Source of the DNA: Lysobacterales bacterium
GTDB taxonomy: Bacteria; Pseudomonadota; Gammaproteobacteria; Xanthomonadales; SZUA-38
Assembly: GCA_965212525.1 (NCBI GenBank)
Contig: CBDBVC010000013.1
Span: forward strand, 100,002-164,001
Length of the DNA: 64,000 bases
Direction of reading: 5' to 3'
Positions 1 through 64,000 of the stretch are shown in pieces. Under the pieces are notes generated by a model that ran no database searches, was not told the origin of the DNA, and worked only from the letters and a program-made list of their open reading frames with translations. Position 1 is the stretch's first letter; each line of letters opens with the position of its first letter. The translations under genes and the position numbers were made by a program.

Positions 1-1
1 G

Positions 2-1576
2 AGTGATAACGGCAGATTCAGCTTTGGCAAGGCTGTTCGCAACCAGTTTCTCACATCACTGTCCACCCTCACCGGCGCCCTGGAAAACCATCAGCAGTTG
101 CTTACCTACCGGCGTGACTTCAGGGATGAAACCGCAAACCTTGCGGCAAAGGACAGGGACGGCGCCTATCTGTTTGGCCGACGTTCTGACCCGGTCAAGG
201 TACGCAAACTGGTGGATCTGCTGCAGGGTCATCAGATTACTGTGCATGAACTGACCGAGGCCACCACGCGTGACGGCATTCGTTATGAACCAGGCAGCGC
301 CTTCATCGTGCCACTAGAGCAACGCGCTTACCGATTGCTGAAAAGCATGTTCGAAACGCGCAAGACCTTCGAGGACAACACCTTTTACGACGTTTCGGCC
401 TGGAACCTGCCGATGGCATTCGACCTGGATTTCACTGCCCTGGGTAACGGCAGCGAACTGATGGGACAACCCGTTTCCGATGAGCCAGCGAAGACAGCCG
501 TCGCACCATCCAGCGCCGTAGCCTATGCCTTTGACTGGTCGCATTATTACGCCCCGCGGGCACTCAATCGCCTTCAGCAGGCCGGGTTCAGCACACGGGT
601 TGCGGAAAAACCCTTTGCTGCAACAATCAATGGCCAGGAACAGGACTTCAGTCGTGGCAGCATCGTCATCAATGCGATTGACGACAGCAAACGTGATGAA
701 CTGGCCACAGTACTGTCTGCCATTGCCGCCAACGATCATGTCCCGGTTCACGCACTGGACAGCGTGCTGACTCCGCGTGGCCCCGATCTGGGCGGTCCAA
801 GCATGGAAATACTGGAACCAGTCAAACCCCTGATGATTGTTGGCCAGGGTGTCTCTGCTCTGGATGCCGGCGAAGTCTGGCACCTGTTCGATCAGCACCT
901 GTCCATACCACTGACCATGGTGGATACTCATCGCCTGGGCAGCACCAATCTTGACGACTACAGCCACGTGCTGATGGTCAACGGCAATTACAGCCGACTG
1001 ACAGAGGGCTGGGTCGGCAAGCTCAAGGCCTGGGTCAACGACGGTGGCATTCTCGTCACCACGGCCGGCGCCTCGCGCTGGCTGGAATCGAACAAGGAGT
1101 TTTTTGGCGACAACAAGGCTGATGCCGACAAGGGCAATGGCGGCGAGTCGGACAGCGAACCGGATCGCAGACCCTATGCCGATTTCAGTTCCGATTTCAG
1201 CAACACCGTTATTGGCGGTGCCATAGTCGATGCCGAAGTCGACCGTACTCATCCACTGGGCTACGGCCTCGCTCATGACAGCATGGCGCTGTTCAAGCGC
1301 GGCACCAACCTGCTTCGGGTGACTGAAAACCAGTACGATACACCCCTGATCTATGGCGACAAACCGCTGCTCAGCGGATTTCTGGGCGATGAACGCCGTG
1401 TGGAAATGGCTGGACAGCCGGCCGTGATCGCCAGTCGCATGGGCCGTGGCAGCCTGATCCGGTTTGCCGACAACCCGAATTTTCGCGGTTTCTGGTACGG
1501 CACTCATCGACTCTATTTCAATGCCCTGTTCATGGGCGGCATTCTGAACTCCACCCGGTTGCCCGAGATCAACTGA
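2..1576 (+). CDS. M14-family (zinc carboxypeptidase-like) protein, C-terminal part; the 5' end lies upstream of the window
   Basis: The frame is open from nt 2, with no stop before the first listed Met at 98. The TGA stop at 1574-1576 overlaps the next ATG (TGATG). Stretches such as FYDVSAWNLPMAFDLDF resemble, from memory, the non-catalytic C-terminal region of long M14-like peptidases. The catalytic motifs are not in the window. Confidence 0.55.
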   Translation, partial: SDNGRFSFGKAVRNQFLTSLSTLTGALENHQQLLTYRRDFRDETANLAAKDRDGAYLFGRRSDPVKVRKLVDLLQGHQITVHELTEATTRDGIRYEPGSAFIVPLEQRAYRLLKSMFETRKTFEDNTFYDVSAWNLPMAFDLDFTALGNGSELMGQPVSDEPAKTAVAPSSAVAYAFDWSHYYAPRALNRLQQAGFSTRVAEKPFAATINGQEQDFSRGSIVINAIDDSKRDELATVLSAIAANDHVPVHALDSVLTPRGPDLGGPSMEILEPVKPLMIVGQGVSALDAGEVWHLFDQHLSIPLTMVDTHRLGSTNLDDYSHVLMVNGNYSRLTEGWVGKLKAWVNDGGILVTTAGASRWLESNKEFFGDNKADADKGNGGESDSEPDRRPYADFSSDFSNTVIGGAIVDAEVDRTHPLGYGLAHDSMALFKRGTNLLRVTENQYDTPLIYGDKPLLSGFLGDERRVEMAGQPAVIASRMGRGSLIRFADNPNFRGFWYGTHRLYFNALFMGGILNSTRLPEIN

Positions 1577-2463
1577 TGACCGAATACATCAACCAGAAAA
1601 AACTTGATGACCTGGTCAGACTGCTGACCCTGGAACGACTGGAGGACAAGCTGTTTCGTGGCGAAAGCCGTGACATCGGCAGCAAGCAGGTGTTCGGCGG
1701 TCAGGTTCTGGGGCAGGCGCTGTCAGCAGCCAGTCATACCGTGGATGATCGCTGTGTGCATTCACTGCACGCCTATTTCCTGCGGCCGGGCGACATGGAA
1801 GCCCCGATTGTGTATGAGGTGGATCATCAGCTTGACGGGCGCAGCTTCGCCAATCGTCGTGTCATTGCCATCCAGCATGGTAAGCCGATCCTGAATCTGG
1901 CCTGCTCATTCCAGCGAGAGGAAAAAGGCATGGAACACCAGCGTCCGATGCCTGATGTGCCACATTTCAGCGAACTGACCGATCAGTCCGAGGAGAACAT
2001 CATTGGGCTGGACAGGCTTCCAGCCAAGATCAAGCGGTTCCTGTTCGATACCCGCCCCTTCAATTTCCGCTGGGTACAGAAGCCACGACTGAAAAACCCG
2101 GACCCGACCGAACCGGTGCGACAACTCTGGTTCAAGACCTCAGGCGTGCTGCCCGATGACCCCAATCTGCACCGAGCCATGCTTACCTATGCCTCGGACT
2201 ATGGCCTGCTCACCACCTCTCTGCTGCCGCACGGCATCGCCCTGTTCAACGAGCGATTGCAGCTGGTGAGCCTTGATCATGCCATGTTCTTCCACCGGGA
2301 ATTCCGCATCGATGAATGGCTGCTGTACAGCCTGGAAAGCCCGATTGCCATCGGTGCCCGCGGCCTGTCGCGGGGACAGGTCTACAACCAGCAGGGCGAT
2401 CTGGTGGCTTCGGTCAATCAGGAAGGCCTCATCCGGTTGTGGGACAAGCCGGAAGCGGACTGA
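1576..2463 (+). CDS. tesB: acyl-CoA thioesterase II
   Basis: 295 aa. The N-terminus LDDLVRLLTLERLEDKLFRGESRDIGSKQVFGGQVLGQAL and the double hot-dog length match TesB. It is translationally coupled to the upstream gene. Confidence 0.9.
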   Translation: MTEYINQKKLDDLVRLLTLERLEDKLFRGESRDIGSKQVFGGQVLGQALSAASHTVDDRCVHSLHAYFLRPGDMEAPIVYEVDHQLDGRSFANRRVIAIQHGKPILNLACSFQREEKGMEHQRPMPDVPHFSELTDQSEENIIGLDRLPAKIKRFLFDTRPFNFRWVQKPRLKNPDPTEPVRQLWFKTSGVLPDDPNLHRAMLTYASDYGLLTTSLLPHGIALFNERLQLVSLDHAMFFHREFRIDEWLLYSLESPIAIGARGLSRGQVYNQQGDLVASVNQEGLIRLWDKPEAD

Positions 2464-2493
2464 CAGCCATCATGACCACAGCCCCTGGTCATC

Positions 2494-3276
2494 TCAGCAG
2501 GTGGCACCTGCCTGACTGAGCCAGGCGATCAGCCTGTCCCGTAACGCGCTCATGTCGTGACCGGTACGATCTTCATGAAACATGGATGAACCGTGCACCC
2601 CGTTCTCGACTTCCCAGAACTCGGCGCCGGCGGCGCGCAGTATGTCGCGCTGCTCGATGACGCTGTCGTTTTCCATTTCCCGGTCAGGCCGTAACACCAG
2701 CACCGGTGCACGAACCTGGTCGGCCCACATGCGGGCACGACAATCCACCATTGGACCTCCGGCTGCCGGTGAGGCTGCAATCACTGCGCTGACACGGTCG
2801 GAGTTGTCGGCAGCCAGCCGATACACCAGTGAAGCCGAATAGGAGCTTCCCCAGACCATCACCTGACCGACATCAGTCTCTTTTACTGCATAATCAAGTG
2901 CCGCCTGCAGATCAGGATAGACCTCACAGTAACCGGGTGGCTCATCGGCAGCCAGTTTGTCCACTGTTCGATTGCTGTGTCCAAAACGTTCACCACCGCT
3001 GCGCTGGTCCCAGGCCATGACGCGATATCCGGCTGAATTTAGCCAGGTCGCCAGGGTTTCGTATTCACCTCGACCATTGGACCCCGCCTGATGAAACATC
3101 AGCACCAGCGGACCATTCCTGCAGCGTTCAGAGGTGTAATATTCACCGAACAGCGTGACCCCATCGGCTGTTGTCGTGCTGATCTCGCGGCCGGTGGTTC
3201 CGGATTCTGCTGCGCCAATTGACAGATGCATTGCGCACGCAACCAGTAACAGGCTGCCATTGATGAGTCGTCTCAT
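2494..3276 (-). CDS. secreted alpha/beta hydrolase (dienelactone-hydrolase-like)
   Basis: Signal peptide MRRLINGSLLLVACAMHLSIGA. Nucleophile-elbow-like VWGSSYSA. Length and pattern are typical of the alpha/beta fold. Confidence 0.7.
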   Translation of the reverse strand: MRRLINGSLLLVACAMHLSIGAAESGTTGREISTTTADGVTLFGEYYTSERCRNGPLVLMFHQAGSNGRGEYETLATWLNSAGYRVMAWDQRSGGERFGHSNRTVDKLAADEPPGYCEVYPDLQAALDYAVKETDVGQVMVWGSSYSASLVYRLAADNSDRVSAVIAASPAAGGPMVDCRARMWADQVRAPVLVLRPDREMENDSVIEQRDILRAAGAEFWEVENGVHGSSMFHEDRTGHDMSALRDRLIAWLSQAGATC

Positions 3277-3449
3277 GTCCAGTCCTCCGAAGTATCTGTA
3301 TCTAGCTACTCTCTTGTGACGGCATTCTCAGCGGCCAGTACAATCTTTCCGCATGTCGTCTGTACCAGTATCGCATGACCCGCTGGATCATGGCCTGCTG
3401 TTGATCAAATTTGCTTGGCCTTGCCGACGCATTGCGTTAGCCTGTGCGA

Positions 3450-5273
3450 ATGCCACAAACTGCTCTCAACGTACTCAAGGACACCTTCGGGTACACCGCC
3501 TTTCGAGACGCTCAGTCGGACATCATCGATACTGTCAGCAATGGTGGTGACGCACTGGTGCTCATGCCGACAGGCGGCGGCAAATCATTGTGCTACCAGA
3601 TACCGGCGCTACTGCGTGATGGCACGGCCATTGTGATCTCGCCATTGATCGCACTCATGCATGATCAGGTGGTGGCGCTGAAGCAGAACGGTGTGAACGC
3701 CGCTTTCCTGAACTCTAGCCTGAATCAGGAAGATGCAGCAACTGTGGAACAGTCATTGCTCTCGGGAGATCTCGATCTGCTCTATGTGGCACCCGAGCGC
3801 CTGCTGACGGGACGTTTCCTGAACTTGCTGTCGCAATCACGACTGGCACTGTTTGCCATTGATGAAGCACATTGTGTCTCTCAGTGGGGCCATGATTTCA
3901 GACCGGAATATGCCCAGTTATCCATCCTTCATGAACGCTTTCCAGAGGTTCCCCGGATGGCGCTCACTGCCACTGCCGATTCCAGAACCCGAGATGAGAT
4001 CATCGAAAAACTGGACCTGGGTCGGGCACGCATCTTTGTCAGTAGCTTCGATCGACCGAATATTCGATATGCCATTACCGGCAAGGACAACGCCAAGCAG
4101 GCATTGCTCAGGTTCATCAGCAGTCAGCATCAGAACGATGCTGGAATCGTCTACTGCCTGTCACGAAAACGGGTCGACTCGTTTGCTGATTTTCTGTGCC
4201 AGAAAGGCTACCGTGCTCTGCCCTACCATGCCGGCATGGCATCGGACGAACGCGAACGCAACCAGTCGACATTCCTGCAGGAAGAGGGTGTGATCATTGT
4301 TGCCACCATTGCCTTCGGCATGGGTATCGACAAGCCCAATGTGCGTTTTGTTGCGCACATGGATTTGCCAAAGAGCATCGAAGCCTATTATCAGGAGACC
4401 GGTCGTGCCGGGCGCGATGGGCTGCCCGCCAACGCCTGGATGGCCTATGGCATGCAGGATGTCATCCAGCTGCGCAGCTGGACCGAACAGAGTGAGGCTT
4501 CGGACAGCAAGAAACGTATCGAGCATGACAAGCTCAACGCCCTGCTGGCCCTGTGTGAAACCAGCGAATGTCGAAGGCAGATGCTGCTGGCACATTTTGA
4601 TGAAGCACTGGAACAGCCCTGTGGCAATTGTGATAACTGCATCAATGGTGTGGAAACATGGGATGCCACTGAAGCGGCACAGAAAGCACTCTCCTGTATC
4701 TACCGGACCGAACAGCGCTTTGGTACTGCACACGTCATCGACGTACTGCTCGGAAAGGAAACCGACAAGATCGAACGCTTCGGTCATCAGCACCTGGGCA
4801 CGTTCGGAATCGGCAGCGATCTGGACAAGAACACCTGGCGCTCACTGATCAGACAGCTGGTGGCCTTCGGGTATGCCGACGTTGATGTCGAGGGCTATAA
4901 CGCGCTCAGGCTGACTGAAAAATGTCGCAGCCTGCTGCGGGGCGACATCACGTTCCAGGTACGCAAGCCAGAAAGAAAGGTCAAGCTCGGCAACACACGG
5001 TCTGTCAGTATTGCGCTGGCACCCGAGGATGAACCCATGTTTGATGCCCTGCGAGCGCGCCGGCTGGAACTGGCACACGAACAGGGGGTTCCTCCCTATG
5101 TGATCTTCCACGACAAGACACTCAAGTCACTGGCCGAACACCGTCCGCAATCACATGAAGAAATGCTCTCGATCAGCGGTATCGGGCAGCACAAACTGGA
5201 TCGCTACGGTGACGATTTCCTTGAGGTGATCTGTGAACACAGCGCTGCCGAACCGGGCCAGCCAAGTCCGTAG
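3450..5273 (+). CDS. recQ: ATP-dependent DNA helicase RecQ
   Basis: VLKDTFGYTAFRDAQ, Walker A MPTGGGKSLCYQIP, DEAHCVSQWGHDFRPEY, a Zn-binding Cys cluster, and a C-terminal HRDC-like region. ATG 3450 is preferred over GTG 3444. Confidence 0.95.
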   Translation: MPQTALNVLKDTFGYTAFRDAQSDIIDTVSNGGDALVLMPTGGGKSLCYQIPALLRDGTAIVISPLIALMHDQVVALKQNGVNAAFLNSSLNQEDAATVEQSLLSGDLDLLYVAPERLLTGRFLNLLSQSRLALFAIDEAHCVSQWGHDFRPEYAQLSILHERFPEVPRMALTATADSRTRDEIIEKLDLGRARIFVSSFDRPNIRYAITGKDNAKQALLRFISSQHQNDAGIVYCLSRKRVDSFADFLCQKGYRALPYHAGMASDERERNQSTFLQEEGVIIVATIAFGMGIDKPNVRFVAHMDLPKSIEAYYQETGRAGRDGLPANAWMAYGMQDVIQLRSWTEQSEASDSKKRIEHDKLNALLALCETSECRRQMLLAHFDEALEQPCGNCDNCINGVETWDATEAAQKALSCIYRTEQRFGTAHVIDVLLGKETDKIERFGHQHLGTFGIGSDLDKNTWRSLIRQLVAFGYADVDVEGYNALRLTEKCRSLLRGDITFQVRKPERKVKLGNTRSVSIALAPEDEPMFDALRARRLELAHEQGVPPYVIFHDKTLKSLAEHRPQSHEEMLSISGIGQHKLDRYGDDFLEVICEHSAAEPGQPSP

Positions 5274-5404
5274 CCTGTGAGCTCGCTGCTTCCACAGGCA
5301 AGTCATTCGGCGCATGTTGGCTGATGGAACAAACTGCTAGACTCTGCCAGCATGAACGCGCCGGAACTGCATCGCATCCCCTGTCCACGAAACACCAGTC
5401 AGGC

Positions 5405-6829
5405 ATGCTTGTCATGATCCGTCTGTTTGCAATGCTGACTCTGCTGCACTCATCCGGCCTTCTGGCAGCGCCAGACCTGCCCGATGCAGGCAGGCTTGAA
5501 TCGTTGCGGGCAGAGATCGAGCGAATCCGGATCCGTAACGATGTTGCCGGCGTCGGACTGGTTCTGGTGTCAGGCGAAAACGTACTGTTTGCCGGCGGCC
5601 TTGGTGTCGAGGACTGGGACAGTCGCAAGCCGATGACCGAATCCTCACTGATTCGAATCGGCTCCATCACCAAGACATTCACTGGACTTGCCGCATTGCG
5701 TCTGAAACAGGCCGGCCGACTCGACCTTAACCAGACCGTACCTGAAACCCGCGATGAGCTGAGGCTCTACCGCAACAATCACGACAATGAACAGGTCACC
5801 ATCGCCCAGCTGCTGGAGCACACTGCAGGCCTCAGGGATCTGAGTCGACGCGAATTCGACTATCCGGACCCGCTGCCGCTGGAGCAGGCATTGCGTGTGG
5901 AGCCCCGCTCTCGAACACTTGGTTGGGCTCCTGGCTATCATTCCGAATACACCAATTCCGGTGCCGGAGTGGCCGCCTGGGCCATCGAGCAGGCAACCGG
6001 GATCGATTTCGATGCCTACACTCGAGAGCAGGTGTTGCTGCCACTGGGCATGGACAACGCCGACTTGCGTCACCGGCCTGGACTAGAGGATGAGCTGGCC
6101 ACCGGTTACAACACGGATGGCCGCACTACCATAGCCTACTGGCACACACTGTACCGGCCATTCGGCGGCATTCATGCGCGCGTCTCCGAGATGGCCGGTC
6201 TGATACAGCTGTACCTGAATCGGGGCCGTATCCAGGGCGAGGACTTTCTGTCGACAGAGAACATGCGACTGAGTGAACAACCGCAGACATCCGCCGCGGC
6301 ACGAGCAGGTCTCGAATTCGGTTACGGCTATGGCAACTATGCCTGGCTCAGGGACGGCATCCTGTTTCAGGGACATGGCGGTGATGCCGATGGTTATCTG
6401 TCGCGTTTCGGGTACAGTCACGAACTCGGAACCGGCTATTTCATCGTCATCAATGCCTTTCAGAACAGCACACTGCTGCAGATGCGAAGACAGGTGGAGC
6501 GCTACCTGATCAATGGAACCAAACCCCGATCAGCACCACCTGCCTGGACAATGGATGATCCGGAACGCTATACCGGCATCTACCGCAGGGCCACCTGGCG
6601 CTTTGGTCGACGTCCCGATGAGCGTGTTGAGATCACCCTGGATCGTCGCGGGCTGCGCATGCGTTCACTCAATGAACGTCGCTACTGGATACTGATACCG
6701 GTGGCACCCGGCCTTTTCAGGCGCCCGGACGAACCGCTGGCCACGGCAGCCCTGGTCGAGGAGAATGGCACCATGTACCTGCAGACGGAATTTGGCAATT
6801 ACGAGCGCGAATCCAGTACTCAACCATGA
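5405..6829 (+). CDS. beta-lactamase-family serine hydrolase (secreted), copy 1
   Basis: SxxK motif (GSITKTF) and a YxN-like YTN. A signal peptide follows the internal start MLVMIRLFAMLTLLHSSGLLAAP. The upstream 27 codons of the listed ORF are unlikely to be coding. Confidence 0.8.
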   Translation: MLVMIRLFAMLTLLHSSGLLAAPDLPDAGRLESLRAEIERIRIRNDVAGVGLVLVSGENVLFAGGLGVEDWDSRKPMTESSLIRIGSITKTFTGLAALRLKQAGRLDLNQTVPETRDELRLYRNNHDNEQVTIAQLLEHTAGLRDLSRREFDYPDPLPLEQALRVEPRSRTLGWAPGYHSEYTNSGAGVAAWAIEQATGIDFDAYTREQVLLPLGMDNADLRHRPGLEDELATGYNTDGRTTIAYWHTLYRPFGGIHARVSEMAGLIQLYLNRGRIQGEDFLSTENMRLSEQPQTSAAARAGLEFGYGYGNYAWLRDGILFQGHGGDADGYLSRFGYSHELGTGYFIVINAFQNSTLLQMRRQVERYLINGTKPRSAPPAWTMDDPERYTGIYRRATWRFGRRPDERVEITLDRRGLRMRSLNERRYWILIPVAPGLFRRPDEPLATAALVEENGTMYLQTEFGNYERESSTQP

Positions 6830-7170
6830 AAGAGCTGATATTCATTGTATTCTTCATCGCCACCTACATTCACGCCTGTACCCAGGAAACTGAGCTCGTC
6901 ACGACCACCACAGTCCCAGACGGGCCATCTACTGTACAAATCGAGATGCTTGCCGATTCCACATTACGCATCAACGGCGATGCAATTGCTGTTGATAATC
7001 TGATCGATCATCTGGATCTTCTCGCCCAGCAGAAACCTATTGAAAACATCGTGCTGATTGTCGACAGAGCCGCCACTACAGGTGAGTTGGTGAGTGTGAT
7101 GGACATACTGAAAACTGCAGGCCACCACAGTCTGAGATTGGAAGAATCGAGTAACACTGCAGATCAATAG
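6826..7170 (+). CDS. small membrane-anchored protein with an ExbD/TolR-like periplasmic domain
   Basis: ATGA overlap with the upstream gene. One N-terminal TM helix. LRINGDAIAVDNL...IVLIVDRAATTGELVSVMDILKTAG resembles the ExbD/TolR core pattern. No exbB or tonB partner is adjacent. Confidence 0.5.
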   Translation: MKELIFIVFFIATYIHACTQETELVTTTTVPDGPSTVQIEMLADSTLRINGDAIAVDNLIDHLDLLAQQKPIENIVLIVDRAATTGELVSVMDILKTAGHHSLRLEESSNTADQ

Positions 7171-7206
7171 CGCCCATTGACCCAGGCTAACGATTTGTCA
7201 TCAAGA

Positions 7207-8976
7207 TCAGGAAATCGAATTCACATAACAGCTGCGCCCGCTATCCTTGGCCTCGTATAGTGCTCGGTCTGCCTCAGATAGCGCATTGTTCCAGCCACCT
7301 CTGTTCTCATCGCTGATAACACTGATGCCAATGGACGCGGTCACTGCCAGTTGGCCCTGATCGGTCCTGATAACAGTGTCTTCAATCTTACGCAGTAGTC
7401 GTTCGGCATATTCGTCGATTCGTTCCGTTGGGATGTCGTCGCTGAGCAGCATGAATTCCTCTCCACCCCATCGTCCCACAAAGCGGTCTGAATCAATCTC
7501 ACTTTTCAGGCAGTTTGCAATCTCGACCAGCAGTAAATCGCCGACCTCATGACCGTGGCTATCATTGACTGCCTTGAAGTGATCCAGATCGATCAGCCAC
7601 AGGATTCGGACCTGTGGCGGTTCCGGAAAGGGGTGCTGTTCCAGCCAGTGGTTGATGGCCCTGCGATTACCCAGACGAGTGAGGCTGTCTCGCATGCTGA
7701 TGCGTCGCAAACGGCGATTCATGCGCATCTGCCAGAACAGGAATGCGGTACCGGCTACCAGCACAAAGCCTGCGGACATCAGCCATCGCCAGCGGTTCAG
7801 ACTGGCCTGGGCCAGTTGTGTTTCGGTTTCTGCATTGTGGCTGCGCAGTTGTGCCAGCTCTTCACGCTGCTGGCTGTCGCGCAGCCGGGCCTCCATTTCG
7901 GCCATGCTCTGCTTGTTGAAGCTCTGCTGGAATTCACGATCATTGTCACGCGCAAGTTTCAGTGCCTCCAGTGCCCTGTCCGTCTCGCCAAGTCTTTCAT
8001 AAACACTGACCATGGCTGACAGTGGACCACTGTCGCCTACCTCGTTTGCGTTGACGATGAAGAAATCATAGGCCCGGTCGATTTGAGCCCTGGCAAGATC
8101 AGACCGTCCATTGTGGAGCAGAATGGAGGCATGCGTGGTCAGTGCCGACATCAGGTCTCCCTGCTGGTCGAGCTGCTCAAGCATCTCGAGTGCCTTTTCA
8201 ATATGGCCCAGTGCTGTTTCATAATCCCCGACACCGGCATGACCCGACGCCAGACCCTGATAGATCAGCGCCACACGTGATACAGGCCAGTGCTCATTGA
8301 TCAGATCAACCACCCGGTCGTAGATGAGCAGCGATTTTTCATAGTCTCCCTGGCCATCCAGTGTTACAGCGAGATTGAACAGCACAGGTGCCTCGTATCG
8401 ACGGTCATCCAGCTGATCCATCAATTCGAGTGCCATGGTGTAATTGGCAATGGCGCGGTTGTGCTCGCGTATCTCCGAATGCAACACCCCCAGATTGACC
8501 AGCAGCGGTATCTGCTCCGCTTTCAATCCGGTTTCTCCTGCACGGTACATGGCTGAAGCATAGGCCTCAGTGGCACTGATGCGATTTCCAATGCGGTGGT
8601 AGATACTGCCGGCACGACGCATCAGAGTCACGCTGTCTGCGTTCACCGGAAGGCCGGCAGCAAGAATTTCCAGAGTACCGGCCTGTTTCTGCGCCAGGTC
8701 ATTCTCGCCCAGTGTGGCGTGGCCCCAGCCAAGGCAACCGAGCGCATGGCCATACGGCACTGGATCATGGCTCACATCAAGCTCACTGATCAGTTTCTGT
8801 GCCAGTGCCACGGCGGCGGCCGGATCATCGTCTTCGAGTGCCTGACACTGCTTCAGATCCGACTCTATATCGGCGACTGCCTGACACATCATCAGACATG
8901 AAATGACAAGACAAAACATGTGACGCAGACGATTCCGCGGCGAGCGCACACGTGTATGGACAAACTGTCCGAACAT
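7207..8976 (-). CDS. TPR-repeat sensor diguanylate cyclase (GGDEF)
   Basis: Order of parts: N-terminal signal/TM, a long TPR-like region, a coiled coil, a TM helix, then a C-terminal GGDEF domain with RWGGEEFMLL and the DLDHFKAVNDSHGH motif. The start may instead be the internal Met at 8919. Confidence 0.85.
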   Translation of the reverse strand: MFGQFVHTRVRSPRNRLRHMFCLVISCLMMCQAVADIESDLKQCQALEDDDPAAAVALAQKLISELDVSHDPVPYGHALGCLGWGHATLGENDLAQKQAGTLEILAAGLPVNADSVTLMRRAGSIYHRIGNRISATEAYASAMYRAGETGLKAEQIPLLVNLGVLHSEIREHNRAIANYTMALELMDQLDDRRYEAPVLFNLAVTLDGQGDYEKSLLIYDRVVDLINEHWPVSRVALIYQGLASGHAGVGDYETALGHIEKALEMLEQLDQQGDLMSALTTHASILLHNGRSDLARAQIDRAYDFFIVNANEVGDSGPLSAMVSVYERLGETDRALEALKLARDNDREFQQSFNKQSMAEMEARLRDSQQREELAQLRSHNAETETQLAQASLNRWRWLMSAGFVLVAGTAFLFWQMRMNRRLRRISMRDSLTRLGNRRAINHWLEQHPFPEPPQVRILWLIDLDHFKAVNDSHGHEVGDLLLVEIANCLKSEIDSDRFVGRWGGEEFMLLSDDIPTERIDEYAERLLRKIEDTVIRTDQGQLAVTASIGISVISDENRGGWNNALSEADRALYEAKDSGRSCYVNSIS

Positions 8977-9209
8977 TATCCCTCCAGTCGAATCAGGACA
9001 TGATGGCTATACCCGATTCGTGTATCAGCAACCGGATACTCAGCCGGTCAGCGTAGCAAACACTGGTGGGGCCGGGAAATACTGAATGTAAACGATTGTT
9101 GAACCTTGCCTCTGGTCATCACTAATCCGACTGATTAATGCACAGGACTGTCGAAATCACTGCGACAGAATCGTCTATGATAATGAGATAATCATTCAGG
9201 GAGTTTCCC

Positions 9210-9701
9210 ATGCACCTGTCCAGAATAATCAGTCTGATGATGTTACCCATGATTGCCATCACTGCCCGTGCAGATGAAATACTGTTCCTAGAAATGATGG
9301 GGCACTGGGAATCGGATCAACCGGTTTTCGGCTCTCCCGCACACACCCGTCTGGACATACAGTCCACACTGGACAACAAGTTCATGCGCCTGGATTACAG
9401 CATCGAGAGCGAGCTGGCCGAAGGTCAGCGCTCACGCTTTGAGGGTGTGGCCTACTATCGGCGTGAACTGTCAGGCGAAGTGGCAGGCTTCTGGGCTGAC
9501 AACTCGGGCTTCCTGCATCCGATTCGGATTGTACAGGATGAGCACCTGCTGACGGCAACCTGGGGTGAAGCAGGCGCCAAGCAGGGCAGAACCGAGTACC
9601 GGATCATTGACGAGAACACAATCAGTACCACTGACTGGATCCTGGCTGCAGAGGGCTGGCGCCAGTTCAACCAGAATGAATACAGGCGATCGAAGGATTG
9701 A
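9210..9701 (+). CDS. small secreted protein, unknown function (DUF1579-like impression)
   Basis: Signal peptide MHLSRIISLMMLPMIAITARA. GGAG-type RBS (cagggagtttcccATG). 163 aa with no recognisable catalytic motif. Confidence 0.7.
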   Translation: MHLSRIISLMMLPMIAITARADEILFLEMMGHWESDQPVFGSPAHTRLDIQSTLDNKFMRLDYSIESELAEGQRSRFEGVAYYRRELSGEVAGFWADNSGFLHPIRIVQDEHLLTATWGEAGAKQGRTEYRIIDENTISTTDWILAAEGWRQFNQNEYRRSKD

Positions 9702-9838
9702 TGACTGCTCCTCTCCCTGGAAAAATGGCATGAATTTTTTCCAGTTCACTGGCATGATTCAACCACCAATCTCGCTATAGAGGGTATGCATTCGATGAAT
9801 GGATGCCATACTCAAACCAGGGACAAGGAAACGTAACC

Positions 9839-10987
9839 ATGAAAATCAGATATCTGTGTGCGGTCGTCATCTCCGGACTGCTTTTCAATTTAAGTCATGC
9901 CCAGACCGTCGACATGACCATTCTGTCGAATCCGGCTGCGATCAACAGCTATCCGGGCAATGATGGTCTGGTCGGCAACGGCGATGACGTGGTGTCATCC
10001 CAAACCACGACCAACAACGGCTCTGGACCAAATACCAGCGGCAGCTACGGTTACAATGCATTCAATTTCGGTGGCGCCAGCAATGAGAACGAATTGCCCA
10101 CCGGATTCAACGCGATCACCTTCGTCAATGGCAATGTCACCATCGATCAGGGCGTCTTCAACAATGGCGGTGGTGCCATCGTCACGGCACTGGATATCAC
10201 CAGCGGTACCGAACCGTTTCCGGGTCACGGAGCCTATTCGGCGACAGCGACGTCCATCAACAGCGGCACCTACAACCCGGGCAGCCAGCAGTTCACCCTG
10301 GATGTCGACATCTCGTTTCTGATCAATGGCAACACGTCCACCGAACCCGGGCTGGTTCTCAGTGGGACAGCCATCATGCTCGAGTCAAGCGAGTTCACCA
10401 CCGGTTCCGGCAACGCCTATGTCGATCAGGTTCTGGTGCCCCTGGCTCAGGCATCGGATGCCGACAGCCTGGCCTACTTCGATGGCACCGGCATGCTGCC
10501 CAACCTGGGTTTCCCGATCCGTTTCGTGATTGTGGCCGTTGAAGGCGGCAGTGGCGGGTTTACAATCAACCAGGGTATCTCAGGCAGCTGGTTCAACCCG
10601 GAGACCGCCGGTCAGGGTTTCCTGATCGATGTGGACCCCGAGAACAATTTCATCTTCATCGCCTGGTTTACCTACGATGATGAAGGCAACCGCATCAAGG
10701 TGGGCTCGGATGATCAGCGCTGGCTGACGGCCCAGGGCAACTATTCGGGTGGCAGTGCCAGCATTTCCATATTCGACACCTCGGGTGGACGCTTCAACGA
10801 TCCTCAACCCACCGATACAGATCTGGAAGGCACCATGAACATCTCATTCAGCAGCTGCAGCAGTGGTTCGGTGCAATTCAACCTGCCCGATGACGGCCTC
10901 AGCGGCACCATTCCGATTCAGCGACTGTTGCCAGCGACCTCTGCCCTGTGCGACACACTGGGTGCACCTGCAGCGCTCGACCGGTAA
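9839..10987 (+). CDS. secreted protein of unknown function with a recurrent C-terminal GSW(F/Y)xPExxGQG domain
   Basis: Signal peptide MKIRYLCAVVISGLLFNLSHA. Gly/Asn/Thr-rich N-terminal part. The C-terminal roughly 140 aa are homologous to the C-terminus of the 18061-19611 protein. Confidence 0.8.
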   Translation: MKIRYLCAVVISGLLFNLSHAQTVDMTILSNPAAINSYPGNDGLVGNGDDVVSSQTTTNNGSGPNTSGSYGYNAFNFGGASNENELPTGFNAITFVNGNVTIDQGVFNNGGGAIVTALDITSGTEPFPGHGAYSATATSINSGTYNPGSQQFTLDVDISFLINGNTSTEPGLVLSGTAIMLESSEFTTGSGNAYVDQVLVPLAQASDADSLAYFDGTGMLPNLGFPIRFVIVAVEGGSGGFTINQGISGSWFNPETAGQGFLIDVDPENNFIFIAWFTYDDEGNRIKVGSDDQRWLTAQGNYSGGSASISIFDTSGGRFNDPQPTDTDLEGTMNISFSSCSSGSVQFNLPDDGLSGTIPIQRLLPATSALCDTLGAPAALDR

Positions 10988-11035
10988 TGAAGAGTCGCTC
11001 CACTCAGTGATGGGGCGACTGCTGTCCCTGGCAGG

Positions 11036-11524
11036 TCAGGTCGTTTCGACGGCCTTCCTGTCGGGCACAAAACTGGTATAGACGTAGACGGGTATATTCA
11101 GATCACCCAACTGATTCCTGATCAGAGGTCTGACATCGCTCCAGTCAAGTCCACCAACGCCTGTTGCCAGCCTTGGTATGGCAACGGAGTCAAACCCTTC
11201 CTTCACGATCAGTTTCTTGAGTGATCTCAGTGCATGATTGACACTGGTTGTCGTTGCCTTGCCAGGTCTTGCACCATGACCATAACCACCTTCCTGAGTG
11301 ATCAGGTTCACAACCCGAACACCGCCCACGCCACCCCACACCCAGGCCTCGCCTGGCTTCGGGTGAGCTGTGTGGCACCAGTGATGGTAGTCCTTGTGCA
11401 TGGCTGGATACTGCTTGTGCAGTGACTGCGCCAGCCCCTGATTCATTGGATCATTGGCGGCGACGCCATGAGCAATCACCTGAGCTTGCGTGAGCAGGAT
11501 ATCGCCTTCCACTTCATGGATCAT
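11036..11524 (-). CDS. macro domain (ADP-ribose binding/hydrolase) protein
   Basis: MIHEVEGDILLTQAQVIAHGVAANDPMNQGLA ... VAIPRLATGVGGL matches the macro-domain pattern. ATG 11524 is preferred over the longer listed ORF. Confidence 0.8.
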   Translation of the reverse strand: MIHEVEGDILLTQAQVIAHGVAANDPMNQGLAQSLHKQYPAMHKDYHHWCHTAHPKPGEAWVWGGVGGVRVVNLITQEGGYGHGARPGKATTTSVNHALRSLKKLIVKEGFDSVAIPRLATGVGGLDWSDVRPLIRNQLGDLNIPVYVYTSFVPDRKAVETT

Positions 11525-11655
11525 ATGTGACTTCCTTCGTGATTGTATGACCCTGATGGTAGTGTGGCGGTGTGGCAACCGGTATACGAGATACTACCTA
11601 GCATGTGCCGAGTCGAGCCATTGCCACCACAAGATTTCCATGTCACGTATCTGCC

Positions 11656-13252
11656 TCACCCAATGCGGCACTGAATCAAGCATGCTGATAATCGCCCAGA
11701 ACGATCCGGTGACCAGAAGGTCACCGGATCTGCCAGTTTCATTATCTGGGCACGACATCCGAATTCGGATTTCGAGGGTGTTCGCAAGGTATTGAGGAAT
11801 CGGATCAGGTCGAGCTTCTCATCATTCGACAGGGCCTTGAAGTTCTGACCGGCGAAAGCCGCTTCACTGCCGGGGTTGTCATGCAACTCGATGGCTTCGG
11901 CCAGTGTGAAGGCCCGGCCATCATGCAGGTAGGGTGCCGTGTCGGCTATGCCCCACAGTCGAGGTGTGATGAACTCACCGTTCTGTTTCGTCAGTGGCCA
12001 GATTGAATGATTCAGCCAGCGCCTCACCCATGTAATGGCGCTTGAGATCAGAGAACATTCTCACCTTGATACCGCCCTGGTTGTTACGCCTGAACCGCAT
12101 TGGTGGACGTGTCAGGTTGACGCTGTAGAACGTGTCCTCGAACGGTGCTTCGTCGGCACCGGTCAATTTGTAGGTCAGACGCCGCCTGTCGGTATCCATG
12201 CGCGGGATATGGCAATCGGCGCAGCCAATGTCGTTGAACAGGTCACGTCCGTCACGGGCGCTTGATGACAGATGTGACTGGAAAGGCCTGTCCATGGTGG
12301 TGTTGAAGATGCTGAGTGCGGACAGATCGCCCTCGGTGATTTCGTTGACCACACCATCACCATCCTGATCAACACCCTCACCCACAAGTTCGGTAGCCTG
12401 CATGCCCATGTGGAAGGCCATGGCACCCACATCAAATCCGCGAACGGTGGCAAACTCCCCCTTGCGCCCGAACGGACGGATGATCAGGTCATCTTCAACG
12501 CCTTCGACAGCTGAAGTGTCCAGACTTCCGGACCCATCAGCCGTGATCTGTCCGAAATAGACTCCCTTGGCAATCAGGTCAACTGTCGTACCGGGGTTGT
12601 CGAGCGCCTGCTGTTTCAGTTGCTGAAGCACCTCGGTCATTTCCATGCCGACCAGCTCCACGCCGCCGGATCCAAACAGGAACGGTGGGTTGATAAGACG
12701 TCCGGTAAAGTCCGCATTGTCATCCCTATTCTGGTCTGCCACATCAATCAGGTCAGGCTGAAACATGGGACTGGCACTGATGCCTCCCACGCCGCCCACA
12801 CCCAGACGTGCCGGCACGGTGGCATTGCTGGTAATGGTATGACACTCCAGACAGGTTTGTGCATCAAGGCCGTTGACGCGAAGAAAAGTGCCATTGCCCT
12901 GCAGTGTTGGCCGGTTGCCACCGTCGGGACTGCGGTTGTCCGGATTGGCCGGATCATTGGGGCCGTCACCATAGCCATCAAAGAAATTGAATGGTGTGGT
13001 GAAGACCAGCAGACCGGCACGTCTGATGCGCCAGAACGACACGTCATTATTGGCAATATCGTCCTGATCGAGCCGGTCATCCGGATCCAGACGCGGTTCG
13101 CCAATGCTGATAGTATGGGTCTTGTAGTCGTCACCAGCCAGACCATAATCCTGATACAGATCAGGATCCTGTGCGTGGGTCGTGATAGAAAAGAGCAGGA
13201 AAAGACAGGCGAGACAATTTCGACCTGTCCAGTATTGAGATAATCTGAACAT
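11656..13252 (-). pseudogene. di-haem cytochrome c peroxidase-like protein (DUF1111 family), interrupted by a frameshift near 11980
   Basis: Signal peptide from ATG 13252. Haem motifs CLECH and CADCH. The upstream frame stops at 11975. The conserved C-terminus (EFITPRLWGIADTAPYLHDGRAFTLAEAIELH) continues in a frame displaced by one nt. Confidence 0.75.
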
Positions 13253-13525
13253 GTGTGCTTCCCTCATCAATCCCCTGCTGCCTGACCGGGAATACCACTG
13301 GCCTCGCAAAACCATGCTACGCCTGCTGCGACTCCGGTTTGGTGAATTGCGTCACTGAAACGGATGTTTGAATCATTGCCGCCCGTTGATTCTTGCCACT
13401 GGTAACAGCCGATTCATTGACAGCACCGTCCGGTCCCACGCATGATGCTCAGGCCACACTGATGGTGCAAAAGTGATCGATTAACTGGCCGACGACTTAG
13501 CGGCGGATTGGAACAGCGAGACCCC

Positions 13526-14353
13526 ATGATCTTCAACAACCACACCCTTTCAACGCCGTTGAAGCGGCATGTCGAAGCCATATTTCATTTCGAGAATTTT
13601 GTGCCAGATCATTCGATAGAGCGGGTTATCCCGACTGGCCATGTGTTCATGCTGTTCGAACTTGATGGAATGCTCCGTCACACCTTTGACAACGAAAGCC
13701 TGGCACCGAATGCCGAGTTCAGGCAGGCCTGGATTTCCGGTGTGAATCGGCACTACATCTCCATATCAGCACATGAAAACTCGGAAATGTTCGTGATTCA
13801 GTTCAAGCCAGGCGGAGCCCATCCCTACATCGATGTACCCGTCTCGGACTGGACCGATCGTGTTATCCCGGCGGAAGAGGTACTCGGCGGTGAACTGCTA
13901 CAGCTGCGTGAGCAGATCGCAAGCGCTGAGACATCGGAAGACAAGTTCGACGCTGCCGAGCAATGGCTGATGCGCCGATTTGATGATTCGAGAACGCCAC
14001 CCGAATCGCTGCTCGAGTTTGTTGATCAGCTTCAGACCGAACCTGCTTCGAAATACACGGCGATCACCGATGGTTATCCGAACTCCCAGAAACACCTGAT
14101 TGATCAGTTCAAGCAGTACATCGGTCTGACGCCGAAACAGTTCCAGCGCATTGCCCGATTCAATGACATCCTCGGACGAATTCAGCAGCAGGACAACATC
14201 AGCTGGTCCGAGGTTGCCTACCAGTGCGGGTTTTCCGACCAATCCCATTTCATCAAGGAATTCAAGACCTTTTCGGGATTCAACCCGCAGGAGTTCATCG
14301 ACCTCGATCACCAGCACGCCGAACCGAATTTCTTCCCGCTGGATCGAAACTGA
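13526..14353 (+). CDS. AraC-family transcriptional regulator
   Basis: C-terminal double HTH: QKHLIDQFKQYIGLTPKQFQRIARF and WSEVAYQCGFSDQSHFIKEFKTFSGFNPQEF. The start is ATG 13526 or TTG 13508. Confidence 0.85.
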   Translation: MIFNNHTLSTPLKRHVEAIFHFENFVPDHSIERVIPTGHVFMLFELDGMLRHTFDNESLAPNAEFRQAWISGVNRHYISISAHENSEMFVIQFKPGGAHPYIDVPVSDWTDRVIPAEEVLGGELLQLREQIASAETSEDKFDAAEQWLMRRFDDSRTPPESLLEFVDQLQTEPASKYTAITDGYPNSQKHLIDQFKQYIGLTPKQFQRIARFNDILGRIQQQDNISWSEVAYQCGFSDQSHFIKEFKTFSGFNPQEFIDLDHQHAEPNFFPLDRN

Positions 14354-14442
14354 CGCATCAGGCAACACAGAGGTTAATTTTTTACTATATCCGGTGCTGA
14401 AGCTGTTTCAGACTGCGGGCTTTCAACAACAGGAGTCAGCTG

Positions 14443-14853
14443 ATGGATCTGGGTACTGCTTTTTCGAATATAAACTGGTTGTCCGTCGTGGTGGCTGCCA
14501 TCGCCTCATTCATGATCGGAGGAATCTGGTATGGTCCATTGTTCGGTCGCGCCTGGATGGCTGAATTCGGATTCACCGAGCAGTCTCTCGAACAACGAAA
14601 TATCGCAATGGTGTTCGGCACCTCGCTGCTGCTGGCACTGATCGCCGCCACGATTCTGGAGATGTTCATCGGCGTTGAGGCTACGTTGATTTCAGGAACA
14701 GCTGCCGGTTTTTTTGCTGGGTTCGGCTGGGTTGCCACCCTGCTCGGAATCCTCTACCTGTTCGAAATGCGCTCGTTGAAAGCCTGGCTGATCAATGCTG
14801 GCTACTGCACCCTGACGCTGACATTGATGGGGTCAATTCTGGGTGCCTGGTAA
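14443..14853 (+). CDS. DUF1761-family membrane protein
   Basis: INWLSVVVAAIASFMIGGIWYGPLFGRAWM is the typical DUF1761 N-terminus. There are 4 predicted TM segments. Confidence 0.75.
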   Translation: MDLGTAFSNINWLSVVVAAIASFMIGGIWYGPLFGRAWMAEFGFTEQSLEQRNIAMVFGTSLLLALIAATILEMFIGVEATLISGTAAGFFAGFGWVATLLGILYLFEMRSLKAWLINAGYCTLTLTLMGSILGAW

Positions 14854-14865
14854 TCGGTTAACAAA

Positions 14866-14889
14866 CCCGAGTCAGCATCCTGACTCGGG
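14866..14889 (+). terminator. stem-loop after the DUF1761 gene (no U-tract)
   Basis: Perfect 10-bp stem cccgagtcag/ctgactcggg with a 4-nt loop, 13 nt after the stop. The downstream sequence is not T-rich. Confidence 0.45.
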
Positions 14890-15194
14890 CTGTACCCGAC
14901 AATACCGCTCATCCCCTGCGAATGACCGCCCGGTACCACCCCGGCCAGGTGGCAGTTGCCAACTCATCCAGAATGAGTATACTTGCACTCCTCTTCAACC
15001 GAACCTTACAGGTGAGACATGAACAATACACAGCTGGACATTGTATTTGTCGACTTCTGGACAGGCTCGGTCATGACCACCCGCGTGAAATAACTCTACG
15101 GCCCCGGCCGAACCTCCAAATCCCGAAACGATAATAAATTTCGAGCCCAGCTCGGAATTCCGGCGTGTTTCTGCGTCGTTCGAGGAAAACAACA

Positions 15195-16614
15195 ATGAGA
15201 ATTTCACGACACAAACTCGGTCGGCGAGCGCGCTGGCTGGGTATTATTTTCAAACAGGGCCTGTCTGACAGGGAACGCGACTATACTCGCGGACCAATCA
15301 ACAGCGCAGTTATTCTGCTGGCGATCCCCATGGTGCTGGAAATGGTGATGGAATCTGTCTTCGTCATCGTCGACATGTTCTGGGTTGCCAAGCTGGGTGC
15401 CGATGCGGTAGCAGCTGTCGGCCTGACCGAAGCGGTGATCACCATTATCTATGCCGTCGCCATCGGGCTCAGCATGGCGACAACAGCAATGGTGGCACGT
15501 CGTATTGGCGAGAAGGACAATGAAGGCGCGGCCATTGCTGCAGCGCAGTCACTGTGGCTTGGCCTGGGTATTGCAATTCTGGTAGGCAGTACCGGGATGG
15601 TCTTTGCCGAGGATATCCTGAGGCTGATGGGCGCCAGCGAAACGGTGATTGCCGACGGATCCGGTTACACCATGGTGATGCTGGGCGGATCAATCAGCAT
15701 TCTGTACATCTTTCTGCTGAATGCCATTTTCAGGGGTGCCGGTGATGCCAATATCGCCATGCGTTCATTGTGGCTTGCCAATGGGATCAATCTGGTGCTC
15801 GACCCGCTGCTGATCTTCGGCGTGGGCCCGTTCCCGGAAATGGGTGTCATGGGTGCTGCCGTGGCCACCACCATCGGCCGCAGTATCGGCGTGATCTATC
15901 AGCTCAGTCATCTGTTCGGTCTTGGCGGACGCATCCGTGTCGGACTGAAGCAGCTGGCACTGCACCTGACTGTTGCAAAGCGTCTGGCACGCTTGTCGCT
16001 TGGAGGTATCGGTCAGTTCTTTATTGCGGTATCGAGCTGGATATTCCTGATGCGCATTGTCTCGCCTTACGGCAGCGAAGCCATCGCCGGATACACGATC
16101 GCCGTACGGATCATTCATTTCACGTTTCTGCCTGCATGGGGACTGGGCAATGCGGCCGCGACACTGGTGGGACAGAATCTCGGTGCCGGTCGACCCGAGA
16201 GGGCCGAACGGTCGCTTTGGCGTGCAGCCCAGTTCAATTTCATCACACTCACCGTGGTTGCCGTCCTGCTGATACTGTTTGCTGCCGAGTCGATTGCCTT
16301 GTTCACCGCGGAACCGGGGATCATTGCCTTTGGGGCCGATGCCCTGCGCTTTTTCTGCTACGGCTATCCGCTGATGGCTGTGGGTAATGGTGGCGTTGCA
16401 GAGTCTGAACGGTGCCGGCGATACGGACACCCCGACGCTGATCAATTTCGTCGCCTTCTGGCTGATCGAGATTCCGCTGGCCTGGTGGATGGCTGAAGTC
16501 GCCGGCCTGGGTCCGCGTGGCGTGTTCTGGGCCATCCTGATTGCTGAAACGGTCTTCTCGGTACTGACCATCTGGGTCATCCGTCGTGGCCGCTGGAAAC
16601 TGGTCTCGGTCTGA
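15195..16614 (+). pseudogene. MATE-family multidrug efflux transporter, interrupted by a frameshift near 16386
   Basis: The N-terminal 400 aa are typical MATE (PMVLEMVMESVF..., 12-TM pattern). The conserved C-terminus ALQSLNGAGDTDTPTLINFVAFWLIEIPLAWW lies in the +1 frame (ORF 16387-16614). The original frame runs on as non-membrane sequence to 16496. Confidence 0.8.
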
Positions 16615-16687
16615 ACAGATACAAATGCTGATGCGGGGTCGTCTGCTCGATGCAGTACCCCGCATCACCCACCCCGAGGAGTAACGA

Positions 16688-17674
16688 ATGTCGACAACAA
16701 TGAATATCCTGAATCACTATTTTACAAGCGAGGGTCCGGGTGCTGCTGTGGCAATCATCGACCCTGGATATGAGCCAGTCATCGAGTGTTTCGGCATGGC
16801 CGATATCGATCGTGGTATACCCATTGATGCACAGACCCTGTTTGATCTTGCCAGTGTCGGCAAACTGATCACGGCAACCCTGGTTCTCAAGCTTATCGAG
16901 AATCAGCGTCTGTCGATGGACATGCCGGTAGCAGAGCTGCTCGAGGAAATGTCGAATCAGAAATCTGGGCGTGCGGTGACCATCAGGGATCTGCTGTGGC
17001 ATACATCCGGGCTGCCCGATTATCTGGCAGAAGGTAAATACACAGAAACAGATGCCGTCAGCCTGCAATCGGTGCTGGACCGGCTAGGCACGTGGTCAAT
17101 GACTGCGCAGCCGGGCCTCGAGTTCATGTACAGCAACACCAACTACCTGTTGCTGGCCGAGATCTGCAGCCGCGTCTGTGGCGAACCCTTTGAATCCTGT
17201 CTCAGCACTCAGCTCCTCGAGCCGTTTGCGCTTGAAGGCATGCACACGGTTACTCAAGACATTCAGGATCTGCCAGCGGCCAGCGGTTATGTGTACTGTG
17301 GCAGCGGTCTGCCCACAGTCGAGCAAACTGGCTGGATGATCGAGACGCTCGGAGACGGCGGCATCTACAGCTCTGCTGAAAGTCTGGCCAGGTTCATGAC
17401 GCTGCTGTTCAGTGATCAGATCGTCAGTGAATCAACGCGTCGTCTGATGTGTACACGCGGACAGACCGATGACGGCACACCGTTCGATTACGGCTGCGGA
17501 ATCCAGCTCGAAGGAGGAGACGCTGCCAGCTGGTATGGACACGGTGGGAGCTGGGTCGGAACCACCACACTGGCAGGCTGTTATTCACCTGAAAACCGCA
17601 TCGTCATTATCCTCTCGAATGAAGAGATGGCGCCGGTTGAACGCCTGTCCTGGCAACTGATGCGTCATGCATGA
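16688..17674 (+). CDS. beta-lactamase-family serine hydrolase (cytoplasmic type), copy 2
   Basis: SxxK (ASVGKLI), YxN (YSNTNY) and HGG(S/T)W motifs. No signal peptide. Confidence 0.85.
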   Translation: MSTTMNILNHYFTSEGPGAAVAIIDPGYEPVIECFGMADIDRGIPIDAQTLFDLASVGKLITATLVLKLIENQRLSMDMPVAELLEEMSNQKSGRAVTIRDLLWHTSGLPDYLAEGKYTETDAVSLQSVLDRLGTWSMTAQPGLEFMYSNTNYLLLAEICSRVCGEPFESCLSTQLLEPFALEGMHTVTQDIQDLPAASGYVYCGSGLPTVEQTGWMIETLGDGGIYSSAESLARFMTLLFSDQIVSESTRRLMCTRGQTDDGTPFDYGCGIQLEGGDAASWYGHGGSWVGTTTLAGCYSPENRIVIILSNEEMAPVERLSWQLMRHA

Positions 17675-18060
17675 GATCTGCAATCGACTGCCATTCTGAT
17701 CTGATCACTGCCATACTGGCTGTGACGACTTGAAGCGGGTGTGCTGTGAATCAGAATCGGCACCGTTTGATCCAGACAGTGAGACCAGAGGCAACCCTTC
17801 AGGGTATCGCGGCCAGATGCCGGATACTCTGCATTGCAGGTCTCGCCATTGGAAGCGGTTGCCATGTCATTGACCACGGTTTCCCAATCGGCACGAAATG
17901 GATCATCCACCATGACAGTCTCCTCATCCGTATTGCATCTGACCATGTATCACGAACAGCGCCCCTCAGGCCAGTGACCCTGGAGTGTTCGATCAACTGA
18001 GGCTCATCTCTGTAGCACTATCTGCACGGTTTCCATGGGCTTTCGTGGTATAAAAACCCC

Positions 18061-19611
18061 ATGAAGACGTCCATCAGACCGCAGTTGCTGGCCCTGTTAC
18101 TGTTACTGCCACAGCTGCCCTTGCAGGCACAATCGTTTCTCTGGCCTGTGTCCACACCGGAAGCGGAGGGAATCGACCCTGCCGGGATCGAGGCTGCACT
18201 GACTGACATTGCCAGTGGGGAGTACGGCGATATCCGGTCGTTAATCATCATCAGGAACGGCAAGCTGGTCTCCGAAGATTATTTCCTCAATTCGGGTGTC
18301 AAGGCACCTGTGTATTCGGTCACCAAGAGCATCGGTTCAGCACTGCTCGGCATTGCTCAACACCGGGGTGCAGACATCGATGTACAGCGCTCGATGCTGT
18401 CCTACATGCCACAGTATGCAGACATTGCCGATTTCGACAGCAAGTCGGCCATTACCCTGGAAAACCTGCTGACCCAGCGGCACGGACTGGACTGGGATGA
18501 ATGGACCATCCAGTACGAACAGCCCGGCAATCCGGTGACCATCATGCTCAATACCACCGACTGGTACCGGACTGTTCTTGAATGGACAATGTCGACCCCG
18601 CCGGACACTGATTTTGCCTACAGTACCGGGGTCTCGTCACTGATGAGCGTGGTGCTGAACAACGTCACCGGCATGACACCATATCAGTTTGCCAGTGAAG
18701 CCCTGTTTGAACCGCTCGATATCACCGATACCCGCTGGGAACTGGTCGGTGCCAACGACACTGCCGGAACGGGCATCTCCGAATTCCCCGACAACCTGGA
18801 ACCACTGGGTTTCGGACTCTGGCTAAGGCCCTATGACATGGCCAAGATAGGCGAGCTGTTTCGCCTCGGTGGTGTCTGGCAGGGTCAGCGTCTGCTCAGT
18901 GAGTCCTGGGTGAAGGCATCAGTCCAGCCGCGCAATAACGGGGTCACCGATCCCGATATCTTTGCAAGCGCCAATTTTGGCTACGGCTATCAATGGTGGA
19001 CGCTGTCGTTCACCGATTCGCTGAACCGCATCTGGCATTCCTATTACGCCTCCGGATATGGACGTCAGTATATTTTCGTATTCCCTGAAGCCGATATGGT
19101 GATCGTCTCCACGGCCAAGGATTTTTTCTATGACGACGATGGCATCGGCTACCAGCTCAGAAACAATATTCTGCCGGCACTGGTCGATGGCCCACAGGGC
19201 TTCCAGGTCATGAACAGCGATCTGAATGGATCATGGTACTGGCCTGAAAACAGTGGTCAGGGTATCAACCTCGAGATCCTCAACGAGGGTACGGTGGCGC
19301 TGGCCTACTGGTATACCTATGACAATGACAACAGGCAGCGCTGGTTCATCATGCAGGGAGACATTGTCGACAACTCGGCCAGGCTGACGATCCGGTCAAC
19401 CGACAATGGTTCATTTGTCTACTCCGATCTACCCTACATTTCTGTGTGGGGGACAGGCGAACTGTTTTTCGACTCCTGCAACAGTGGCACCTTCCAGTTC
19501 ATTTCGGAGAGTGAAAACGTTTCGGGCGAAATTCCCCTGACACGACTGTCAGGTGGCGAGAACTGCGTCAATGCCGAGACTACCTCGGATCACCGCGCTT
19601 TTGTTCGATAA
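18061..19611 (+). CDS. secreted beta-lactamase-family serine hydrolase fused to the GSW(F/Y)xPExxGQG C-terminal domain, copy 3
   Basis: Signal peptide MKTSIRPQLLALLLLLPQLPLQA. SxxK (YSVTKSI). C-terminal roughly 135 aa (from about 19201): LNGSWYWPENSGQGINLE...YWYTYDNDNRQRWFIMQG...FDSCNSGTFQF...SGEIPLTRL. Confidence 0.85.
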   Translation: MKTSIRPQLLALLLLLPQLPLQAQSFLWPVSTPEAEGIDPAGIEAALTDIASGEYGDIRSLIIIRNGKLVSEDYFLNSGVKAPVYSVTKSIGSALLGIAQHRGADIDVQRSMLSYMPQYADIADFDSKSAITLENLLTQRHGLDWDEWTIQYEQPGNPVTIMLNTTDWYRTVLEWTMSTPPDTDFAYSTGVSSLMSVVLNNVTGMTPYQFASEALFEPLDITDTRWELVGANDTAGTGISEFPDNLEPLGFGLWLRPYDMAKIGELFRLGGVWQGQRLLSESWVKASVQPRNNGVTDPDIFASANFGYGYQWWTLSFTDSLNRIWHSYYASGYGRQYIFVFPEADMVIVSTAKDFFYDDDGIGYQLRNNILPALVDGPQGFQVMNSDLNGSWYWPENSGQGINLEILNEGTVALAYWYTYDNDNRQRWFIMQGDIVDNSARLTIRSTDNGSFVYSDLPYISVWGTGELFFDSCNSGTFQFISESENVSGEIPLTRLSGGENCVNAETTSDHRAFVR

Positions 19612-19623
19612 ACCCAGGTCAGA

Positions 19624-22368
19624 TCACTGGAGATTTTCGAGATAGGTTCTGGCCCTCATCAGGTGGCGGTCATTCTCTTGCCGTGAAGCGAGCACACTGA
19701 TCGCCTTCTCGAACAGACTTCCGGCTTCCTCTCGTCGATCCAGTGCTGCCAGACAATAGCCCAGCGCATAGCGCGCCTCGGCCAGGGCCCAGTGATTCTC
19801 ATCCAGCGACGAACGGATCTGCAATGCCTCCTGCAACATTGGCAACGCCTCATCCGCCTGCCCGAGCGCGGTCAGTGACTGACCCAGACCAACCAGAGAA
19901 TAAGCCAGATAGGGGTGACCGTCTGGGTGCAGCTTGCGACGCATTTCCAGTGACTGCCTGAACATCTCGGCAGATTCATCAAGGCGGCCCAGATCATACA
20001 GAACCGATGCCTGATTGCTGATCGTGGTGGCAACAGCCGGATGCTCCGCACCAAACCGTTGGATCAGACCGGCCAGTGCCTGTTGATAGAGCTTCTCAGC
20101 ATCCTCGTAGTCATGACCGGCCTGTCTGACCATGGCCAGATTATTGAGTCCACTCAAGACCTGGATATGATCCGATGGCAGGCTTCGCTGCCGGATTTCC
20201 AGTGCTTCGCCCAGATAGGTAGCAGACAATGCCGAGCGCCCGGTCTCATTCAATAACAGACCCAGGTTGGTCAGCACCTGGGCAAGGTCAGGGTGATCGG
20301 CATCAAGGATTCGTCGCCGAATCTCGAGAGATTCAGCATAGAGCTGTTCAGCCTCTTCCAGGCGTCCCTGAAAATACACCACCAGCCCCAGATTATTGAC
20401 CAGTGTTGCCGTGACCGGGCTGAATACCGGTGAAGATGATGACGAACTCTGACTCACATCCAGTGCCTTGCGTAATTCAATGGCTTCACGCAGCAGCGGC
20501 TCTACTTCGCTGTAATTACCCTCATTCAGTGCCACAGCCGCCATGTCATTGAGCGCACTGGCCAGCAGCCGTGTATTGTCGGCGTGGTGTCGCCTGACTC
20601 GTGTCAGTGAATCCTCTAGCATCGTTCTTGCTTCGTCCAGGTCACCCGTTTTCTGAAGCAGTCGACCGAGTTTACCCTGGATCCAGAGCGTCAGTTCAGT
20701 CTCGTCATCACCCGAGGCTATCGATGCTGCCAGGCCCTGTTCGAGCGTGACTTTAGCCTCATCATGCTGACCAATCAGCATCTGTGTTTCACCCAGATAA
20801 AACAGGCTCTGAGCCAGTTGTTGAGGCGAACGACTTCGATTGAGTTCGACCGCCTGTTGCAACAGTTCACTGGATCTGTCGTAAACACCAAGGCTTTGAT
20901 AGGTTCTTCCTAGCGTATCCAGCAATGGGGCCTGAACGGAGACATCATCACCCGATTCCTGCATGACTCGCTCAACGCCAGCATCGAGAATATCCCGGGC
21001 TGACAGTTCCCTGCCACGCGATTGTTCAGGGTCGACACTGGTAAACACCTCCACCAGCAGGCTCGAAATTCGTTCCGCACGATCACGTTGCTGCCCGGCA
21101 ACCCGTGCCTGGTTGAGCGCGTAGATGGCGAAACCCAGCACCAGTGAAGAAACCAGAGCGGTCGTCGCAACTACAAGTACGTTGCGCCTGATGAACTTGA
21201 GCAGCCGGGTCATCACTGGCGTGGGGCTCGCAAGGATGGGCCTGCCGCTGATCACCCGGTTGAGGTCATCCCTGAAGGAGGCAACATCGGCATACCGGTC
21301 TCGGGGATCGCTGGCCAGAGCCGTGGCAGTAACCACATCGAGATCATCGCGCAACAGCCTGATCAGTGTCGCTGTTTTCAGCCCTCGATTGGCGGCAACC
21401 TCATCTGCCTTCATTCGCTCCAGATGGGCGACACGCGAGCTTGGCGGTTCCATGCCGGCATCCTGGTTTTTCAGTGGCTCGGGCAGACAGGATGTCAGCT
21501 GCTGATACAACAGCACACCCAGTGAATAGACATCGATGGCCGTGGTCGGTGCATTGTCGCTGGCCTGTTCCGGCGCAGAAAAACCGGGAGAGCCCCAGCG
21601 TACTCCAGCCTGGGTGATAGTGTGGCCATGGTCATCGAGCAGACGGGCAATGCCAAAATCCAGCAGCTTTACGTCACCGTCTTCCGTTACCAGTATATTA
21701 CCGGGCTTCAGATCCCGATGAATCACCAGATTCTGGTGGGCATGCTGAACCGCATCGGCAACACGATCGACCAGTTGCAGGCGCTGCGTGATGCCGAGTC
21801 CGGCCTGGTCACAGTAGTCATCCAGCGGTAACCCTCGGATATACTCCATCACGAAATAGGGCCTGCCGTCTTCGGTGATACCGGCATCCAGCAACTGTGC
21901 AATATTGGGGTGAACCAGACGCGCCAGAACCTGTCGCTCATTATCGAATCGGGCGATTATTTCCGGGCGACTGATGTCCAGTGGCACCACTTTCAGGGCC
22001 ACCTGACGTTCGAAGGTTCCATCGTCACGTTCTGCCAGAAACACCGAACCCATGCCGCCTACGCCCAATACAGACACCAGCCTGTATGGCCCGATTCGTT
22101 TACCCACAGCCCAGGCCTCATCAACTTCGGCGGGCAATGAGGAACCAATATCGTCACTCAGGGATTCGAAGAAACCCTCAGCCTTTTCCTGACCCCGAAG
22201 CAGTTCCGCCAGCCGGTTGCCCAGATCAGGCTGACTGGCAATCAGTTCGGCCAGGAATTGCTCACGATCATCGGCACCCATCGACACTGCCTTTTCCAGC
22301 AGATCATGCAATGCCGGTTGTCCATGATGTTCGTCAGCTGACAATTGATTCTCCTCCCATTTCATCAT
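19624..22368 (-). CDS. Ser/Thr protein kinase with a TM helix and a long C-terminal TPR array
   Basis: GxGxxG (LGVGGMGSV), VALK, HRDLKPGNILV, DFGIARL and SAPEQ. A TM segment follows (VLVVATTALVSSLVLGFAIYAL), then about 450 aa of TPR-like repeats. The start is ambiguous (22398, 22368 or 22365) and overlaps the sigma-factor stop. Confidence 0.9.
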   Translation of the reverse strand: MMKWEENQLSADEHHGQPALHDLLEKAVSMGADDREQFLAELIASQPDLGNRLAELLRGQEKAEGFFESLSDDIGSSLPAEVDEAWAVGKRIGPYRLVSVLGVGGMGSVFLAERDDGTFERQVALKVVPLDISRPEIIARFDNERQVLARLVHPNIAQLLDAGITEDGRPYFVMEYIRGLPLDDYCDQAGLGITQRLQLVDRVADAVQHAHQNLVIHRDLKPGNILVTEDGDVKLLDFGIARLLDDHGHTITQAGVRWGSPGFSAPEQASDNAPTTAIDVYSLGVLLYQQLTSCLPEPLKNQDAGMEPPSSRVAHLERMKADEVAANRGLKTATLIRLLRDDLDVVTATALASDPRDRYADVASFRDDLNRVISGRPILASPTPVMTRLLKFIRRNVLVVATTALVSSLVLGFAIYALNQARVAGQQRDRAERISSLLVEVFTSVDPEQSRGRELSARDILDAGVERVMQESGDDVSVQAPLLDTLGRTYQSLGVYDRSSELLQQAVELNRSRSPQQLAQSLFYLGETQMLIGQHDEAKVTLEQGLAASIASGDDETELTLWIQGKLGRLLQKTGDLDEARTMLEDSLTRVRRHHADNTRLLASALNDMAAVALNEGNYSEVEPLLREAIELRKALDVSQSSSSSSPVFSPVTATLVNNLGLVVYFQGRLEEAEQLYAESLEIRRRILDADHPDLAQVLTNLGLLLNETGRSALSATYLGEALEIRQRSLPSDHIQVLSGLNNLAMVRQAGHDYEDAEKLYQQALAGLIQRFGAEHPAVATTISNQASVLYDLGRLDESAEMFRQSLEMRRKLHPDGHPYLAYSLVGLGQSLTALGQADEALPMLQEALQIRSSLDENHWALAEARYALGYCLAALDRREEAGSLFEKAISVLASRQENDRHLMRARTYLENLQ

Positions 22369-22942
22369 GCAGCCACAGACAGGCTGCCTGCCAGTCACGC
22401 TTCACCGTCGCCACCGAGATCTGCAATTGTCCGGCTATATCCTCCAGGCTCATGCCACCGAACACGCGGCAGATAATCACATCGGACCAGCGCTGCTTGT
22501 CGAGCGCCAGCTTCTCAAGTGCCGCATCCAGACTCAGCAGTTCCTCGCTGCGGCGCTCGGAGACCAGCAGCGATTCATCAATGCTCTGATGCGGATGATC
22601 ACCCTCGCGTTTCTGACGGTGGCGTCGCCGCGCATTGTCGATCAGGATGCTGCGCATGGCCATGGCGGCAATATGAATGAACTGGGAGCGATTGACCCAG
22701 TCGATGGTCGATTGCCGTTTCAGTTTCAAATAGCACTCATGGACGATACTGGTGGTCCCGAAGCGATCGCCGGGCTTCGAGTTGAGCCTGGCTGACCGGG
22801 CGATCATGCGCAGCTCCTGATAGAGCTCGGGCAGGAAACTGTCGAGGCTGGCCGAATCCAGATGCTGCAATGAAGGCGTCTGCAGTACGGTCTTGCGTAG
22901 CTTGAGATCCAGGTCCGTTTCGTTGGAATGCTCTGCTGGCAT
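22334..22942 (-). CDS. ECF-type RNA polymerase sigma factor (Sigma70_ECF / kinase-associated type)
   Basis: Region 2-like TSIVHECYLKL. Region 4 HTH MSLEDIAGQLQISVATVKRDWQAACLWL. The 3' end overlaps the kinase gene. Confidence 0.85.
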   Translation of the reverse strand: MPAEHSNETDLDLKLRKTVLQTPSLQHLDSASLDSFLPELYQELRMIARSARLNSKPGDRFGTTSIVHECYLKLKRQSTIDWVNRSQFIHIAAMAMRSILIDNARRRHRQKREGDHPHQSIDESLLVSERRSEELLSLDAALEKLALDKQRWSDVIICRVFGGMSLEDIAGQLQISVATVKRDWQAACLWLHDEMGGESIVS

Positions 22943-23098
22943 GGATGAATTCGGATTCCTTCTGCTGGGTTGAACGATCCGCTCCTGATCAGCTTAATCA
23001 TCCCGCCCGTTGATGTCCATGGCATCACCCATGAGCCGTTCTGGCAGGAATTGTCGTCCGTATGAGTGAGAAGCAAAAAATCCAGGAGATCCGGGATC

Positions 23099-25852
23099 AT
23101 GTTGAGGAATCAGATATCACGTCTATGTCGGCTGTTGATGGTGTTTGCCATCCTCTACAGCGGCACCACTCCGGCCGCACTACAGGTGGTTTCAGACACC
23201 TTGATACCGACCGCTGTCCCGTTTGAATACAACGGCAATCTCTACTTCACTGCAAACGTGCCTGGCGCGGGGTTTGAAATGGTTACCAGCAATGGTACTG
23301 CGGGTGGCACGGGCTTGTTCATGGACATCGAACCCGGTGCGGGCAGCTCAGGCGCACGGCCCCAGTTCATCTACAACGGTGAACTATATTTCACTGCCAC
23401 CAATACGGCGTCTGGCCATGAATTGTGGAAAACCGACGGCACCGTACCGGGCACCAGTGTGATTGACAATTTTGCTGGGGCCGCGGGCTTTAACGGTCTG
23501 AGTAATTTCATCGAATACAACGGCATCGTCTATTTCAAGGGCTTCACGGCGGCCAATGGGTCGGAGATATGGCGCACAGACGGTACCGTGGCCGGGACCT
23601 TTCTGGTCAGTGACATTCTTTCTGGCACCTCGTCCGGCGGCTTTGATGACCCGGAAGTCTATAACGGCCTGTTGTATTTTCGTGCAACCAATGGCAGCTT
23701 TGGCGCGGGCCGTGGGCAGGAACTGTGGCGTACCAACGGTACGGGGCCAGGAACGATCATGTTTGCCGATATCAACACCGGAAACGACAGCAGTGCACCA
23801 AGATACATGACGTCTTTTGGTGGATTCCTGTATTTTTCCTGCAACAACGGTGCCGTCGGTGTCGAGCTGTGCCGCTCGGACGGTATTACTGCCGGCCTGT
23901 TCGCAGACATCCGGCCCGGCAGTCAGTTTTTCAGCAGCAGTCCTGAAAATTTCATCATCGTCGGTGGCAACCTGTATTTCGATGCCTTCCTCGGTACCAC
24001 CGAGGAAATGTGGCGTGTGACTTCGGCAAATTTTCTCAACCGGGTGCAGGCAGGCCTCACGCTCAGCCCGATGGACCAGGTCAACTTCAATAATGATCTG
24101 GTCTACCAGTCCAACGGTATCATCTACCGCACCGATGGCAGCACCGATGGCGGCGTCCAGATTGTCTCACAGAACGGCAGCATCACCAGTGCCCGTAATT
24201 TTGCCGTCTCCAATGGCCGCGTTTATTTTTCAGGCGTCTACTTCCTCAGTAATTCCACCGGCTTCGAACTGATGCGAAGCGACGGTACCAATGCCGGCAC
24301 CACCATCATGGCCGACATTGCGCCGGGAGGCACCAATTCCTTCCCTACCAATCTGGTCGACTACAACAACACCCTGTATTTCAGTGCCACATCCGGCGGT
24401 GTCACCCGCTGGTACAGTTTCGTTGAGGAATCTGGAAACATCAGTCTCGACAGCCCAACGGCAACTGTCAGCGAGGACGGTGGCATGATCGATATCAATG
24501 TCACTCGTGCTGCCGGCAGTAACGGATTTGCACAGGTGAATTTCACGACATCAAATGGTACCGCCACACAGAGTCTTGATTTCACGGCAGTCAGTACAAC
24601 CGTCACCTGGCAACCCGGCGTAGCCAATACCCAGGTGATCAGTGTTCCGATTCTGGAGGACATGCTCAGCGAGGGTGACGAGACATTCACGGTGTCTATC
24701 AGCACCAGTGTGGGTGCCACTCTTGGGACTGTCACGACAACGACCGTGACCATCACTGACAATGACGTGCCGCTGGTCGCCAACGCAGACAACTACAGTA
24801 TCGATGAAGACGGCAATCTGGTGGCCGATGATGCTGATGGCATGGGTACGGGCGGTGACAGCAGTGATGATGGTGTACTGGCAAATGATACCGGTCCGGG
24901 CAGCCTGATGGTGACCACCACCGGCATGATCTCGGCCACCGGACTGGGTGGATCGGTCGATATGGCAGCAGACGGCACGTTCACCTACACACCACCGATG
25001 GATGCCTTCGGACAGGACAGTTTTGAATACATGATGACAGACGGCGGGGGTACTCAAGCCGCGACGGTGACCATCACCGTCAACCCGATAAACGATGCAC
25101 CCATCCTGGTACCCGGTCCCAGCCAGTTTTTCACCAGTGGGGTGAGTGGCCTGCAGACCATACCCGGATGGGTGCAATCCGTTGATCTGGGCCCGGGCGA
25201 GAATGGACAATCGGTGCTGGATTACAACATTGTTCAGGTCATCGATGGCGATTCTGTACTCAACTCGGTTGATGTGCTCAATGACGGCACGCTTGAAATC
25301 GACCTGACCGGTAGCAGTGGGTCAGCACGTATCGACCTGAGCGTGACTGATGATGGTGGCACGGCCAATTCGGGTGATCAGGACACATCCGATGTACACA
25401 CATTCTTTGTCAGTGTCGATCGGGCAGCCGATGTAGGTGTGACCGCAGTTCAATGTGACAGCCTGACCGGGCCAGGCTTCGCTCACGATTACGGCCTGAC
25501 TATCAGCAACAACGGTCCCGATGCCACCAGTGAAGTGATTGTCGACATCAGCTTCACTGGCGAGATTGACCAGATCACCGCAACATCCATGCCAGCTGGC
25601 AGCAACTGCATGGGATCTGGCAATGACCTGTTGTGTACGCTTACCACTGCCATCCCATCTGGATCATCCGACTTCATTGACCTGTCGATTGTCAGCGATA
25701 TCGCAGCCACCTCGGATATTGTGATGTCAGTGCAGGTCACAGGGCTCGATGACGACACCAATGTCGCCAATAACAACAGTGGGCTCTCGGCCCAGATGAT
25801 TCAGGACCTGGTGGCCACAGGTGGCTTTGAATCCTGTACCACTGAAGAATGA
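23099..25852 (+). CDS. large secreted ELWxxDGT-repeat protein with Calx-beta, cadherin/VCBS-like and DUF11-like domains
   Basis: Signal peptide. Repeats ELWKTDGTVPGT, EIWRTDGTVAGT, ELWRTNGTGPGT, ELCRSDGITAG, ELMRSDGTNAGT. Calx-beta-like DFTAVSTTVTWQPGVANTQVISVPILEDMLSEGDETFTVSIS. ...TVTITVNPINDAP. C-terminal DUF11-like YGLTISNNGPDATSEVIVD. Confidence 0.85.
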   Translation: MLRNQISRLCRLLMVFAILYSGTTPAALQVVSDTLIPTAVPFEYNGNLYFTANVPGAGFEMVTSNGTAGGTGLFMDIEPGAGSSGARPQFIYNGELYFTATNTASGHELWKTDGTVPGTSVIDNFAGAAGFNGLSNFIEYNGIVYFKGFTAANGSEIWRTDGTVAGTFLVSDILSGTSSGGFDDPEVYNGLLYFRATNGSFGAGRGQELWRTNGTGPGTIMFADINTGNDSSAPRYMTSFGGFLYFSCNNGAVGVELCRSDGITAGLFADIRPGSQFFSSSPENFIIVGGNLYFDAFLGTTEEMWRVTSANFLNRVQAGLTLSPMDQVNFNNDLVYQSNGIIYRTDGSTDGGVQIVSQNGSITSARNFAVSNGRVYFSGVYFLSNSTGFELMRSDGTNAGTTIMADIAPGGTNSFPTNLVDYNNTLYFSATSGGVTRWYSFVEESGNISLDSPTATVSEDGGMIDINVTRAAGSNGFAQVNFTTSNGTATQSLDFTAVSTTVTWQPGVANTQVISVPILEDMLSEGDETFTVSISTSVGATLGTVTTTTVTITDNDVPLVANADNYSIDEDGNLVADDADGMGTGGDSSDDGVLANDTGPGSLMVTTTGMISATGLGGSVDMAADGTFTYTPPMDAFGQDSFEYMMTDGGGTQAATVTITVNPINDAPILVPGPSQFFTSGVSGLQTIPGWVQSVDLGPGENGQSVLDYNIVQVIDGDSVLNSVDVLNDGTLEIDLTGSSGSARIDLSVTDDGGTANSGDQDTSDVHTFFVSVDRAADVGVTAVQCDSLTGPGFAHDYGLTISNNGPDATSEVIVDISFTGEIDQITATSMPAGSNCMGSGNDLLCTLTTAIPSGSSDFIDLSIVSDIAATSDIVMSVQVTGLDDDTNVANNNSGLSAQMIQDLVATGGFESCTTEE

Positions 25853-25861
25853 GTCCCGCCG

Positions 25862-25888
25862 GGGAGCATGCCATGATGGCATGCTCCC
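25862..25888 (+). terminator. stem-loop after the ELWxxDGT-repeat gene (no U-tract)
   Basis: Perfect 11-bp stem gggagcatgcc/ggcatgctccc with loop atgat, 10 nt after the stop. Confidence 0.45.
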
Positions 25889-25978
25889 TGTCGTGCAATG
25901 CCAGGTTGCACAATTTCATCCCCAACCCGTGTCACCTGTCTGCTAGACTCTGTGAAGCCAACATGACGGATCCAGTGC

Positions 25979-26713
25979 ATGACATCATTTTCAGACATTC
26001 ACCAGCGAGCAATCGAACGCAAGGGTGGTGAGAAGACTCTTGCCAGCCTGCTGCCATCGGTTATGTCAGCGAAGAAGCTGGCCCAGGTCGGTGACGACCG
26101 CTTTCTTGCCATGATGGCCAAGGCCATCAATCAGGCCGGTTTCAACTGGACAGTGATCGAGAACAAGTGGCCACAGTTCGAGGAGGCCTTTTTCGGTTTC
26201 GATCCTGAAAAACTGAGCCTGCTGCCCGAAGAGCGCTGGGAGGCGTATACCAGTGACACGCGCGTGGTTCGTAACTGGCAGAAGATCAAGGCCGTAATGG
26301 ACAACGTTGGATTCGTGCTCGATGAATCTGCACGTCATGGCTCGTTTGGCAAGTTCATGGCCAACTGGCCCGCTGATGACCAGATCGGCCTGATGGCTCA
26401 TCTGAAAAAGCACGGTTCACGACTGGGTGGGCAGACTGCCCAGTGGTTCATGCGCTATGTAGGCAAGGACTGTTTCGTCATCAGCAACGATCTGGTCAAC
26501 GCCATCCAGCAAGCAGGTGTCGATATCCGCGACAACCCGACCAGTAAACGAGACCTCGGTCTCATCCAGCAGACAATGAATGCCTGGCATCTGGAAAGCG
26601 GCTTGCCGTATACCCACCTCAGCAAGATCGCGGCCTATTCCTGTGGACAAAACTACGAGGCCGATGGTATTCGCCAGCAGATGGACAAATTTTCTGCGGG
26701 ACATCCTGAATAA
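25979..26713 (+). CDS. DNA-3-methyladenine glycosylase I (Tag)-like protein
   Basis: FLAMMAKAINQAGFNWTVIENKWPQFEEAFFGFDPEKL ... RNWQKIKAVMDNVGFVL is collinear with E. coli Tag (LFEMICLEGQQAGLSWITVLKKRENYRACFHQFDP...RHRGKIQAIIGNA). The N-terminal Zn-Cys motif of Tag is not evident. Confidence 0.65.
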   Translation: MTSFSDIHQRAIERKGGEKTLASLLPSVMSAKKLAQVGDDRFLAMMAKAINQAGFNWTVIENKWPQFEEAFFGFDPEKLSLLPEERWEAYTSDTRVVRNWQKIKAVMDNVGFVLDESARHGSFGKFMANWPADDQIGLMAHLKKHGSRLGGQTAQWFMRYVGKDCFVISNDLVNAIQQAGVDIRDNPTSKRDLGLIQQTMNAWHLESGLPYTHLSKIAAYSCGQNYEADGIRQQMDKFSAGHPE

Positions 26714-26722
26714 GCGAAGCGA

Positions 26723-29700
26723 TCAAACCGTCTCCATCTGGTATTGCTTCGGCGACAGACCGTAACGGGCCTTGAAGCTCTGCGAGAAATGCGAGGGCGA
26801 ACTGAAACCGCACTCATCGGCTACGATACTGACCTGCTTGCCGTCGGTCAGAAATTCTGCTGCTTTCACCAATCGGTACTCACGCAGCAGTTCAGACGGG
26901 TTGTCATCGATCAGTGCCTTCAGCTTGCGTTGCAACTGGCGTTCACTGACGGCCAGCTTTGAAGCCAGCTCAGCCCGGCCAAACAGCGGGTTGTGGAAGT
27001 TGTCTTCAATGGCCTTGCGAATCTTGCTGACAAATGCCTGATCCCGCTTGTTGAGCTGAGTCGGCACTTCACCCTGAGACAACTGCTGTCCTGCCTGGCG
27101 CCTCAGTATGTCCCGGATACTCAGAATGTTGCGAATGCGCTGCTGCAACTCCTCGGCATCAAACGGCTTGGTCAGGTACTCGTCCACCTGTTCCTTCCAG
27201 CCCTGCATGCGCGAGTCCTTGTCGCCCCGTGCCGTCAGCAGAATGATCGGTATGTGCGATGTTCGATCGTCACTGCGGATCACCCTGGAGACCTGGAAGC
27301 CGTCCATCCCCGGCATCATCACATCAGACACGATCACATCGGGAATCTCCTTCAGGGCCGTCGCCACACCGTCCTGACCGTTGCCGGCCAGCAGACAGTG
27401 GTAACTGTCCTTCAGTGCCTCGTGAATGAAGGCCTGCATGTCCGGGTTGTCTTCGATGATCAGCACCGTTGCCCGATGTTCCGATCGCGGTGGTGCTAAC
27501 GGCGGCGCCACTTTCGGCTGCAGCTGGTTGATCTCGCTCAGCTGTTCCACCGTATCGCTGTCGATCTCGACGTCGTCTGCGGCTGCCTCTGCTGCCGGCA
27601 GTCGCACGCTGAAACGACTGCCGCGACCGGTCTCGCTGCTGGCCGAAATCTCGCCACCCTGGCTCTCGGCCATTTCCTTCACCAGCGCCAGACCTATGCC
27701 GCTGCCGATCTCGTTGCTGTGCTGTTCCAGACGCACAAAGCGCTCGAAGATCATCGACAGCTCCTTCTCGCTCAGGCCAGGTCCCGTATCGGTGACCGCA
27801 ATCTCGATCATGCTGTCGACAGACCGGTAACTGACCTCCACCTCACCGCCGGTGGGAGTGTACTTTATGGCGTTGGACAGCAGATTACCGGCGATGGTCT
27901 CGATGGTGTCGGGTGCCACACTGGCATGGCACTCCCCACCTGCATCAAGGCTCAGACGGATATGCTTGTCGTCGGCCATCGACTGGAACGAAGAGACCAC
28001 GAAACGGATGATGGTGGCGACGTTCTGCGACACTGCCTGTTGCGGGTCATTGCGATCCAGTCGCGCCATCTTCAGCAGCTGATCCACCAGCAGCAGCAGG
28101 CGGCGTGCATTGCGCAGAATCATCTTGTGCACCGATTTCTGTTTCGGATTCTCCGGTGCATTGACCAGCTTCTCCAGTGGCCCGAGGATCAGCGTTAGCG
28201 GTGTACGGAATTCATGCGAGACATTGGCAAACATCTGATTCTTGCGTGTCAGCAATGCTTCGATGGTGTCGCGCTGTTCTGCCACTTCGGTGGTTCGGAG
28301 TTTCACTTCCTGCTTCAGCTCGGCAGCACGCTGCTCGGCATTTCGCGTTCTGATGTGCACATAAAGCAGCGTCATGACAATGAACGCCAGCACATAGCCG
28401 GCGATGGCCCAGGGACTGAACCAGGGCGGCGGATAGACGCGAATGGACAGCGTTGCCTCATCCTCACTCCAGACGCCATCCTTGTTGGCAGCCCGCACAC
28501 GGAAGGTGTATCTGCCCGAAGGCAGGTTGGTGTAGGTGACGTGACGGTTGCTGGCATCCACTTCGGTCCAGTCGGGATCAAAGCCCTCCATCAGGTAACG
28601 GTAACGGTTGCTGCTGGGATCGGCATAATGCAGCCCGGCGAACTCGATGCCGAAGACGTAGTCCCGGTGTGACAGGTCCAGATGTGTCAGGCTCTCGATG
28701 GGGCCCGGCAGACTGAATCCATCCTCGGATGGGGTCTCGGACTGCCAGTCGTTGAAGCGGCTGAAACCGGTGAAGACAACACGAGGTGGCACCGTGTTGA
28801 TCTTGATCCTGTTCGGGATAGAAGGCGTTGAAGCCGCGACGACCACCGAAGTAAAGTTTGCCGGATGCCGACTGAAAACTCGAACCACGTGTAAAGACGT
28901 TACTCTGCAGGCCATCTCTGGCATCGAACCGTTTGATCTCACCAGAGTCGGGTTGTATCCGATACAGACCACGCGATGTCGAAACCCACAGTGCATTGTT
29001 CTCATCCATCTGCAATCCGGCGACGACACTGACAGGCTGTTCCTGATCACCCAATGGATACATTTGCTCGACCACAGCTGACATTTTCATTCTGGCCAGC
29101 CCACGTCGTTCAATTCCAGCCCAGATGGTATCGTTGTGTATCAACAACGAATCGACCGTAACGCCATGAATCGGTGAATCCGGAGCGGTCGCAAGAACGA
29201 GATGTCGTTCATCATCTTCACGCAGCAATCCTGCCGATGTGGCAAACCAGTAGGAGCCGTTTTTATCAGCAGAGGCTGCTATGAAACTTGCAGAATCTAT
29301 CCTCGAATCACCGGTGACAATCTGACTTGAAACCCCTTCATCAGCATCATAACGATACAGGCCAGAACGCGTTCCCAGCCAGTAAGCCCCCGTATCAATC
29401 GGTGCTGCAAAGTAGGTGATTTTTTCTGGAACCTGCCCCTCGAGTCGATCGATACTGGATGAATCCCGATTGATCCTGTTCAGCCCCTTTGCCGTCGAAA
29501 CCAGAATGTCACCCTGCGCATCTTCGATAATCGCGTTGACCTGTGGATGCGATAATCCCGATGTATCGGATTCAGTATCCACATGATGTCGGCAGAACGA
29601 GGTCATCTCATTGAATTCAACCAGGCCAGCTTCGGTCCCAATCCAGTTAATACCCTTACTGTCTTCAAACAGCGAATAGACCACTCTGGATGGCATGCAG

Positions 29701-30764
29701 GGCACACTGCCCGGCTGATCATCATGCTGTCCGAAGACCAGCGTGGACAAATCCAATCTGTTGATCCCTGCATTGAATGTACCAATCCACAGGCTTTCGG
29801 AATCTTCGTGAAACAGTGACAGCACCACATCGTCCTTGAGTGAATGCTCAGCTCCGGGGACATAGGTAAAATGCTGGATCTCACTCTGATTCTGAACACG
29901 AAACAAGCCCTCATCGAGCGTACCTACCCAGAGTACATTGTCATGACTCATTAACGAGATCGCATTGATCTGACCCAGTTCACGAATAGGTGATATTTCG
30001 GACGGGCTTGACCTGTCTGTCATGAACAGACCGATACTGGATGCAATCCAGATACTGCCTGAATCATCCTCGTGCAGATCCCGGACTGATATCCTGTCTG
30101 CGTAATCGCCCAGAGGAATCGACTCGAAAGACTGGTTTTCATCCTGACGATGGAACACACCAGAATTCCCGCCCAGCCAGACACCCTGATGATCAGATCT
30201 CAGAATTGACAGGACTGACACATCTTCGACTGACTCATCATCCACGAGTGTATGATGAGCCAGAACCAGACCACCGGTATCAATGATGACCAGACCCCGT
30301 TGAGTTCCGAGATATATTGTTCCCGCTGTGCCATGCTCAATGCTGTAGATAACGGGTGTCATCTGCTCACCATCTGAACCCAGGATTTCTACCTGGTGGA
30401 TTACATCGGCCTCGTGCACAAACAGCCCCCGGGCACCTGCAGCAATCCATAACTTGCCATCATCAGCCAGACTCAGACTGCGAATATCGGGAACGGGCTG
30501 ATTTGCTTCACGGTTGACAGTACCTGTCAGGGGAATGGTAGTGATTCGATAGCCATCGTAGCGCGCGAGTCCGGACCAGGTTGCAAACCACAGATAGCCG
30601 TCCTGGTCCTGTTCGATATCCCTGACAAGCGATCCTGGCAGGCCCTGATCAACCCACAGAGAATCAACACGCAGATTCATCCCATGAACGGCTGGGAGGA
30701 TCAGCAAAACACCAGAAATCAGAACAGCTAAGAAAGAAGGTTGCAGCAGGAGCGCACGTCTCAT
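26723..30764 (-). pseudogene. hybrid two-component system sensor/regulator (beta-propeller Reg_prop repeats, Y_Y_Y, TM, HisKA, HATPase_c, REC, AraC HTH), split by a frameshift near 28808
   Basis: The upstream ORF (30764-28578) holds the signal peptide plus propeller repeats (DQDGYLWFATWSGLARYDG...). The downstream ORF holds the Y_Y_Y region (NRYRYLMEGFDPDWT...GRYTFRVRA), a TM helix, the H-box SHEFRTPLT, an ATPase, REC (VLIIEDNPDM...DVMMPGMDG) and AraC HTH (GFSSPSHFSQSFKARYGLSPKQY). The frames join at FYPEQ|IKINTVPPRVVF if one nt is skipped. Confidence 0.85.
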
Positions 30765-30929
30765 GCCGGTTAATACAGGAGATCAGATGATAAAAAAATG
30801 TTCATTCGCCCATTTTATCCGGGCGAATGACATTTTGACAGCAGGTGTTCGACTATCCTGAACACTGCGTTGAGGATTCAGGTTATCCGAGTCACCTGAA
30901 TCGAGTTCTGATGGCCAGCACCGATTAGC

Positions 30930-31184
30930 TTAGCCGTTCAGTGGAACTTTGTATTCGACACAATCCACGGGTGTATGTTTGGGTCCCGCTGTCATCATGG
31001 TACCGCATGGTTGCCCAGCCAGAACGAGCCCGTACAGGTAAATCGTACCTTCTTTTACATCTTCATGAACACACTGTTCATATTGGATGATTGGTGGCTC
31101 AGCCGACGCTGATTCGAATCGTGTGAGCAACAGACCAGCAGCTAGAAGACCCGTCGTGAAAATGGCAATCTTTGCTTTGTTCAT
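30930..31184 (-). CDS. small secreted Cys-containing protein, unknown function
   Basis: 84 aa. Signal peptide MNKAKIAIFTTGLLAAGLLL...ASA. 3 Cys in the mature part. It lies 165 nt upstream of, and co-oriented with, the hybrid sensor gene. Confidence 0.6.
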   Translation of the reverse strand: MNKAKIAIFTTGLLAAGLLLTRFESASAEPPIIQYEQCVHEDVKEGTIYLYGLVLAGQPCGTMMTAGPKHTPVDCVEYKVPLNG

Positions 31185-31283
31185 ACTACATTTCCCTGTT
31201 CTGGATGAGATGGCGCAATCCTATTGATGGCATGACACAGCGTCAACCCAATGTCCTCAAAACTGATGATTCAGTCCCATAAA

Positions 31284-31326
31284 CTAAAGAAATTCGGTCA
31301 GCATGACTCAGGGAATGGACTGAATG
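31284..31326 (-). promoter_or_regulatory. copy P4 (weakest) of the TTCAGTCC...CTGA(G)TCA...TTTC upstream element
   Basis: The minus strand reads cATTCAGTCCattccCTGAgTCAtgctgaccgaaTTTCtttag, 100-140 nt upstream of ATG 31184. It shares the TTCAGTCC box with P1-P3. Confidence 0.35.
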
Positions 31327-31476
31327 CCCTGTAAATACTGGCCTTGCGGCTGCTGACCTGATTCGTATAGCAACCCTGATTCGCAAGACATCTTTGTCCG
31401 TTTCCAGATGGATCCAACGACCCAAACCATAAATTTACTGTCCCGGATGCCCATTTTCCTGGCTGAAATCAGGTGA

Positions 31477-31510
31477 TTTCTGTCCCCGATCTGATCACGT
31501 GTTTCAGGCC
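31477..31510 (+). promoter_or_regulatory. copy P1 of the conserved upstream element TTTCWGTCC-N7-GATCAC-N3-4-TTTCA
   Basis: TTTCTGTCCCCGATCTGATCACGTGTTTCAGGCC, 65-98 nt upstream of ATG 31575. 21 of the first 25 nt are identical to P2. A partial extra box TTTACTGTCCCGG lies at 31434-31446. Confidence 0.5.
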
Positions 31511-31574
31511 ATTCGATCGATGATGTTCTCACGGCACAACGGTGCTGATTTCATCAATCAACTGGAGAAACATC

Positions 31575-32270
31575 ATGACAAACTCAATCATCAGAAAGGT
31601 ACAGCAAATCACAGCCGCAGGCGCGCTTCTGACAGCGATTAATGTGGCCCAGGCAGAGACACCCGTGGAACTGCGCATGGACCCGAACTGGACTGAAGTA
31701 TCCACCAATGTGTTCAAGGCCGAATTGCCCAATGGAACGATCATGACTCACAGCTTTGGTATCGAAGGCATGCATGCGGCCATCGATGAACTGACTGAGC
31801 GCCAGGCCCAGACAGCAAGGAACGGCAATCAGAAGGCACTGGACGACCTGAACGCCCAGATCGATGACATTCGGGCAGAGCTGGCCGATGCCGAGCAGGC
31901 AGTTCAAACCAAATCGGGAATGGCGATGTACACCTGCGGGATCATGTGGAGCCTGTCCACCAACCATGGCTTCAGCAACCCCAGCTACTACAGCGTGTCA
32001 TCCACCGGAAACTACTACCCTGCAGGTGGTTTCGGCGGATTTGCGGTTGTCAGCGCATCAACAGTGAGCCAGGTGACTGGCACCAGTGGTCAGATGGTCA
32101 CCGACTACGATTTCTTCAGCAGCTTCGGCCACCCATCAGCACCGTTCATGCTCAACACGTTTGTCTCTACACCGACCTGGAGCGGCATGTGGTACAGCTC
32201 GGCGTCACTGAGCTACCGCGGAGCCCGATGCAATGCTTTCGAGTTCATCTCCCAGTCGGGCAACATCTGA
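31575..32270 (+). CDS. secreted protein of unknown family, island paralog A
   Basis: RBS ggagaaacatcATG. Signal peptide ...LLTAINVAQA. DPNWTEVSTNVF...SFGIEGM, then a coiled coil, then a Gly/Ser/Tyr-rich C-terminal half with conserved Cys. Collinear with the 39158-39907 protein. Confidence 0.8.
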   Translation: MTNSIIRKVQQITAAGALLTAINVAQAETPVELRMDPNWTEVSTNVFKAELPNGTIMTHSFGIEGMHAAIDELTERQAQTARNGNQKALDDLNAQIDDIRAELADAEQAVQTKSGMAMYTCGIMWSLSTNHGFSNPSYYSVSSTGNYYPAGGFGGFAVVSASTVSQVTGTSGQMVTDYDFFSSFGHPSAPFMLNTFVSTPTWSGMWYSSASLSYRGARCNAFEFISQSGNI

Positions 32271-32294
32271 TCTGCTGAAAGATCATCACACACA

Positions 32295-32322
32295 GCCCTG
32301 CCACCGTGGCGGGGCTTTTTTG
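32295..32322 (+). terminator. rho-independent terminator after paralog A
   Basis: GC-rich stem gccctgcc(ac)/(gt)ggcggggc (one G-U pair) followed by TTTTTT, 25 nt after the stop. Confidence 0.75.
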
Positions 32323-32386
32323 TGTCTGAATAAGCGGTGCTATAGTAGAGAAACGTCAATGCACTCTGTAATGATCGTTATCAGCC

Positions 32387-33718
32387 ATGATGCGAAAACT
32401 GATACCAATCTGTCTTCTATGCCCGTTCCTGGTTTCGGAGCTGACTCTGGCACAGCACCTGAATGATCAATCGGTTTACAACCAGATAGATACCATTCGA
32501 GCGATTTCATCCGGCCTGTCAATTGATGGCAACAATAGTGACTGGAATGGCATTCCCGACTATCCGGATCCGGTGGACGATGCATCAGGTGACCCCAGCC
32601 GCGACATCACCTCGGTATCACTGGCTCCGCGCGACGATGCCTGGTTGTTGCGCATCGAGACTGCAGGTACACCCTCACAACAGGATCTGGCCTTCTGGCT
32701 GTTCATTGATTACCGCAACCAGCAGGTGCTCGACCTGGAGCTTGGCCTGTACATTGGTTTTCCCGATGTACTCTGGCGCTATCCCGAAGGGGGTGACCCG
32801 GTGATGAGTAACTGGGACGAAACGATCACGGTCATTGGAAACGTGGTTGAGGCTCGTATCCCGCTGGATGCACTGGCACTGGAACTGCCCACAGACATGG
32901 CAGATGACCTGTCCGGCCCCGATGCCCGAAGCTGGGTCAGGATCATGCCGTTCACGCGTAATCTGCAGGGTGATATTGTTGACTATGGCGCAGCGGTGGC
33001 GTCCTATCGCCTCATCACCACGCCCTACCCGCTGGATCCGGCACTACCTGTGGTCCCGGGCAAGGATCCGCCCGATGCGGCCATCCCCATCCCAATGCCC
33101 ATGTCGGGCATGCAGTACGTGGATCAGGGTGCCGGCGGAATTTTTTCGCATTCGGATAAATGGGCCTACGACCTGAACCGGGTCAACAATGCCCTGCACC
33201 CGGATAGCCCGCACATGAGCGCTGACAATAGCGACTACTTTTCATTCGGTGAGGTGATTCGAGCGCCAGCATCTGGCTCGGTTTTTTCAACCGATAACAG
33301 CAATCCTGATCAGCCTCCCAGGCAGAACCCCTGTAACCCGACCGGGGTGAACTTCATGTTCCTCGACATTGGCAGTTCGGTTGGGCTGCTGTTCTCCCAC
33401 ACGCAGCAGGGAAGCATCCCGTTTTCACAGGGTAATGCCGTGAACGCCGGAGACAACATCGGTCTGGTGGGTCATTCCGGTTCCTGTTCCTGGCCGCACC
33501 TGCATCTGGAAGCACAGACCATCACCAGCGGATTCCCGTCAAGACCAATTGAATTGACCGATGTCGATGTGGGACTCAATCCGGCAGACACCGATCCCTG
33601 GCTGCGGCGAATGTCGTTGTGGGGCATCAGGGAAGGCTTCCTGGTCCGATCGGTGACCTGTGATGGCAACACGGTTTCTGTCTCGAACCACATCCATTGT
33701 GATGGTTTTGAAGACTGA
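32387..33718 (+). CDS. secreted protein with a C-terminal M23-type metallopeptidase-like domain
   Basis: Signal peptide MMRKLIPICLLCPFLVSELTLA. C-terminal GDNIGLVGHSGSCSWPHLHLEA (the HxH motif of M23 peptidases), with an upstream SHSDKWAYD as a possible H...D ligand pair. The N-terminal half is unassigned. Confidence 0.6.
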   Translation: MMRKLIPICLLCPFLVSELTLAQHLNDQSVYNQIDTIRAISSGLSIDGNNSDWNGIPDYPDPVDDASGDPSRDITSVSLAPRDDAWLLRIETAGTPSQQDLAFWLFIDYRNQQVLDLELGLYIGFPDVLWRYPEGGDPVMSNWDETITVIGNVVEARIPLDALALELPTDMADDLSGPDARSWVRIMPFTRNLQGDIVDYGAAVASYRLITTPYPLDPALPVVPGKDPPDAAIPIPMPMSGMQYVDQGAGGIFSHSDKWAYDLNRVNNALHPDSPHMSADNSDYFSFGEVIRAPASGSVFSTDNSNPDQPPRQNPCNPTGVNFMFLDIGSSVGLLFSHTQQGSIPFSQGNAVNAGDNIGLVGHSGSCSWPHLHLEAQTITSGFPSRPIELTDVDVGLNPADTDPWLRRMSLWGIREGFLVRSVTCDGNTVSVSNHIHCDGFED

Positions 33719-33815
33719 GAGTTTTCGATAACAAACTAACCACCAGCAACGTCAGATATCCCCAGTCGCAGTGTTTTTATCCATGCTGATATTGATCATG
33801 GCCTGTATTCGAATG

Positions 33816-33858
33816 TTTCAGTCCCGAATCTGATCACGGCTATTACAGGTTTCAGCCC
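33816..33858 (+). promoter_or_regulatory. copy P2 of the conserved upstream element
   Basis: TTTCAGTCCCGAATCTGATCACGGCTATTACAGGTTTCAGCCC, 90-132 nt upstream of ATG 33948. The RBS-start context ggagaaacatcATGa is identical to that of paralog A. Confidence 0.5.
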
Positions 33859-33947
33859 AGAATCTCCTCTACCGAATGTACGGCACGTCAGAGTCCTAAA
33901 AACGATGCCGTCAACCCGGAACCACCACACTAATGAGGAGAAACATC

Positions 33948-36056
33948 ATGAAAACCCAATCACTCATGCTGCTCTGGTGCCTTACCAGTACAGCACTGAT
34001 GGCGGCACCACCCACCGTCGATATCGCCAGTGTACAGAGTCTGTCCGATCAGCCAGTCCTGGTGGCCAGTGCCATGATTGCAGAGGATACCAAATCAACT
34101 ACCAGGACCATTGACGAGGCATCGCTGATGGCGGCATTCGACAATCACCCCGACCTGGTCTATGCCACCCCGATGGCCGTTGATGCGACGGACTTCAAAT
34201 CACTGCAGCATTACGGCTCCTATCTGATCGAGCTGGCGGATGGAAACATCATCGAGGTGATTGCCGAGCGCAAGAAGACTGTCATGGATCGCATGCTGTT
34301 TGTCAGCGGGCCCATCGCCGGTTTTGAAGACGAACAGATCGCCCGTGCCACGGTGGCCTTCACCGATGAGGGCATGATCGCAGATCTGCAATTGCCTGAT
34401 GGTCAGTACCAGATCCGTTCTGTCGCCGGCATGAACTGGCTGTTCGACCCTGAGGCGCTCGCCAATATGGATAACATGGGAACACTGATCGGCGATCAGC
34501 CTGCCCTCCATCTGGGTCACGATCCTGAGATCGGTCATCAGCACGGCAATGCCTCTACCAAATCAACCTTTACGACACTCAATGTGGCACTGGTACTGAG
34601 CAAGACTCACGGCACCAATGCAAGCGGTATATCATCAGCACTGTACAGGCTGGAACTCGCCAATGATGAACTGGAGCGCACAGGGGTCAATCTGCGGTAC
34701 AACCCGACCCTGGTGACTCGGGTCAAACCGTCACGCGACAACCAGCTCAATAATCGTTCAGACATTACAGCTCAGAACTTTAGCGCTTCCGGTACCAGCT
34801 GGCTCGATCTGAATTTTTCGGGTTTGCAGACCAGTCCGTCAAATCTCAGCAGTGTTCACATCAATCAGTATGTCCTGCTGATTGGCCCAGGTTCTGACAC
34901 CTTGTGTGGTGCCACCGTGACAGCACCCAACCAGACCGGACGATACAGTGTGGTTCGGGCAAATGGCTGTACCGACCCCTGGACGATGGCCCACGAACTT
35001 GGCCATAACCTGAGTTGTGTGCACGAGGATGGCGCGATCAAACCGTTCAATCTGTTTGGTGATCCTGCTCTTCCCGCAGTCTGGAAGAGTGTCATGACAA
35101 CAGGCTATTCTGCTCAAGCCGTGCCGCGCCAGTTCAAGATCTTCTTCACAGCCGGCAATGACAGCCCGACGAGCATGCTTTGTGGCGGTTTCTGTAACAC
35201 CTTCCCTGCTGCCGCACACGATTGTGCCGGCAAGATGGAAGCAGTGGCCCCAGGCATGGCCAACCAGTTTGATGTAATCAATCTGCCGGCAGCCAGTATC
35301 CCGCCCGATGCCTTCGAGGTAGACGATACGGCCAGTCTGGCCAGCGATTATCTCGGTGTCGCGCAGAATCACAACTTTCACGACAACGGTGATTCCGACT
35401 GGATACGCTACTACAGCACACCGGCCCAGATCAGCATTCGCACCACCAACCTGGGCCCCAACGCCGACACCTGCATGAGACTTTACCGTTCAAATTCAAC
35501 GGCCACGGGCACCTCTGGCGGCATCATCGCCTCCAACTGTGATGGTGGGCCTGGCCAATCCTCGGTCATCAACTTTACCCAGAATGACGAATGGGTGTAT
35601 TACATACGAGTCTATTCTCAGAATAGCAATGTCTCAGGTCAGGGCACCAATTACACCTTCAGCCTGACAGCGACACCGCTGTCGTCGACACCGGATGCCT
35701 GGGAAGTGGATGATACGGCCAGCCAGGCTTCATCCTATCTGGGATCACCACAGGCACACGACTTCCATGATGCCGGTGATGTGGACTGGATTCTCTATTA
35801 CGCCCCTGCAGGCTTCAGAACGATCACGGCCACCGCCATTGGCAGTAATTCAGATCCCTGTATTCGTCTGTATCGATCTAACAGTACAGCCACAGGCACA
35901 TCGGGCGGCATTATCGCGTCCAACTGCGATGGCGGGCCTGGTCAATCAGCACGAATCGTGTTCAACCAGCCCGATGATTTCGTTTATTTCGTCAGAGTTC
36001 ATCACCAGACGAATGGCTTTGGAGCCAACACCCAGTATTCATTGAGTGTTCAATAA
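33948..36056 (+). CDS. secreted zinc metalloprotease (metzincin/reprolysin-like HExxHxxxxxH) with two tandem PPC-like C-terminal domains
   Basis: Signal peptide MKTQSLMLLWCLTSTALMA. Active-site motif MAHELGHNLSCVHEDG. Two roughly 125-aa C-terminal repeats start at PDAFEVDDTAS and PDAWEVDDTAS. Confidence 0.8.
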   Translation: MKTQSLMLLWCLTSTALMAAPPTVDIASVQSLSDQPVLVASAMIAEDTKSTTRTIDEASLMAAFDNHPDLVYATPMAVDATDFKSLQHYGSYLIELADGNIIEVIAERKKTVMDRMLFVSGPIAGFEDEQIARATVAFTDEGMIADLQLPDGQYQIRSVAGMNWLFDPEALANMDNMGTLIGDQPALHLGHDPEIGHQHGNASTKSTFTTLNVALVLSKTHGTNASGISSALYRLELANDELERTGVNLRYNPTLVTRVKPSRDNQLNNRSDITAQNFSASGTSWLDLNFSGLQTSPSNLSSVHINQYVLLIGPGSDTLCGATVTAPNQTGRYSVVRANGCTDPWTMAHELGHNLSCVHEDGAIKPFNLFGDPALPAVWKSVMTTGYSAQAVPRQFKIFFTAGNDSPTSMLCGGFCNTFPAAAHDCAGKMEAVAPGMANQFDVINLPAASIPPDAFEVDDTASLASDYLGVAQNHNFHDNGDSDWIRYYSTPAQISIRTTNLGPNADTCMRLYRSNSTATGTSGGIIASNCDGGPGQSSVINFTQNDEWVYYIRVYSQNSNVSGQGTNYTFSLTATPLSSTPDAWEVDDTASQASSYLGSPQAHDFHDAGDVDWILYYAPAGFRTITATAIGSNSDPCIRLYRSNSTATGTSGGIIASNCDGGPGQSARIVFNQPDDFVYFVRVHHQTNGFGANTQYSLSVQ
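35304..36053 (+). repeat. intragenic tandem duplication: two PPC-like domains (about 35304-35690 and 35691-36053)
   Basis: The two domains align along their full length. A 28-aa block RLYRSNSTATGTSGGIIASNCDGGPGQS is identical (nt 35478-35561 vs 35865-35948), although 17 of the 28 codons differ synonymously. Confidence 0.85.
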
Positions 36057-36067
36057 TCGATCTCTTC

Positions 36068-36105
36068 CCAGTGCGCTGCAGCAATGCAGCGCACTGGTCT
36101 TCGTT
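36068..36105 (+). terminator. rho-independent terminator after the metalloprotease gene
   Basis: Perfect 13-bp stem ccagtgcgctgca/tgcagcgcactgg with loop gcaa, followed by TCTTCGTT. Confidence 0.7.
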
Positions 36106-36208
36106 ATAACCCACCGCAAGATTGCCTGTTACGATCAAAGATGAGACTCGGCTCCCTGGAAGCCAGTCTCGTACTGTTAGAATAATCCAGAGCCTCAACG
36201 AGAAGCAT

Positions 36209-36715
36209 ATGCCATTCACGCCACTCCACATGGGCCCGGGCCTGCTGATCAAGTCACTGCTGCAGGGCAGTTTCAGCCTGATGGTGTTCGGCTGGACCCA
36301 GATCGTGATGGACATTCAACCACTCATCGTACTGTTGAGCGGTGAGGGTCACCTGCACGGATTCACCCACACCTTTGTCGGTGCCAGCCTGATTGCCGTC
36401 TTTTCTGCACTCACTGGAAAGTACCTGTCCGAACTCGGATTGGTGATATTACGCATCTCCGCAGATAGCCCCATTCGAATCGCATGGTGGATTGCATTTC
36501 TCAGTGCGTTCATCGGCTCGTATTCTCATGTTGTCCTCGACAGCATGATGCATGCCGACGTTGAACCATTCTGGCCATTCACTACAGCCAACCCCATGTT
36601 GTCCTGGAGCAGTGCTGCTACCGTCCACCGGATCTGTCTGTACACCGGATTGCTGGGAGCAGCCATCTATTTCGCACTCAACTGGCGACTGATTCAACAG
36701 CAGCAGTGGCGCTGA
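36209..36715 (+). CDS. integral membrane protein, DUF4184 / YdjM-like metal-dependent hydrolase-like
   Basis: Starts MPFTPLHMGPG (typical DUF4184 N-terminus). His-rich motifs (GHLHGFTHTF, SYSHVVLDSMMHAD). 4-5 TM segments. ATG 36209 is preferred over the listed 36122. Confidence 0.6.
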   Translation: MPFTPLHMGPGLLIKSLLQGSFSLMVFGWTQIVMDIQPLIVLLSGEGHLHGFTHTFVGASLIAVFSALTGKYLSELGLVILRISADSPIRIAWWIAFLSAFIGSYSHVVLDSMMHADVEPFWPFTTANPMLSWSSAATVHRICLYTGLLGAAIYFALNWRLIQQQQWR

Positions 36716-36827
36716 TCGGGCCGCTCTGTATAAGCAATACCTGGGGTTTTTCCACTGCAAAAATCTTTCCTGATTCCTGAAGAATGATGCCCGAGTTTTC
36801 AAATGTCAGGCATAATTATAAAAATGA

Positions 36828-36855
36828 TTGACAAATATCGCTGATCACTGACAAT
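36828..36855 (+). promoter_or_regulatory. sigma70-like promoter candidate TTGACA-N16-GACAAT
   Basis: Exact -35 hexamer TTGACA (36828-36833), a 16-nt spacer, then GACAAT (36850-36855). It sits in the 439-nt gap upstream of lipA. The spacer contains CTGATCAC. Confidence 0.4.
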
Positions 36856-36918
36856 ACACCTTGCCGTCTGCTGTATGTTCAATCAGGTATCTCTCCCACA
36901 GATGCGAATACAGCAGAT

Positions 36919-36960
36919 CACCGGCCTGCTGGTGAGGACCAGCAGGCCGGTGGTATTTTC
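36919..36960 (+). terminator. strong stem-loop with a short U-tract, in the gap upstream of lipA
   Basis: Perfect 15-bp stem caccggcctgctggt/accagcaggccggtg with loop gagg, followed by gTATTTTC. It is preceded by a second 9-bp hairpin (36868-36876 pairs with 36908-36916). Confidence 0.55.
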
Positions 36961-37154
36961 GCTTCATCGCATCAGATCAATCCTTTTTACAGAACATGCA
37001 TGTTAATTCAAGCGGGCACTCATCTGAATGGTACTTGTCACGAGTATTTCAAACGATCGTTTGACTTTTTGTCTTTCTGCACGGTAAGCTCAGAGCCGTT
37101 ACCATTGAGCGGTAGCACACAGCAGTTAATCATGGAAACCTTGAGGGAGGGGAT

Positions 37155-38102
37155 ATGACTCATTCACGCAACGTGGGTGTCGCTGTTTTTCTGGCTGGAT
37201 TATTGCTTTGCTGCAGCACGGCACAGTCTGCCTGGTGGAACAGTTCGTACACCAAGACCAGAAACCCGATTGTACTTGTTCATGGCCTGTTCGGCTTCGA
37301 CCAGGCGTTCGGACTCTACGATTATTTCTACCGCATACCTGGCGCGCTGGAAGACGGTGGTGCCACGGTCTATATCGCCGATGTCTCGGCAGCCAATTCC
37401 AGCGAGCTTCGCGGTGAACAGCTGATCGAGCAACTCGATACCCTGCGAGCACTCTACGGTCATGCGCGGTTCAATCTGATCGGTCATTCACACGGTGCAC
37501 CTACCGTCCGCTATGCCGCATCAGTGAGACCAGATCTTGTTGCATCCGTCACCTCGGTGGGCGGACCCAACGCCGGTAGTCCGGTCGCCGATGCCGTGCG
37601 TACCGTGGCACCACCGGGTTCGTCACTGGAAGCCATGCTGGCCGCACTCACCAATGCGCTGGCCGTATTCATAGAAGCCATCTCCGGCGGGACAGGTGAC
37701 CCACAGGATGTGGTCGATGCACTGGATGCACTGACCAGCGACGGTGCTGCTGCTTTCAATGCCAACTACCCTGAAGGCATGCCCGTCACCAGTTGTGGTG
37801 AGGGTGCCTCTGTGGTCAATGGAATCCGCTACTACTCATTCAGTGGCACCGGCGTTTTCAGGAACGCACTGGATCCGGCCGACTACGCCCTGGCGGCCAC
37901 CAGTGTGTTCTTTTTCGGATCGGCCAATGACGGCCTTGTCGGTCGTTGCTCATCCCATCTGGGCGATGTACTGCGTGACAATTACCCGTGGAATCACGGC
38001 GATGAGGTGAACCAGGTACTCGGACTGCGCGGTCTGTTTACCCCCAACCCGACATCGGTCTACCGTGCACACGCCAACCGGCTGAAGAACCGGGGATTGT
38101 AA
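37155..38102 (+). CDS. lipA: triacylglycerol lipase, family I.1/I.2 (Pseudomonas LipA type)
   Basis: Collinear with P. aeruginosa LipA: NPIVLVHGLFGFD, SELRGEQL, NLIGHSHGAPTVRY (GHSHG nucleophile), NDGLVGRCSSHLG, NHGDEVNQ, VYRAHANRLKNRGL. RBS gagggagggg. Confidence 0.95.
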   Translation: MTHSRNVGVAVFLAGLLLCCSTAQSAWWNSSYTKTRNPIVLVHGLFGFDQAFGLYDYFYRIPGALEDGGATVYIADVSAANSSELRGEQLIEQLDTLRALYGHARFNLIGHSHGAPTVRYAASVRPDLVASVTSVGGPNAGSPVADAVRTVAPPGSSLEAMLAALTNALAVFIEAISGGTGDPQDVVDALDALTSDGAAAFNANYPEGMPVTSCGEGASVVNGIRYYSFSGTGVFRNALDPADYALAATSVFFFGSANDGLVGRCSSHLGDVLRDNYPWNHGDEVNQVLGLRGLFTPNPTSVYRAHANRLKNRGL

Positions 38103-39074
38103 TTGGCCAGATGGCTTCATATTGCAGGATGGTCGTCGCTGACGATCATCCTGTTGTGGTTCAGTCATGCACCGGATTCCGGACAGAGAGGAATCACTGA
38201 GCCCAGGCGGCCTGATGCGTTGACCCAGCCTGAAGCAGCTGTTCCTGCTGAGTCTCAGAATACGAATGCGTCATTACAGTCGCCACGACTCAAGGTGATC
38301 GACAGAGCCGGCCCGATTGTCAGTTACATTGACACCGAACCGGATGGTGCAATTCAGACACAAGCTGACGGAAGCCTGATTCGGAATCGGGAACTGAGAC
38401 GATTGTTCGATTATTTTCTGTCCGCAATGGGCGAACTGGAACTGGATGAGATCCGCACCGAACTGATTGCATTTATCGATCGATCGGGAAACAGCCATCT
38501 GTTACCTGACATTCTGGATGCATTTGATGATTACCAGCAGTATCTGCTGGCACTTGAATCGTTTTCGCTCTCTCTGGATCCCGATCTCAAACTGGCCGAT
38601 CGTCTCGAGCTGCTGTCCAAATTTCGCCGTCAGACACTCGGCGAGACACTGGCTGCTGACTATTTTGCAGACGAGGAAGCCTATGCCCGTTACAGGCTGG
38701 CCAAGTCAGGGCGTACGGTTGATCTTCAGCCGGAGGAGAGTGAGCAGGAACGCTGGCAGAGGGTCGAGGACCTGGCCATGGGTCATCAGACCGTGATTGA
38801 TGAAACCCGTGATTTCGAGCAGGAACAGATGAACGCTGCTGCCCGGTTCAGCATTCGCAGCCAGCAATACGGGGACGCTGCCGCAATTCGTCTTGCCGAA
38901 CTGGATCAGTCACGTTCGGAATTCAATGACATGGTTTCTCACTATATTGATCAGCGCAGACACATCGAGAAGTCAGGTAATGATCGAATGGTGCTGAAGC
39001 AACTTCATGCCCGCTACACAGCGCACGAGCTGAAGCGTTTACAGGTCTACTGGCAAGCTCACAAGAATGGGTAG
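38103..39074 (+). CDS. lif: lipase-specific foldase (Lif chaperone)
   Basis: Immediately follows the lipA stop. N-terminal TM anchor. Contains the Lif signature RxxFDY(F/C)L(S/T)A as RRLFDYFLSA. The start codon is uncertain (TTG 38103). Confidence 0.9.
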   Translation: MARWLHIAGWSSLTIILLWFSHAPDSGQRGITEPRRPDALTQPEAAVPAESQNTNASLQSPRLKVIDRAGPIVSYIDTEPDGAIQTQADGSLIRNRELRRLFDYFLSAMGELELDEIRTELIAFIDRSGNSHLLPDILDAFDDYQQYLLALESFSLSLDPDLKLADRLELLSKFRRQTLGETLAADYFADEEAYARYRLAKSGRTVDLQPEESEQERWQRVEDLAMGHQTVIDETRDFEQEQMNAAARFSIRSQQYGDAAAIRLAELDQSRSEFNDMVSHYIDQRRHIEKSGNDRMVLKQLHARYTAHELKRLQVYWQAHKNG

Positions 39075-39110
39075 TTAGCCACGGCGAGCTGTTCATTATC
39101 GACATCAGAA

Positions 39111-39138
39111 TTCAATGGCCGGCAAGCCGGCCATTGAA
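39111..39138. terminator. bidirectional stem-loop between convergent lif and paralog B
   Basis: 13-nt inverted repeat ttcaatggccggc/gccggccattgaa centred between the two stops. The flanks are moderately T-rich on both strands. Confidence 0.55.
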
Positions 39139-39157
39139 CATTCAGACTCTGAAAATT

Positions 39158-39907
39158 TTATTGAAATGCAGGGGAATTGCAGGCAGCGCTATTATTGTAA
39201 TACATCGTCTCAGAACATTGATTACCGAACGGCAATACACTCACATAACCCCAGGATGAGGCCCAGCACTGGAAGGTGGGCGCTATTGTTGCCAGCGAGT
39301 CGGCACGAATCAGAAAGCCACTACCGATGGCTTGCCCATAGTCATAATCTGAACCGACAACGGGTGACGTAATGTACGTGTTGCTTTCTACAAGTTTTTC
39401 ACCGGGCGACAAGGGGCCGAACTCATCGTATTGCGCGCTCATCGAGACAAAGGGCTGTGCAAAGGTGAACCAGCCGTAAGTTGTCTCGAAGCGTGCATTA
39501 CCCGAACACAACTTTGTGGGTGGATCAGATTTCTGCATCGCCTGATTGAGCTCGACCAGTTGCATCTCAAGATCCAGCAGCCTCAGTTCCTCACGGGCGC
39601 TGAGCAATTTGGTTTCGGATTGCGCAGTAAGCACATCGATGGATTCCTGAACCCGATTTGCTGCCAGGCGCATTGCGGCATTGCCAAACGCAATTGTGGT
39701 TATTGTGTCGCCGTCTCGCTGAAACACATCCTGATCTATCGCGACCCATTCCGGATCCAGTTCCAGTTCAGCCGGACCAGAGACACTGAAAGTAGTCTTG
39801 TGAGTCGTATTCAGTGCCCACTCTGGATCAACCTCAGGGTTCTTTTCAGCCATGACGGAAGTGGCCATGGAACAGGCAATGGCTAATGCAGTTAATTTGG
39901 TTTTCAT
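39158..39907 (-). CDS. secreted protein of unknown family, island paralog B
   Basis: RBS gaggaattaaagATG. Signal peptide MKTKLTALAIACSMATSVMA. DPEWVAIDQDVF...AFGNAAM, then a coiled coil, then a Cys-containing C-terminal half. Same architecture as 31575-32270. Confidence 0.8.
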   Translation of the reverse strand: MKTKLTALAIACSMATSVMAEKNPEVDPEWALNTTHKTTFSVSGPAELELDPEWVAIDQDVFQRDGDTITTIAFGNAAMRLAANRVQESIDVLTAQSETKLLSAREELRLLDLEMQLVELNQAMQKSDPPTKLCSGNARFETTYGWFTFAQPFVSMSAQYDEFGPLSPGEKLVESNTYITSPVVGSDYDYGQAIGSGFLIRADSLATIAPTFQCWASSWGYVSVLPFGNQCSETMYYNNSAACNSPAFQ

Positions 39908-40044
39908 CTTTAATTCCTCATTGAATTGTCATTTCAGGTATCGGCTGGCATACGCTCCAGATAATCCGATACCGACTTGTCGCTGGTGATCACAGAGTCA
40001 GCACCAAACAGACGATGCATCCGCGACAGACAAATTCTGACGGG

Positions 40045-40080
40045 TATTGTGAAATCCGGTGATCGATTAGAGGACAGAAA
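40045..40080 (-). promoter_or_regulatory. copy P3 of the conserved upstream element
   Basis: The minus strand reads TTTCTGTCCTCTAATCGATCACCGGATTTCACAATACC, 138-173 nt upstream of ATG 39907. 18 of the first 25 nt are identical to P1, including TTTCTGTCC and GATCAC. Confidence 0.45.
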
Positions 40081-40290
40081 GTATTGTTGTCAGGACAAAT
40101 CGCAGTTGGCCAGCGATTCCTTAACCTGGAATTCCTGTTTTATTAACAAAATCAGCAACTAAGCCGCCTGGTTTTCCATCAGGTTGGCCCTGGACATACT
40201 TGTCAGATTTGCCTTTCTGGCACGATACTCTCGTATACTCAAGGCGCGTTTTGGCGTGTCGCCTGAACAGATTGAGAACAGCTACTCGGA

Positions 40291-40611
40291 TCAATTGTGG
40301 TTTTCTGATGAGAACCAGAACTCGATCTCGTCTGTGTCCTGTTCGAATTCTGCAGCGTGTTCCACCTGGGCAGGCACGTGGTACCAGTCGCCGACACCTA
40401 TCCGATGCCGCTCTCCATTCATGATGAGTATCAGTTCACCGCGTGTGATGACACCATGATTGTCGGTGTCATGGCGATGCGGTGGTATCGAGGTTCCGGC
40501 CGGATAAGAGGCAAACAGCACATCGGCACCCTCGGCCGGTAATCGGTAGGCATCAAAACGACCATCATAGAGTGACAGTTCACGAATCCGCTGCGGGTAT
40601 TTTCCTTTCAT
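40291..40611 (-). CDS. cupin-domain protein
   Basis: 106 aa. Cupin motifs GTSIPPHRHDTDNHGVITRGEL and GDWYHVPAQVEHAAEF. Confidence 0.8.
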   Translation of the reverse strand: MKGKYPQRIRELSLYDGRFDAYRLPAEGADVLFASYPAGTSIPPHRHDTDNHGVITRGELILIMNGERHRIGVGDWYHVPAQVEHAAEFEQDTDEIEFWFSSENHN

Positions 40612-40641
40612 GGACAGGCTCCATCGAGTGATGGAATCAGC

Positions 40642-42090
40642 TTATTCAAATCCGTCGCTGAACACCAGATCCGACGGCCCTGCCGGTTTTATTTCCAGCG
40701 CCAGCTGCCAGCCCGGATTGCTGCCCTCGCCGTCATAGGCACCGAGGATGGTGTGAGTTCTGTTCTGGTCGTTGAAATCGATATCCGAATCGACAAAGGC
40801 AGCGATGGGTGAGACATCCACATTGTTGCCTGACAGTGTGCCCGTCAGTGGAAAGAGATCAAGCCTGTTGCCAGACCCGGCGATGTTGCCATCGGGATTG
40901 ACCAGGTACTGAGCAGCATTGATCAGTAAATCGCTGAGATTGTCGGCCTGAGTCCCACCTGCCAGTGGCGTCCCTGTGGTGAACACGGCATTGCCACGCA
41001 CCAGCTGCGCGAATGCACCATTGACCGTACCTGAGATGAACACACCGTCATCACTGGACAATATGGTGTTCTCAAACACACGAATGCGACGAACCTCGCC
41101 GTTCTGAGGCTGAATGAACATCGCCGGGCCCTGTGTGTTGAACAGCAGGTTACCGTAGAAAATCACATTGCCCTCGCCCTGGAACAGGGCCTCGAAACCG
41201 GTAGGATTCTGATAGAAGAAATTGCCGTAAATCAGATAATCGTCATTGGAACCGTCCCCGCTCAGTGGAAATGTACCCACCAGCAGATTGGGCCGGGCAG
41301 CCCCGCCCGAGGACGAATTACCACTCTTGTGAAACACATTCTGTCGAATCACAGTCTGGCCTGTTGCTGGCAGGCTCTCGTAGCCCGTTCCCGATGGTCT
41401 GCTGGCCGCAAACTGGTGCTTGACCTGCATGTTGTAGCCGACCGTATCCCGGATCAGATTGAATTCGATCAGGCCATTGACGAAGTGCTGGGCACCATCC
41501 GAGTTACCGAAATAGATCCCGGTACCAACGCGCTCGATGACTGTCTGACGTACCACCCAGTTCCATGCCGGCCCCTTGGTCGAAATGCCAACCTGCTGCT
41601 GATCGAAATCAAAATCGTGGATCCAGAGGTTTTCCAGCGTGATGTGATGCGACCAGGGATTGGGATGGGCACCTTGCAGATTGATGTCGGACTTGACCGC
41701 GTCCAGATCGGTCGTGCCGGTGCCATCAATTTCCACGTTTCGCAGTACCAGATAACTGGAATTCCTGACCTGCACCACATTGCGCACACCATTGATCGGG
41801 GCACCCACGAAAACGGCGGATTGATCCGACGGGCCTTCGATCACGATACAGTTGTTTTCACTGCCATTGAGATCGTACAGCCTGAGTCCGTTCTGATAGG
41901 TTCCATTGCCCAGCCTGATCAGATCGCCGGGCAGAGCCGTATTGATGGCCGTTTCGTAATTCTGTGGCGTTGCATCCACGGTACGCAAGGTCACCGTGCT
42001 GGCACATCCGCCGTAGGCACCTGCGAGTTCGGTGAGTGCCATCACCTGGCCTGACAGAAACAGGGCGAAGATTGTCATCCATGTTCGCAT
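40642..42090 (-). CDS. secreted right-handed parallel beta-helix protein (possible polysaccharide lyase/hydrolase)
   Basis: Signal peptide MRTWMTIFALFLSGQVMA. Repetitive Asn/Gly/Val-rich turns (NSSYLVLRNVEIDG, ITLENLWIHDF, IYFGNSDG) typical of pectate-lyase-fold repeats. No specific catalytic assignment is possible. Confidence 0.65.
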   Translation of the reverse strand: MRTWMTIFALFLSGQVMALTELAGAYGGCASTVTLRTVDATPQNYETAINTALPGDLIRLGNGTYQNGLRLYDLNGSENNCIVIEGPSDQSAVFVGAPINGVRNVVQVRNSSYLVLRNVEIDGTGTTDLDAVKSDINLQGAHPNPWSHHITLENLWIHDFDFDQQQVGISTKGPAWNWVVRQTVIERVGTGIYFGNSDGAQHFVNGLIEFNLIRDTVGYNMQVKHQFAASRPSGTGYESLPATGQTVIRQNVFHKSGNSSSGGAARPNLLVGTFPLSGDGSNDDYLIYGNFFYQNPTGFEALFQGEGNVIFYGNLLFNTQGPAMFIQPQNGEVRRIRVFENTILSSDDGVFISGTVNGAFAQLVRGNAVFTTGTPLAGGTQADNLSDLLINAAQYLVNPDGNIAGSGNRLDLFPLTGTLSGNNVDVSPIAAFVDSDIDFNDQNRTHTILGAYDGEGSNPGWQLALEIKPAGPSDLVFSDGFE

Positions 42091-42428
42091 AGGCTGGCTC
42101 CATGATCGATATGTGGCGAAACGGCTTTCGCAATGCGCTCTACTATAGGACGCAGAGCAATCCGGTTTTTCTCAATCGCTCACAAAACGAGGTTCTGTCT
42201 GTATGGCCGGTATCGCCCATTGAGCCCGTCGTGAGTGTTGCTCAGGTGTCGATTTCTACCAAATCTGGGCCACATCCGGGCCATATCAGGACCATCTCTG
42301 GAAGATCAGTATCAAAATATAATACTTTCGAGCACCTTTACCGTCACTTTTGAGCTCCTGATGGGGCTTTACACACAGCACCACTAGACTGGACCAATCA
42401 CATTAACTGCCTTCGGCAGGGGGCCAAG

Positions 42429-43421
42429 ATGAAACAGATCATTCGCGAACGACTGGCACAGGAAATATGCAACTGGGGTCATGAGGGCCTGATCAATCCG
42501 AAACAGCAGGAGATGCTGGCCAGACGATATCAGGTTCATGCCTCTCTCGGACACGTTCTGCTTCGCTGGCTTGGTTTCTTTGCATTGTTCATGCTGGGCA
42601 GTTCACTGCTCGGCCTGATCGGCATGGCGCTTGGCCCTGCGGCCACACATGTTGCACCGTTCGTGATCATCGGCTTTGGCGCTGCCATGTGGTGGCAGGG
42701 TGTCCGGTTCGCGACAGAACCCCTGCAGCGCTATCCGATCAGTGGATCGGTACTACTGACAGCTGCCTTCATTGCCATCCTCGGCGGACTGGCCATGATG
42801 ATGGCGCTGTTCGATGCACAATTCGACCGCGAGCTGTGGTCGGTACTGATGCTGCTGACAGCCGGGCTGGCCGCAACCACCGCCTATCGTTACGGACTTC
42901 GCTGGCCACTTGGCCTGGCAATCCTGATGGCCTTTCATGCCCTGGGCAACTGGCACGCCTATGGCGGGCGCGGTAGCTACTTTCTCGGCATTGCCGACGA
43001 ACGAGTCACCGCCGTGGTCGCCGCCTGTTCGATTGCGCTCGCCTTCTGGCATGAACACCAGATCGAACACAAACAGGGGGATCGCTGGCTCGGTTTTGGT
43101 CGCCTATACATGATCTTTGGCCTGCTTTACCTCAACATGTCGTTCTGGTTTCTCTCGATCCATCCGGGCACGCTGGGATGGGTCATCGTGTTCACTCTGA
43201 TCACAGCAGCCCAGGTCGCCATCGGCGCCGGATTGCGTGACGGCCGCATTCTTGGTTTCGGCGTCGTGTTTCTCGGCATCAATGTCTATACGCGCTATTT
43301 CGAATATTTCTGGGACGAGATGTCTAAAGGCAGTTTCTTCATGCTGGCAGGCATCGCCAGTCTGATTCTTGCTGCCATCTTCGAACGTCAGCGGTCGCCA
43401 GTCAGAGGAGAATCATCATGA
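42429..43421 (+). CDS. polytopic membrane protein, DUF2157-like, tandem paralog 1
   Basis: A cytoplasmic N-terminal helix (IIRERLAQEICNWGHEGLINPKQQEMLARRY) is followed by about 9 TM segments. Its stop overlaps the next start (ATGA). Confidence 0.7.
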   Translation: MKQIIRERLAQEICNWGHEGLINPKQQEMLARRYQVHASLGHVLLRWLGFFALFMLGSSLLGLIGMALGPAATHVAPFVIIGFGAAMWWQGVRFATEPLQRYPISGSVLLTAAFIAILGGLAMMMALFDAQFDRELWSVLMLLTAGLAATTAYRYGLRWPLGLAILMAFHALGNWHAYGGRGSYFLGIADERVTAVVAACSIALAFWHEHQIEHKQGDRWLGFGRLYMIFGLLYLNMSFWFLSIHPGTLGWVIVFTLITAAQVAIGAGLRDGRILGFGVVFLGINVYTRYFEYFWDEMSKGSFFMLAGIASLILAAIFERQRSPVRGESS

Positions 43422-44483
43422 ACCCGCAACGCTTCAGATCCATCATGACTGCCGAACTGTCACAGCTGCGCCGAGAAGGCCTGCTGGATGAGAGCACTTT
43501 CGACACCCTCTCAGAACGCTATTCACCCACACAGTGGAACTGGGCCAGCATGGGTCGCTGGTTTGCAATTTTCGGTGGACTGTGCACCGCAGCAGGGATA
43601 TGCATTGTTGCTGCCGACCTGTTTGAAATGACACTGAGAAACCTGGCCTGGGCCCTGACCCTGACCACAGCAGCTCTGCTGTGGGGCGGTTATCGCCTGA
43701 AACAATCCCGAATGAAATGGACGGCACTGAGCCTTGAAATGTGTGCCTCGCTGGCCATTATCGGCCTCACGTTCACGCTCGGCATCATCTTTTCGACCGG
43801 CTCGGGTAACTGGCCCATGCTGCTGCTGATCGATCTGTTCGTACTGTTGCCGCTGGCCTATCTGCTGCGCAACGTGCTGGTACTGATCGTCACCGCGGTT
43901 GTCTTCTTTACCTGGTTTGGCGGCATGACCGGTTACGTCTCCGGCTGGGGTGCCTACTGGTTCGGCATGAACTATCCCATGCGCTTCCTGCTGGCCGGTA
44001 TTCTCATTGCCCTGATCGGCGTGCTGCACCGCCAGGCAGAATCCGGATGGCTGCGTCAGTACCGTAACTTCTTCAAGGTCTGGTTATCGTCTGGTGTGTT
44101 CTTTGCCAACATGGCCCTGTGGCTGATGAGTCTGTTTGGGAATTTCAGCACCATCTACGGTCGTCATCTGGAAACGGGCCGCAGAACTGGTGATGTTCAA
44201 CCTGATGTGGATCGGGTTCAATGCAGCCCTGCTCTATCTGGGAACTCGATTTGGTCTGCGCATGCTCAGGGCTTATGGTGTCACCTTCCTCATCATCCAG
44301 GCCTACACGCTGTATTTCTGGAAGGTCGCCGGTCACATGGATCCGGTGCTGGCCACATTCCTGGCCGGATCGGTCACCCTCTGGATGGTGTGGAAATTCG
44401 AGACCCGAAGACGCCGTTCATCCGAAGATCAGGATAATCGGTCCAACCCACCCGAGCACGAGGATGGTGCTGTCACATCCTAG
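43418..44483 (+). pseudogene. polytopic membrane protein, DUF2157-like, tandem paralog 2, interrupted by a frameshift near 44165
   Basis: Same N-terminal pattern (LSQLRREGLLDESTFDTLSERY) plus TM segments. After ...LFGNFSTIYGR the frame turns into Arg/Gly/His-rich non-membrane sequence. The hydrophobic C-terminus (IWKRAAELVMFNLMWIGFNAALLYLG...) continues in the +1 frame to 44483. Confidence 0.7.
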
Positions 44484-45670
44484 GATTTCCGTAACCGGGC
44501 CATGGCAGCCTGCTTGGCCCGGTAGCGCTCTCGAGTATCCTCATCGTAAACCGTTTCCAGCGCACGTTTGATTGAATGCTGTGAGCTGATTGTGTGTCCC
44601 AATGCGTGCTGAACCTGAGCCAATGCCAACCAGGCCTTGTGCAGGTAGTCGGCATCACGCAGCACCTTGCGATAATAACGCTCTGCCTCTGCATACTGCC
44701 CTGCCTGATGAGCAGCGTGAGCCAGTGATAACCAGCCCAGTGGGTCTGACTCGTCATGCTCGGCCAGTCGCTGCTCGATCACCTGGGCATCAGTACTACG
44801 CCCTTCCAGCATCAGCAGTTTTCGATAATTGTCCAGCAGGCTCAATGATCGTTCCGACGATTTCAATCCATACTGATACAGGGCTTCAGCGGTTTCAGTA
44901 TCGCCAGCGCGACGATGAATCACAGCCAGCAAATTCACACCCTGTTCGTGATCGGGGGCATATTGCAGTGACTCAATGGCATTCCAGTAAGCCAGTCCCA
45001 ACTGGCCATTGATCAGTGCCTCAGCAGACTGGTTTCGATAGTACATGGCAATGAATTCATCACGGCTGATACGTCGACCCGCATGGCGGCTCACGTCAGG
45101 AAAAAAGTCAACGGTCAGGCTGGAGTGACCAAAGGTGTACGAACCCCGATCAGTACGATAGGTATTCTGGCGCAGGATGGTGCGCACATGCTCCACGCTC
45201 AGCAACAGACCACCCTGGATATCCAGCACTGGCATTTCCTCAACCAGCTGATAGCGCATATCCACTCCCGCCAGGTCTGTCAGGGCCGTGGTCAGTATGG
45301 CCAGAGACATGCAATTACCTGCACGTCGCAACATTGCCTTGTGGGCCTGCAGGGTATCATCGTGGTATTCGAATCGACCGAGAATGGGTTCCAGATATTC
45401 AAACGTGCGCTCGTGCGGTGCAGTCTCCTGTCGTGACTGGTCGTTGAAGTAGGCCAGAAAGTCTGAACGCTGTACAGCGCTCAGCTGAAACAGTTGCTCC
45501 ACCTCGATCAAAGCTGGTCGATCACCAAACAGTACACCATTCATGACCGGAAACGGCAATGGCTCCGGTTCCGGCACAGTGTCGTTGATCACTAGCGGCT
45601 GTTGAGTCGCGCACCCGGTAATCAACAGCAGAAGGGCGCAGACAGCAGGAATGTAAACTGATCGAAGCAT
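44480..45670 (-). CDS. lipoprotein with a transglutaminase-like Cys-protease core and C-terminal TPR repeats
   Basis: Lipobox LLLITGC. AGNCMSLAILTTAL resembles the transglutaminase-like catalytic Cys region. The C-terminal half is TPR-like. ATG 45670 has GAGGAG 10 nt upstream. Its stop shares the palindrome CTAG with the convergent gene. Confidence 0.65.
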   Translation of the reverse strand: MLRSVYIPAVCALLLLITGCATQQPLVINDTVPEPEPLPFPVMNGVLFGDRPALIEVEQLFQLSAVQRSDFLAYFNDQSRQETAPHERTFEYLEPILGRFEYHDDTLQAHKAMLRRAGNCMSLAILTTALTDLAGVDMRYQLVEEMPVLDIQGGLLLSVEHVRTILRQNTYRTDRGSYTFGHSSLTVDFFPDVSRHAGRRISRDEFIAMYYRNQSAEALINGQLGLAYWNAIESLQYAPDHEQGVNLLAVIHRRAGDTETAEALYQYGLKSSERSLSLLDNYRKLLMLEGRSTDAQVIEQRLAEHDESDPLGWLSLAHAAHQAGQYAEAERYYRKVLRDADYLHKAWLALAQVQHALGHTISSQHSIKRALETVYDEDTRERYRAKQAAMARLRKS

Positions 45671-45759
45671 CAACCGCATTCTCCTCGGGTTCTTGTCTTC
45701 TTTGACAACCATACGCGAAGGATCGTTTCATGTCGCCATCGACAGCCTCAGGCTACGAC

Positions 45760-45791
45760 ACGAAAACAGGGTCCTTGTGAACGGGACCCTG
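45760..45791 (-). terminator. rho-independent terminator after the 45839-47020 gene
   Basis: The minus strand reads cagggtcc-N9-ggaccctg (8-bp stem) followed by TTTTCGTGT, 48 nt after the stop. Confidence 0.65.
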
Positions 45792-45838
45792 CTGCGATAA
45801 CGTGATTGAACTGCCGACTGTTTCCGGGCTATCAGACG

Positions 45839-47020
45839 CTAATCCATCCTGAACAGACGGTACTCACCGTCCACGCTGCGAGTACCGTTGCCACAGGTCA
45901 TCGCTGCGGTCAGTCGCTGGTCACCGACAGCGGTATAGGCAAACGCCACGCTGCAATCCAGACCATCAAAACGATACCCTTCCAGACTGCAGGCTACCGT
46001 GCCATCAACCGGACGGGCATCCTGACACAGGATGCGGTACAGCAGAACAGGCAGGCCAGGTGAGACCGGCTGATCGAATACATCGAAATAATGGCCGGAA
46101 AGGCCCTGTGATGCCGGACCGGTGTAATCGATCATGACGGCGGTGAAATTATCGGCTGTCGACGAGTCACCACTCGAACCGGCCACCCAGTTGCCCACCA
46201 GGTCGGGCAATGCGGGATCCTCGGCAGGTATCGATGCACTACGGGTTAGTGGCAGGCGACTGTACTGCATCGGGCCACCCACGATTGGCAGGGTCGAACC
46301 CAGGATACCGTTGTATTCAACCAGCAGGCTGTCAAACTCATCAACCAGTACATAAACCGTGCCGACATTGTCGGGTGCTGCACGGTCACACGGCTGGGTC
46401 ACACAGACAATTTCGTGATACGAGGCCATCTCGCCAATAAAGGTATTGCCATTCAAGCGACCACCGCCGTAGTGCCAGAGCGGATCACCGTCATCTGAAA
46501 AATCCATCAGTGCGGCAGTGAAGATGTCATCCTGCTGATCAATGAACAGACCGGAAAACGTCAGACCGGGCGTCACCCAGCTGCCGGACTGCAGTCGCAC
46601 CGGCGTGTTGGCTGCAGAGGTGAATGTGATTGTCTCACTGTCACGTGGCATGGCACCGAAGCCATTATCGACCAGATAGTTGATGACGATGCTGTCCTCG
46701 AAGTCGGGTAGCGTATCCAGTTCAGCCAGCGGATTGATCAATTCGCGAAACGGCGTCAGCACCTGTGCACAGACACCGCCCAGCATTGGCGATGACAGCG
46801 TGGCGATCACATTGATCTCTGTATTGCTGGCCTGCAGCGACAGGGTTCCGCCGCAACTGTCGATCCAGCTGTCGTCCAGCAGAATCAGAAACGGTTGATC
46901 TGGCTGGATGCGTTCAGGGTGTACTGTCATGGGATCGAAAAGCAATTGCGCATTCGCGGCCGAGGTAAACAGCAATAGCGCCCATGTCATCAGCAGGGAT
47001 TTGTGTTGTGTCATCAGCAT
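45839..47020 (-). CDS. secreted protein of unknown function
   Basis: Signal peptide ...LLMTWALLLFTSAANA. 393 aa with no recognised motif. An internal segment (LQSGSWVTPGLTFSGLFIDQ...) resembles the GSW...GQG domain only weakly. The start may be ATG 47014. Confidence 0.7.
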   Translation of the reverse strand: MLMTQHKSLLMTWALLLFTSAANAQLLFDPMTVHPERIQPDQPFLILLDDSWIDSCGGTLSLQASNTEINVIATLSSPMLGGVCAQVLTPFRELINPLAELDTLPDFEDSIVINYLVDNGFGAMPRDSETITFTSAANTPVRLQSGSWVTPGLTFSGLFIDQQDDIFTAALMDFSDDGDPLWHYGGGRLNGNTFIGEMASYHEIVCVTQPCDRAAPDNVGTVYVLVDEFDSLLVEYNGILGSTLPIVGGPMQYSRLPLTRSASIPAEDPALPDLVGNWVAGSSGDSSTADNFTAVMIDYTGPASQGLSGHYFDVFDQPVSPGLPVLLYRILCQDARPVDGTVACSLEGYRFDGLDCSVAFAYTAVGDQRLTAAMTCGNGTRSVDGEYRLFRMD

Positions 47021-47149
47021 TCTCCTTGTCCATCAATACTGCCCTGTGCTGCCTGGGTCCATGCCAGTCACGAACATGATAACGCCAATATGTACGAAGA
47101 GTGTAGTATTTCTGTGAAAAGATGTAACAGAATGTAATCCTGGGTACCG

Positions 47150-47181
47150 CAAATAAAAAAAACGGGCAGCCTGGCTGCCCG
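47150..47181 (-). terminator. rho-independent terminator after the 47217-47978 gene
   Basis: Perfect 8-bp GC-rich stem cgggcagc/gctgcccg (47163-47181), followed on the minus strand by TTTTTTTTTATTT. Confidence 0.85.
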
Positions 47182-47216
47182 TGTTTATCGATCCTGTCGG
47201 ATCTGATTGGTGTTGA

Positions 47217-47978
47217 TTATTCGCCCTCGTCGTAGCTCAGCGACAACTCCTTGTTGTGGCGATAGATGGTGTAGCTCGCCGATTCAAAATGAGATGAGAA
47301 GCGATCAAGCATTTCCCTCGCTTTTTCCTCGGAGTCCAGGTGTTCTGCCAGGAAGGCATAGAAATTCTGCTCGGGTGGCGCCATTGACGCATAGTTTTCA
47401 TGTGGTGAGGCCAGGTAGAGGCTGGCACTACCGCTGATACGGTTGCCCCAGACCCAGTTTCTGGGCCAGTCATGCTCCTTGGCAACAGAACTCAATTCAG
47501 TCACCGACTGGGTCATGCCCGCACCACTGCCCTGTTTGACAACCCAGGTGGTGACACCGACATAATTGGCCACGGTACCTTCGGGCCAGTGGCTGTTTGC
47601 CCAGTCGGTGCTGCTCAGATGATGCTGGTACGAGGCCACGTGCGGATGCACCGTCTCGTTCCAGTGCTGGCCCAGACCGGACTCCAGACTCCAGGCGCTG
47701 TAGGCATCCTGGTCTGCCCAGTCAAAACAGCAATGCCGGACGACATGATAATCGATGCGGTCACCCACCACCGGCGTATAGACCTGCCATCGTCTTGGGT
47801 CCCCCTTCTCATCCCGCATCGCCACATGGGCCTTGAATGCCGCTTCGAATTCAGCTTCATGACCCGGTTTCGGAACGACCATCCAGCTGTCGGACAGACT
47901 GGGTGGAGCCTCGTCCTGTGCCACGGAATAGACAGGCAGCAGAAACAGACAGATCAATGCTGTGATTATTTTTTTCAT
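47217..47978 (-). CDS. secreted protein of unknown function with an internal two-fold repeat (dimeric alpha/beta-barrel-like impression)
   Basis: Signal peptide MKKIITALICLFLLPVYSVA. The two halves, each of about 110 aa, start WMVVPKPGHEAEF... and TTWVVKQGSGAGM... The terminator is immediately downstream. Confidence 0.7.
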   Translation of the reverse strand: MKKIITALICLFLLPVYSVAQDEAPPSLSDSWMVVPKPGHEAEFEAAFKAHVAMRDEKGDPRRWQVYTPVVGDRIDYHVVRHCCFDWADQDAYSAWSLESGLGQHWNETVHPHVASYQHHLSSTDWANSHWPEGTVANYVGVTTWVVKQGSGAGMTQSVTELSSVAKEHDWPRNWVWGNRISGSASLYLASPHENYASMAPPEQNFYAFLAEHLDSEEKAREMLDRFSSHFESASYTIYRHNKELSLSYDEGE

Positions 47979-48122
47979 TGCTTTCCCCTTCGTATTGAGA
48001 TGAACCGGTCAACCACCACAGTCACCGGCCGTCATTTCAGTATAGCCACTATTCCGCAAATGTCGTCCGTGCTGAAAATCAGCCAACCCGGATCAGGGGT
48101 GACTACTGTCTGCTCGGAAAAA

Positions 48123-48914
48123 TTACCAGTGATTGCGCAGTTCACGCAGCTTGAGAAAAACGTCTCTGGCTGACGGGGCTGCCGCCAGTTCGGGAAACTC
48201 GTCGCGCAGCTGTTCAATCACCCCGGGCTGCTGCAATCGGAAAAAGGTATTCACCTTTCTTTCAAGTGACAGTGTGGTAACGAGTGGGTTGCCTGGATCC
48301 TGATTTTCCACCACCGAAAGCAGATCCGCGGCATCGGAATTGCCCGGTTCACGATTCAGGGTGAACTTGAGATTGTTGACGATGTAGTCATGGCCCGGAT
48401 AGATGTGGGTCTGTTCCGGCAGCACATTCAGCTGCGACTGGAAGGTGTCATACAGTTCATCCGGATGCCCGCCATTATGGCAGTTACCGGCGCCGGCATT
48501 GAACAGCGTGTCACCACAGAACAACGCCGGTTGTTCGGTTTGTGAAAGCAGGCAGACATGGCTCATCGTGTGACCGGGGGTATCCATGACACTCAGCTCG
48601 ACCGAGCTGCCAACACGCACGATATCGCCAGCCTGCAGCGCATTGCTCATGCCCGGAATTCGTCCGGCAGCACCGGCATGGGCATAGATCCGTGCGCCGG
48701 TCACGTTCATCAGGGGAACATTGCCTCCGGTATGGTCACCGTGCTCATGCGTGTTGAGTATGGCCGTGATTTCCCATCCGTTCTGCTGAGCAGTCTCCAG
48801 ACACAAATGATGCGCCAGGGGATCGATGGCCAGGGCTTCACCGGTCTCCGGGCAGACAATCAGATAGTTGTAATTCCTGAGCCGGTTGTTGGTCCAGATC
48901 TGTTTGACAATCAT
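48123..48914 (-). CDS. gloB: hydroxyacylglutathione hydrolase-like MBL-fold protein (GloB family)
   Basis: THEHGDHTGG (HxHxDH), TPGHTMSHV, FCGDTLF and PGHDY are collinear with E. coli GloB. ATG 48914 has GGAG 8 nt upstream. Confidence 0.75.
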   Translation of the reverse strand: MIVKQIWTNNRLRNYNYLIVCPETGEALAIDPLAHHLCLETAQQNGWEITAILNTHEHGDHTGGNVPLMNVTGARIYAHAGAAGRIPGMSNALQAGDIVRVGSSVELSVMDTPGHTMSHVCLLSQTEQPALFCGDTLFNAGAGNCHNGGHPDELYDTFQSQLNVLPEQTHIYPGHDYIVNNLKFTLNREPGNSDAADLLSVVENQDPGNPLVTTLSLERKVNTFFRLQQPGVIEQLRDEFPELAAAPSARDVFLKLRELRNHW

Positions 48915-49176
48915 TCGCATTCTCCGTGAGTCTGACAGACTAATCCCAGATGAGTGTTTCGACAAACTTTGTGTCTGTGGTGAATGATCATTGCATCAAC
49001 CATGATAACGTGAACCAATAATCCGGTACGTGATTGCACCATGGCAACGCTGGTCAGAAGTCAGGTATTTGTCAAAAAATGTAAAAGCAGCGTCTACTGT
49101 ACTTTCGGCATTGTGCGCACTCCTGATTTTTGGAATATACTGGGATCCAGAAGAGGAGGGTAGCGTGGACGTGACT

Positions 49177-49533
49177 ATGATTAGACAATCTATCGTCGGA
49201 TCGTTGACAATGGGTCTGACTTTAATTCTGGCTGGGTGTGGTGATCCGGCCGCCGAACTCACTGGCAACTGGCGACAAACCAGCGGTGACTACACCAATT
49301 CCACCCTGAGCCTCAACGCTGACGGCAGCGGCCGTTACAGTGTCAAGGGTGGTGTCAACTACGACATCGGCAACTGGAGTGCGGACGGTGATCGCATCAC
49401 GATCACCTTCCAGAGCAATGACGGTTACGATCAGGATTCTGTCCTGGCCGAATACGAGCTTGCGACCAACGTACTGACCATCGACTCTGCCACCAACTAC
49501 GAGAGCATGACCGGACGCTGGCAGCGCCAGTAG
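49177..49533 (+). CDS. small lipoprotein, unknown function
   Basis: Lipobox LILAGC after MIRQSIVGSLTMGLT. RBS gaggaggg upstream. 118 aa. Confidence 0.65.
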   Translation: MIRQSIVGSLTMGLTLILAGCGDPAAELTGNWRQTSGDYTNSTLSLNADGSGRYSVKGGVNYDIGNWSADGDRITITFQSNDGYDQDSVLAEYELATNVLTIDSATNYESMTGRWQRQ

Positions 49534-49564
49534 GCGATATCAGCGTTCTTCGATGCTGATCTGA

Positions 49565-51619
49565 TCAGCCACCACTCTCGTCAGGCTGCAGCAGCACCAG
49601 TGTCAGCACATCATACAGGGCGACCAGCTCGTCCTCCTGATTGGTCATTTCCACAGCCCATTTGACGATACCCTGCGGCGGTTCATCATCTCGCGGCGCT
49701 TTCCTGATTTTCTGTTTCACCACCAGCTTCACCGCAATGGTGTCACCGATGCCTACCGGTGTGATGAAACGCAGGTTATCAAGGCCGTAATTGGCCAGCA
49801 CTGGCCCGGGTGCCGGATCCACAAACAGACCTGCCGCCGCCGAGATCAGGAAATAGCCGTGAGCCACGCGCTTACCGAATACCGGCGATTGCTGTGCCGC
49901 AATGTCATCGAAATGGGCATAGAAATGATCGCCCGAGAGACAACCGAAATTGACGATATCAGCCTCGGTCACGGTGCGGCGGTGACTCTGGTAACACTCA
50001 CCGATGGCCAGCTCCTCGAAATACTTGCGGAACGGATGTACCACATCGGTCGTGGTGATTGCACCGGGTGTGTATTCATTGGTGATGGCCATCAGAGCGG
50101 ATGGCGATCCCTGGATGGCGGTGCGTTGCATGTAATGCTTGATGGCCAGCGAGCCACCCAGCTCCTCGCCGCCGCCGGCACGCCCCGGGCCACCATGAAC
50201 CAGCATCGGTAATGGCGAACCGTGACCGGTGGACTCTGCCGCACAATCTCGATTGATCACCAGCATGCGGCCGTGATACGAGGCACAGCCGAGTATCAGC
50301 TTGCGTGCCTCGCTGTTGTCGTGGGTAAATACCGAGCCGGCTAGTGAACCCTTGCCGCGACGCGCGATCTCGATGGCGTCATCGAGCGTGTCGTAGGGCA
50401 TGATGGTGTTGACCGGACCAAAGGCCTCGATGGCATGCGGGCCATCCTCGGTTGCCAGTGGCTGGCCGCAATAGAGCAATGTCGGTGGATAGAATGCACC
50501 CTTCTCGGCGTCGGCATCGAGCACCTCGAAGTTTTCCTTTTCACCATAGACCACCTGACAGGTCTGCTTCAGTTTTTCCACATTTTCACGGACATCATCA
50601 CGCTGGGATTGCCCCACCAGGGCGCCCATGCGCACTTCCCTGTTGTCAGGGTTGCCGATGACAACGCCATCAAGCCGCTTGCTGATGGCATCGATGGCCG
50701 GTTCGAGCAGATCTCGCGGCACGATGGTGCGGCGAATGGCAGTACATTTCTGACCCGCCTTGACCGTCATCTCGTTGACCACTTCCTTGACGAACAGCTT
50801 GAATTCTTCCGAATCCGGCTTCACGGTTTCGCCCAGTATGCAGCAGTTCAGTGAATCGGCCTCGGTATTGAACGGGATGCAGTTATTGACAATATTCGGA
50901 TGCGCCTTCAGCTTCTGCGCGGTACTGGCCGAACCGGTAAAGGTCACCACATCCTGACTGGTGAGGTGATCGAAAAGGTCACCGATACCACCACAGATCA
51001 GCTGTATCGAGCCTTCCGGGAAAATCTCGCTGGCAATCATTTCGCGAACCATGGCTTCGGTGAGATAACAGGTCACGGTGCCCGGCTTGACGATCACCGG
51101 CATGCCGGCGATCAGTGAGGGTGCAATCTTCTCCAGCATGCCCCAGCAGGGGAAATTGAAGGCATTGATGTGCAGCGACACCCCATTTTTCGGCGTCAGG
51201 ATGTGGCGCGCGACGAAGGTGCCGTTCTTGGACAGCGGGATCGAATCACCCTCGACGATGTAGGGCTCGTTGGGCAGTTCACGACGTGCGATCGAGGACA
51301 TTGAAAACATCGTGCCGATGCCTCCCTCGATATCAACCCAGCCATCCGACCGCGTGGCACCGGTCATGGCTGAAATGGGGTAGAACTGTTTCTTCTTCTC
51401 GTTCAGGTGCATGGCCAGTGCTTTCAGCGCCAGTGCACGTTCGTGGATGGTCATCTCACGCAATGTCGATTTGCGACCGTAATCCAGAACCGCCTTGAAA
51501 TCGATGCCGTCGGAAGAGACGGTACCGATCTGTTCGCCTGTGACCGCGTTATAGACCGCCCTGCCCTGGCTGTCCGATTCGAACCATTGTCCGTTTACAT
51601 AACTGGCAATTTTCTTCAT
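49565..51619 (-). CDS. paaZ: bifunctional oxepin-CoA hydrolase / 3-oxo-5,6-dehydrosuberyl-CoA semialdehyde dehydrogenase
   Basis: 684 aa. An N-terminal aldehyde dehydrogenase domain (MKKIASYVNGQWFES..., ...GQKCTAIRR) is followed by a C-terminal MaoC/hot-dog hydratase domain. It sits in paa context. Confidence 0.9.
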   Translation of the reverse strand: MKKIASYVNGQWFESDSQGRAVYNAVTGEQIGTVSSDGIDFKAVLDYGRKSTLREMTIHERALALKALAMHLNEKKKQFYPISAMTGATRSDGWVDIEGGIGTMFSMSSIARRELPNEPYIVEGDSIPLSKNGTFVARHILTPKNGVSLHINAFNFPCWGMLEKIAPSLIAGMPVIVKPGTVTCYLTEAMVREMIASEIFPEGSIQLICGGIGDLFDHLTSQDVVTFTGSASTAQKLKAHPNIVNNCIPFNTEADSLNCCILGETVKPDSEEFKLFVKEVVNEMTVKAGQKCTAIRRTIVPRDLLEPAIDAISKRLDGVVIGNPDNREVRMGALVGQSQRDDVRENVEKLKQTCQVVYGEKENFEVLDADAEKGAFYPPTLLYCGQPLATEDGPHAIEAFGPVNTIMPYDTLDDAIEIARRGKGSLAGSVFTHDNSEARKLILGCASYHGRMLVINRDCAAESTGHGSPLPMLVHGGPGRAGGGEELGGSLAIKHYMQRTAIQGSPSALMAITNEYTPGAITTTDVVHPFRKYFEELAIGECYQSHRRTVTEADIVNFGCLSGDHFYAHFDDIAAQQSPVFGKRVAHGYFLISAAAGLFVDPAPGPVLANYGLDNLRFITPVGIGDTIAVKLVVKQKIRKAPRDDEPPQGIVKWAVEMTNQEDELVALYDVLTLVLLQPDESGG

Positions 51620-51629
51620 GTGTCAGGGC

Positions 51630-52247
51630 CTATTTCCGTGTTTGATTGAGTGGTTGAAGGGCTTCAGCCTCGAAGCGCCTGCGGTTGGGTTCTGCTTCAG
51701 TCAGGGCGGTGGTCTGCGTCAGGGTATCCCTGCAGCGACCAACCAGCTGATGGTACTCGGCCGTGCCCTGGCGTTTCCAGTCGATTTCCTGTTCCGTCAG
51801 CTCACGCAGAACACGGGCAGGCGATCCGACGATCAGCTGACCGGGATCGAATTCGGTGCCGGCACGAACGAAGGCATTGGCACCGACAATACAGTTCTCG
51901 CCGATCACCACATCGTCCATGATGACGCTATTCATGCCCACCAGTGCATTGCGACTGATGTGGCAGCCGTGCAGAATGGCGCCATGACCAATGTGCCCGT
52001 CGACGTCGACGATCACATCCTTGCCCGGAAATGAATGTGCAATGCAGCCGTCCTGGACATTGCTGCCTTCCCTGAGCGTGATGCGGCCCATGTCGCCACG
52101 CAGCGATGCGAATGGACCAACATAGACATTGGCACCGATAATCACATCCCCGATCAAAACGGCCTTCGGATGAACGAAGGCCTCGGGATGCACAACCGGG
52201 GTCAGGCCATCGATGGACCAGACCGATAATTGTTCTGACTGATTCAT
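51630..52247 (-). CDS. paaY: phenylacetic acid degradation protein PaaY (hexapeptide-repeat, gamma-carbonic-anhydrase-like)
   Basis: Left-handed beta-helix hexapeptide repeats ([40 protein letters not shown]). 205 aa. Adjacent to paaZ. Confidence 0.85.
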
Positions 52248-52384
52248 CCCGCCATTGTACAACAAGGTCGTCTTGACAGGGATGATTCATGGTACCATGC
52301 ACGACTGAATTTCAGCATTGATTCACCACTAACATGACGCTGACCCTGTCCCGGAACCCTGACCCGAAATCATGACCCAGAATC

Positions 52385-53155
52385 ATGTCAAATAACACGC
52401 AGCCTGTCCTCTGCAGCAATCCGGCCGAGAAGGTCAGCCTGATCACGCTTAACCGGCCACAGCAGCGCAATGCGCTGACCAACGATGTGCTCCGGGCCAT
52501 TGGCGATCACCTGCATAATGATGAGGCACGCTGTTTTGTCATCACCGGCAATGACCGCGTCTTTGCAGCCGGAGCCGATCTGAAGGAACTGGCGGCCATG
52601 AACGCCACCGACTGCCACCGTGATGAGCGGCCGGCATTGTGGCGCCGTATCGCCGACAGTCCCAAACCCGTGATTGCGGCCGTCAATGGCCTGGCGCTGG
52701 GTGCCGGTTGTGAACTGGTCCTGCATACCGACATTGTCATCACTGGCGAGTCCACCCGGCTGGGCCAGCCGGAAATCAATCTGGGCATGATTCCGGGTGC
52801 TGGCGGCACACAGCGGCTGATCCGCGCCGTCGGCAAGTCCCGTGCCATGCAGATGGTGATGACGGGCGAGATGATCAGTGGCAGACAGGCCGTTGAGTTC
52901 GGCCTGGCCAGTGAGGTGGTGATTGACCCACTGGTCGTCGATCGTGCAGTGGAGCTGGCCAGCCGTATTGCCGCCAAACCGCCATTGGCGATTCGCCAGG
53001 CCAGACAGGTGCTTCAGGCTGCCTATGAGACGCACTTGCGTGAGGGCATGGAACTTGAGCGTCGCGCCTTCTGTCTGCTGGCCGACACCGATGACCGAAA
53101 CGAGGGCATTACCGCATTTTTCGAAAAGCGGCCCGCCCGCTTCGAGGGAACCTGA
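52385..53155 (+). CDS. paaF: 2,3-dehydroadipyl-CoA hydratase (crotonase family)
   Basis: 256 aa crotonase fold (VFAAGADLKE, AAVNGLALGAGCEL). First gene of the paaFGHJ order. Confidence 0.8.
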   Translation: MSNNTQPVLCSNPAEKVSLITLNRPQQRNALTNDVLRAIGDHLHNDEARCFVITGNDRVFAAGADLKELAAMNATDCHRDERPALWRRIADSPKPVIAAVNGLALGAGCELVLHTDIVITGESTRLGQPEINLGMIPGAGGTQRLIRAVGKSRAMQMVMTGEMISGRQAVEFGLASEVVIDPLVVDRAVELASRIAAKPPLAIRQARQVLQAAYETHLREGMELERRAFCLLADTDDRNEGITAFFEKRPARFEGT

Positions 53156-53946
53156 TGAGTTATCAACATATCCTGTTCGAGATTGAACAAGGCGTTGCCG
53201 AGTTGACACTGAACCGGCCCGATTGCCTCAACAGTTTCAATGCCGACATGCACGAGGAAGTGCGTTCGGCGATGAAAACCGTACGTAGTGATGAGTCCAT
53301 CCGATGTCTGTTGCTGACCGGGGCCGGCCGCGGCTTCTGTGCCGGCCAGGACCTGAGCGATCGAAATGTGGCCGTTGACGCAGGACCGCCCGATCTTGGC
53401 CTGTCGATCAGCAAGAACTACAACCCGCTGATTCGCTCGATCATGAATCTCGAGATGCCCGTGATCTGTGCGGTCAACGGCGTTGCCGCCGGAGCCGGGG
53501 CCAATATCGCACTGGCCTGCGACATTGTGCTGGCCGCGCGATCGGCCAGTTTCGTGCAGGCCTTCTGCAAGATCGGTCTGCTGCCCGACTCGGGCGGTAC
53601 CTGGAGCCTGCCACAGATGGTAGGCCTGGCACGCGCCAAGGGGCTGGCCATGCTGGGTGACAAGCTGTCAGCCGAACAGGCTGAAACCTGGGGCCTGATC
53701 TGGCGCTGCATCGATGACGATGCTCTCATGACCGAGGCCCGCACCATGGCCAGACACCTGGCGACCCAGCCGACACAGGGACTGGCCTATATCAAGAAAG
53801 CGCTGCACGCCGGTGCCAGCAATACCGCAGATGCACAGCTTGAACTGGAGTGCCAGTTGCAGACCGTCGCCGGCAAATCCAATGATTACCGCGAGGGCGT
53901 GGCGGCCTTCATGGAAAAGCGCAAACCTGAATTCCGGGGTAACTAA
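53155..53946 (+). CDS. paaG: 1,2-epoxyphenylacetyl-CoA isomerase (crotonase family)
   Basis: 263 aa. GAGRGFCAGQDL and CAVNGVAAGAGANIALACD. ATGA coupling to paaF. Confidence 0.8.
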   Translation: MSYQHILFEIEQGVAELTLNRPDCLNSFNADMHEEVRSAMKTVRSDESIRCLLLTGAGRGFCAGQDLSDRNVAVDAGPPDLGLSISKNYNPLIRSIMNLEMPVICAVNGVAAGAGANIALACDIVLAARSASFVQAFCKIGLLPDSGGTWSLPQMVGLARAKGLAMLGDKLSAEQAETWGLIWRCIDDDALMTEARTMARHLATQPTQGLAYIKKALHAGASNTADAQLELECQLQTVAGKSNDYREGVAAFMEKRKPEFRGN

Positions 53947-55482
53947 ATGACAGCCCTTGACACATCCATCACCGTTTCCGTCATAGGTGCCGGCACCATG
54001 GGCGCCGGAATTGCACAGGTGGCGGCGGCTGCAGGTCATCCCGTGCGACTGTACGACAACCAGGCCGAAGCCGTGCAGCAGGGGATCGATCGTACGGCAA
54101 AGGGACTGGCAAGGCTGGTCGACAAGGGCAGGATTACTGCCGATGACCGACAGGCTCTGCTGGACCGGATCACACCGGCATCCTCACTCGACGAGCTGGC
54201 AGATTCCGGCCTGGTGATCGAAGCGATCATCGAGGATCGCGACATCAAGGTGTCGCTGTTTCGTGAACTGCAGGGCCTGTGCAATGACGATTGCATCATG
54301 GCCACCAACACCTCATCCATCTCCGTCACGGCCATTGGCGCCGGACTGGAGCGACCGGAACAGCTGGTCGGCATGCATTTTTTCAACCCGGCACCGGTGA
54401 TGAAGCTGGTCGAGGTAATCCGTGGTCTGGCTACTGATGAAGCCATTGCCAAAACGGTGTTCGATACGGCAACGGCCTGGGGCAAGATCGCCGTGCATGC
54501 CCGTTCCACACCGGGCTTCATCGTCAATCGCGTGGCTCGGCCGTTCTATGCCGAGGCCCTGCGCATCGTCGAGGAAGGCGGTGCCAGTGTGGCGCAGGTG
54601 GACGAATGTCTGAAGGCCTCGACCGGTTTCCGCATGGGTCCGTTCGAGCTGATGGACCTGATCGGAAATGACGTCAACTACGCCGTCACCTGTTCGGTCT
54701 ATGATGCCTTCTACAAGGACACCCGTTTTCGCCCCAGTCTGCTGCAGGCCGAGATGGTCAACGCCGGCCGGCTCGGTCGCAAGAGCGGTCACGGCTATTA
54801 CGACTACCGCGATGACGCACCGAAGCCGATGCTGCCCCGGGTGACGCCGGGTGCCAAGCCCGAGCACGTACGCCTGATGGGCCGACTCGGCACGGCACAT
54901 GCGTTAAAGCGCCGCGCGGAATCTGTGGGCATTCATGTGGAACAGTGCACCGGGGAAGGCTACCTGATGATCAGCGGTATCTGCATTCGACCCTGCGACG
55001 GCCGATCGGCCACTCAGGTCGCCGCCGAGACCCGGCACGATGATACCGTACTGTTTGATCTTGCCAGTGATTACGACCATGTCGGTCAGCTCACCATCAC
55101 CCAGTCCGATCAGGCCGCACCCGAAGCCTGCGCCATCGCTGCTGGCTTCTTCGCTGCCATGGGCATCAACTGCATACAGATCGATGACATCCCGGGCATG
55201 ATCAGTCTGCGTACCGTGTGCATGCTGGCCAACGAGGCTGCCGATGCCGTCGGCAAGCAGGTGGCCACCGAAAGCGATGTCGACCAGGCCATGCAATACG
55301 GCGTCAACTACCCGCGCGGCCCACTCGAATGGGCGCGTCAGATCGGCCTGGCCCAGGTGGTCTACGTGCTCGACAATCTGGCCTCGCATTATCAGGAAAC
55401 CCGTTTCCGCGTCTCCTCCTGGCTGCGCCGTCAGCAGTACGCCCAGTCGGCCGATCAACCCAAGGACCATTACACCCACTGA
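53947..55482 (+). CDS. paaH: 3-hydroxyadipyl-CoA dehydrogenase
   Basis: Rossmann VSVIGAGTMGAGIAQV and the 3-hydroxyacyl-CoA dehydrogenase signature (HFFNPAPVMKLVEVI). The duplicated C-terminal domain is typical of the long PaaH/PaaC form. Confidence 0.85.
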   Translation: MTALDTSITVSVIGAGTMGAGIAQVAAAAGHPVRLYDNQAEAVQQGIDRTAKGLARLVDKGRITADDRQALLDRITPASSLDELADSGLVIEAIIEDRDIKVSLFRELQGLCNDDCIMATNTSSISVTAIGAGLERPEQLVGMHFFNPAPVMKLVEVIRGLATDEAIAKTVFDTATAWGKIAVHARSTPGFIVNRVARPFYAEALRIVEEGGASVAQVDECLKASTGFRMGPFELMDLIGNDVNYAVTCSVYDAFYKDTRFRPSLLQAEMVNAGRLGRKSGHGYYDYRDDAPKPMLPRVTPGAKPEHVRLMGRLGTAHALKRRAESVGIHVEQCTGEGYLMISGICIRPCDGRSATQVAAETRHDDTVLFDLASDYDHVGQLTITQSDQAAPEACAIAAGFFAAMGINCIQIDDIPGMISLRTVCMLANEAADAVGKQVATESDVDQAMQYGVNYPRGPLEWARQIGLAQVVYVLDNLASHYQETRFRVSSWLRRQQYAQSADQPKDHYTH

Positions 55483-55522
55483 ACGGGCCCTGCATCGGGC
55501 CTTGCAACAGACAGGAACTGCC

Positions 55523-56740
55523 ATGACCGAAGCCAACGCCGCCTATATCTGTGACGCCATCCGTACCCCGATCGGTCGTTATGGCGGATCGCTGTCCAGC
55601 GTGCGTGCCGATGATCTCGGCGCCATCCCGATGACGGCATTGATGGAGCGAAATCCCGATCTGGATTTCTCGAACATCGACGATGTCATCTACGGCTGTG
55701 CCAATCAGGCCGGCGAAGACAACCGCAATGTGGCCCGCATGAGCGCCCTGCTGGCCGGTCTGCCCGAATCGGTCGCCGGCTGCACGGTAAATCGCTTGTG
55801 CGGCTCTGGCATGCAGGCGATCGGTGACGCTGCCCGTGCCATCCGCGCCGGTGATGCCGGACTGATGATTGCCGGTGGCGTTGAATCCATGTCGCGTGCC
55901 CCGTTTGTGGTGGCCAAGGCTACCAGTGCCTTCTCTCGCAATGCCGAGATGTACGACACCACCATTGGCTGGCGCTTCATCAACAGGGCCATGAAAAAGC
56001 AGTTTGGTACCGATTCCATGCCGGAGACGGCTGAAAATGTCGCCGAGGATTTCGAAATCTCGCGTCAGGATCAGGACCGTTTCGCGCTGACCTCGCAGCA
56101 GAAGGTGATCCGGGCACGCGCGGCCGGCTTCCACGAGGCCGAGATCGTGCCCGTCACCATAGCCCGGCGCAAACAGGAGCCGCTGGTCTTTGCCCACGAT
56201 GAACATCCGCGTGAAACCAGCCTGGATGCCCTCGGCAACCTGGGCACACCGTTCAGGGAAAACGGCAGCATCACGGCTGGCAATGCCTCTGGCGTCAATG
56301 ACGGTGCCTGTGCCCTGCTCCTGGCCTCGGGCGAATCGCTCGAAACCCATGGCCTGACAGCACGAGCCGAAGTTCTCGGCATGTCAGTCGCCGGTGTGGC
56401 ACCACGAATCATGGGCATCGGCCCGGTAGAGGCCACCCGCAAGGTGCTGGCACTGACCGGCCTGACACTCGATCAGATGGACACCATCGAACTGAACGAG
56501 GCCTTTGCCGCCCAGTCGCTGGCCTGCCTGCGTCAGCTCGGCCTTGATGATGACGACGACCGCGTCAATCCCAATGGTGGCGCCATTGCGCTGGGACACC
56601 CGCTGGGCATGAGCGGCGCCCGTCTGGTCACCACCGCGCTGAATCAGCTGGAGAAGACCGGCGGCGAGTACGGTCTCTGCACCATGTGCATTGGTGTGGG
56701 ACAGGGCATCGCCATGGTGATACGACGAGTCGACAACTGA
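55523..56740 (+). CDS. paaJ: 3-oxoadipyl-CoA / 3-oxo-5,6-dehydrosuberyl-CoA thiolase
   Basis: Thiolase motifs (VNRLCGSGMQA, NPNGGAIALGHPLGMSGAR, CIGVGQG). ATG 55523 (MTEANAAYICDAIRTPIGR) is preferred over the listed 55244 start, which overlaps paaH. Confidence 0.9.
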   Translation: MTEANAAYICDAIRTPIGRYGGSLSSVRADDLGAIPMTALMERNPDLDFSNIDDVIYGCANQAGEDNRNVARMSALLAGLPESVAGCTVNRLCGSGMQAIGDAARAIRAGDAGLMIAGGVESMSRAPFVVAKATSAFSRNAEMYDTTIGWRFINRAMKKQFGTDSMPETAENVAEDFEISRQDQDRFALTSQQKVIRARAAGFHEAEIVPVTIARRKQEPLVFAHDEHPRETSLDALGNLGTPFRENGSITAGNASGVNDGACALLLASGESLETHGLTARAEVLGMSVAGVAPRIMGIGPVEATRKVLALTGLTLDQMDTIELNEAFAAQSLACLRQLGLDDDDDRVNPNGGAIALGHPLGMSGARLVTTALNQLEKTGGEYGLCTMCIGVGQGIAMVIRRVDN

Positions 56741-57002
56741 TTTCAGGACCCGGTGACTGCCGGATTCACGGTATCTGGTTTATCCTTCTGCCAGCATCAT
56801 GACCTGCTCAACTGGCCCTGCCACCATTAGGGAGACACCACTGACCTGCGCAGAATCTGTCTCGTTCATGACCGAGTTTCCAGTCGGAATACGAATACTG
56901 TAGCAAGCGGGTAAACAATCAATGGCTGGTTCAGAGTACCTGCCCGGTGCTGCGTGCATACAAAATCATTAATCAATACCCGTTCAATCGAAGGAGTCGC
57001 CC

Positions 57003-57530
57003 ATGAATTGTCCTGCGTGTCACAACACCCTGATCCCGGTCACCGTCAGCGATATCGAGCTTGATGTGTGCAAGGGCGGTTGTGGCGGAATCTGGTTCGA
57101 TCAGCATGAATTCAGGAAGTTTGATGAACCGCATGAAGCGCCTGATATCGACCTGCTCACTATTCCGATCAATCCAGCGATCCGCGTCAGCCAGGGCGAA
57201 AAACGACACTGCCCCAGGTGCAGCGACACAGCCATGATGAAGCACTATTCCAGCATCACGCACAACGTTGAAATAGATACCTGCCCCAGATGTGCAGGCA
57301 CCTGGCTCGATACCGGAGAACTGAACAGCATCCGTACGGAATTTACATCAGAGGCGGAACGCCAATCGGCAGCAGAATCGGCATTCAGCCAGATGTTCGA
57401 TGCCGAACTCGAATCGATCGCGGCAAAGGGCGAAGCCAAACTGGCCAAATCGAAACGCTTTGCCAGAATGTTCAAATTCATATGTCCGTCGTATTACATA
57501 CCTGGCAAACAGGATGGGGGCGCGTTTTAA
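57003..57530 (+). CDS. double zinc-ribbon protein (zf-TFIIB-like, PF13453 type)
   Basis: Two copies of CPxC...(D/E)xCxxCxGxW(F/L)D: MNCPACHN...LDVCKGGCGGIWFDQHEF and HCPRCSD...IDTCPRCAGTWLDTGEL. Confidence 0.75.
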   Translation: MNCPACHNTLIPVTVSDIELDVCKGGCGGIWFDQHEFRKFDEPHEAPDIDLLTIPINPAIRVSQGEKRHCPRCSDTAMMKHYSSITHNVEIDTCPRCAGTWLDTGELNSIRTEFTSEAERQSAAESAFSQMFDAELESIAAKGEAKLAKSKRFARMFKFICPSYYIPGKQDGGAF

Positions 57531-57630
57531 CCGCGCATTAGCAACGATTTAACGAAGCTGTGGTCACAATTAACCGTCATTCACAGACAAAACACCATAT
57601 TCCAATCGACACGAAGACAAGGACAACAAG

Positions 57631-58059
57631 ATGAAAACACTCAAAATCATTGCAGTGAACCTGCTACTGCTGCTTGCTGCCAGCAACACGGTCATGGCAT
57701 CAGAAGACGAACTGCTCGTGGTTGCACCCGCCGACCTGAACCAGTACTGGACGGTGACCAAACGAAAGGCACCCACCTATCCGAGAACTCAATTGCGCCA
57801 GGGCATCGAGGGCTGCGTCACACTGGGCTTCATCATCGAGGCGAACGGCAAGGTTTCCAGTCCGAAGGTGATTGCAGCCGAACCCGGTCGCGTCTTTGCC
57901 GCAGCCGCCATCAAGGCCATCAAGCGCTGGCGATTCGAGCCATCCGGCAGCAACGCTTCGGCCACCCCCGTGTATACCACCCAGACTCTGAATTTTGATG
58001 TTGCGGGCAACGGATCGGACTCTCGGCTGGAATCTGTGCAAACCTGTGGTAGCGCTTAG
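57631..58059 (+). CDS. secreted TonB C-terminal-domain protein
   Basis: A signal peptide is followed by YPRTQLRQGIEGCVTLGFIIEANGKVSSPKVIAAEPGRVFAAAAIKAIKRWRFEP, the TonB_C pattern. It lacks the Pro-rich spacer and TM anchor of a full TonB. Confidence 0.7.
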   Translation: MKTLKIIAVNLLLLLAASNTVMASEDELLVVAPADLNQYWTVTKRKAPTYPRTQLRQGIEGCVTLGFIIEANGKVSSPKVIAAEPGRVFAAAAIKAIKRWRFEPSGSNASATPVYTTQTLNFDVAGNGSDSRLESVQTCGSA

Positions 58060-58191
58060 CGACATCTGTCGTGGAATAATCGATACCGGAATGAGCCGAG
58101 ATGAAATGACAACGCACATGGCCATGACAACATGTGTGTGACTGCTTACGCGTTGCTTCGGCTGCCCCTTAACACTGCGTTATGAATATCT

Positions 58192-58512
58192 ATGAATGAA
58201 TTCAAAACAATAGGGTTTTCCGTCATATTTTTTGCGATTGCATTTTTGCTGGCCGCAATACTTGGTTATGCTGAAAGCTGGAAAGATGTAGTGCTAATTA
58301 CGCTTATCGGTGCCTTTGTTGGCCTTGTGGCCGCCCCGGTATTAGAACCAAAGAAATTCAAGCATGCACGATTTTTTCAGCTTATTTCCGGGTCATTCGC
58401 TGGGGGAATAGTCGGTTATCTGGTTTCTGAAGAACTAATGTTTGCAGGTCTAGGCATAATAATCGGAGGCTTGCTAGGTGTTACTGCATCATTCTGGATT
58501 AAGGGTTTGTAG
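58192..58512 (+). CDS. small membrane protein (3 TM), unknown function, in an AT-richer patch
   Basis: 106 aa of hydrophobic, Gly-rich segments. The codon usage is visibly AT-richer than the neighbours. Confidence 0.5.
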   Translation: MNEFKTIGFSVIFFAIAFLLAAILGYAESWKDVVLITLIGAFVGLVAAPVLEPKKFKHARFFQLISGSFAGGIVGYLVSEELMFAGLGIIIGGLLGVTASFWIKGL

Positions 58513-58737
58513 TACTCATATCATGTGTTATCCCTACATGCTGCCATGATGTGATTAATTCCAGCTGTGTTGAACCAATCAAGGGCCCACTGACAATAAG
58601 AAGTCCTGGTTTATAGCACATGAAGAATTGATCATAGCTCATCGGTTTATTATTGGATTGAACATGGGTTACCGAATGAATTTCGGTCCGTAATTCAACA
58701 ACAATACAGTTTAATTATCGAGGTCAACAAAACTCAG

Positions 58738-59616
58738 ATGAAAATGACCGGTGCCGGTTCAACGCTGAATCAAAGAGAATTTCTATCATTTACTCAAACC
58801 ACAGACGCCATTTACCGATTGAGTGCTCGTCAATTCTTGAGCATCTTGCTCACAACGATATTTCTGTCTAGTGGAGCTGGTCATGCTGCTTCGCTTTCAT
58901 ACAATCAAATTGACGAAAATCTTCATGAATTGATTCTAACTACGGCGTTTTCATTAGAGGTCCCTCAAGCGCAGAATGCGCTCATTGAGCCGGCACTGCA
59001 GATCTGCAACGGCAGAATGCCCCGGTTTGGAAACTATGAGTTTGAAAGTACTGAACCGGCAGGTACTGCTGATGGTGAGGAATCGTTTGTCTTTACACAG
59101 GAAATCACCTGTACTGATGAACTTGTCACCCAATCTCCAAGAAAACCATTTGAACTCTCTGCCGAGCAAGAGAAGCAGCTGGGAGAAAAGGCGAAACTGT
59201 ATGCGATTGAGTATTTGACAGCCAAGCAAACGGGAAATCTGGATACCGCATACCAGATGCTCTCGTCACAGATGCAACAATTCGTCACGATCAATTCATG
59301 GAAAGAGCAAGAGTCTGAATACTACTCGACCGTTGGTGATGTGACTTCGTATGATGTCTGGCGAACGACTGTGTACAACAACCCTGCAGATTCACCAGAA
59401 CCGGGGCTTTACATCGCCACAGATTATGAAAACCTGCATGAAAATGGCACGATCAGTTGTGGCTATGTGATCTCGTACTTGCCTGAACCCGATGCAACGA
59501 CTCTTGTGGTCATGCGTGAAGAGCGGGGCAACATCAGCACAGAGATATCGAAAAAACTCTCCGCTGAGGAATTGAAGAATGTGCGAAATCAGTTTGGCTG
59601 TAAGCAGGACCCATAA
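58738..59616 (+). CDS. secreted/anchored protein of unknown function (DUF4019-like impression)
   Basis: Hydrophobic anchor FLSILLTTIFLSSGAGHA. The C-terminal half AKLYAIEYLTAKQTGNLDTAYQMLSSQMQQ... resembles NTF2-like DUF4019 proteins, from memory only. Confidence 0.55.
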   Translation: MKMTGAGSTLNQREFLSFTQTTDAIYRLSARQFLSILLTTIFLSSGAGHAASLSYNQIDENLHELILTTAFSLEVPQAQNALIEPALQICNGRMPRFGNYEFESTEPAGTADGEESFVFTQEITCTDELVTQSPRKPFELSAEQEKQLGEKAKLYAIEYLTAKQTGNLDTAYQMLSSQMQQFVTINSWKEQESEYYSTVGDVTSYDVWRTTVYNNPADSPEPGLYIATDYENLHENGTISCGYVISYLPEPDATTLVVMREERGNISTEISKKLSAEELKNVRNQFGCKQDP

Positions 59617-59619
59617 CAC

Positions 59620-60444
59620 TCAGCAAGCGGGCTGACACCCCGGGCAGCGATACAATTGCCGACTGGCCACGGCCATTTTTTCGATCACCGCATTGCACTG
59701 ATGACAGATCTGGCCGGATCGGCAAAACACGTGATGCCGGTAATCGGACCGTTCCCAGCCCGCTGACTTGAGCTTGTTCGCCCGGACCAGATCATTGGTG
59801 ATGCCACCGGTTTCATATGCCTGCGTGATTATACTGATGATCTGACGCGCCAGCTTTCGGATCCGATGCCCGTTCAGATCGCCTGGACGGATGGCGGGGT
59901 GCAGGCCGGCCGTGAACAGGATTTCTGATCGCAGGTAGTTGCCACAGCCTGCGATAAAACCCTGATCCAGCAACAGGCCACCCAGCGCACGCCGTGCGAA
60001 TTTCGGCTGTTTCAGGTAATCCGTCAGCTCGGCAAGCGAGGGCTGATCCGACAGAATATCGATGCCGGCACGCTTGAGAAACGGCTGATTTTTCAGCTCA
60101 TCGTCCGTCAGCACTTCAATGTCTGACGCGGAGTACAGCAGTGCCGACTGTTCGGCCGTGTGGAATGCCATGCGCAACTGGCGATTGGTATTCGGTTGTC
60201 GGCCAGCCTTGACAAAATACCAGCGGCCGTAGAGCTGGTTGTGTGAGTAGACGGTCAGATTGCAGTCGAATACGGTCAATAGCGATTTACCCTTCGTCCG
60301 AACCTCAATGATGTGGCTGTCTGACAGGGTGTCGTTATACCGAGCCAGGTCCGACCGTGCAAACCAGACGGCCTGCAGTGGTTGATGCAGGACAGTGTCA
60401 GCGAGTTTGTCGGCAACCCGTTTGATTTCCGGACCTTCAGGCAT
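59620..60444 (-). CDS. nei: endonuclease VIII (Nei) DNA glycosylase/AP lyase
   Basis: MPEGPEIKRVADKL, LYSHNQLYGRW, LLYSASDIEVL, LLLDQGFIAGCGNYLRSEILF and the C-terminal zinc finger CHQC...CPGCQ are collinear with E. coli Nei. Confidence 0.9.
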   Translation of the reverse strand: MPEGPEIKRVADKLADTVLHQPLQAVWFARSDLARYNDTLSDSHIIEVRTKGKSLLTVFDCNLTVYSHNQLYGRWYFVKAGRQPNTNRQLRMAFHTAEQSALLYSASDIEVLTDDELKNQPFLKRAGIDILSDQPSLAELTDYLKQPKFARRALGGLLLDQGFIAGCGNYLRSEILFTAGLHPAIRPGDLNGHRIRKLARQIISIITQAYETGGITNDLVRANKLKSAGWERSDYRHHVFCRSGQICHQCNAVIEKMAVASRQLYRCPGCQPAC

Positions 60445-60636
60445 GATTGATGGCTCAGCGATTATTACTCAGCAAGAGTACTCGACGGCTGTGAATACTG
60501 TGTCTCAAAGCCCATACATGTTGTGAACGGGACAGCACATGACCTGGCAACACTGAACAATCAATCAATCCGGTGCATAATTGAACGCTCGGTTTACCCC
60601 GATCACTTATCAGACAAGACTCACAGCAAGCGAAAA

Positions 60637-61230
60637 ATGAAAAACATCGTCGTCAGCATTATCGGACTCTTCCTCTTCTGGCTGGTGTTCCTGCGGGACA
60701 GCAGCGTCAGCTATGGCCCGGGCATCATGGCGCCGGACGAGCCTGTGCAGCAAAAGCTATCCAATGCGATCAGTTTTTCATACGAGGACTACACCATCAC
60801 GCCTCTGGCGACATTCGACATCACGGCGAAGGTGCTGTCTAAATCGAATTACCGCTTTGACCGCGGCGCCGATGTCTCGCCGGTGGACCTGGCACTGGGC
60901 TGGCGCGAGATGTCGGACGAGGCTGTGCTGCAGCATTTTGATATCTCACAGTCGGGACGCTGGTACCGCTGGCGTACCGACGAACTGATCATTCCCAGAA
61001 AGGCGATTCAGGTCAACAGCGCCAACATGCACATGATTCCGGCCGACAGCGCCGTTGAATCGGTGCTGGACGATGTGCGTGAGGGGCATCTGGTTGAAAT
61101 CAGCGGAAAGCTGGTCTGGGTCGATGGGTCTGATGGCTGGAGCTGGAAAAGCTCACTCAAACGTACCGATACGGGTGCAGGTGCCTGTGAACTGATCTAC
61201 GTGGAAGAGATTCGCATACTGGCCCCCTGA
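60637..61230 (+). CDS. membrane-anchored protein of unknown function
   Basis: An N-terminal TM (MKNIVVSIIGLFLFWLVFL) is followed by a soluble domain of about 170 aa with no recognised motif. ATG 60637 is preferred over the listed start. Confidence 0.6.
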   Translation: MKNIVVSIIGLFLFWLVFLRDSSVSYGPGIMAPDEPVQQKLSNAISFSYEDYTITPLATFDITAKVLSKSNYRFDRGADVSPVDLALGWREMSDEAVLQHFDISQSGRWYRWRTDELIIPRKAIQVNSANMHMIPADSAVESVLDDVREGHLVEISGKLVWVDGSDGWSWKSSLKRTDTGAGACELIYVEEIRILAP

Positions 61231-61300
61231 CGATTGCGCATGGGATCGAACAGTCTAGAATGCCAATGATGATTCGAGATGCCATGACTCGGGAGATGCC

Positions 61301-62521
61301 ATGAAACGACGTCAGTTTATCCAGGCCAGCACCAGCGCGCTCATGCTGGGTCTGATGCCCTGGCAAAAAGCGCAATCGGGCCCGTACAGGCTAGAGGGTT
61401 ACATACGAACCAACTGGAGCCGCGACCCCTTTTCATTCGGTTCATATTCCTTTATCGCCAGGGGTGCCAGTCGTCGTGATCACAGGCAGCTGAGCAAGCC
61501 GATTGGTGACCGCCTGTACTTTGCTGGCGAAGCCACCCACCCCGATTACAACAGTACGGTGCACGCGGCGCATGAATCCGGTCTCTATGCGGCTGAAGCC
61601 ATGCTGGAACAGGAACCATCCACGGTGGCTGTCGTCGGTGCCGGCATGAGCGGGCTGACCGCTGCCCATGCGCTCGACCAGGCCGGTGTACGGGTGACTG
61701 TGCTGGAGGCACGCGATCGCACTGGCGGTCGCATGTGGACCGATCACCGTCTCGGCATGCCGCTTGATCTGGGAGCCAGCTGGATTCACGGCATCGACGA
61801 CAATCCGGTTCATGCCCTGGCAAGACAAGCGGGCATGTCCATGCGGGTGACCGAAGAAAAATCCGTCATCCGTGGGCGCGGCGGTCGACTCATCGATTAC
61901 GACGACGCGCCGGACTGGCTCGAGGAAATCACCGAGATCCAGAACAGTTCCGCTGCCAGCCTGTCGCAGATAAACACCCGTGCCTACTGGTGGGATGAGG
62001 ATTACGACGGTGAGGACGTGCTGTTCCCGGGCGGCTATTCCGACGTGTTCAGGGCCCTCGAAGGCGACTATCAGGTGAACCTGTCGACATCAGTGACCGG
62101 TATTCAATACGGTGACGATGAAGTCACACTGACTTTGAATTCGGATCAGACGCAGACCTATGATGCCGTGGTCGTCACCGTACCGCTGGGCGTGCTCAAG
62201 CGTGGTGAGATTCGCTTCGAGCCATCATTACCGGAAAGCAGACTCGAGTCCATTGAACGTCTGGGCATGGGCACGCTGGACAAGGTTTACCTCAAGTTCG
62301 ATACACCTTTCTGGGACAAGGACGCCACCTGGATCGCCACACCGGAAAACGGTCTGCCGCGAGGACAGTTCAACGGCTGGCTCAATCTGTACCATTACAC
62401 CGGTCATCCCGTCATCCTGGCCTTCAATGGTGGCCCAGCCGCGCTGGAACTGTCCTCTCTGTCTGACGAGGCCATTGTCGAGCGAGCCGTTCAGGCCATC
62501 ACGTCGGCATACCATTCCTGA
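61301..62521 (+). CDS. Tat-signal flavin-containing amine oxidase, apparently circularly permuted
   Basis: Twin-arginine signal MKRRQFIQASTSALMLGL. Residues 30-105 carry the normally C-terminal amine-oxidase block (WSRDPFSFGSYSF...DRLYFAGEATHPDYNSTVHAAHESGLYAA). The dinucleotide-binding VAVVGAGMSGLTAAHAL...VLEARDRTGGR follows. The protein then ends where the C-terminal block would normally begin. Confidence 0.8.
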   Translation: MKRRQFIQASTSALMLGLMPWQKAQSGPYRLEGYIRTNWSRDPFSFGSYSFIARGASRRDHRQLSKPIGDRLYFAGEATHPDYNSTVHAAHESGLYAAEAMLEQEPSTVAVVGAGMSGLTAAHALDQAGVRVTVLEARDRTGGRMWTDHRLGMPLDLGASWIHGIDDNPVHALARQAGMSMRVTEEKSVIRGRGGRLIDYDDAPDWLEEITEIQNSSAASLSQINTRAYWWDEDYDGEDVLFPGGYSDVFRALEGDYQVNLSTSVTGIQYGDDEVTLTLNSDQTQTYDAVVVTVPLGVLKRGEIRFEPSLPESRLESIERLGMGTLDKVYLKFDTPFWDKDATWIATPENGLPRGQFNGWLNLYHYTGHPVILAFNGGPAALELSSLSDEAIVERAVQAITSAYHS

Positions 62522-62552
62522 CTGTGGTGAGCTATCTGGATTCGCATCAGAG

Positions 62553-62972
62553 ATGAGACAGGACATTGTCCATATCGCCCTGGTGGTTCGGGATTATGAC
62601 GAAGCTATCGCCTTCTATACGAACAAGCTCAATTTCGAGCTGATCGAGGATATCTATCAGCCGGAACAGGACAAGCGCTGGGTGGTGGTGGCACCGCCCG
62701 GTGGTCAGGGCACCACATTGCTGCTGGCGCGTGCATCGAAACCGGAACAGGAACCGTTTATCGGCGATCAGGCTGGTGGTCGCGTATTCCTGTTTCTCAA
62801 TACCGACGATTTCTGGCGAGACTACCGAGACATGCTCGACAAGGGCATCGAGTTTGTGCGTGAACCGAAGACGGCAGACTACGGTACCGTGGCAGTGTTC
62901 CTCGATCTGTATGGCAATCGCTGGGACCTGCTGCAACTGAATGACGACCATCCCATCGTCAGGCGCCTCTGA
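62553..62972 (+). CDS. VOC (glyoxalase/bleomycin-resistance/dioxygenase) family protein
   Basis: MRQDIVHIALVVRDYDEAIAFYTNKLNFEL... has the typical VOC beta-alpha-beta-beta-beta pattern. The listed 5' extension to 62160 overlaps the amine oxidase and is rejected. Confidence 0.8.
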   Translation: MRQDIVHIALVVRDYDEAIAFYTNKLNFELIEDIYQPEQDKRWVVVAPPGGQGTTLLLARASKPEQEPFIGDQAGGRVFLFLNTDDFWRDYRDMLDKGIEFVREPKTADYGTVAVFLDLYGNRWDLLQLNDDHPIVRRL

Positions 62973-62973
62973 C

Positions 62974-63390
62974 ATGCTGCCACCCATGCCGGCGATGTTC
63001 AGTTCTGTGTTTGATGCGTATCCGGCAAAGGCGCGGGCCATACTGCTGAAGCTACGTGAACTCATCCATCAGGTCGCATCAGATGAAACAGCTGGCCCTG
63101 TCGAGGAGAGCCTGAAATGGGGCGAACCGTCCTTTGCCACCAGCACTGGCAGTCCCATCCGGATGGACTGGAAGGCAAGACAGCCCGAGGTGTGTGGGCT
63201 GTATTTTGTCTGCAGCACCACACTGATCGAGACCTTTCGCGAACTGTTCCCGACCGAAATGAAGTATTCCGGCAACCGGGCCATCGTGCTGCCGATTGAT
63301 GAGTCACTTCCCGAAAAAGAGCTCAGACAATGCATCGCTCTTGCGCTTCGCTATCATTCAGTCAAGCATTTACCCCTGCTTGGCCTCTGA
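62974..63390 (+). CDS. DUF1801 (YdhG-like) domain protein
   Basis: KARAILLKLRELIHQVA...VEESLKWGEPSFAT matches the DUF1801 pattern. The ATG comes 1 nt after the upstream stop. Confidence 0.7.
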   Translation: MLPPMPAMFSSVFDAYPAKARAILLKLRELIHQVASDETAGPVEESLKWGEPSFATSTGSPIRMDWKARQPEVCGLYFVCSTTLIETFRELFPTEMKYSGNRAIVLPIDESLPEKELRQCIALALRYHSVKHLPLLGL

Positions 63391-63453
63391 ACCGGGCGTC
63401 ACCGATTGCTATTAATCTGCTAATCTGAAATCAGGTCTTCACGAGACAGATTC

Positions 63454-63837
63454 ATGAACCAGCGCAATTCTTCACTTCCAGTCGTTATCACCATCCTCGC
63501 AGCCTACGGTCTGTTGCTGAGCCTGTTCATCGCGGCGCGTGGCCTGGCACACAGCTATGCCCACTGGGTTGAAGGCGTCAGCCTTGCAGACATGCCTGCG
63601 CTTACCACGCTGGCCCTGCCCTTCATTGGCCTTGATGGCAAGCTGGCCTGGCTTTCATCTGTGGTCTGGATCGTGCTGGCACTCTGGCCGGGGTTTGCCT
63701 GGTTTCAGTACTGGCGATCTGATAGTGAAACAGCCGCATCGACTCTCAATCATCTCCTGCTGGCCTGGCTGATGCTGCTGCTGACGCTGGCGATATGGCT
63801 CATCATCGGTCTGTTCCTGCCGTTCTCGCTGCTCTGA
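63454..63837 (+). CDS. small membrane protein (4 TM), unknown function
   Basis: 127 aa of strongly hydrophobic segments, with no recognisable family. Confidence 0.55.
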   Translation: MNQRNSSLPVVITILAAYGLLLSLFIAARGLAHSYAHWVEGVSLADMPALTTLALPFIGLDGKLAWLSSVVWIVLALWPGFAWFQYWRSDSETAASTLNHLLLAWLMLLLTLAIWLIIGLFLPFSLL

Positions 63838-63917
63838 TCAGACTGTTTCAGCGTTATTGCATCCTGTTACATTCGGTTACAGGAATTTAACGCAAGTCAA
63901 ACACCGTCGAACGTAGC

Positions 63918-64000
63918 ATGAATCGCAAACAAGCCCCTGGAGTGCGTTCCATGTTCAGACAATCATTTCCTGCAATCCTGTTTCTTGGTCTCCTTTCGCA
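63918..64000 (+). CDS. 5' end of a secreted-protein gene (truncated by the window end)
   Basis: The open frame MNRKQAPGVRSMFRQSFPAILFLGLLS... looks like a signal peptide. Only 27 codons are visible. Confidence 0.35.
   Translation, partial: MNRKQAPGVRSMFRQSFPAILFLGLLS

Follow-up and report, generated by a model that had tools for sequence, protein, structure and literature searches.

Sites of the AraC/XylS family of transcription factors include AraC I1 (TAGC-N7-TCCATA), SoxS (GCAC-N7-TAAA) and Rob (GCAC-N7-CAA); SoxS, MarA and Rob sites share the form GCAC-N7-(T/C)AA(A), and the XylS site is TGCA-N6-GGNTA, repeated (PMC4514859). For the hybrid two-component regulators of Bacteroides, the predicted operators are direct repeats spaced about 21 bp, both on the same face of the DNA (PMC3878776, Ravcheev et al. 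2013). The receiver domain of such hybrid regulators carries a SHIP motif, and a substitution there relieves autoinhibition (PMC11253607). In the window (the whole 64-kb stretch of bacterial DNA that was analysed) an element present in three copies, P1 to P3, is a real and new cis-regulatory motif of a known kind. It is probably a transcription-factor site. The full explanation that we favour is a cis-regulatory site common to three promoters, whose factor would be the adjacent hybrid regulator; we put its probability at roughly 0.45.

The shared element and its copies

TTTCWGTCC-N7-GATCAC matches exactly three times, with no mismatches, in the whole 64 kb (31477-31498 and 33816-33837 on the plus strand, 40080-40059 on the minus strand), and allowing up to two mismatches adds no further match in the window. 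At the latter tolerance 0.33 matches are expected from shuffled sequence and three were reached in 0 of 100 shuffles. A position weight matrix built from P1-P3 scores its own sites at 32.6-35.8 bits and the runner-up in the window at 15.9 bits, having been trained on the same three sites that it scores. GATCAC occurs 76 times on the two strands of the window; three of the four exact 5′ boxes have it at the same offset, for which the chance is about 1e-9 given the window's own word frequencies. The P1 main site reads TTTCTGTCC-CCGATCT-GATCAC (31477..31498, plus strand; 35.8 bits), with GATCAC 77 nt before the ATG of paralog A. P2 reads TTTCAGTCC-CGAATCT-GATCAC (33816..33837, plus; 34.2 bits) and sits 111 nt before the ATG of a gene for a metzincin-like protease, and P3 reads TTTCTGTCC-TCTAATC-GATCAC (40059..40080, minus; 32.6 bits), 152 nt before the ATG of paralog B. 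Measured from the first base of the motif the distances are 98, 132 and 173 nt. Every copy is intergenic and in the same orientation as its gene, and all three genes encode secreted proteins. GTCC-N7-GATCAC is invariant in all three copies, the spacer is variable, and the site is asymmetric and not palindromic. With the downstream TTTCA included, P1 lies at 31477-31508 (plus), P2 at 33816-33858 (plus) and P3 at 40080-40045 (minus), and the sequences quoted in the initial annotation are borne out. Its figure of 21 identical positions in 25 for P1 and P2 becomes 20 by count, while that of 18 in 25 for P1 and P3 stands. The likeness of P1 and P2 around the ribosome-binding site and start codon (GGAGAAACATCATGA) is also confirmed, at 17 of 18 positions.

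Paralog A (31575..32270, plus) is a secreted protein of 231 aa without a Pfam family, and its gene is followed by a terminator at 32294-32316. Paralog B (39158..39907, minus), also secreted, has 249 aa and is 25% identical to paralog A. The metzincin-like secreted protease (33948..36056, plus) carries a PPC domain; its Pfam matches are weak, and no homolog was found among 5.8 billion sequences. The database search returned no homolog of paralog B and one of paralog A (P0002, 44% identity). The AlphaFold model sought as a guide to the function of paralogs A and B was poor (pLDDT 60, pTM 0.45), and Foldseek gave only generic, uninformative beta-sandwich matches (TM about 0.3).

Weaker copies of the 5′ box, lacking GATCAC, are found 42, 42 and 21 bp upstream of the main sites of P1, P2 and P3, and are in helical phase with them. 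The P1 auxiliary box TTACTGTCCCGGAT (31435..31448, plus) is the extra box noticed earlier near 31434, and it is indeed identical to the main site (TTTCTGTCCCCGAT) at 12 of 14 positions. An additional box, TTTGTCC, lies at 31393..31399 (plus), 86 bp upstream of the P1 main GTCC. At P2 the auxiliary box is TTTTTATCC (7/9; 33774..33782, plus), exactly 42 bp from the main site as in P1; at P3 it is TTTGTCC (40093..40099, minus), with its GTCC exactly 21 bp upstream of the main GTCC. On the downstream side, TTTCA belongs to a 5′-box-like 9-mer matching at 8 of 9 positions both in P1 (TTTCAGGCC, 31502..31510, plus, 25 bp after the main box) and in P2 (TTTCAGCCC, 33850..33858, plus, 34 bp after it); in P3 TTTCA stands alone. 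Because TTTCWG is a common hexamer across the window, this downstream TTTCA is the weakest part of the element. The half-site model put forward earlier, with TTTCAG-like units 25-34 bp apart, describes the data less well than a bipartite main site with auxiliary 5′ boxes at 21 or 42 bp.

The intergenic region 31185-31574 (390 bp) holds five 5′-box matches at one mismatch or fewer, the mean per 390-nt segment being 0.27. Segments of this length with at least three matches start only within 31101-31451 and 33501-33651, the P1/P4 and P2 regions. P4 (31326-31284, minus) had been described as a fourth, weaker copy of the motif. It yields no full match at two or fewer mismatches and is absent among the top matrix matches; only its 5′ box survives: ATTCAGTCC (31317..31325, minus), which matches at 8 of 9 positions, lacks GATCAC and is part of the real box cluster. 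This remnant points at the gene for a small secreted 3-Cys protein (30930..31184, minus), located between the regulator gene and P1, with a sigma-70-like promoter at 31246-31218 and a terminator at 30830-30802. An identical ATTCAGTCC on the opposite strand (31269..31277, plus) forms an inverted pair with P4, with 39 bp between the arms. The 10-mer ATCTGATCAC, whose recurrence had also been noted, is no copy of the element. Its position is 17699-17708 in place of the 17698-17707 given earlier, a 5′ box is lacking, and a twin occurs within coding DNA at 17412-17421 (minus).

Promoter, RNA and duplication readings

The -35 and -10 elements of sigma-70-family promoters are spaced by 16-18 bp, ECF promoters typically have AAC and CGT, and the sigma-54 promoter has the form GG-N10-GC (TGGCAC-N5-TTGCW). 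Since the invariant blocks of the motif are 7 bp apart, it is incompatible with both -35/-10 and -24/-12 readings. An ECF or sigma-70 core promoter was rejected on this spacing and because the three copies share no additional block at constant spacing. The sigma-54 pattern is absent from the motif; P1 offers only GGCAC with N9 to GC, and P2 and P3 offer nothing similar. Overall, spacing or sequence ruled out reading the motif as an ECF or sigma-54 promoter, a CRP/FNR or LysR site, or a Pho box. Neither a promoter scanner nor our own matrix found a sigma-70 -35/-10 pair on the P1-P3 strands that was consistent across the three. CTGACA-16-TCTAAT at P3, which overlaps the motif, was discarded as a promoter; its -10 hexamer is without the essential A at the second position, and it has no counterpart at P1 or P2. 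Putative -10-like hexamers, picked by eye and post hoc, are GATGAT at P1 (31519..31524, plus) and CAGAAT at P2 (33858-33863, plus), each 20 nt after GATCAC, and CAGAAT at P3 (40039-40034, minus), 19 nt after it. Promoter scanners did not pick up these hexamers.

It is improbable that an alternative sigma factor uses the motif itself as its core promoter. The idea is suggested by the undetectable sigma-70 promoter at P1-P3 and by a nearby candidate, an ECF43-like sigma factor (PF07638; 22334-22942) with GTTS replacing the DAED motif, whose gene is paired with that of a Ser/Thr TPR kinase (19624-22398); both are 8 kb away. CGTCAGA also occurs 16 nt after GATCAC, in P3 only. Our literature search found no published promoter motif for ECF43 sigma factors. 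The 7 bp between the invariant blocks, however, fit neither the 16-18 bp of the sigma-70 family nor GG-N10-GC. The gap to TTTCA varies (3, 12 and 4 nt), CGTC is confined to P3, and the AAC and CGT signatures are absent. The DNA upstream of the sigma factor's own gene has no motif, and the related locus L001, considered below, keeps the linkage of regulator and target with no ECF sigma factor gene nearby.

All copies share the orientation of their genes and lie 98-173 nt before the start codons, and could thus be transcribed. This speaks for an element acting in RNA (a leader, a riboswitch or a small-RNA target in the 5′ untranslated region), but the window gives 0 Rfam matches, and the three leaders show neither a conserved structure nor covariation, with just 2 predicted pairs at -0.17 kcal/mol. 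REP-like repeats have many genomic copies, are palindromic, sit mostly at gene 3′ ends and are unrelated to the neighbouring genes. In the 64 kb the motif has only three copies, is not palindromic or flanked by repeats, and is always 5′ of a gene, never at a gene 3′ end. A scan of 185,579 genomes returned 31 single matches, all from unrelated taxa; the downstream TTTCA accompanied none of them, and no homolog of the cluster genes was close to any. The JGI metagenome scan returned three single matches, two inside ORFs and the third at locus L034, none of them near a homolog of the cluster genes. These single genome and metagenome matches are due to chance. Judged from the 64 kb and these collections, both the RNA element and a dispersed REP-like or mobile repeat are very unlikely.

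Paralogs A and B are only 25% identical as proteins, yet the P1 and P3 sites match at 17 of 22 positions. The upstream likeness of P1 and P2 is patchy, with short blocks between unalignable DNA and indels. On these two grounds we consider the element to be under selection and not left over from a duplication. A functionless remnant of a duplicated promoter and leader cassette would account for the paralogy of genes A and B, for the ACGGCAC that follows TTTCAG by 30 nt in both P1 and P2, and for their ribosome-binding site and start codon match given above. At the divergence of A and B, however, neutral upstream DNA should have been randomised, the identity of P1 and P2 is restricted to short blocks, and the metzincin-like protease is unrelated to either paralog. 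A remnant of this kind is very improbable.

The candidate regulator

The candidate regulator (26723..30764, minus) is a hybrid two-component system with Reg_prop, Y_Y_Y, HisKA, HATPase, REC (with the SHIP motif) and AraC HTH regions. The initial annotation had noted an AraC HTH in this adjacent sensor, and Pfam confirms the full hybrid architecture, with matches on both halves of the protein; the H-box, the receiver Asp and the SHIP motif are all present. The motif-bearing targets lie 0.7-9.3 kb from its gene. The reading frame is not intact in this assembly. One extra base near 28808 splits the gene into ORFs 28578-30764 and 26723-29050. The regulator may be inactive here, or the frameshift may be a sequencing error.

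An intact ortholog of 1373 aa, 50% identical, is encoded in L001, the only relative found. The sequence of genes, from regulator through small Cys protein(s) to paralog-A homolog (44% identical), is kept there. Because this linkage is preserved, the adjacent regulator is favoured as the factor. Phylogenetic footprinting, proposed earlier as a check, did not recover the motif: L001 has no match at three or fewer mismatches and no matrix match, and its upstream DNA gave no alignment above shuffled controls. The two regulators have the same first recognition helix (VSERQLQRK) but different second ones. Upstream of its linked genes, L001 has 4 WGTCC pentamers where 0.83 would be expected (P = 0.012); WGTCC enrichments of this kind are modest, with P about 0.01, and came to notice post hoc. 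GATCAC is absent. As far as sequence can tell, this pattern of helices and pentamers fits one half-site being conserved and the other changed.

A real operator or activator site whose factor is encoded elsewhere in the genome, either of the AraC family or a winged-helix response regulator, is on balance unlikely. The main site can be read as imperfect direct repeats 11 bp apart, CTGTCC-N5-CTGATC (CWGTCC ... YYGATC), and direct repeats at 11-bp spacing are the layout of OmpR/PhoB-type regulators. This repeat match is weak, however, at 4 of 6 positions in P1 and fewer in P3, and the window encodes no OmpR-type regulator. The Pho box recognised by PhoB is CTGTCAT-N4-CTGTCAT. The motif resembles it in containing CTGTC and in being readable as 11-bp-spaced repeats upstream of secreted-enzyme genes; it differs in that only 10 of 18 consensus positions match, the second repeat is CTGATC or TCGATC and not CTGTCA, and the window holds no PhoB-type regulator. 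A distant factor gains some weight from the frameshift in the adjacent regulator, from a second AraC regulator in the window (13508-14353) and from our view of the genome covering only 64 kb. Against this, the linkage in L001 favours the adjacent regulator.

The hybrid regulator thus appears to be the best candidate for the cognate factor of P1-P3, at a little under even odds judged from sequence features. The earlier proposal of an AraC-type site with the adjacent hybrid sensor as its regulator holds as the best-supported reading; the tie to the regulator is the part that we infer, and the gene is frameshifted. In this scheme one transcription factor would control paralog A, the metzincin-like protease and paralog B through the shared site. 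Each promoter would present one strong asymmetric bipartite site, TTTCWGTCC (core GTCC), a 7-bp spacer and GATCAC, with the two cores one helical turn apart so that both HTH units of one AraC/XylS-type domain could bind. Which HTH unit reads which box we assume by analogy with MarA. The weaker 5′-box copies upstream (42, 42 and 21 bp) and downstream in P1 and P2 could receive the second protomer of a dimer. Phosphorylation of the receiver domain would release the AraC domain of the hybrid regulator, which would then bind the P1-P3 sites and activate promoters that have no recognisable -35 box. What the sequence shows directly is the three sites with their statistical weight, orientation and geometry, the clustering of 5′ boxes and the conserved linkage of regulator and target; we infer protein binding, the identity of the binder, activation in preference to repression, and the position of the transcription start.

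Comparison with known systems

AraC/XylS sites are asymmetric and have two blocks around a variable spacer of 6-7 bp, and GTCC-N7-GATCAC has this arrangement as 4-N7-6. The resemblance extends to the overall length of about 17-22 bp with 6-7 non-conserved bases between short blocks, to the blocks being one helical turn apart centre to centre, to the fixed orientation relative to the gene, and to the extra copies upstream in helical phase. Unlike the arrangement, the box sequences GTCC and GATCAC match none of the consensus sites listed at the outset. In the AraC/XylS family, the site nearest an activator-dependent promoter abuts or overlaps its -35 region.

Relative to the Bacteroides hybrid regulators, the candidate has the same domain architecture and SHIP motif, its targets adjoin the regulator gene, and the auxiliary boxes at 21 or 42 bp may be compared with the predicted 21-bp repeats. 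The repeats here are unequal, one strong site with weak 5′ boxes, whereas the predicted Bacteroides operators have two equal sites of 14-16 bp. From its gene content the host appears proteobacterial, and its regulator gene has a frameshift. In place of SusC/SusD or glycan-degrading enzymes, the targets comprise a protease and secreted proteins of unknown function, and the 64-kb window contains no SusC/SusD genes. To our knowledge, regulators of this hybrid type control glycan-utilisation loci and not protease genes. It is possible, if doubtful, that a hybrid two-component regulator outside Bacteroidota here has its operator defined for the first time, the regulator being a proteobacterial member of the family that has moved from glycan utilisation to controlling a small regulon, a secreted protease and orphan proteins. 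The site in that equally tentative case would be GTCC-N7-GATCAC with auxiliary boxes phased at 21 bp. Dam methylation might then also affect binding, since GATC is invariant in all main sites. Were the link to the regulator right, the motif would provide an uncharacterised type of regulator, met here outside its usual phylum, with an operator that can be tested, and the three orphan secreted proteins would form one co-regulated unit, a first handle on their function. No new mechanism is involved. The shared motif belongs to the everyday biology of regulons, here in a bacterium that has been little sampled, and a shared activator site before neighbouring genes is the standard architecture of bacterial regulons.

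Three motif copies and their distribution

The 22-bp motif TTTCWGTCC-N7-GATCAC occurs upstream of three genes. P1 (31477-31508, + strand) precedes paralog A (31575-32270), encoding a 231-aa secreted protein without a Pfam family; P2 (33816-33858, +) precedes a metzincin-like protease (33948-36056; 702 aa, secreted, with a PPC domain); and P3 (40080-40045, - strand) precedes paralog B (39158-39907, -; a 249-aa secreted protein). Re-reading confirmed all three sequences in the initial annotation; the identity of P1 and P2, put there at 21/25, is 20/25 on recount. The 64-kb window contains three matches at zero mismatches and no more at up to two, where dinucleotide shuffles predict 0.33 (three were reached in 0 of 100 shuffles). 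A weight matrix, trained on the same three copies that it scored, gave them 32.6-35.8 bits; the next best site in the window scored 15.9 bits. GATC and GATCAC are themselves 2 to 2.5-fold in excess in the window (493 against 244 and 76 against 31 expected from base composition, respectively). Using the window's own word frequencies, the occurrence of GATCAC (the 3′ box) at the same offset in three of four exact 5′ boxes (TTTCWGTCC) has P ~1e-9. We judge the three-copy motif to be a real, statistically solid cis-regulatory element.

The fourth exact 5′ box, TTTCTGTCC at 38415, falls inside the coding sequence of a lipase chaperone and lacks a 3′ box. It precedes by 9 nt (18 nt start to start) one copy of a perfect 15-nt inverted match, GAACTGGAACTGGAT (38433-38447, +, and 39755-39769, -). 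Both copies are coding, one in the lipase chaperone gene and the other in paralog B, and each encodes ELELD, so this match is probably a codon-repeat coincidence. Two further proposed copies did not hold. P4, described as a weaker copy before a small Cys-protein gene (31326-31284, -), matches only in its 5′ box ATTCAGTCC at 31325-31317 (8/9). ATCTGATCAC, located at 17699-17708 and originally quoted one base off, is not a copy because it lacks the 5′ box and has a twin in coding DNA at 17412. Scans of a genome collection and a metagenome collection, both without the source genome, returned 31 and 3 single matches respectively, consistent with chance.

Paralogs A and B share only 25% protein identity, yet P1 and P3 match at 17/22 positions, which argues that the element is under selection. 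The P1 and P2 genes encode unrelated proteins, and their upstream likeness is confined to short blocks (the 22-mer, TTTCAGSCC, ACGGCAC 30 nt after TTTCAG, and GGAGAAACATCATGA) separated by indels and unalignable DNA, the pattern expected of functional elements and not of a recent copy. The shared start context noted earlier was upheld: GGAGAAACATCATGA is 17/18 identical between 31564-31581 and 33937-33954. In paralog A and the unrelated protease gene it covers the ribosome-binding site, start codon and second codon. The sharing of GGAGAAACATCATGA and ACGGCAC hints at a common leader or translation-initiation module.

An M23 peptidase gene (32387-33718) that separates paralog A from the protease comes after a strong terminator (32294-32316) and lacks the motif. 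On the opposite strand upstream of P1, the gene for an 84-aa secreted protein with three Cys (30930-31184) carries a sigma-70-like promoter and a terminator of its own. For paralog A, structure prediction gave a poor model (pLDDT 60) and the fold search returned generic matches, pointing to no function. Elsewhere, three separate PF00144 (serine beta-lactamase/penicillin-binding-protein-like) genes lie within 15 kb (5324-6829, 16688-17674 and 18061-19611).

Architecture of the site

The invariant parts are GTCC, with TTTCW before it, and GATCAC; the spacer is seven variable bases, and the centres of GTCC and GATCAC are ~11 bp apart, one helical turn. With a gap of 7 bp, the blocks can be neither a sigma-54 -24/-12 pair nor a -35/-10 pair, for which 16-18 bp is required. 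The GATCAC-to-TTTCA gap is 3, 12 and 4 nt in P1, P2 and P3, and no third block at a fixed distance is common to them. An Rfam search of the window gave no match, and no conserved RNA fold was found among the three copies. As to the dispersed-repeat alternative raised in the initial annotation, the element lacks palindromic symmetry, does not sit at gene 3′ ends and is limited to three copies in the 64-kb window. Its asymmetric 4-N7-6 shape equals that of published AraC/XylS-family sites (AraC TAGC-N7-TCCATA, SoxS GCAC-N7-TAAA, Rob GCAC-N7-CAA; PMC4514859). The likeliest function of the motif, predicted from sequence, is to bind an AraC-type activator. Promoter scanners found no sigma-70 promoter on the gene strands of P1-P3, which fits dependence on an activator. 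Hexamers resembling a -10 element, picked post hoc by eye, follow GATCAC by 20 nt (GATGAT, P1), 20 nt (CAGAAT, P2) and 19 nt (CAGAAT, P3); these would put the motif at about -55 to -34.

The whole window holds 46 sequences within one mismatch of the 5′ box (24 expected). Five of them fall in the 390-bp intergenic region between divergent genes (31185-31574), at 31269 (+), 31325 (-), 31435 (+), 31477 (+) and 31502 (+), and three more are found around P2; 390-nt segments with at least three copies start only within 31101-31451 and 33501-33651. Identical ATTCAGTCC 9-mers at 31269-31277 (+) and 31317-31325 (-), the latter being P4, are inverted relative to each other and separated by 39 bp; both lie between the small Cys-protein gene and paralog A. 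An extra box had been noted near 31434; it is present at 31435 (+) as TTACTGTCC, exactly 42 bp upstream of the P1 main box. The P2 auxiliary box, TTTTTATCC, is likewise exactly 42 bp upstream of its main box, and at P3 the GTCC of an auxiliary TTTGTCC is exactly 21 bp upstream, distances of four and two helical turns. Outside the defining sites, the three upstream regions hold seven gene-strand WGTCC (1.8 expected, P=0.008).

Candidate regulators

Upstream of P1 on the opposite strand lies the hybrid two-component regulator gene (26723-30764, -), which encodes Reg_prop, Y_Y_Y, HisKA, HATPase, REC and, as initially annotated, AraC helix-turn-helix domains. Its reading frame is broken into two overlapping ORFs; when aligned with an intact ortholog, the gene shows one inserted base near G28808 ('gaa cag G atc aag', 28803-28816). 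The H-box, receiver aspartate and SHIP motif, the last typical of these receiver domains (PMC11253607), are all intact, which suggests that the insertion is either a sequencing error or a lesion (pseudogene) of very recent origin.

That ortholog (50% identical) sits on L001, an ENA metagenome contig and the only relative found, where it is followed by several tandem small Cys-protein genes, a 65-aa peptide gene and a paralog-A homolog (44%); no ECF sigma factor lies near this locus. There the gene for the small 3-Cys secreted protein has expanded to 3-4 tandem units of ~405 bp (L001 8008-9400), and the 65-aa secreted peptide, which is Cys-rich, is encoded directly before the paralog-A homolog (9729-9926). 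Conservation of the full motif upstream of orthologs was not borne out in this one distant relative. The AraC domains are 55% identical, with an identical first recognition helix (VSERQLQRK) and an altered second (SPSHFSQSFK vs SPSHFAHVFK). WGTCC occurs four times upstream of the linked L001 genes (0.83 expected, P=0.012, modest statistics). Together these would fit retention of one half-site and change of the other, the assignment of helices to boxes being one we presume by analogy with the MarA-DNA complex.

An ECF43-like sigma factor (22334-22942; PF07638, with GTTS where canonical ECF sigma factors carry DAED; PMC8999054) is a rival as the motif's factor. It lies directly upstream of a 924-aa TPR Ser/Thr kinase (19624-22398; pair 19624-22942, -), and in pairs of this type the sigma factor becomes active when the kinase phosphorylates it. 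The region upstream of its own gene, however, lacks the motif, and the 7-bp gap is a further argument against it. Another rival within the window is a second AraC regulator (13508-14353), and a factor encoded outside the window may bind the motif. The neighbouring hybrid regulator is probably the activator and is the best candidate on sequence grounds, being the nearest DNA-binding protein, having an AraC domain, keeping its linkage to the paralog-A homolog in L001, and showing there the kept first helix, altered second helix and WGTCC enrichment.

As a cis-regulatory element the motif belongs to a familiar kind, of which it is a new example. Some added interest comes from how little hybrid regulators of this type have been characterised outside Bacteroidota. 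The products of the putative regulon are secreted proteins, a protease among them. The phasing of the auxiliary boxes further favours the hybrid regulator: for Bacteroides regulators of this type, comparative genomics predicts direct repeats on a single DNA face with a spacing of ~21 bp (PMC3878776), which the 21 and 42 bp distances found here match, although the auxiliary boxes are weaker than the main sites and lack GATCAC.
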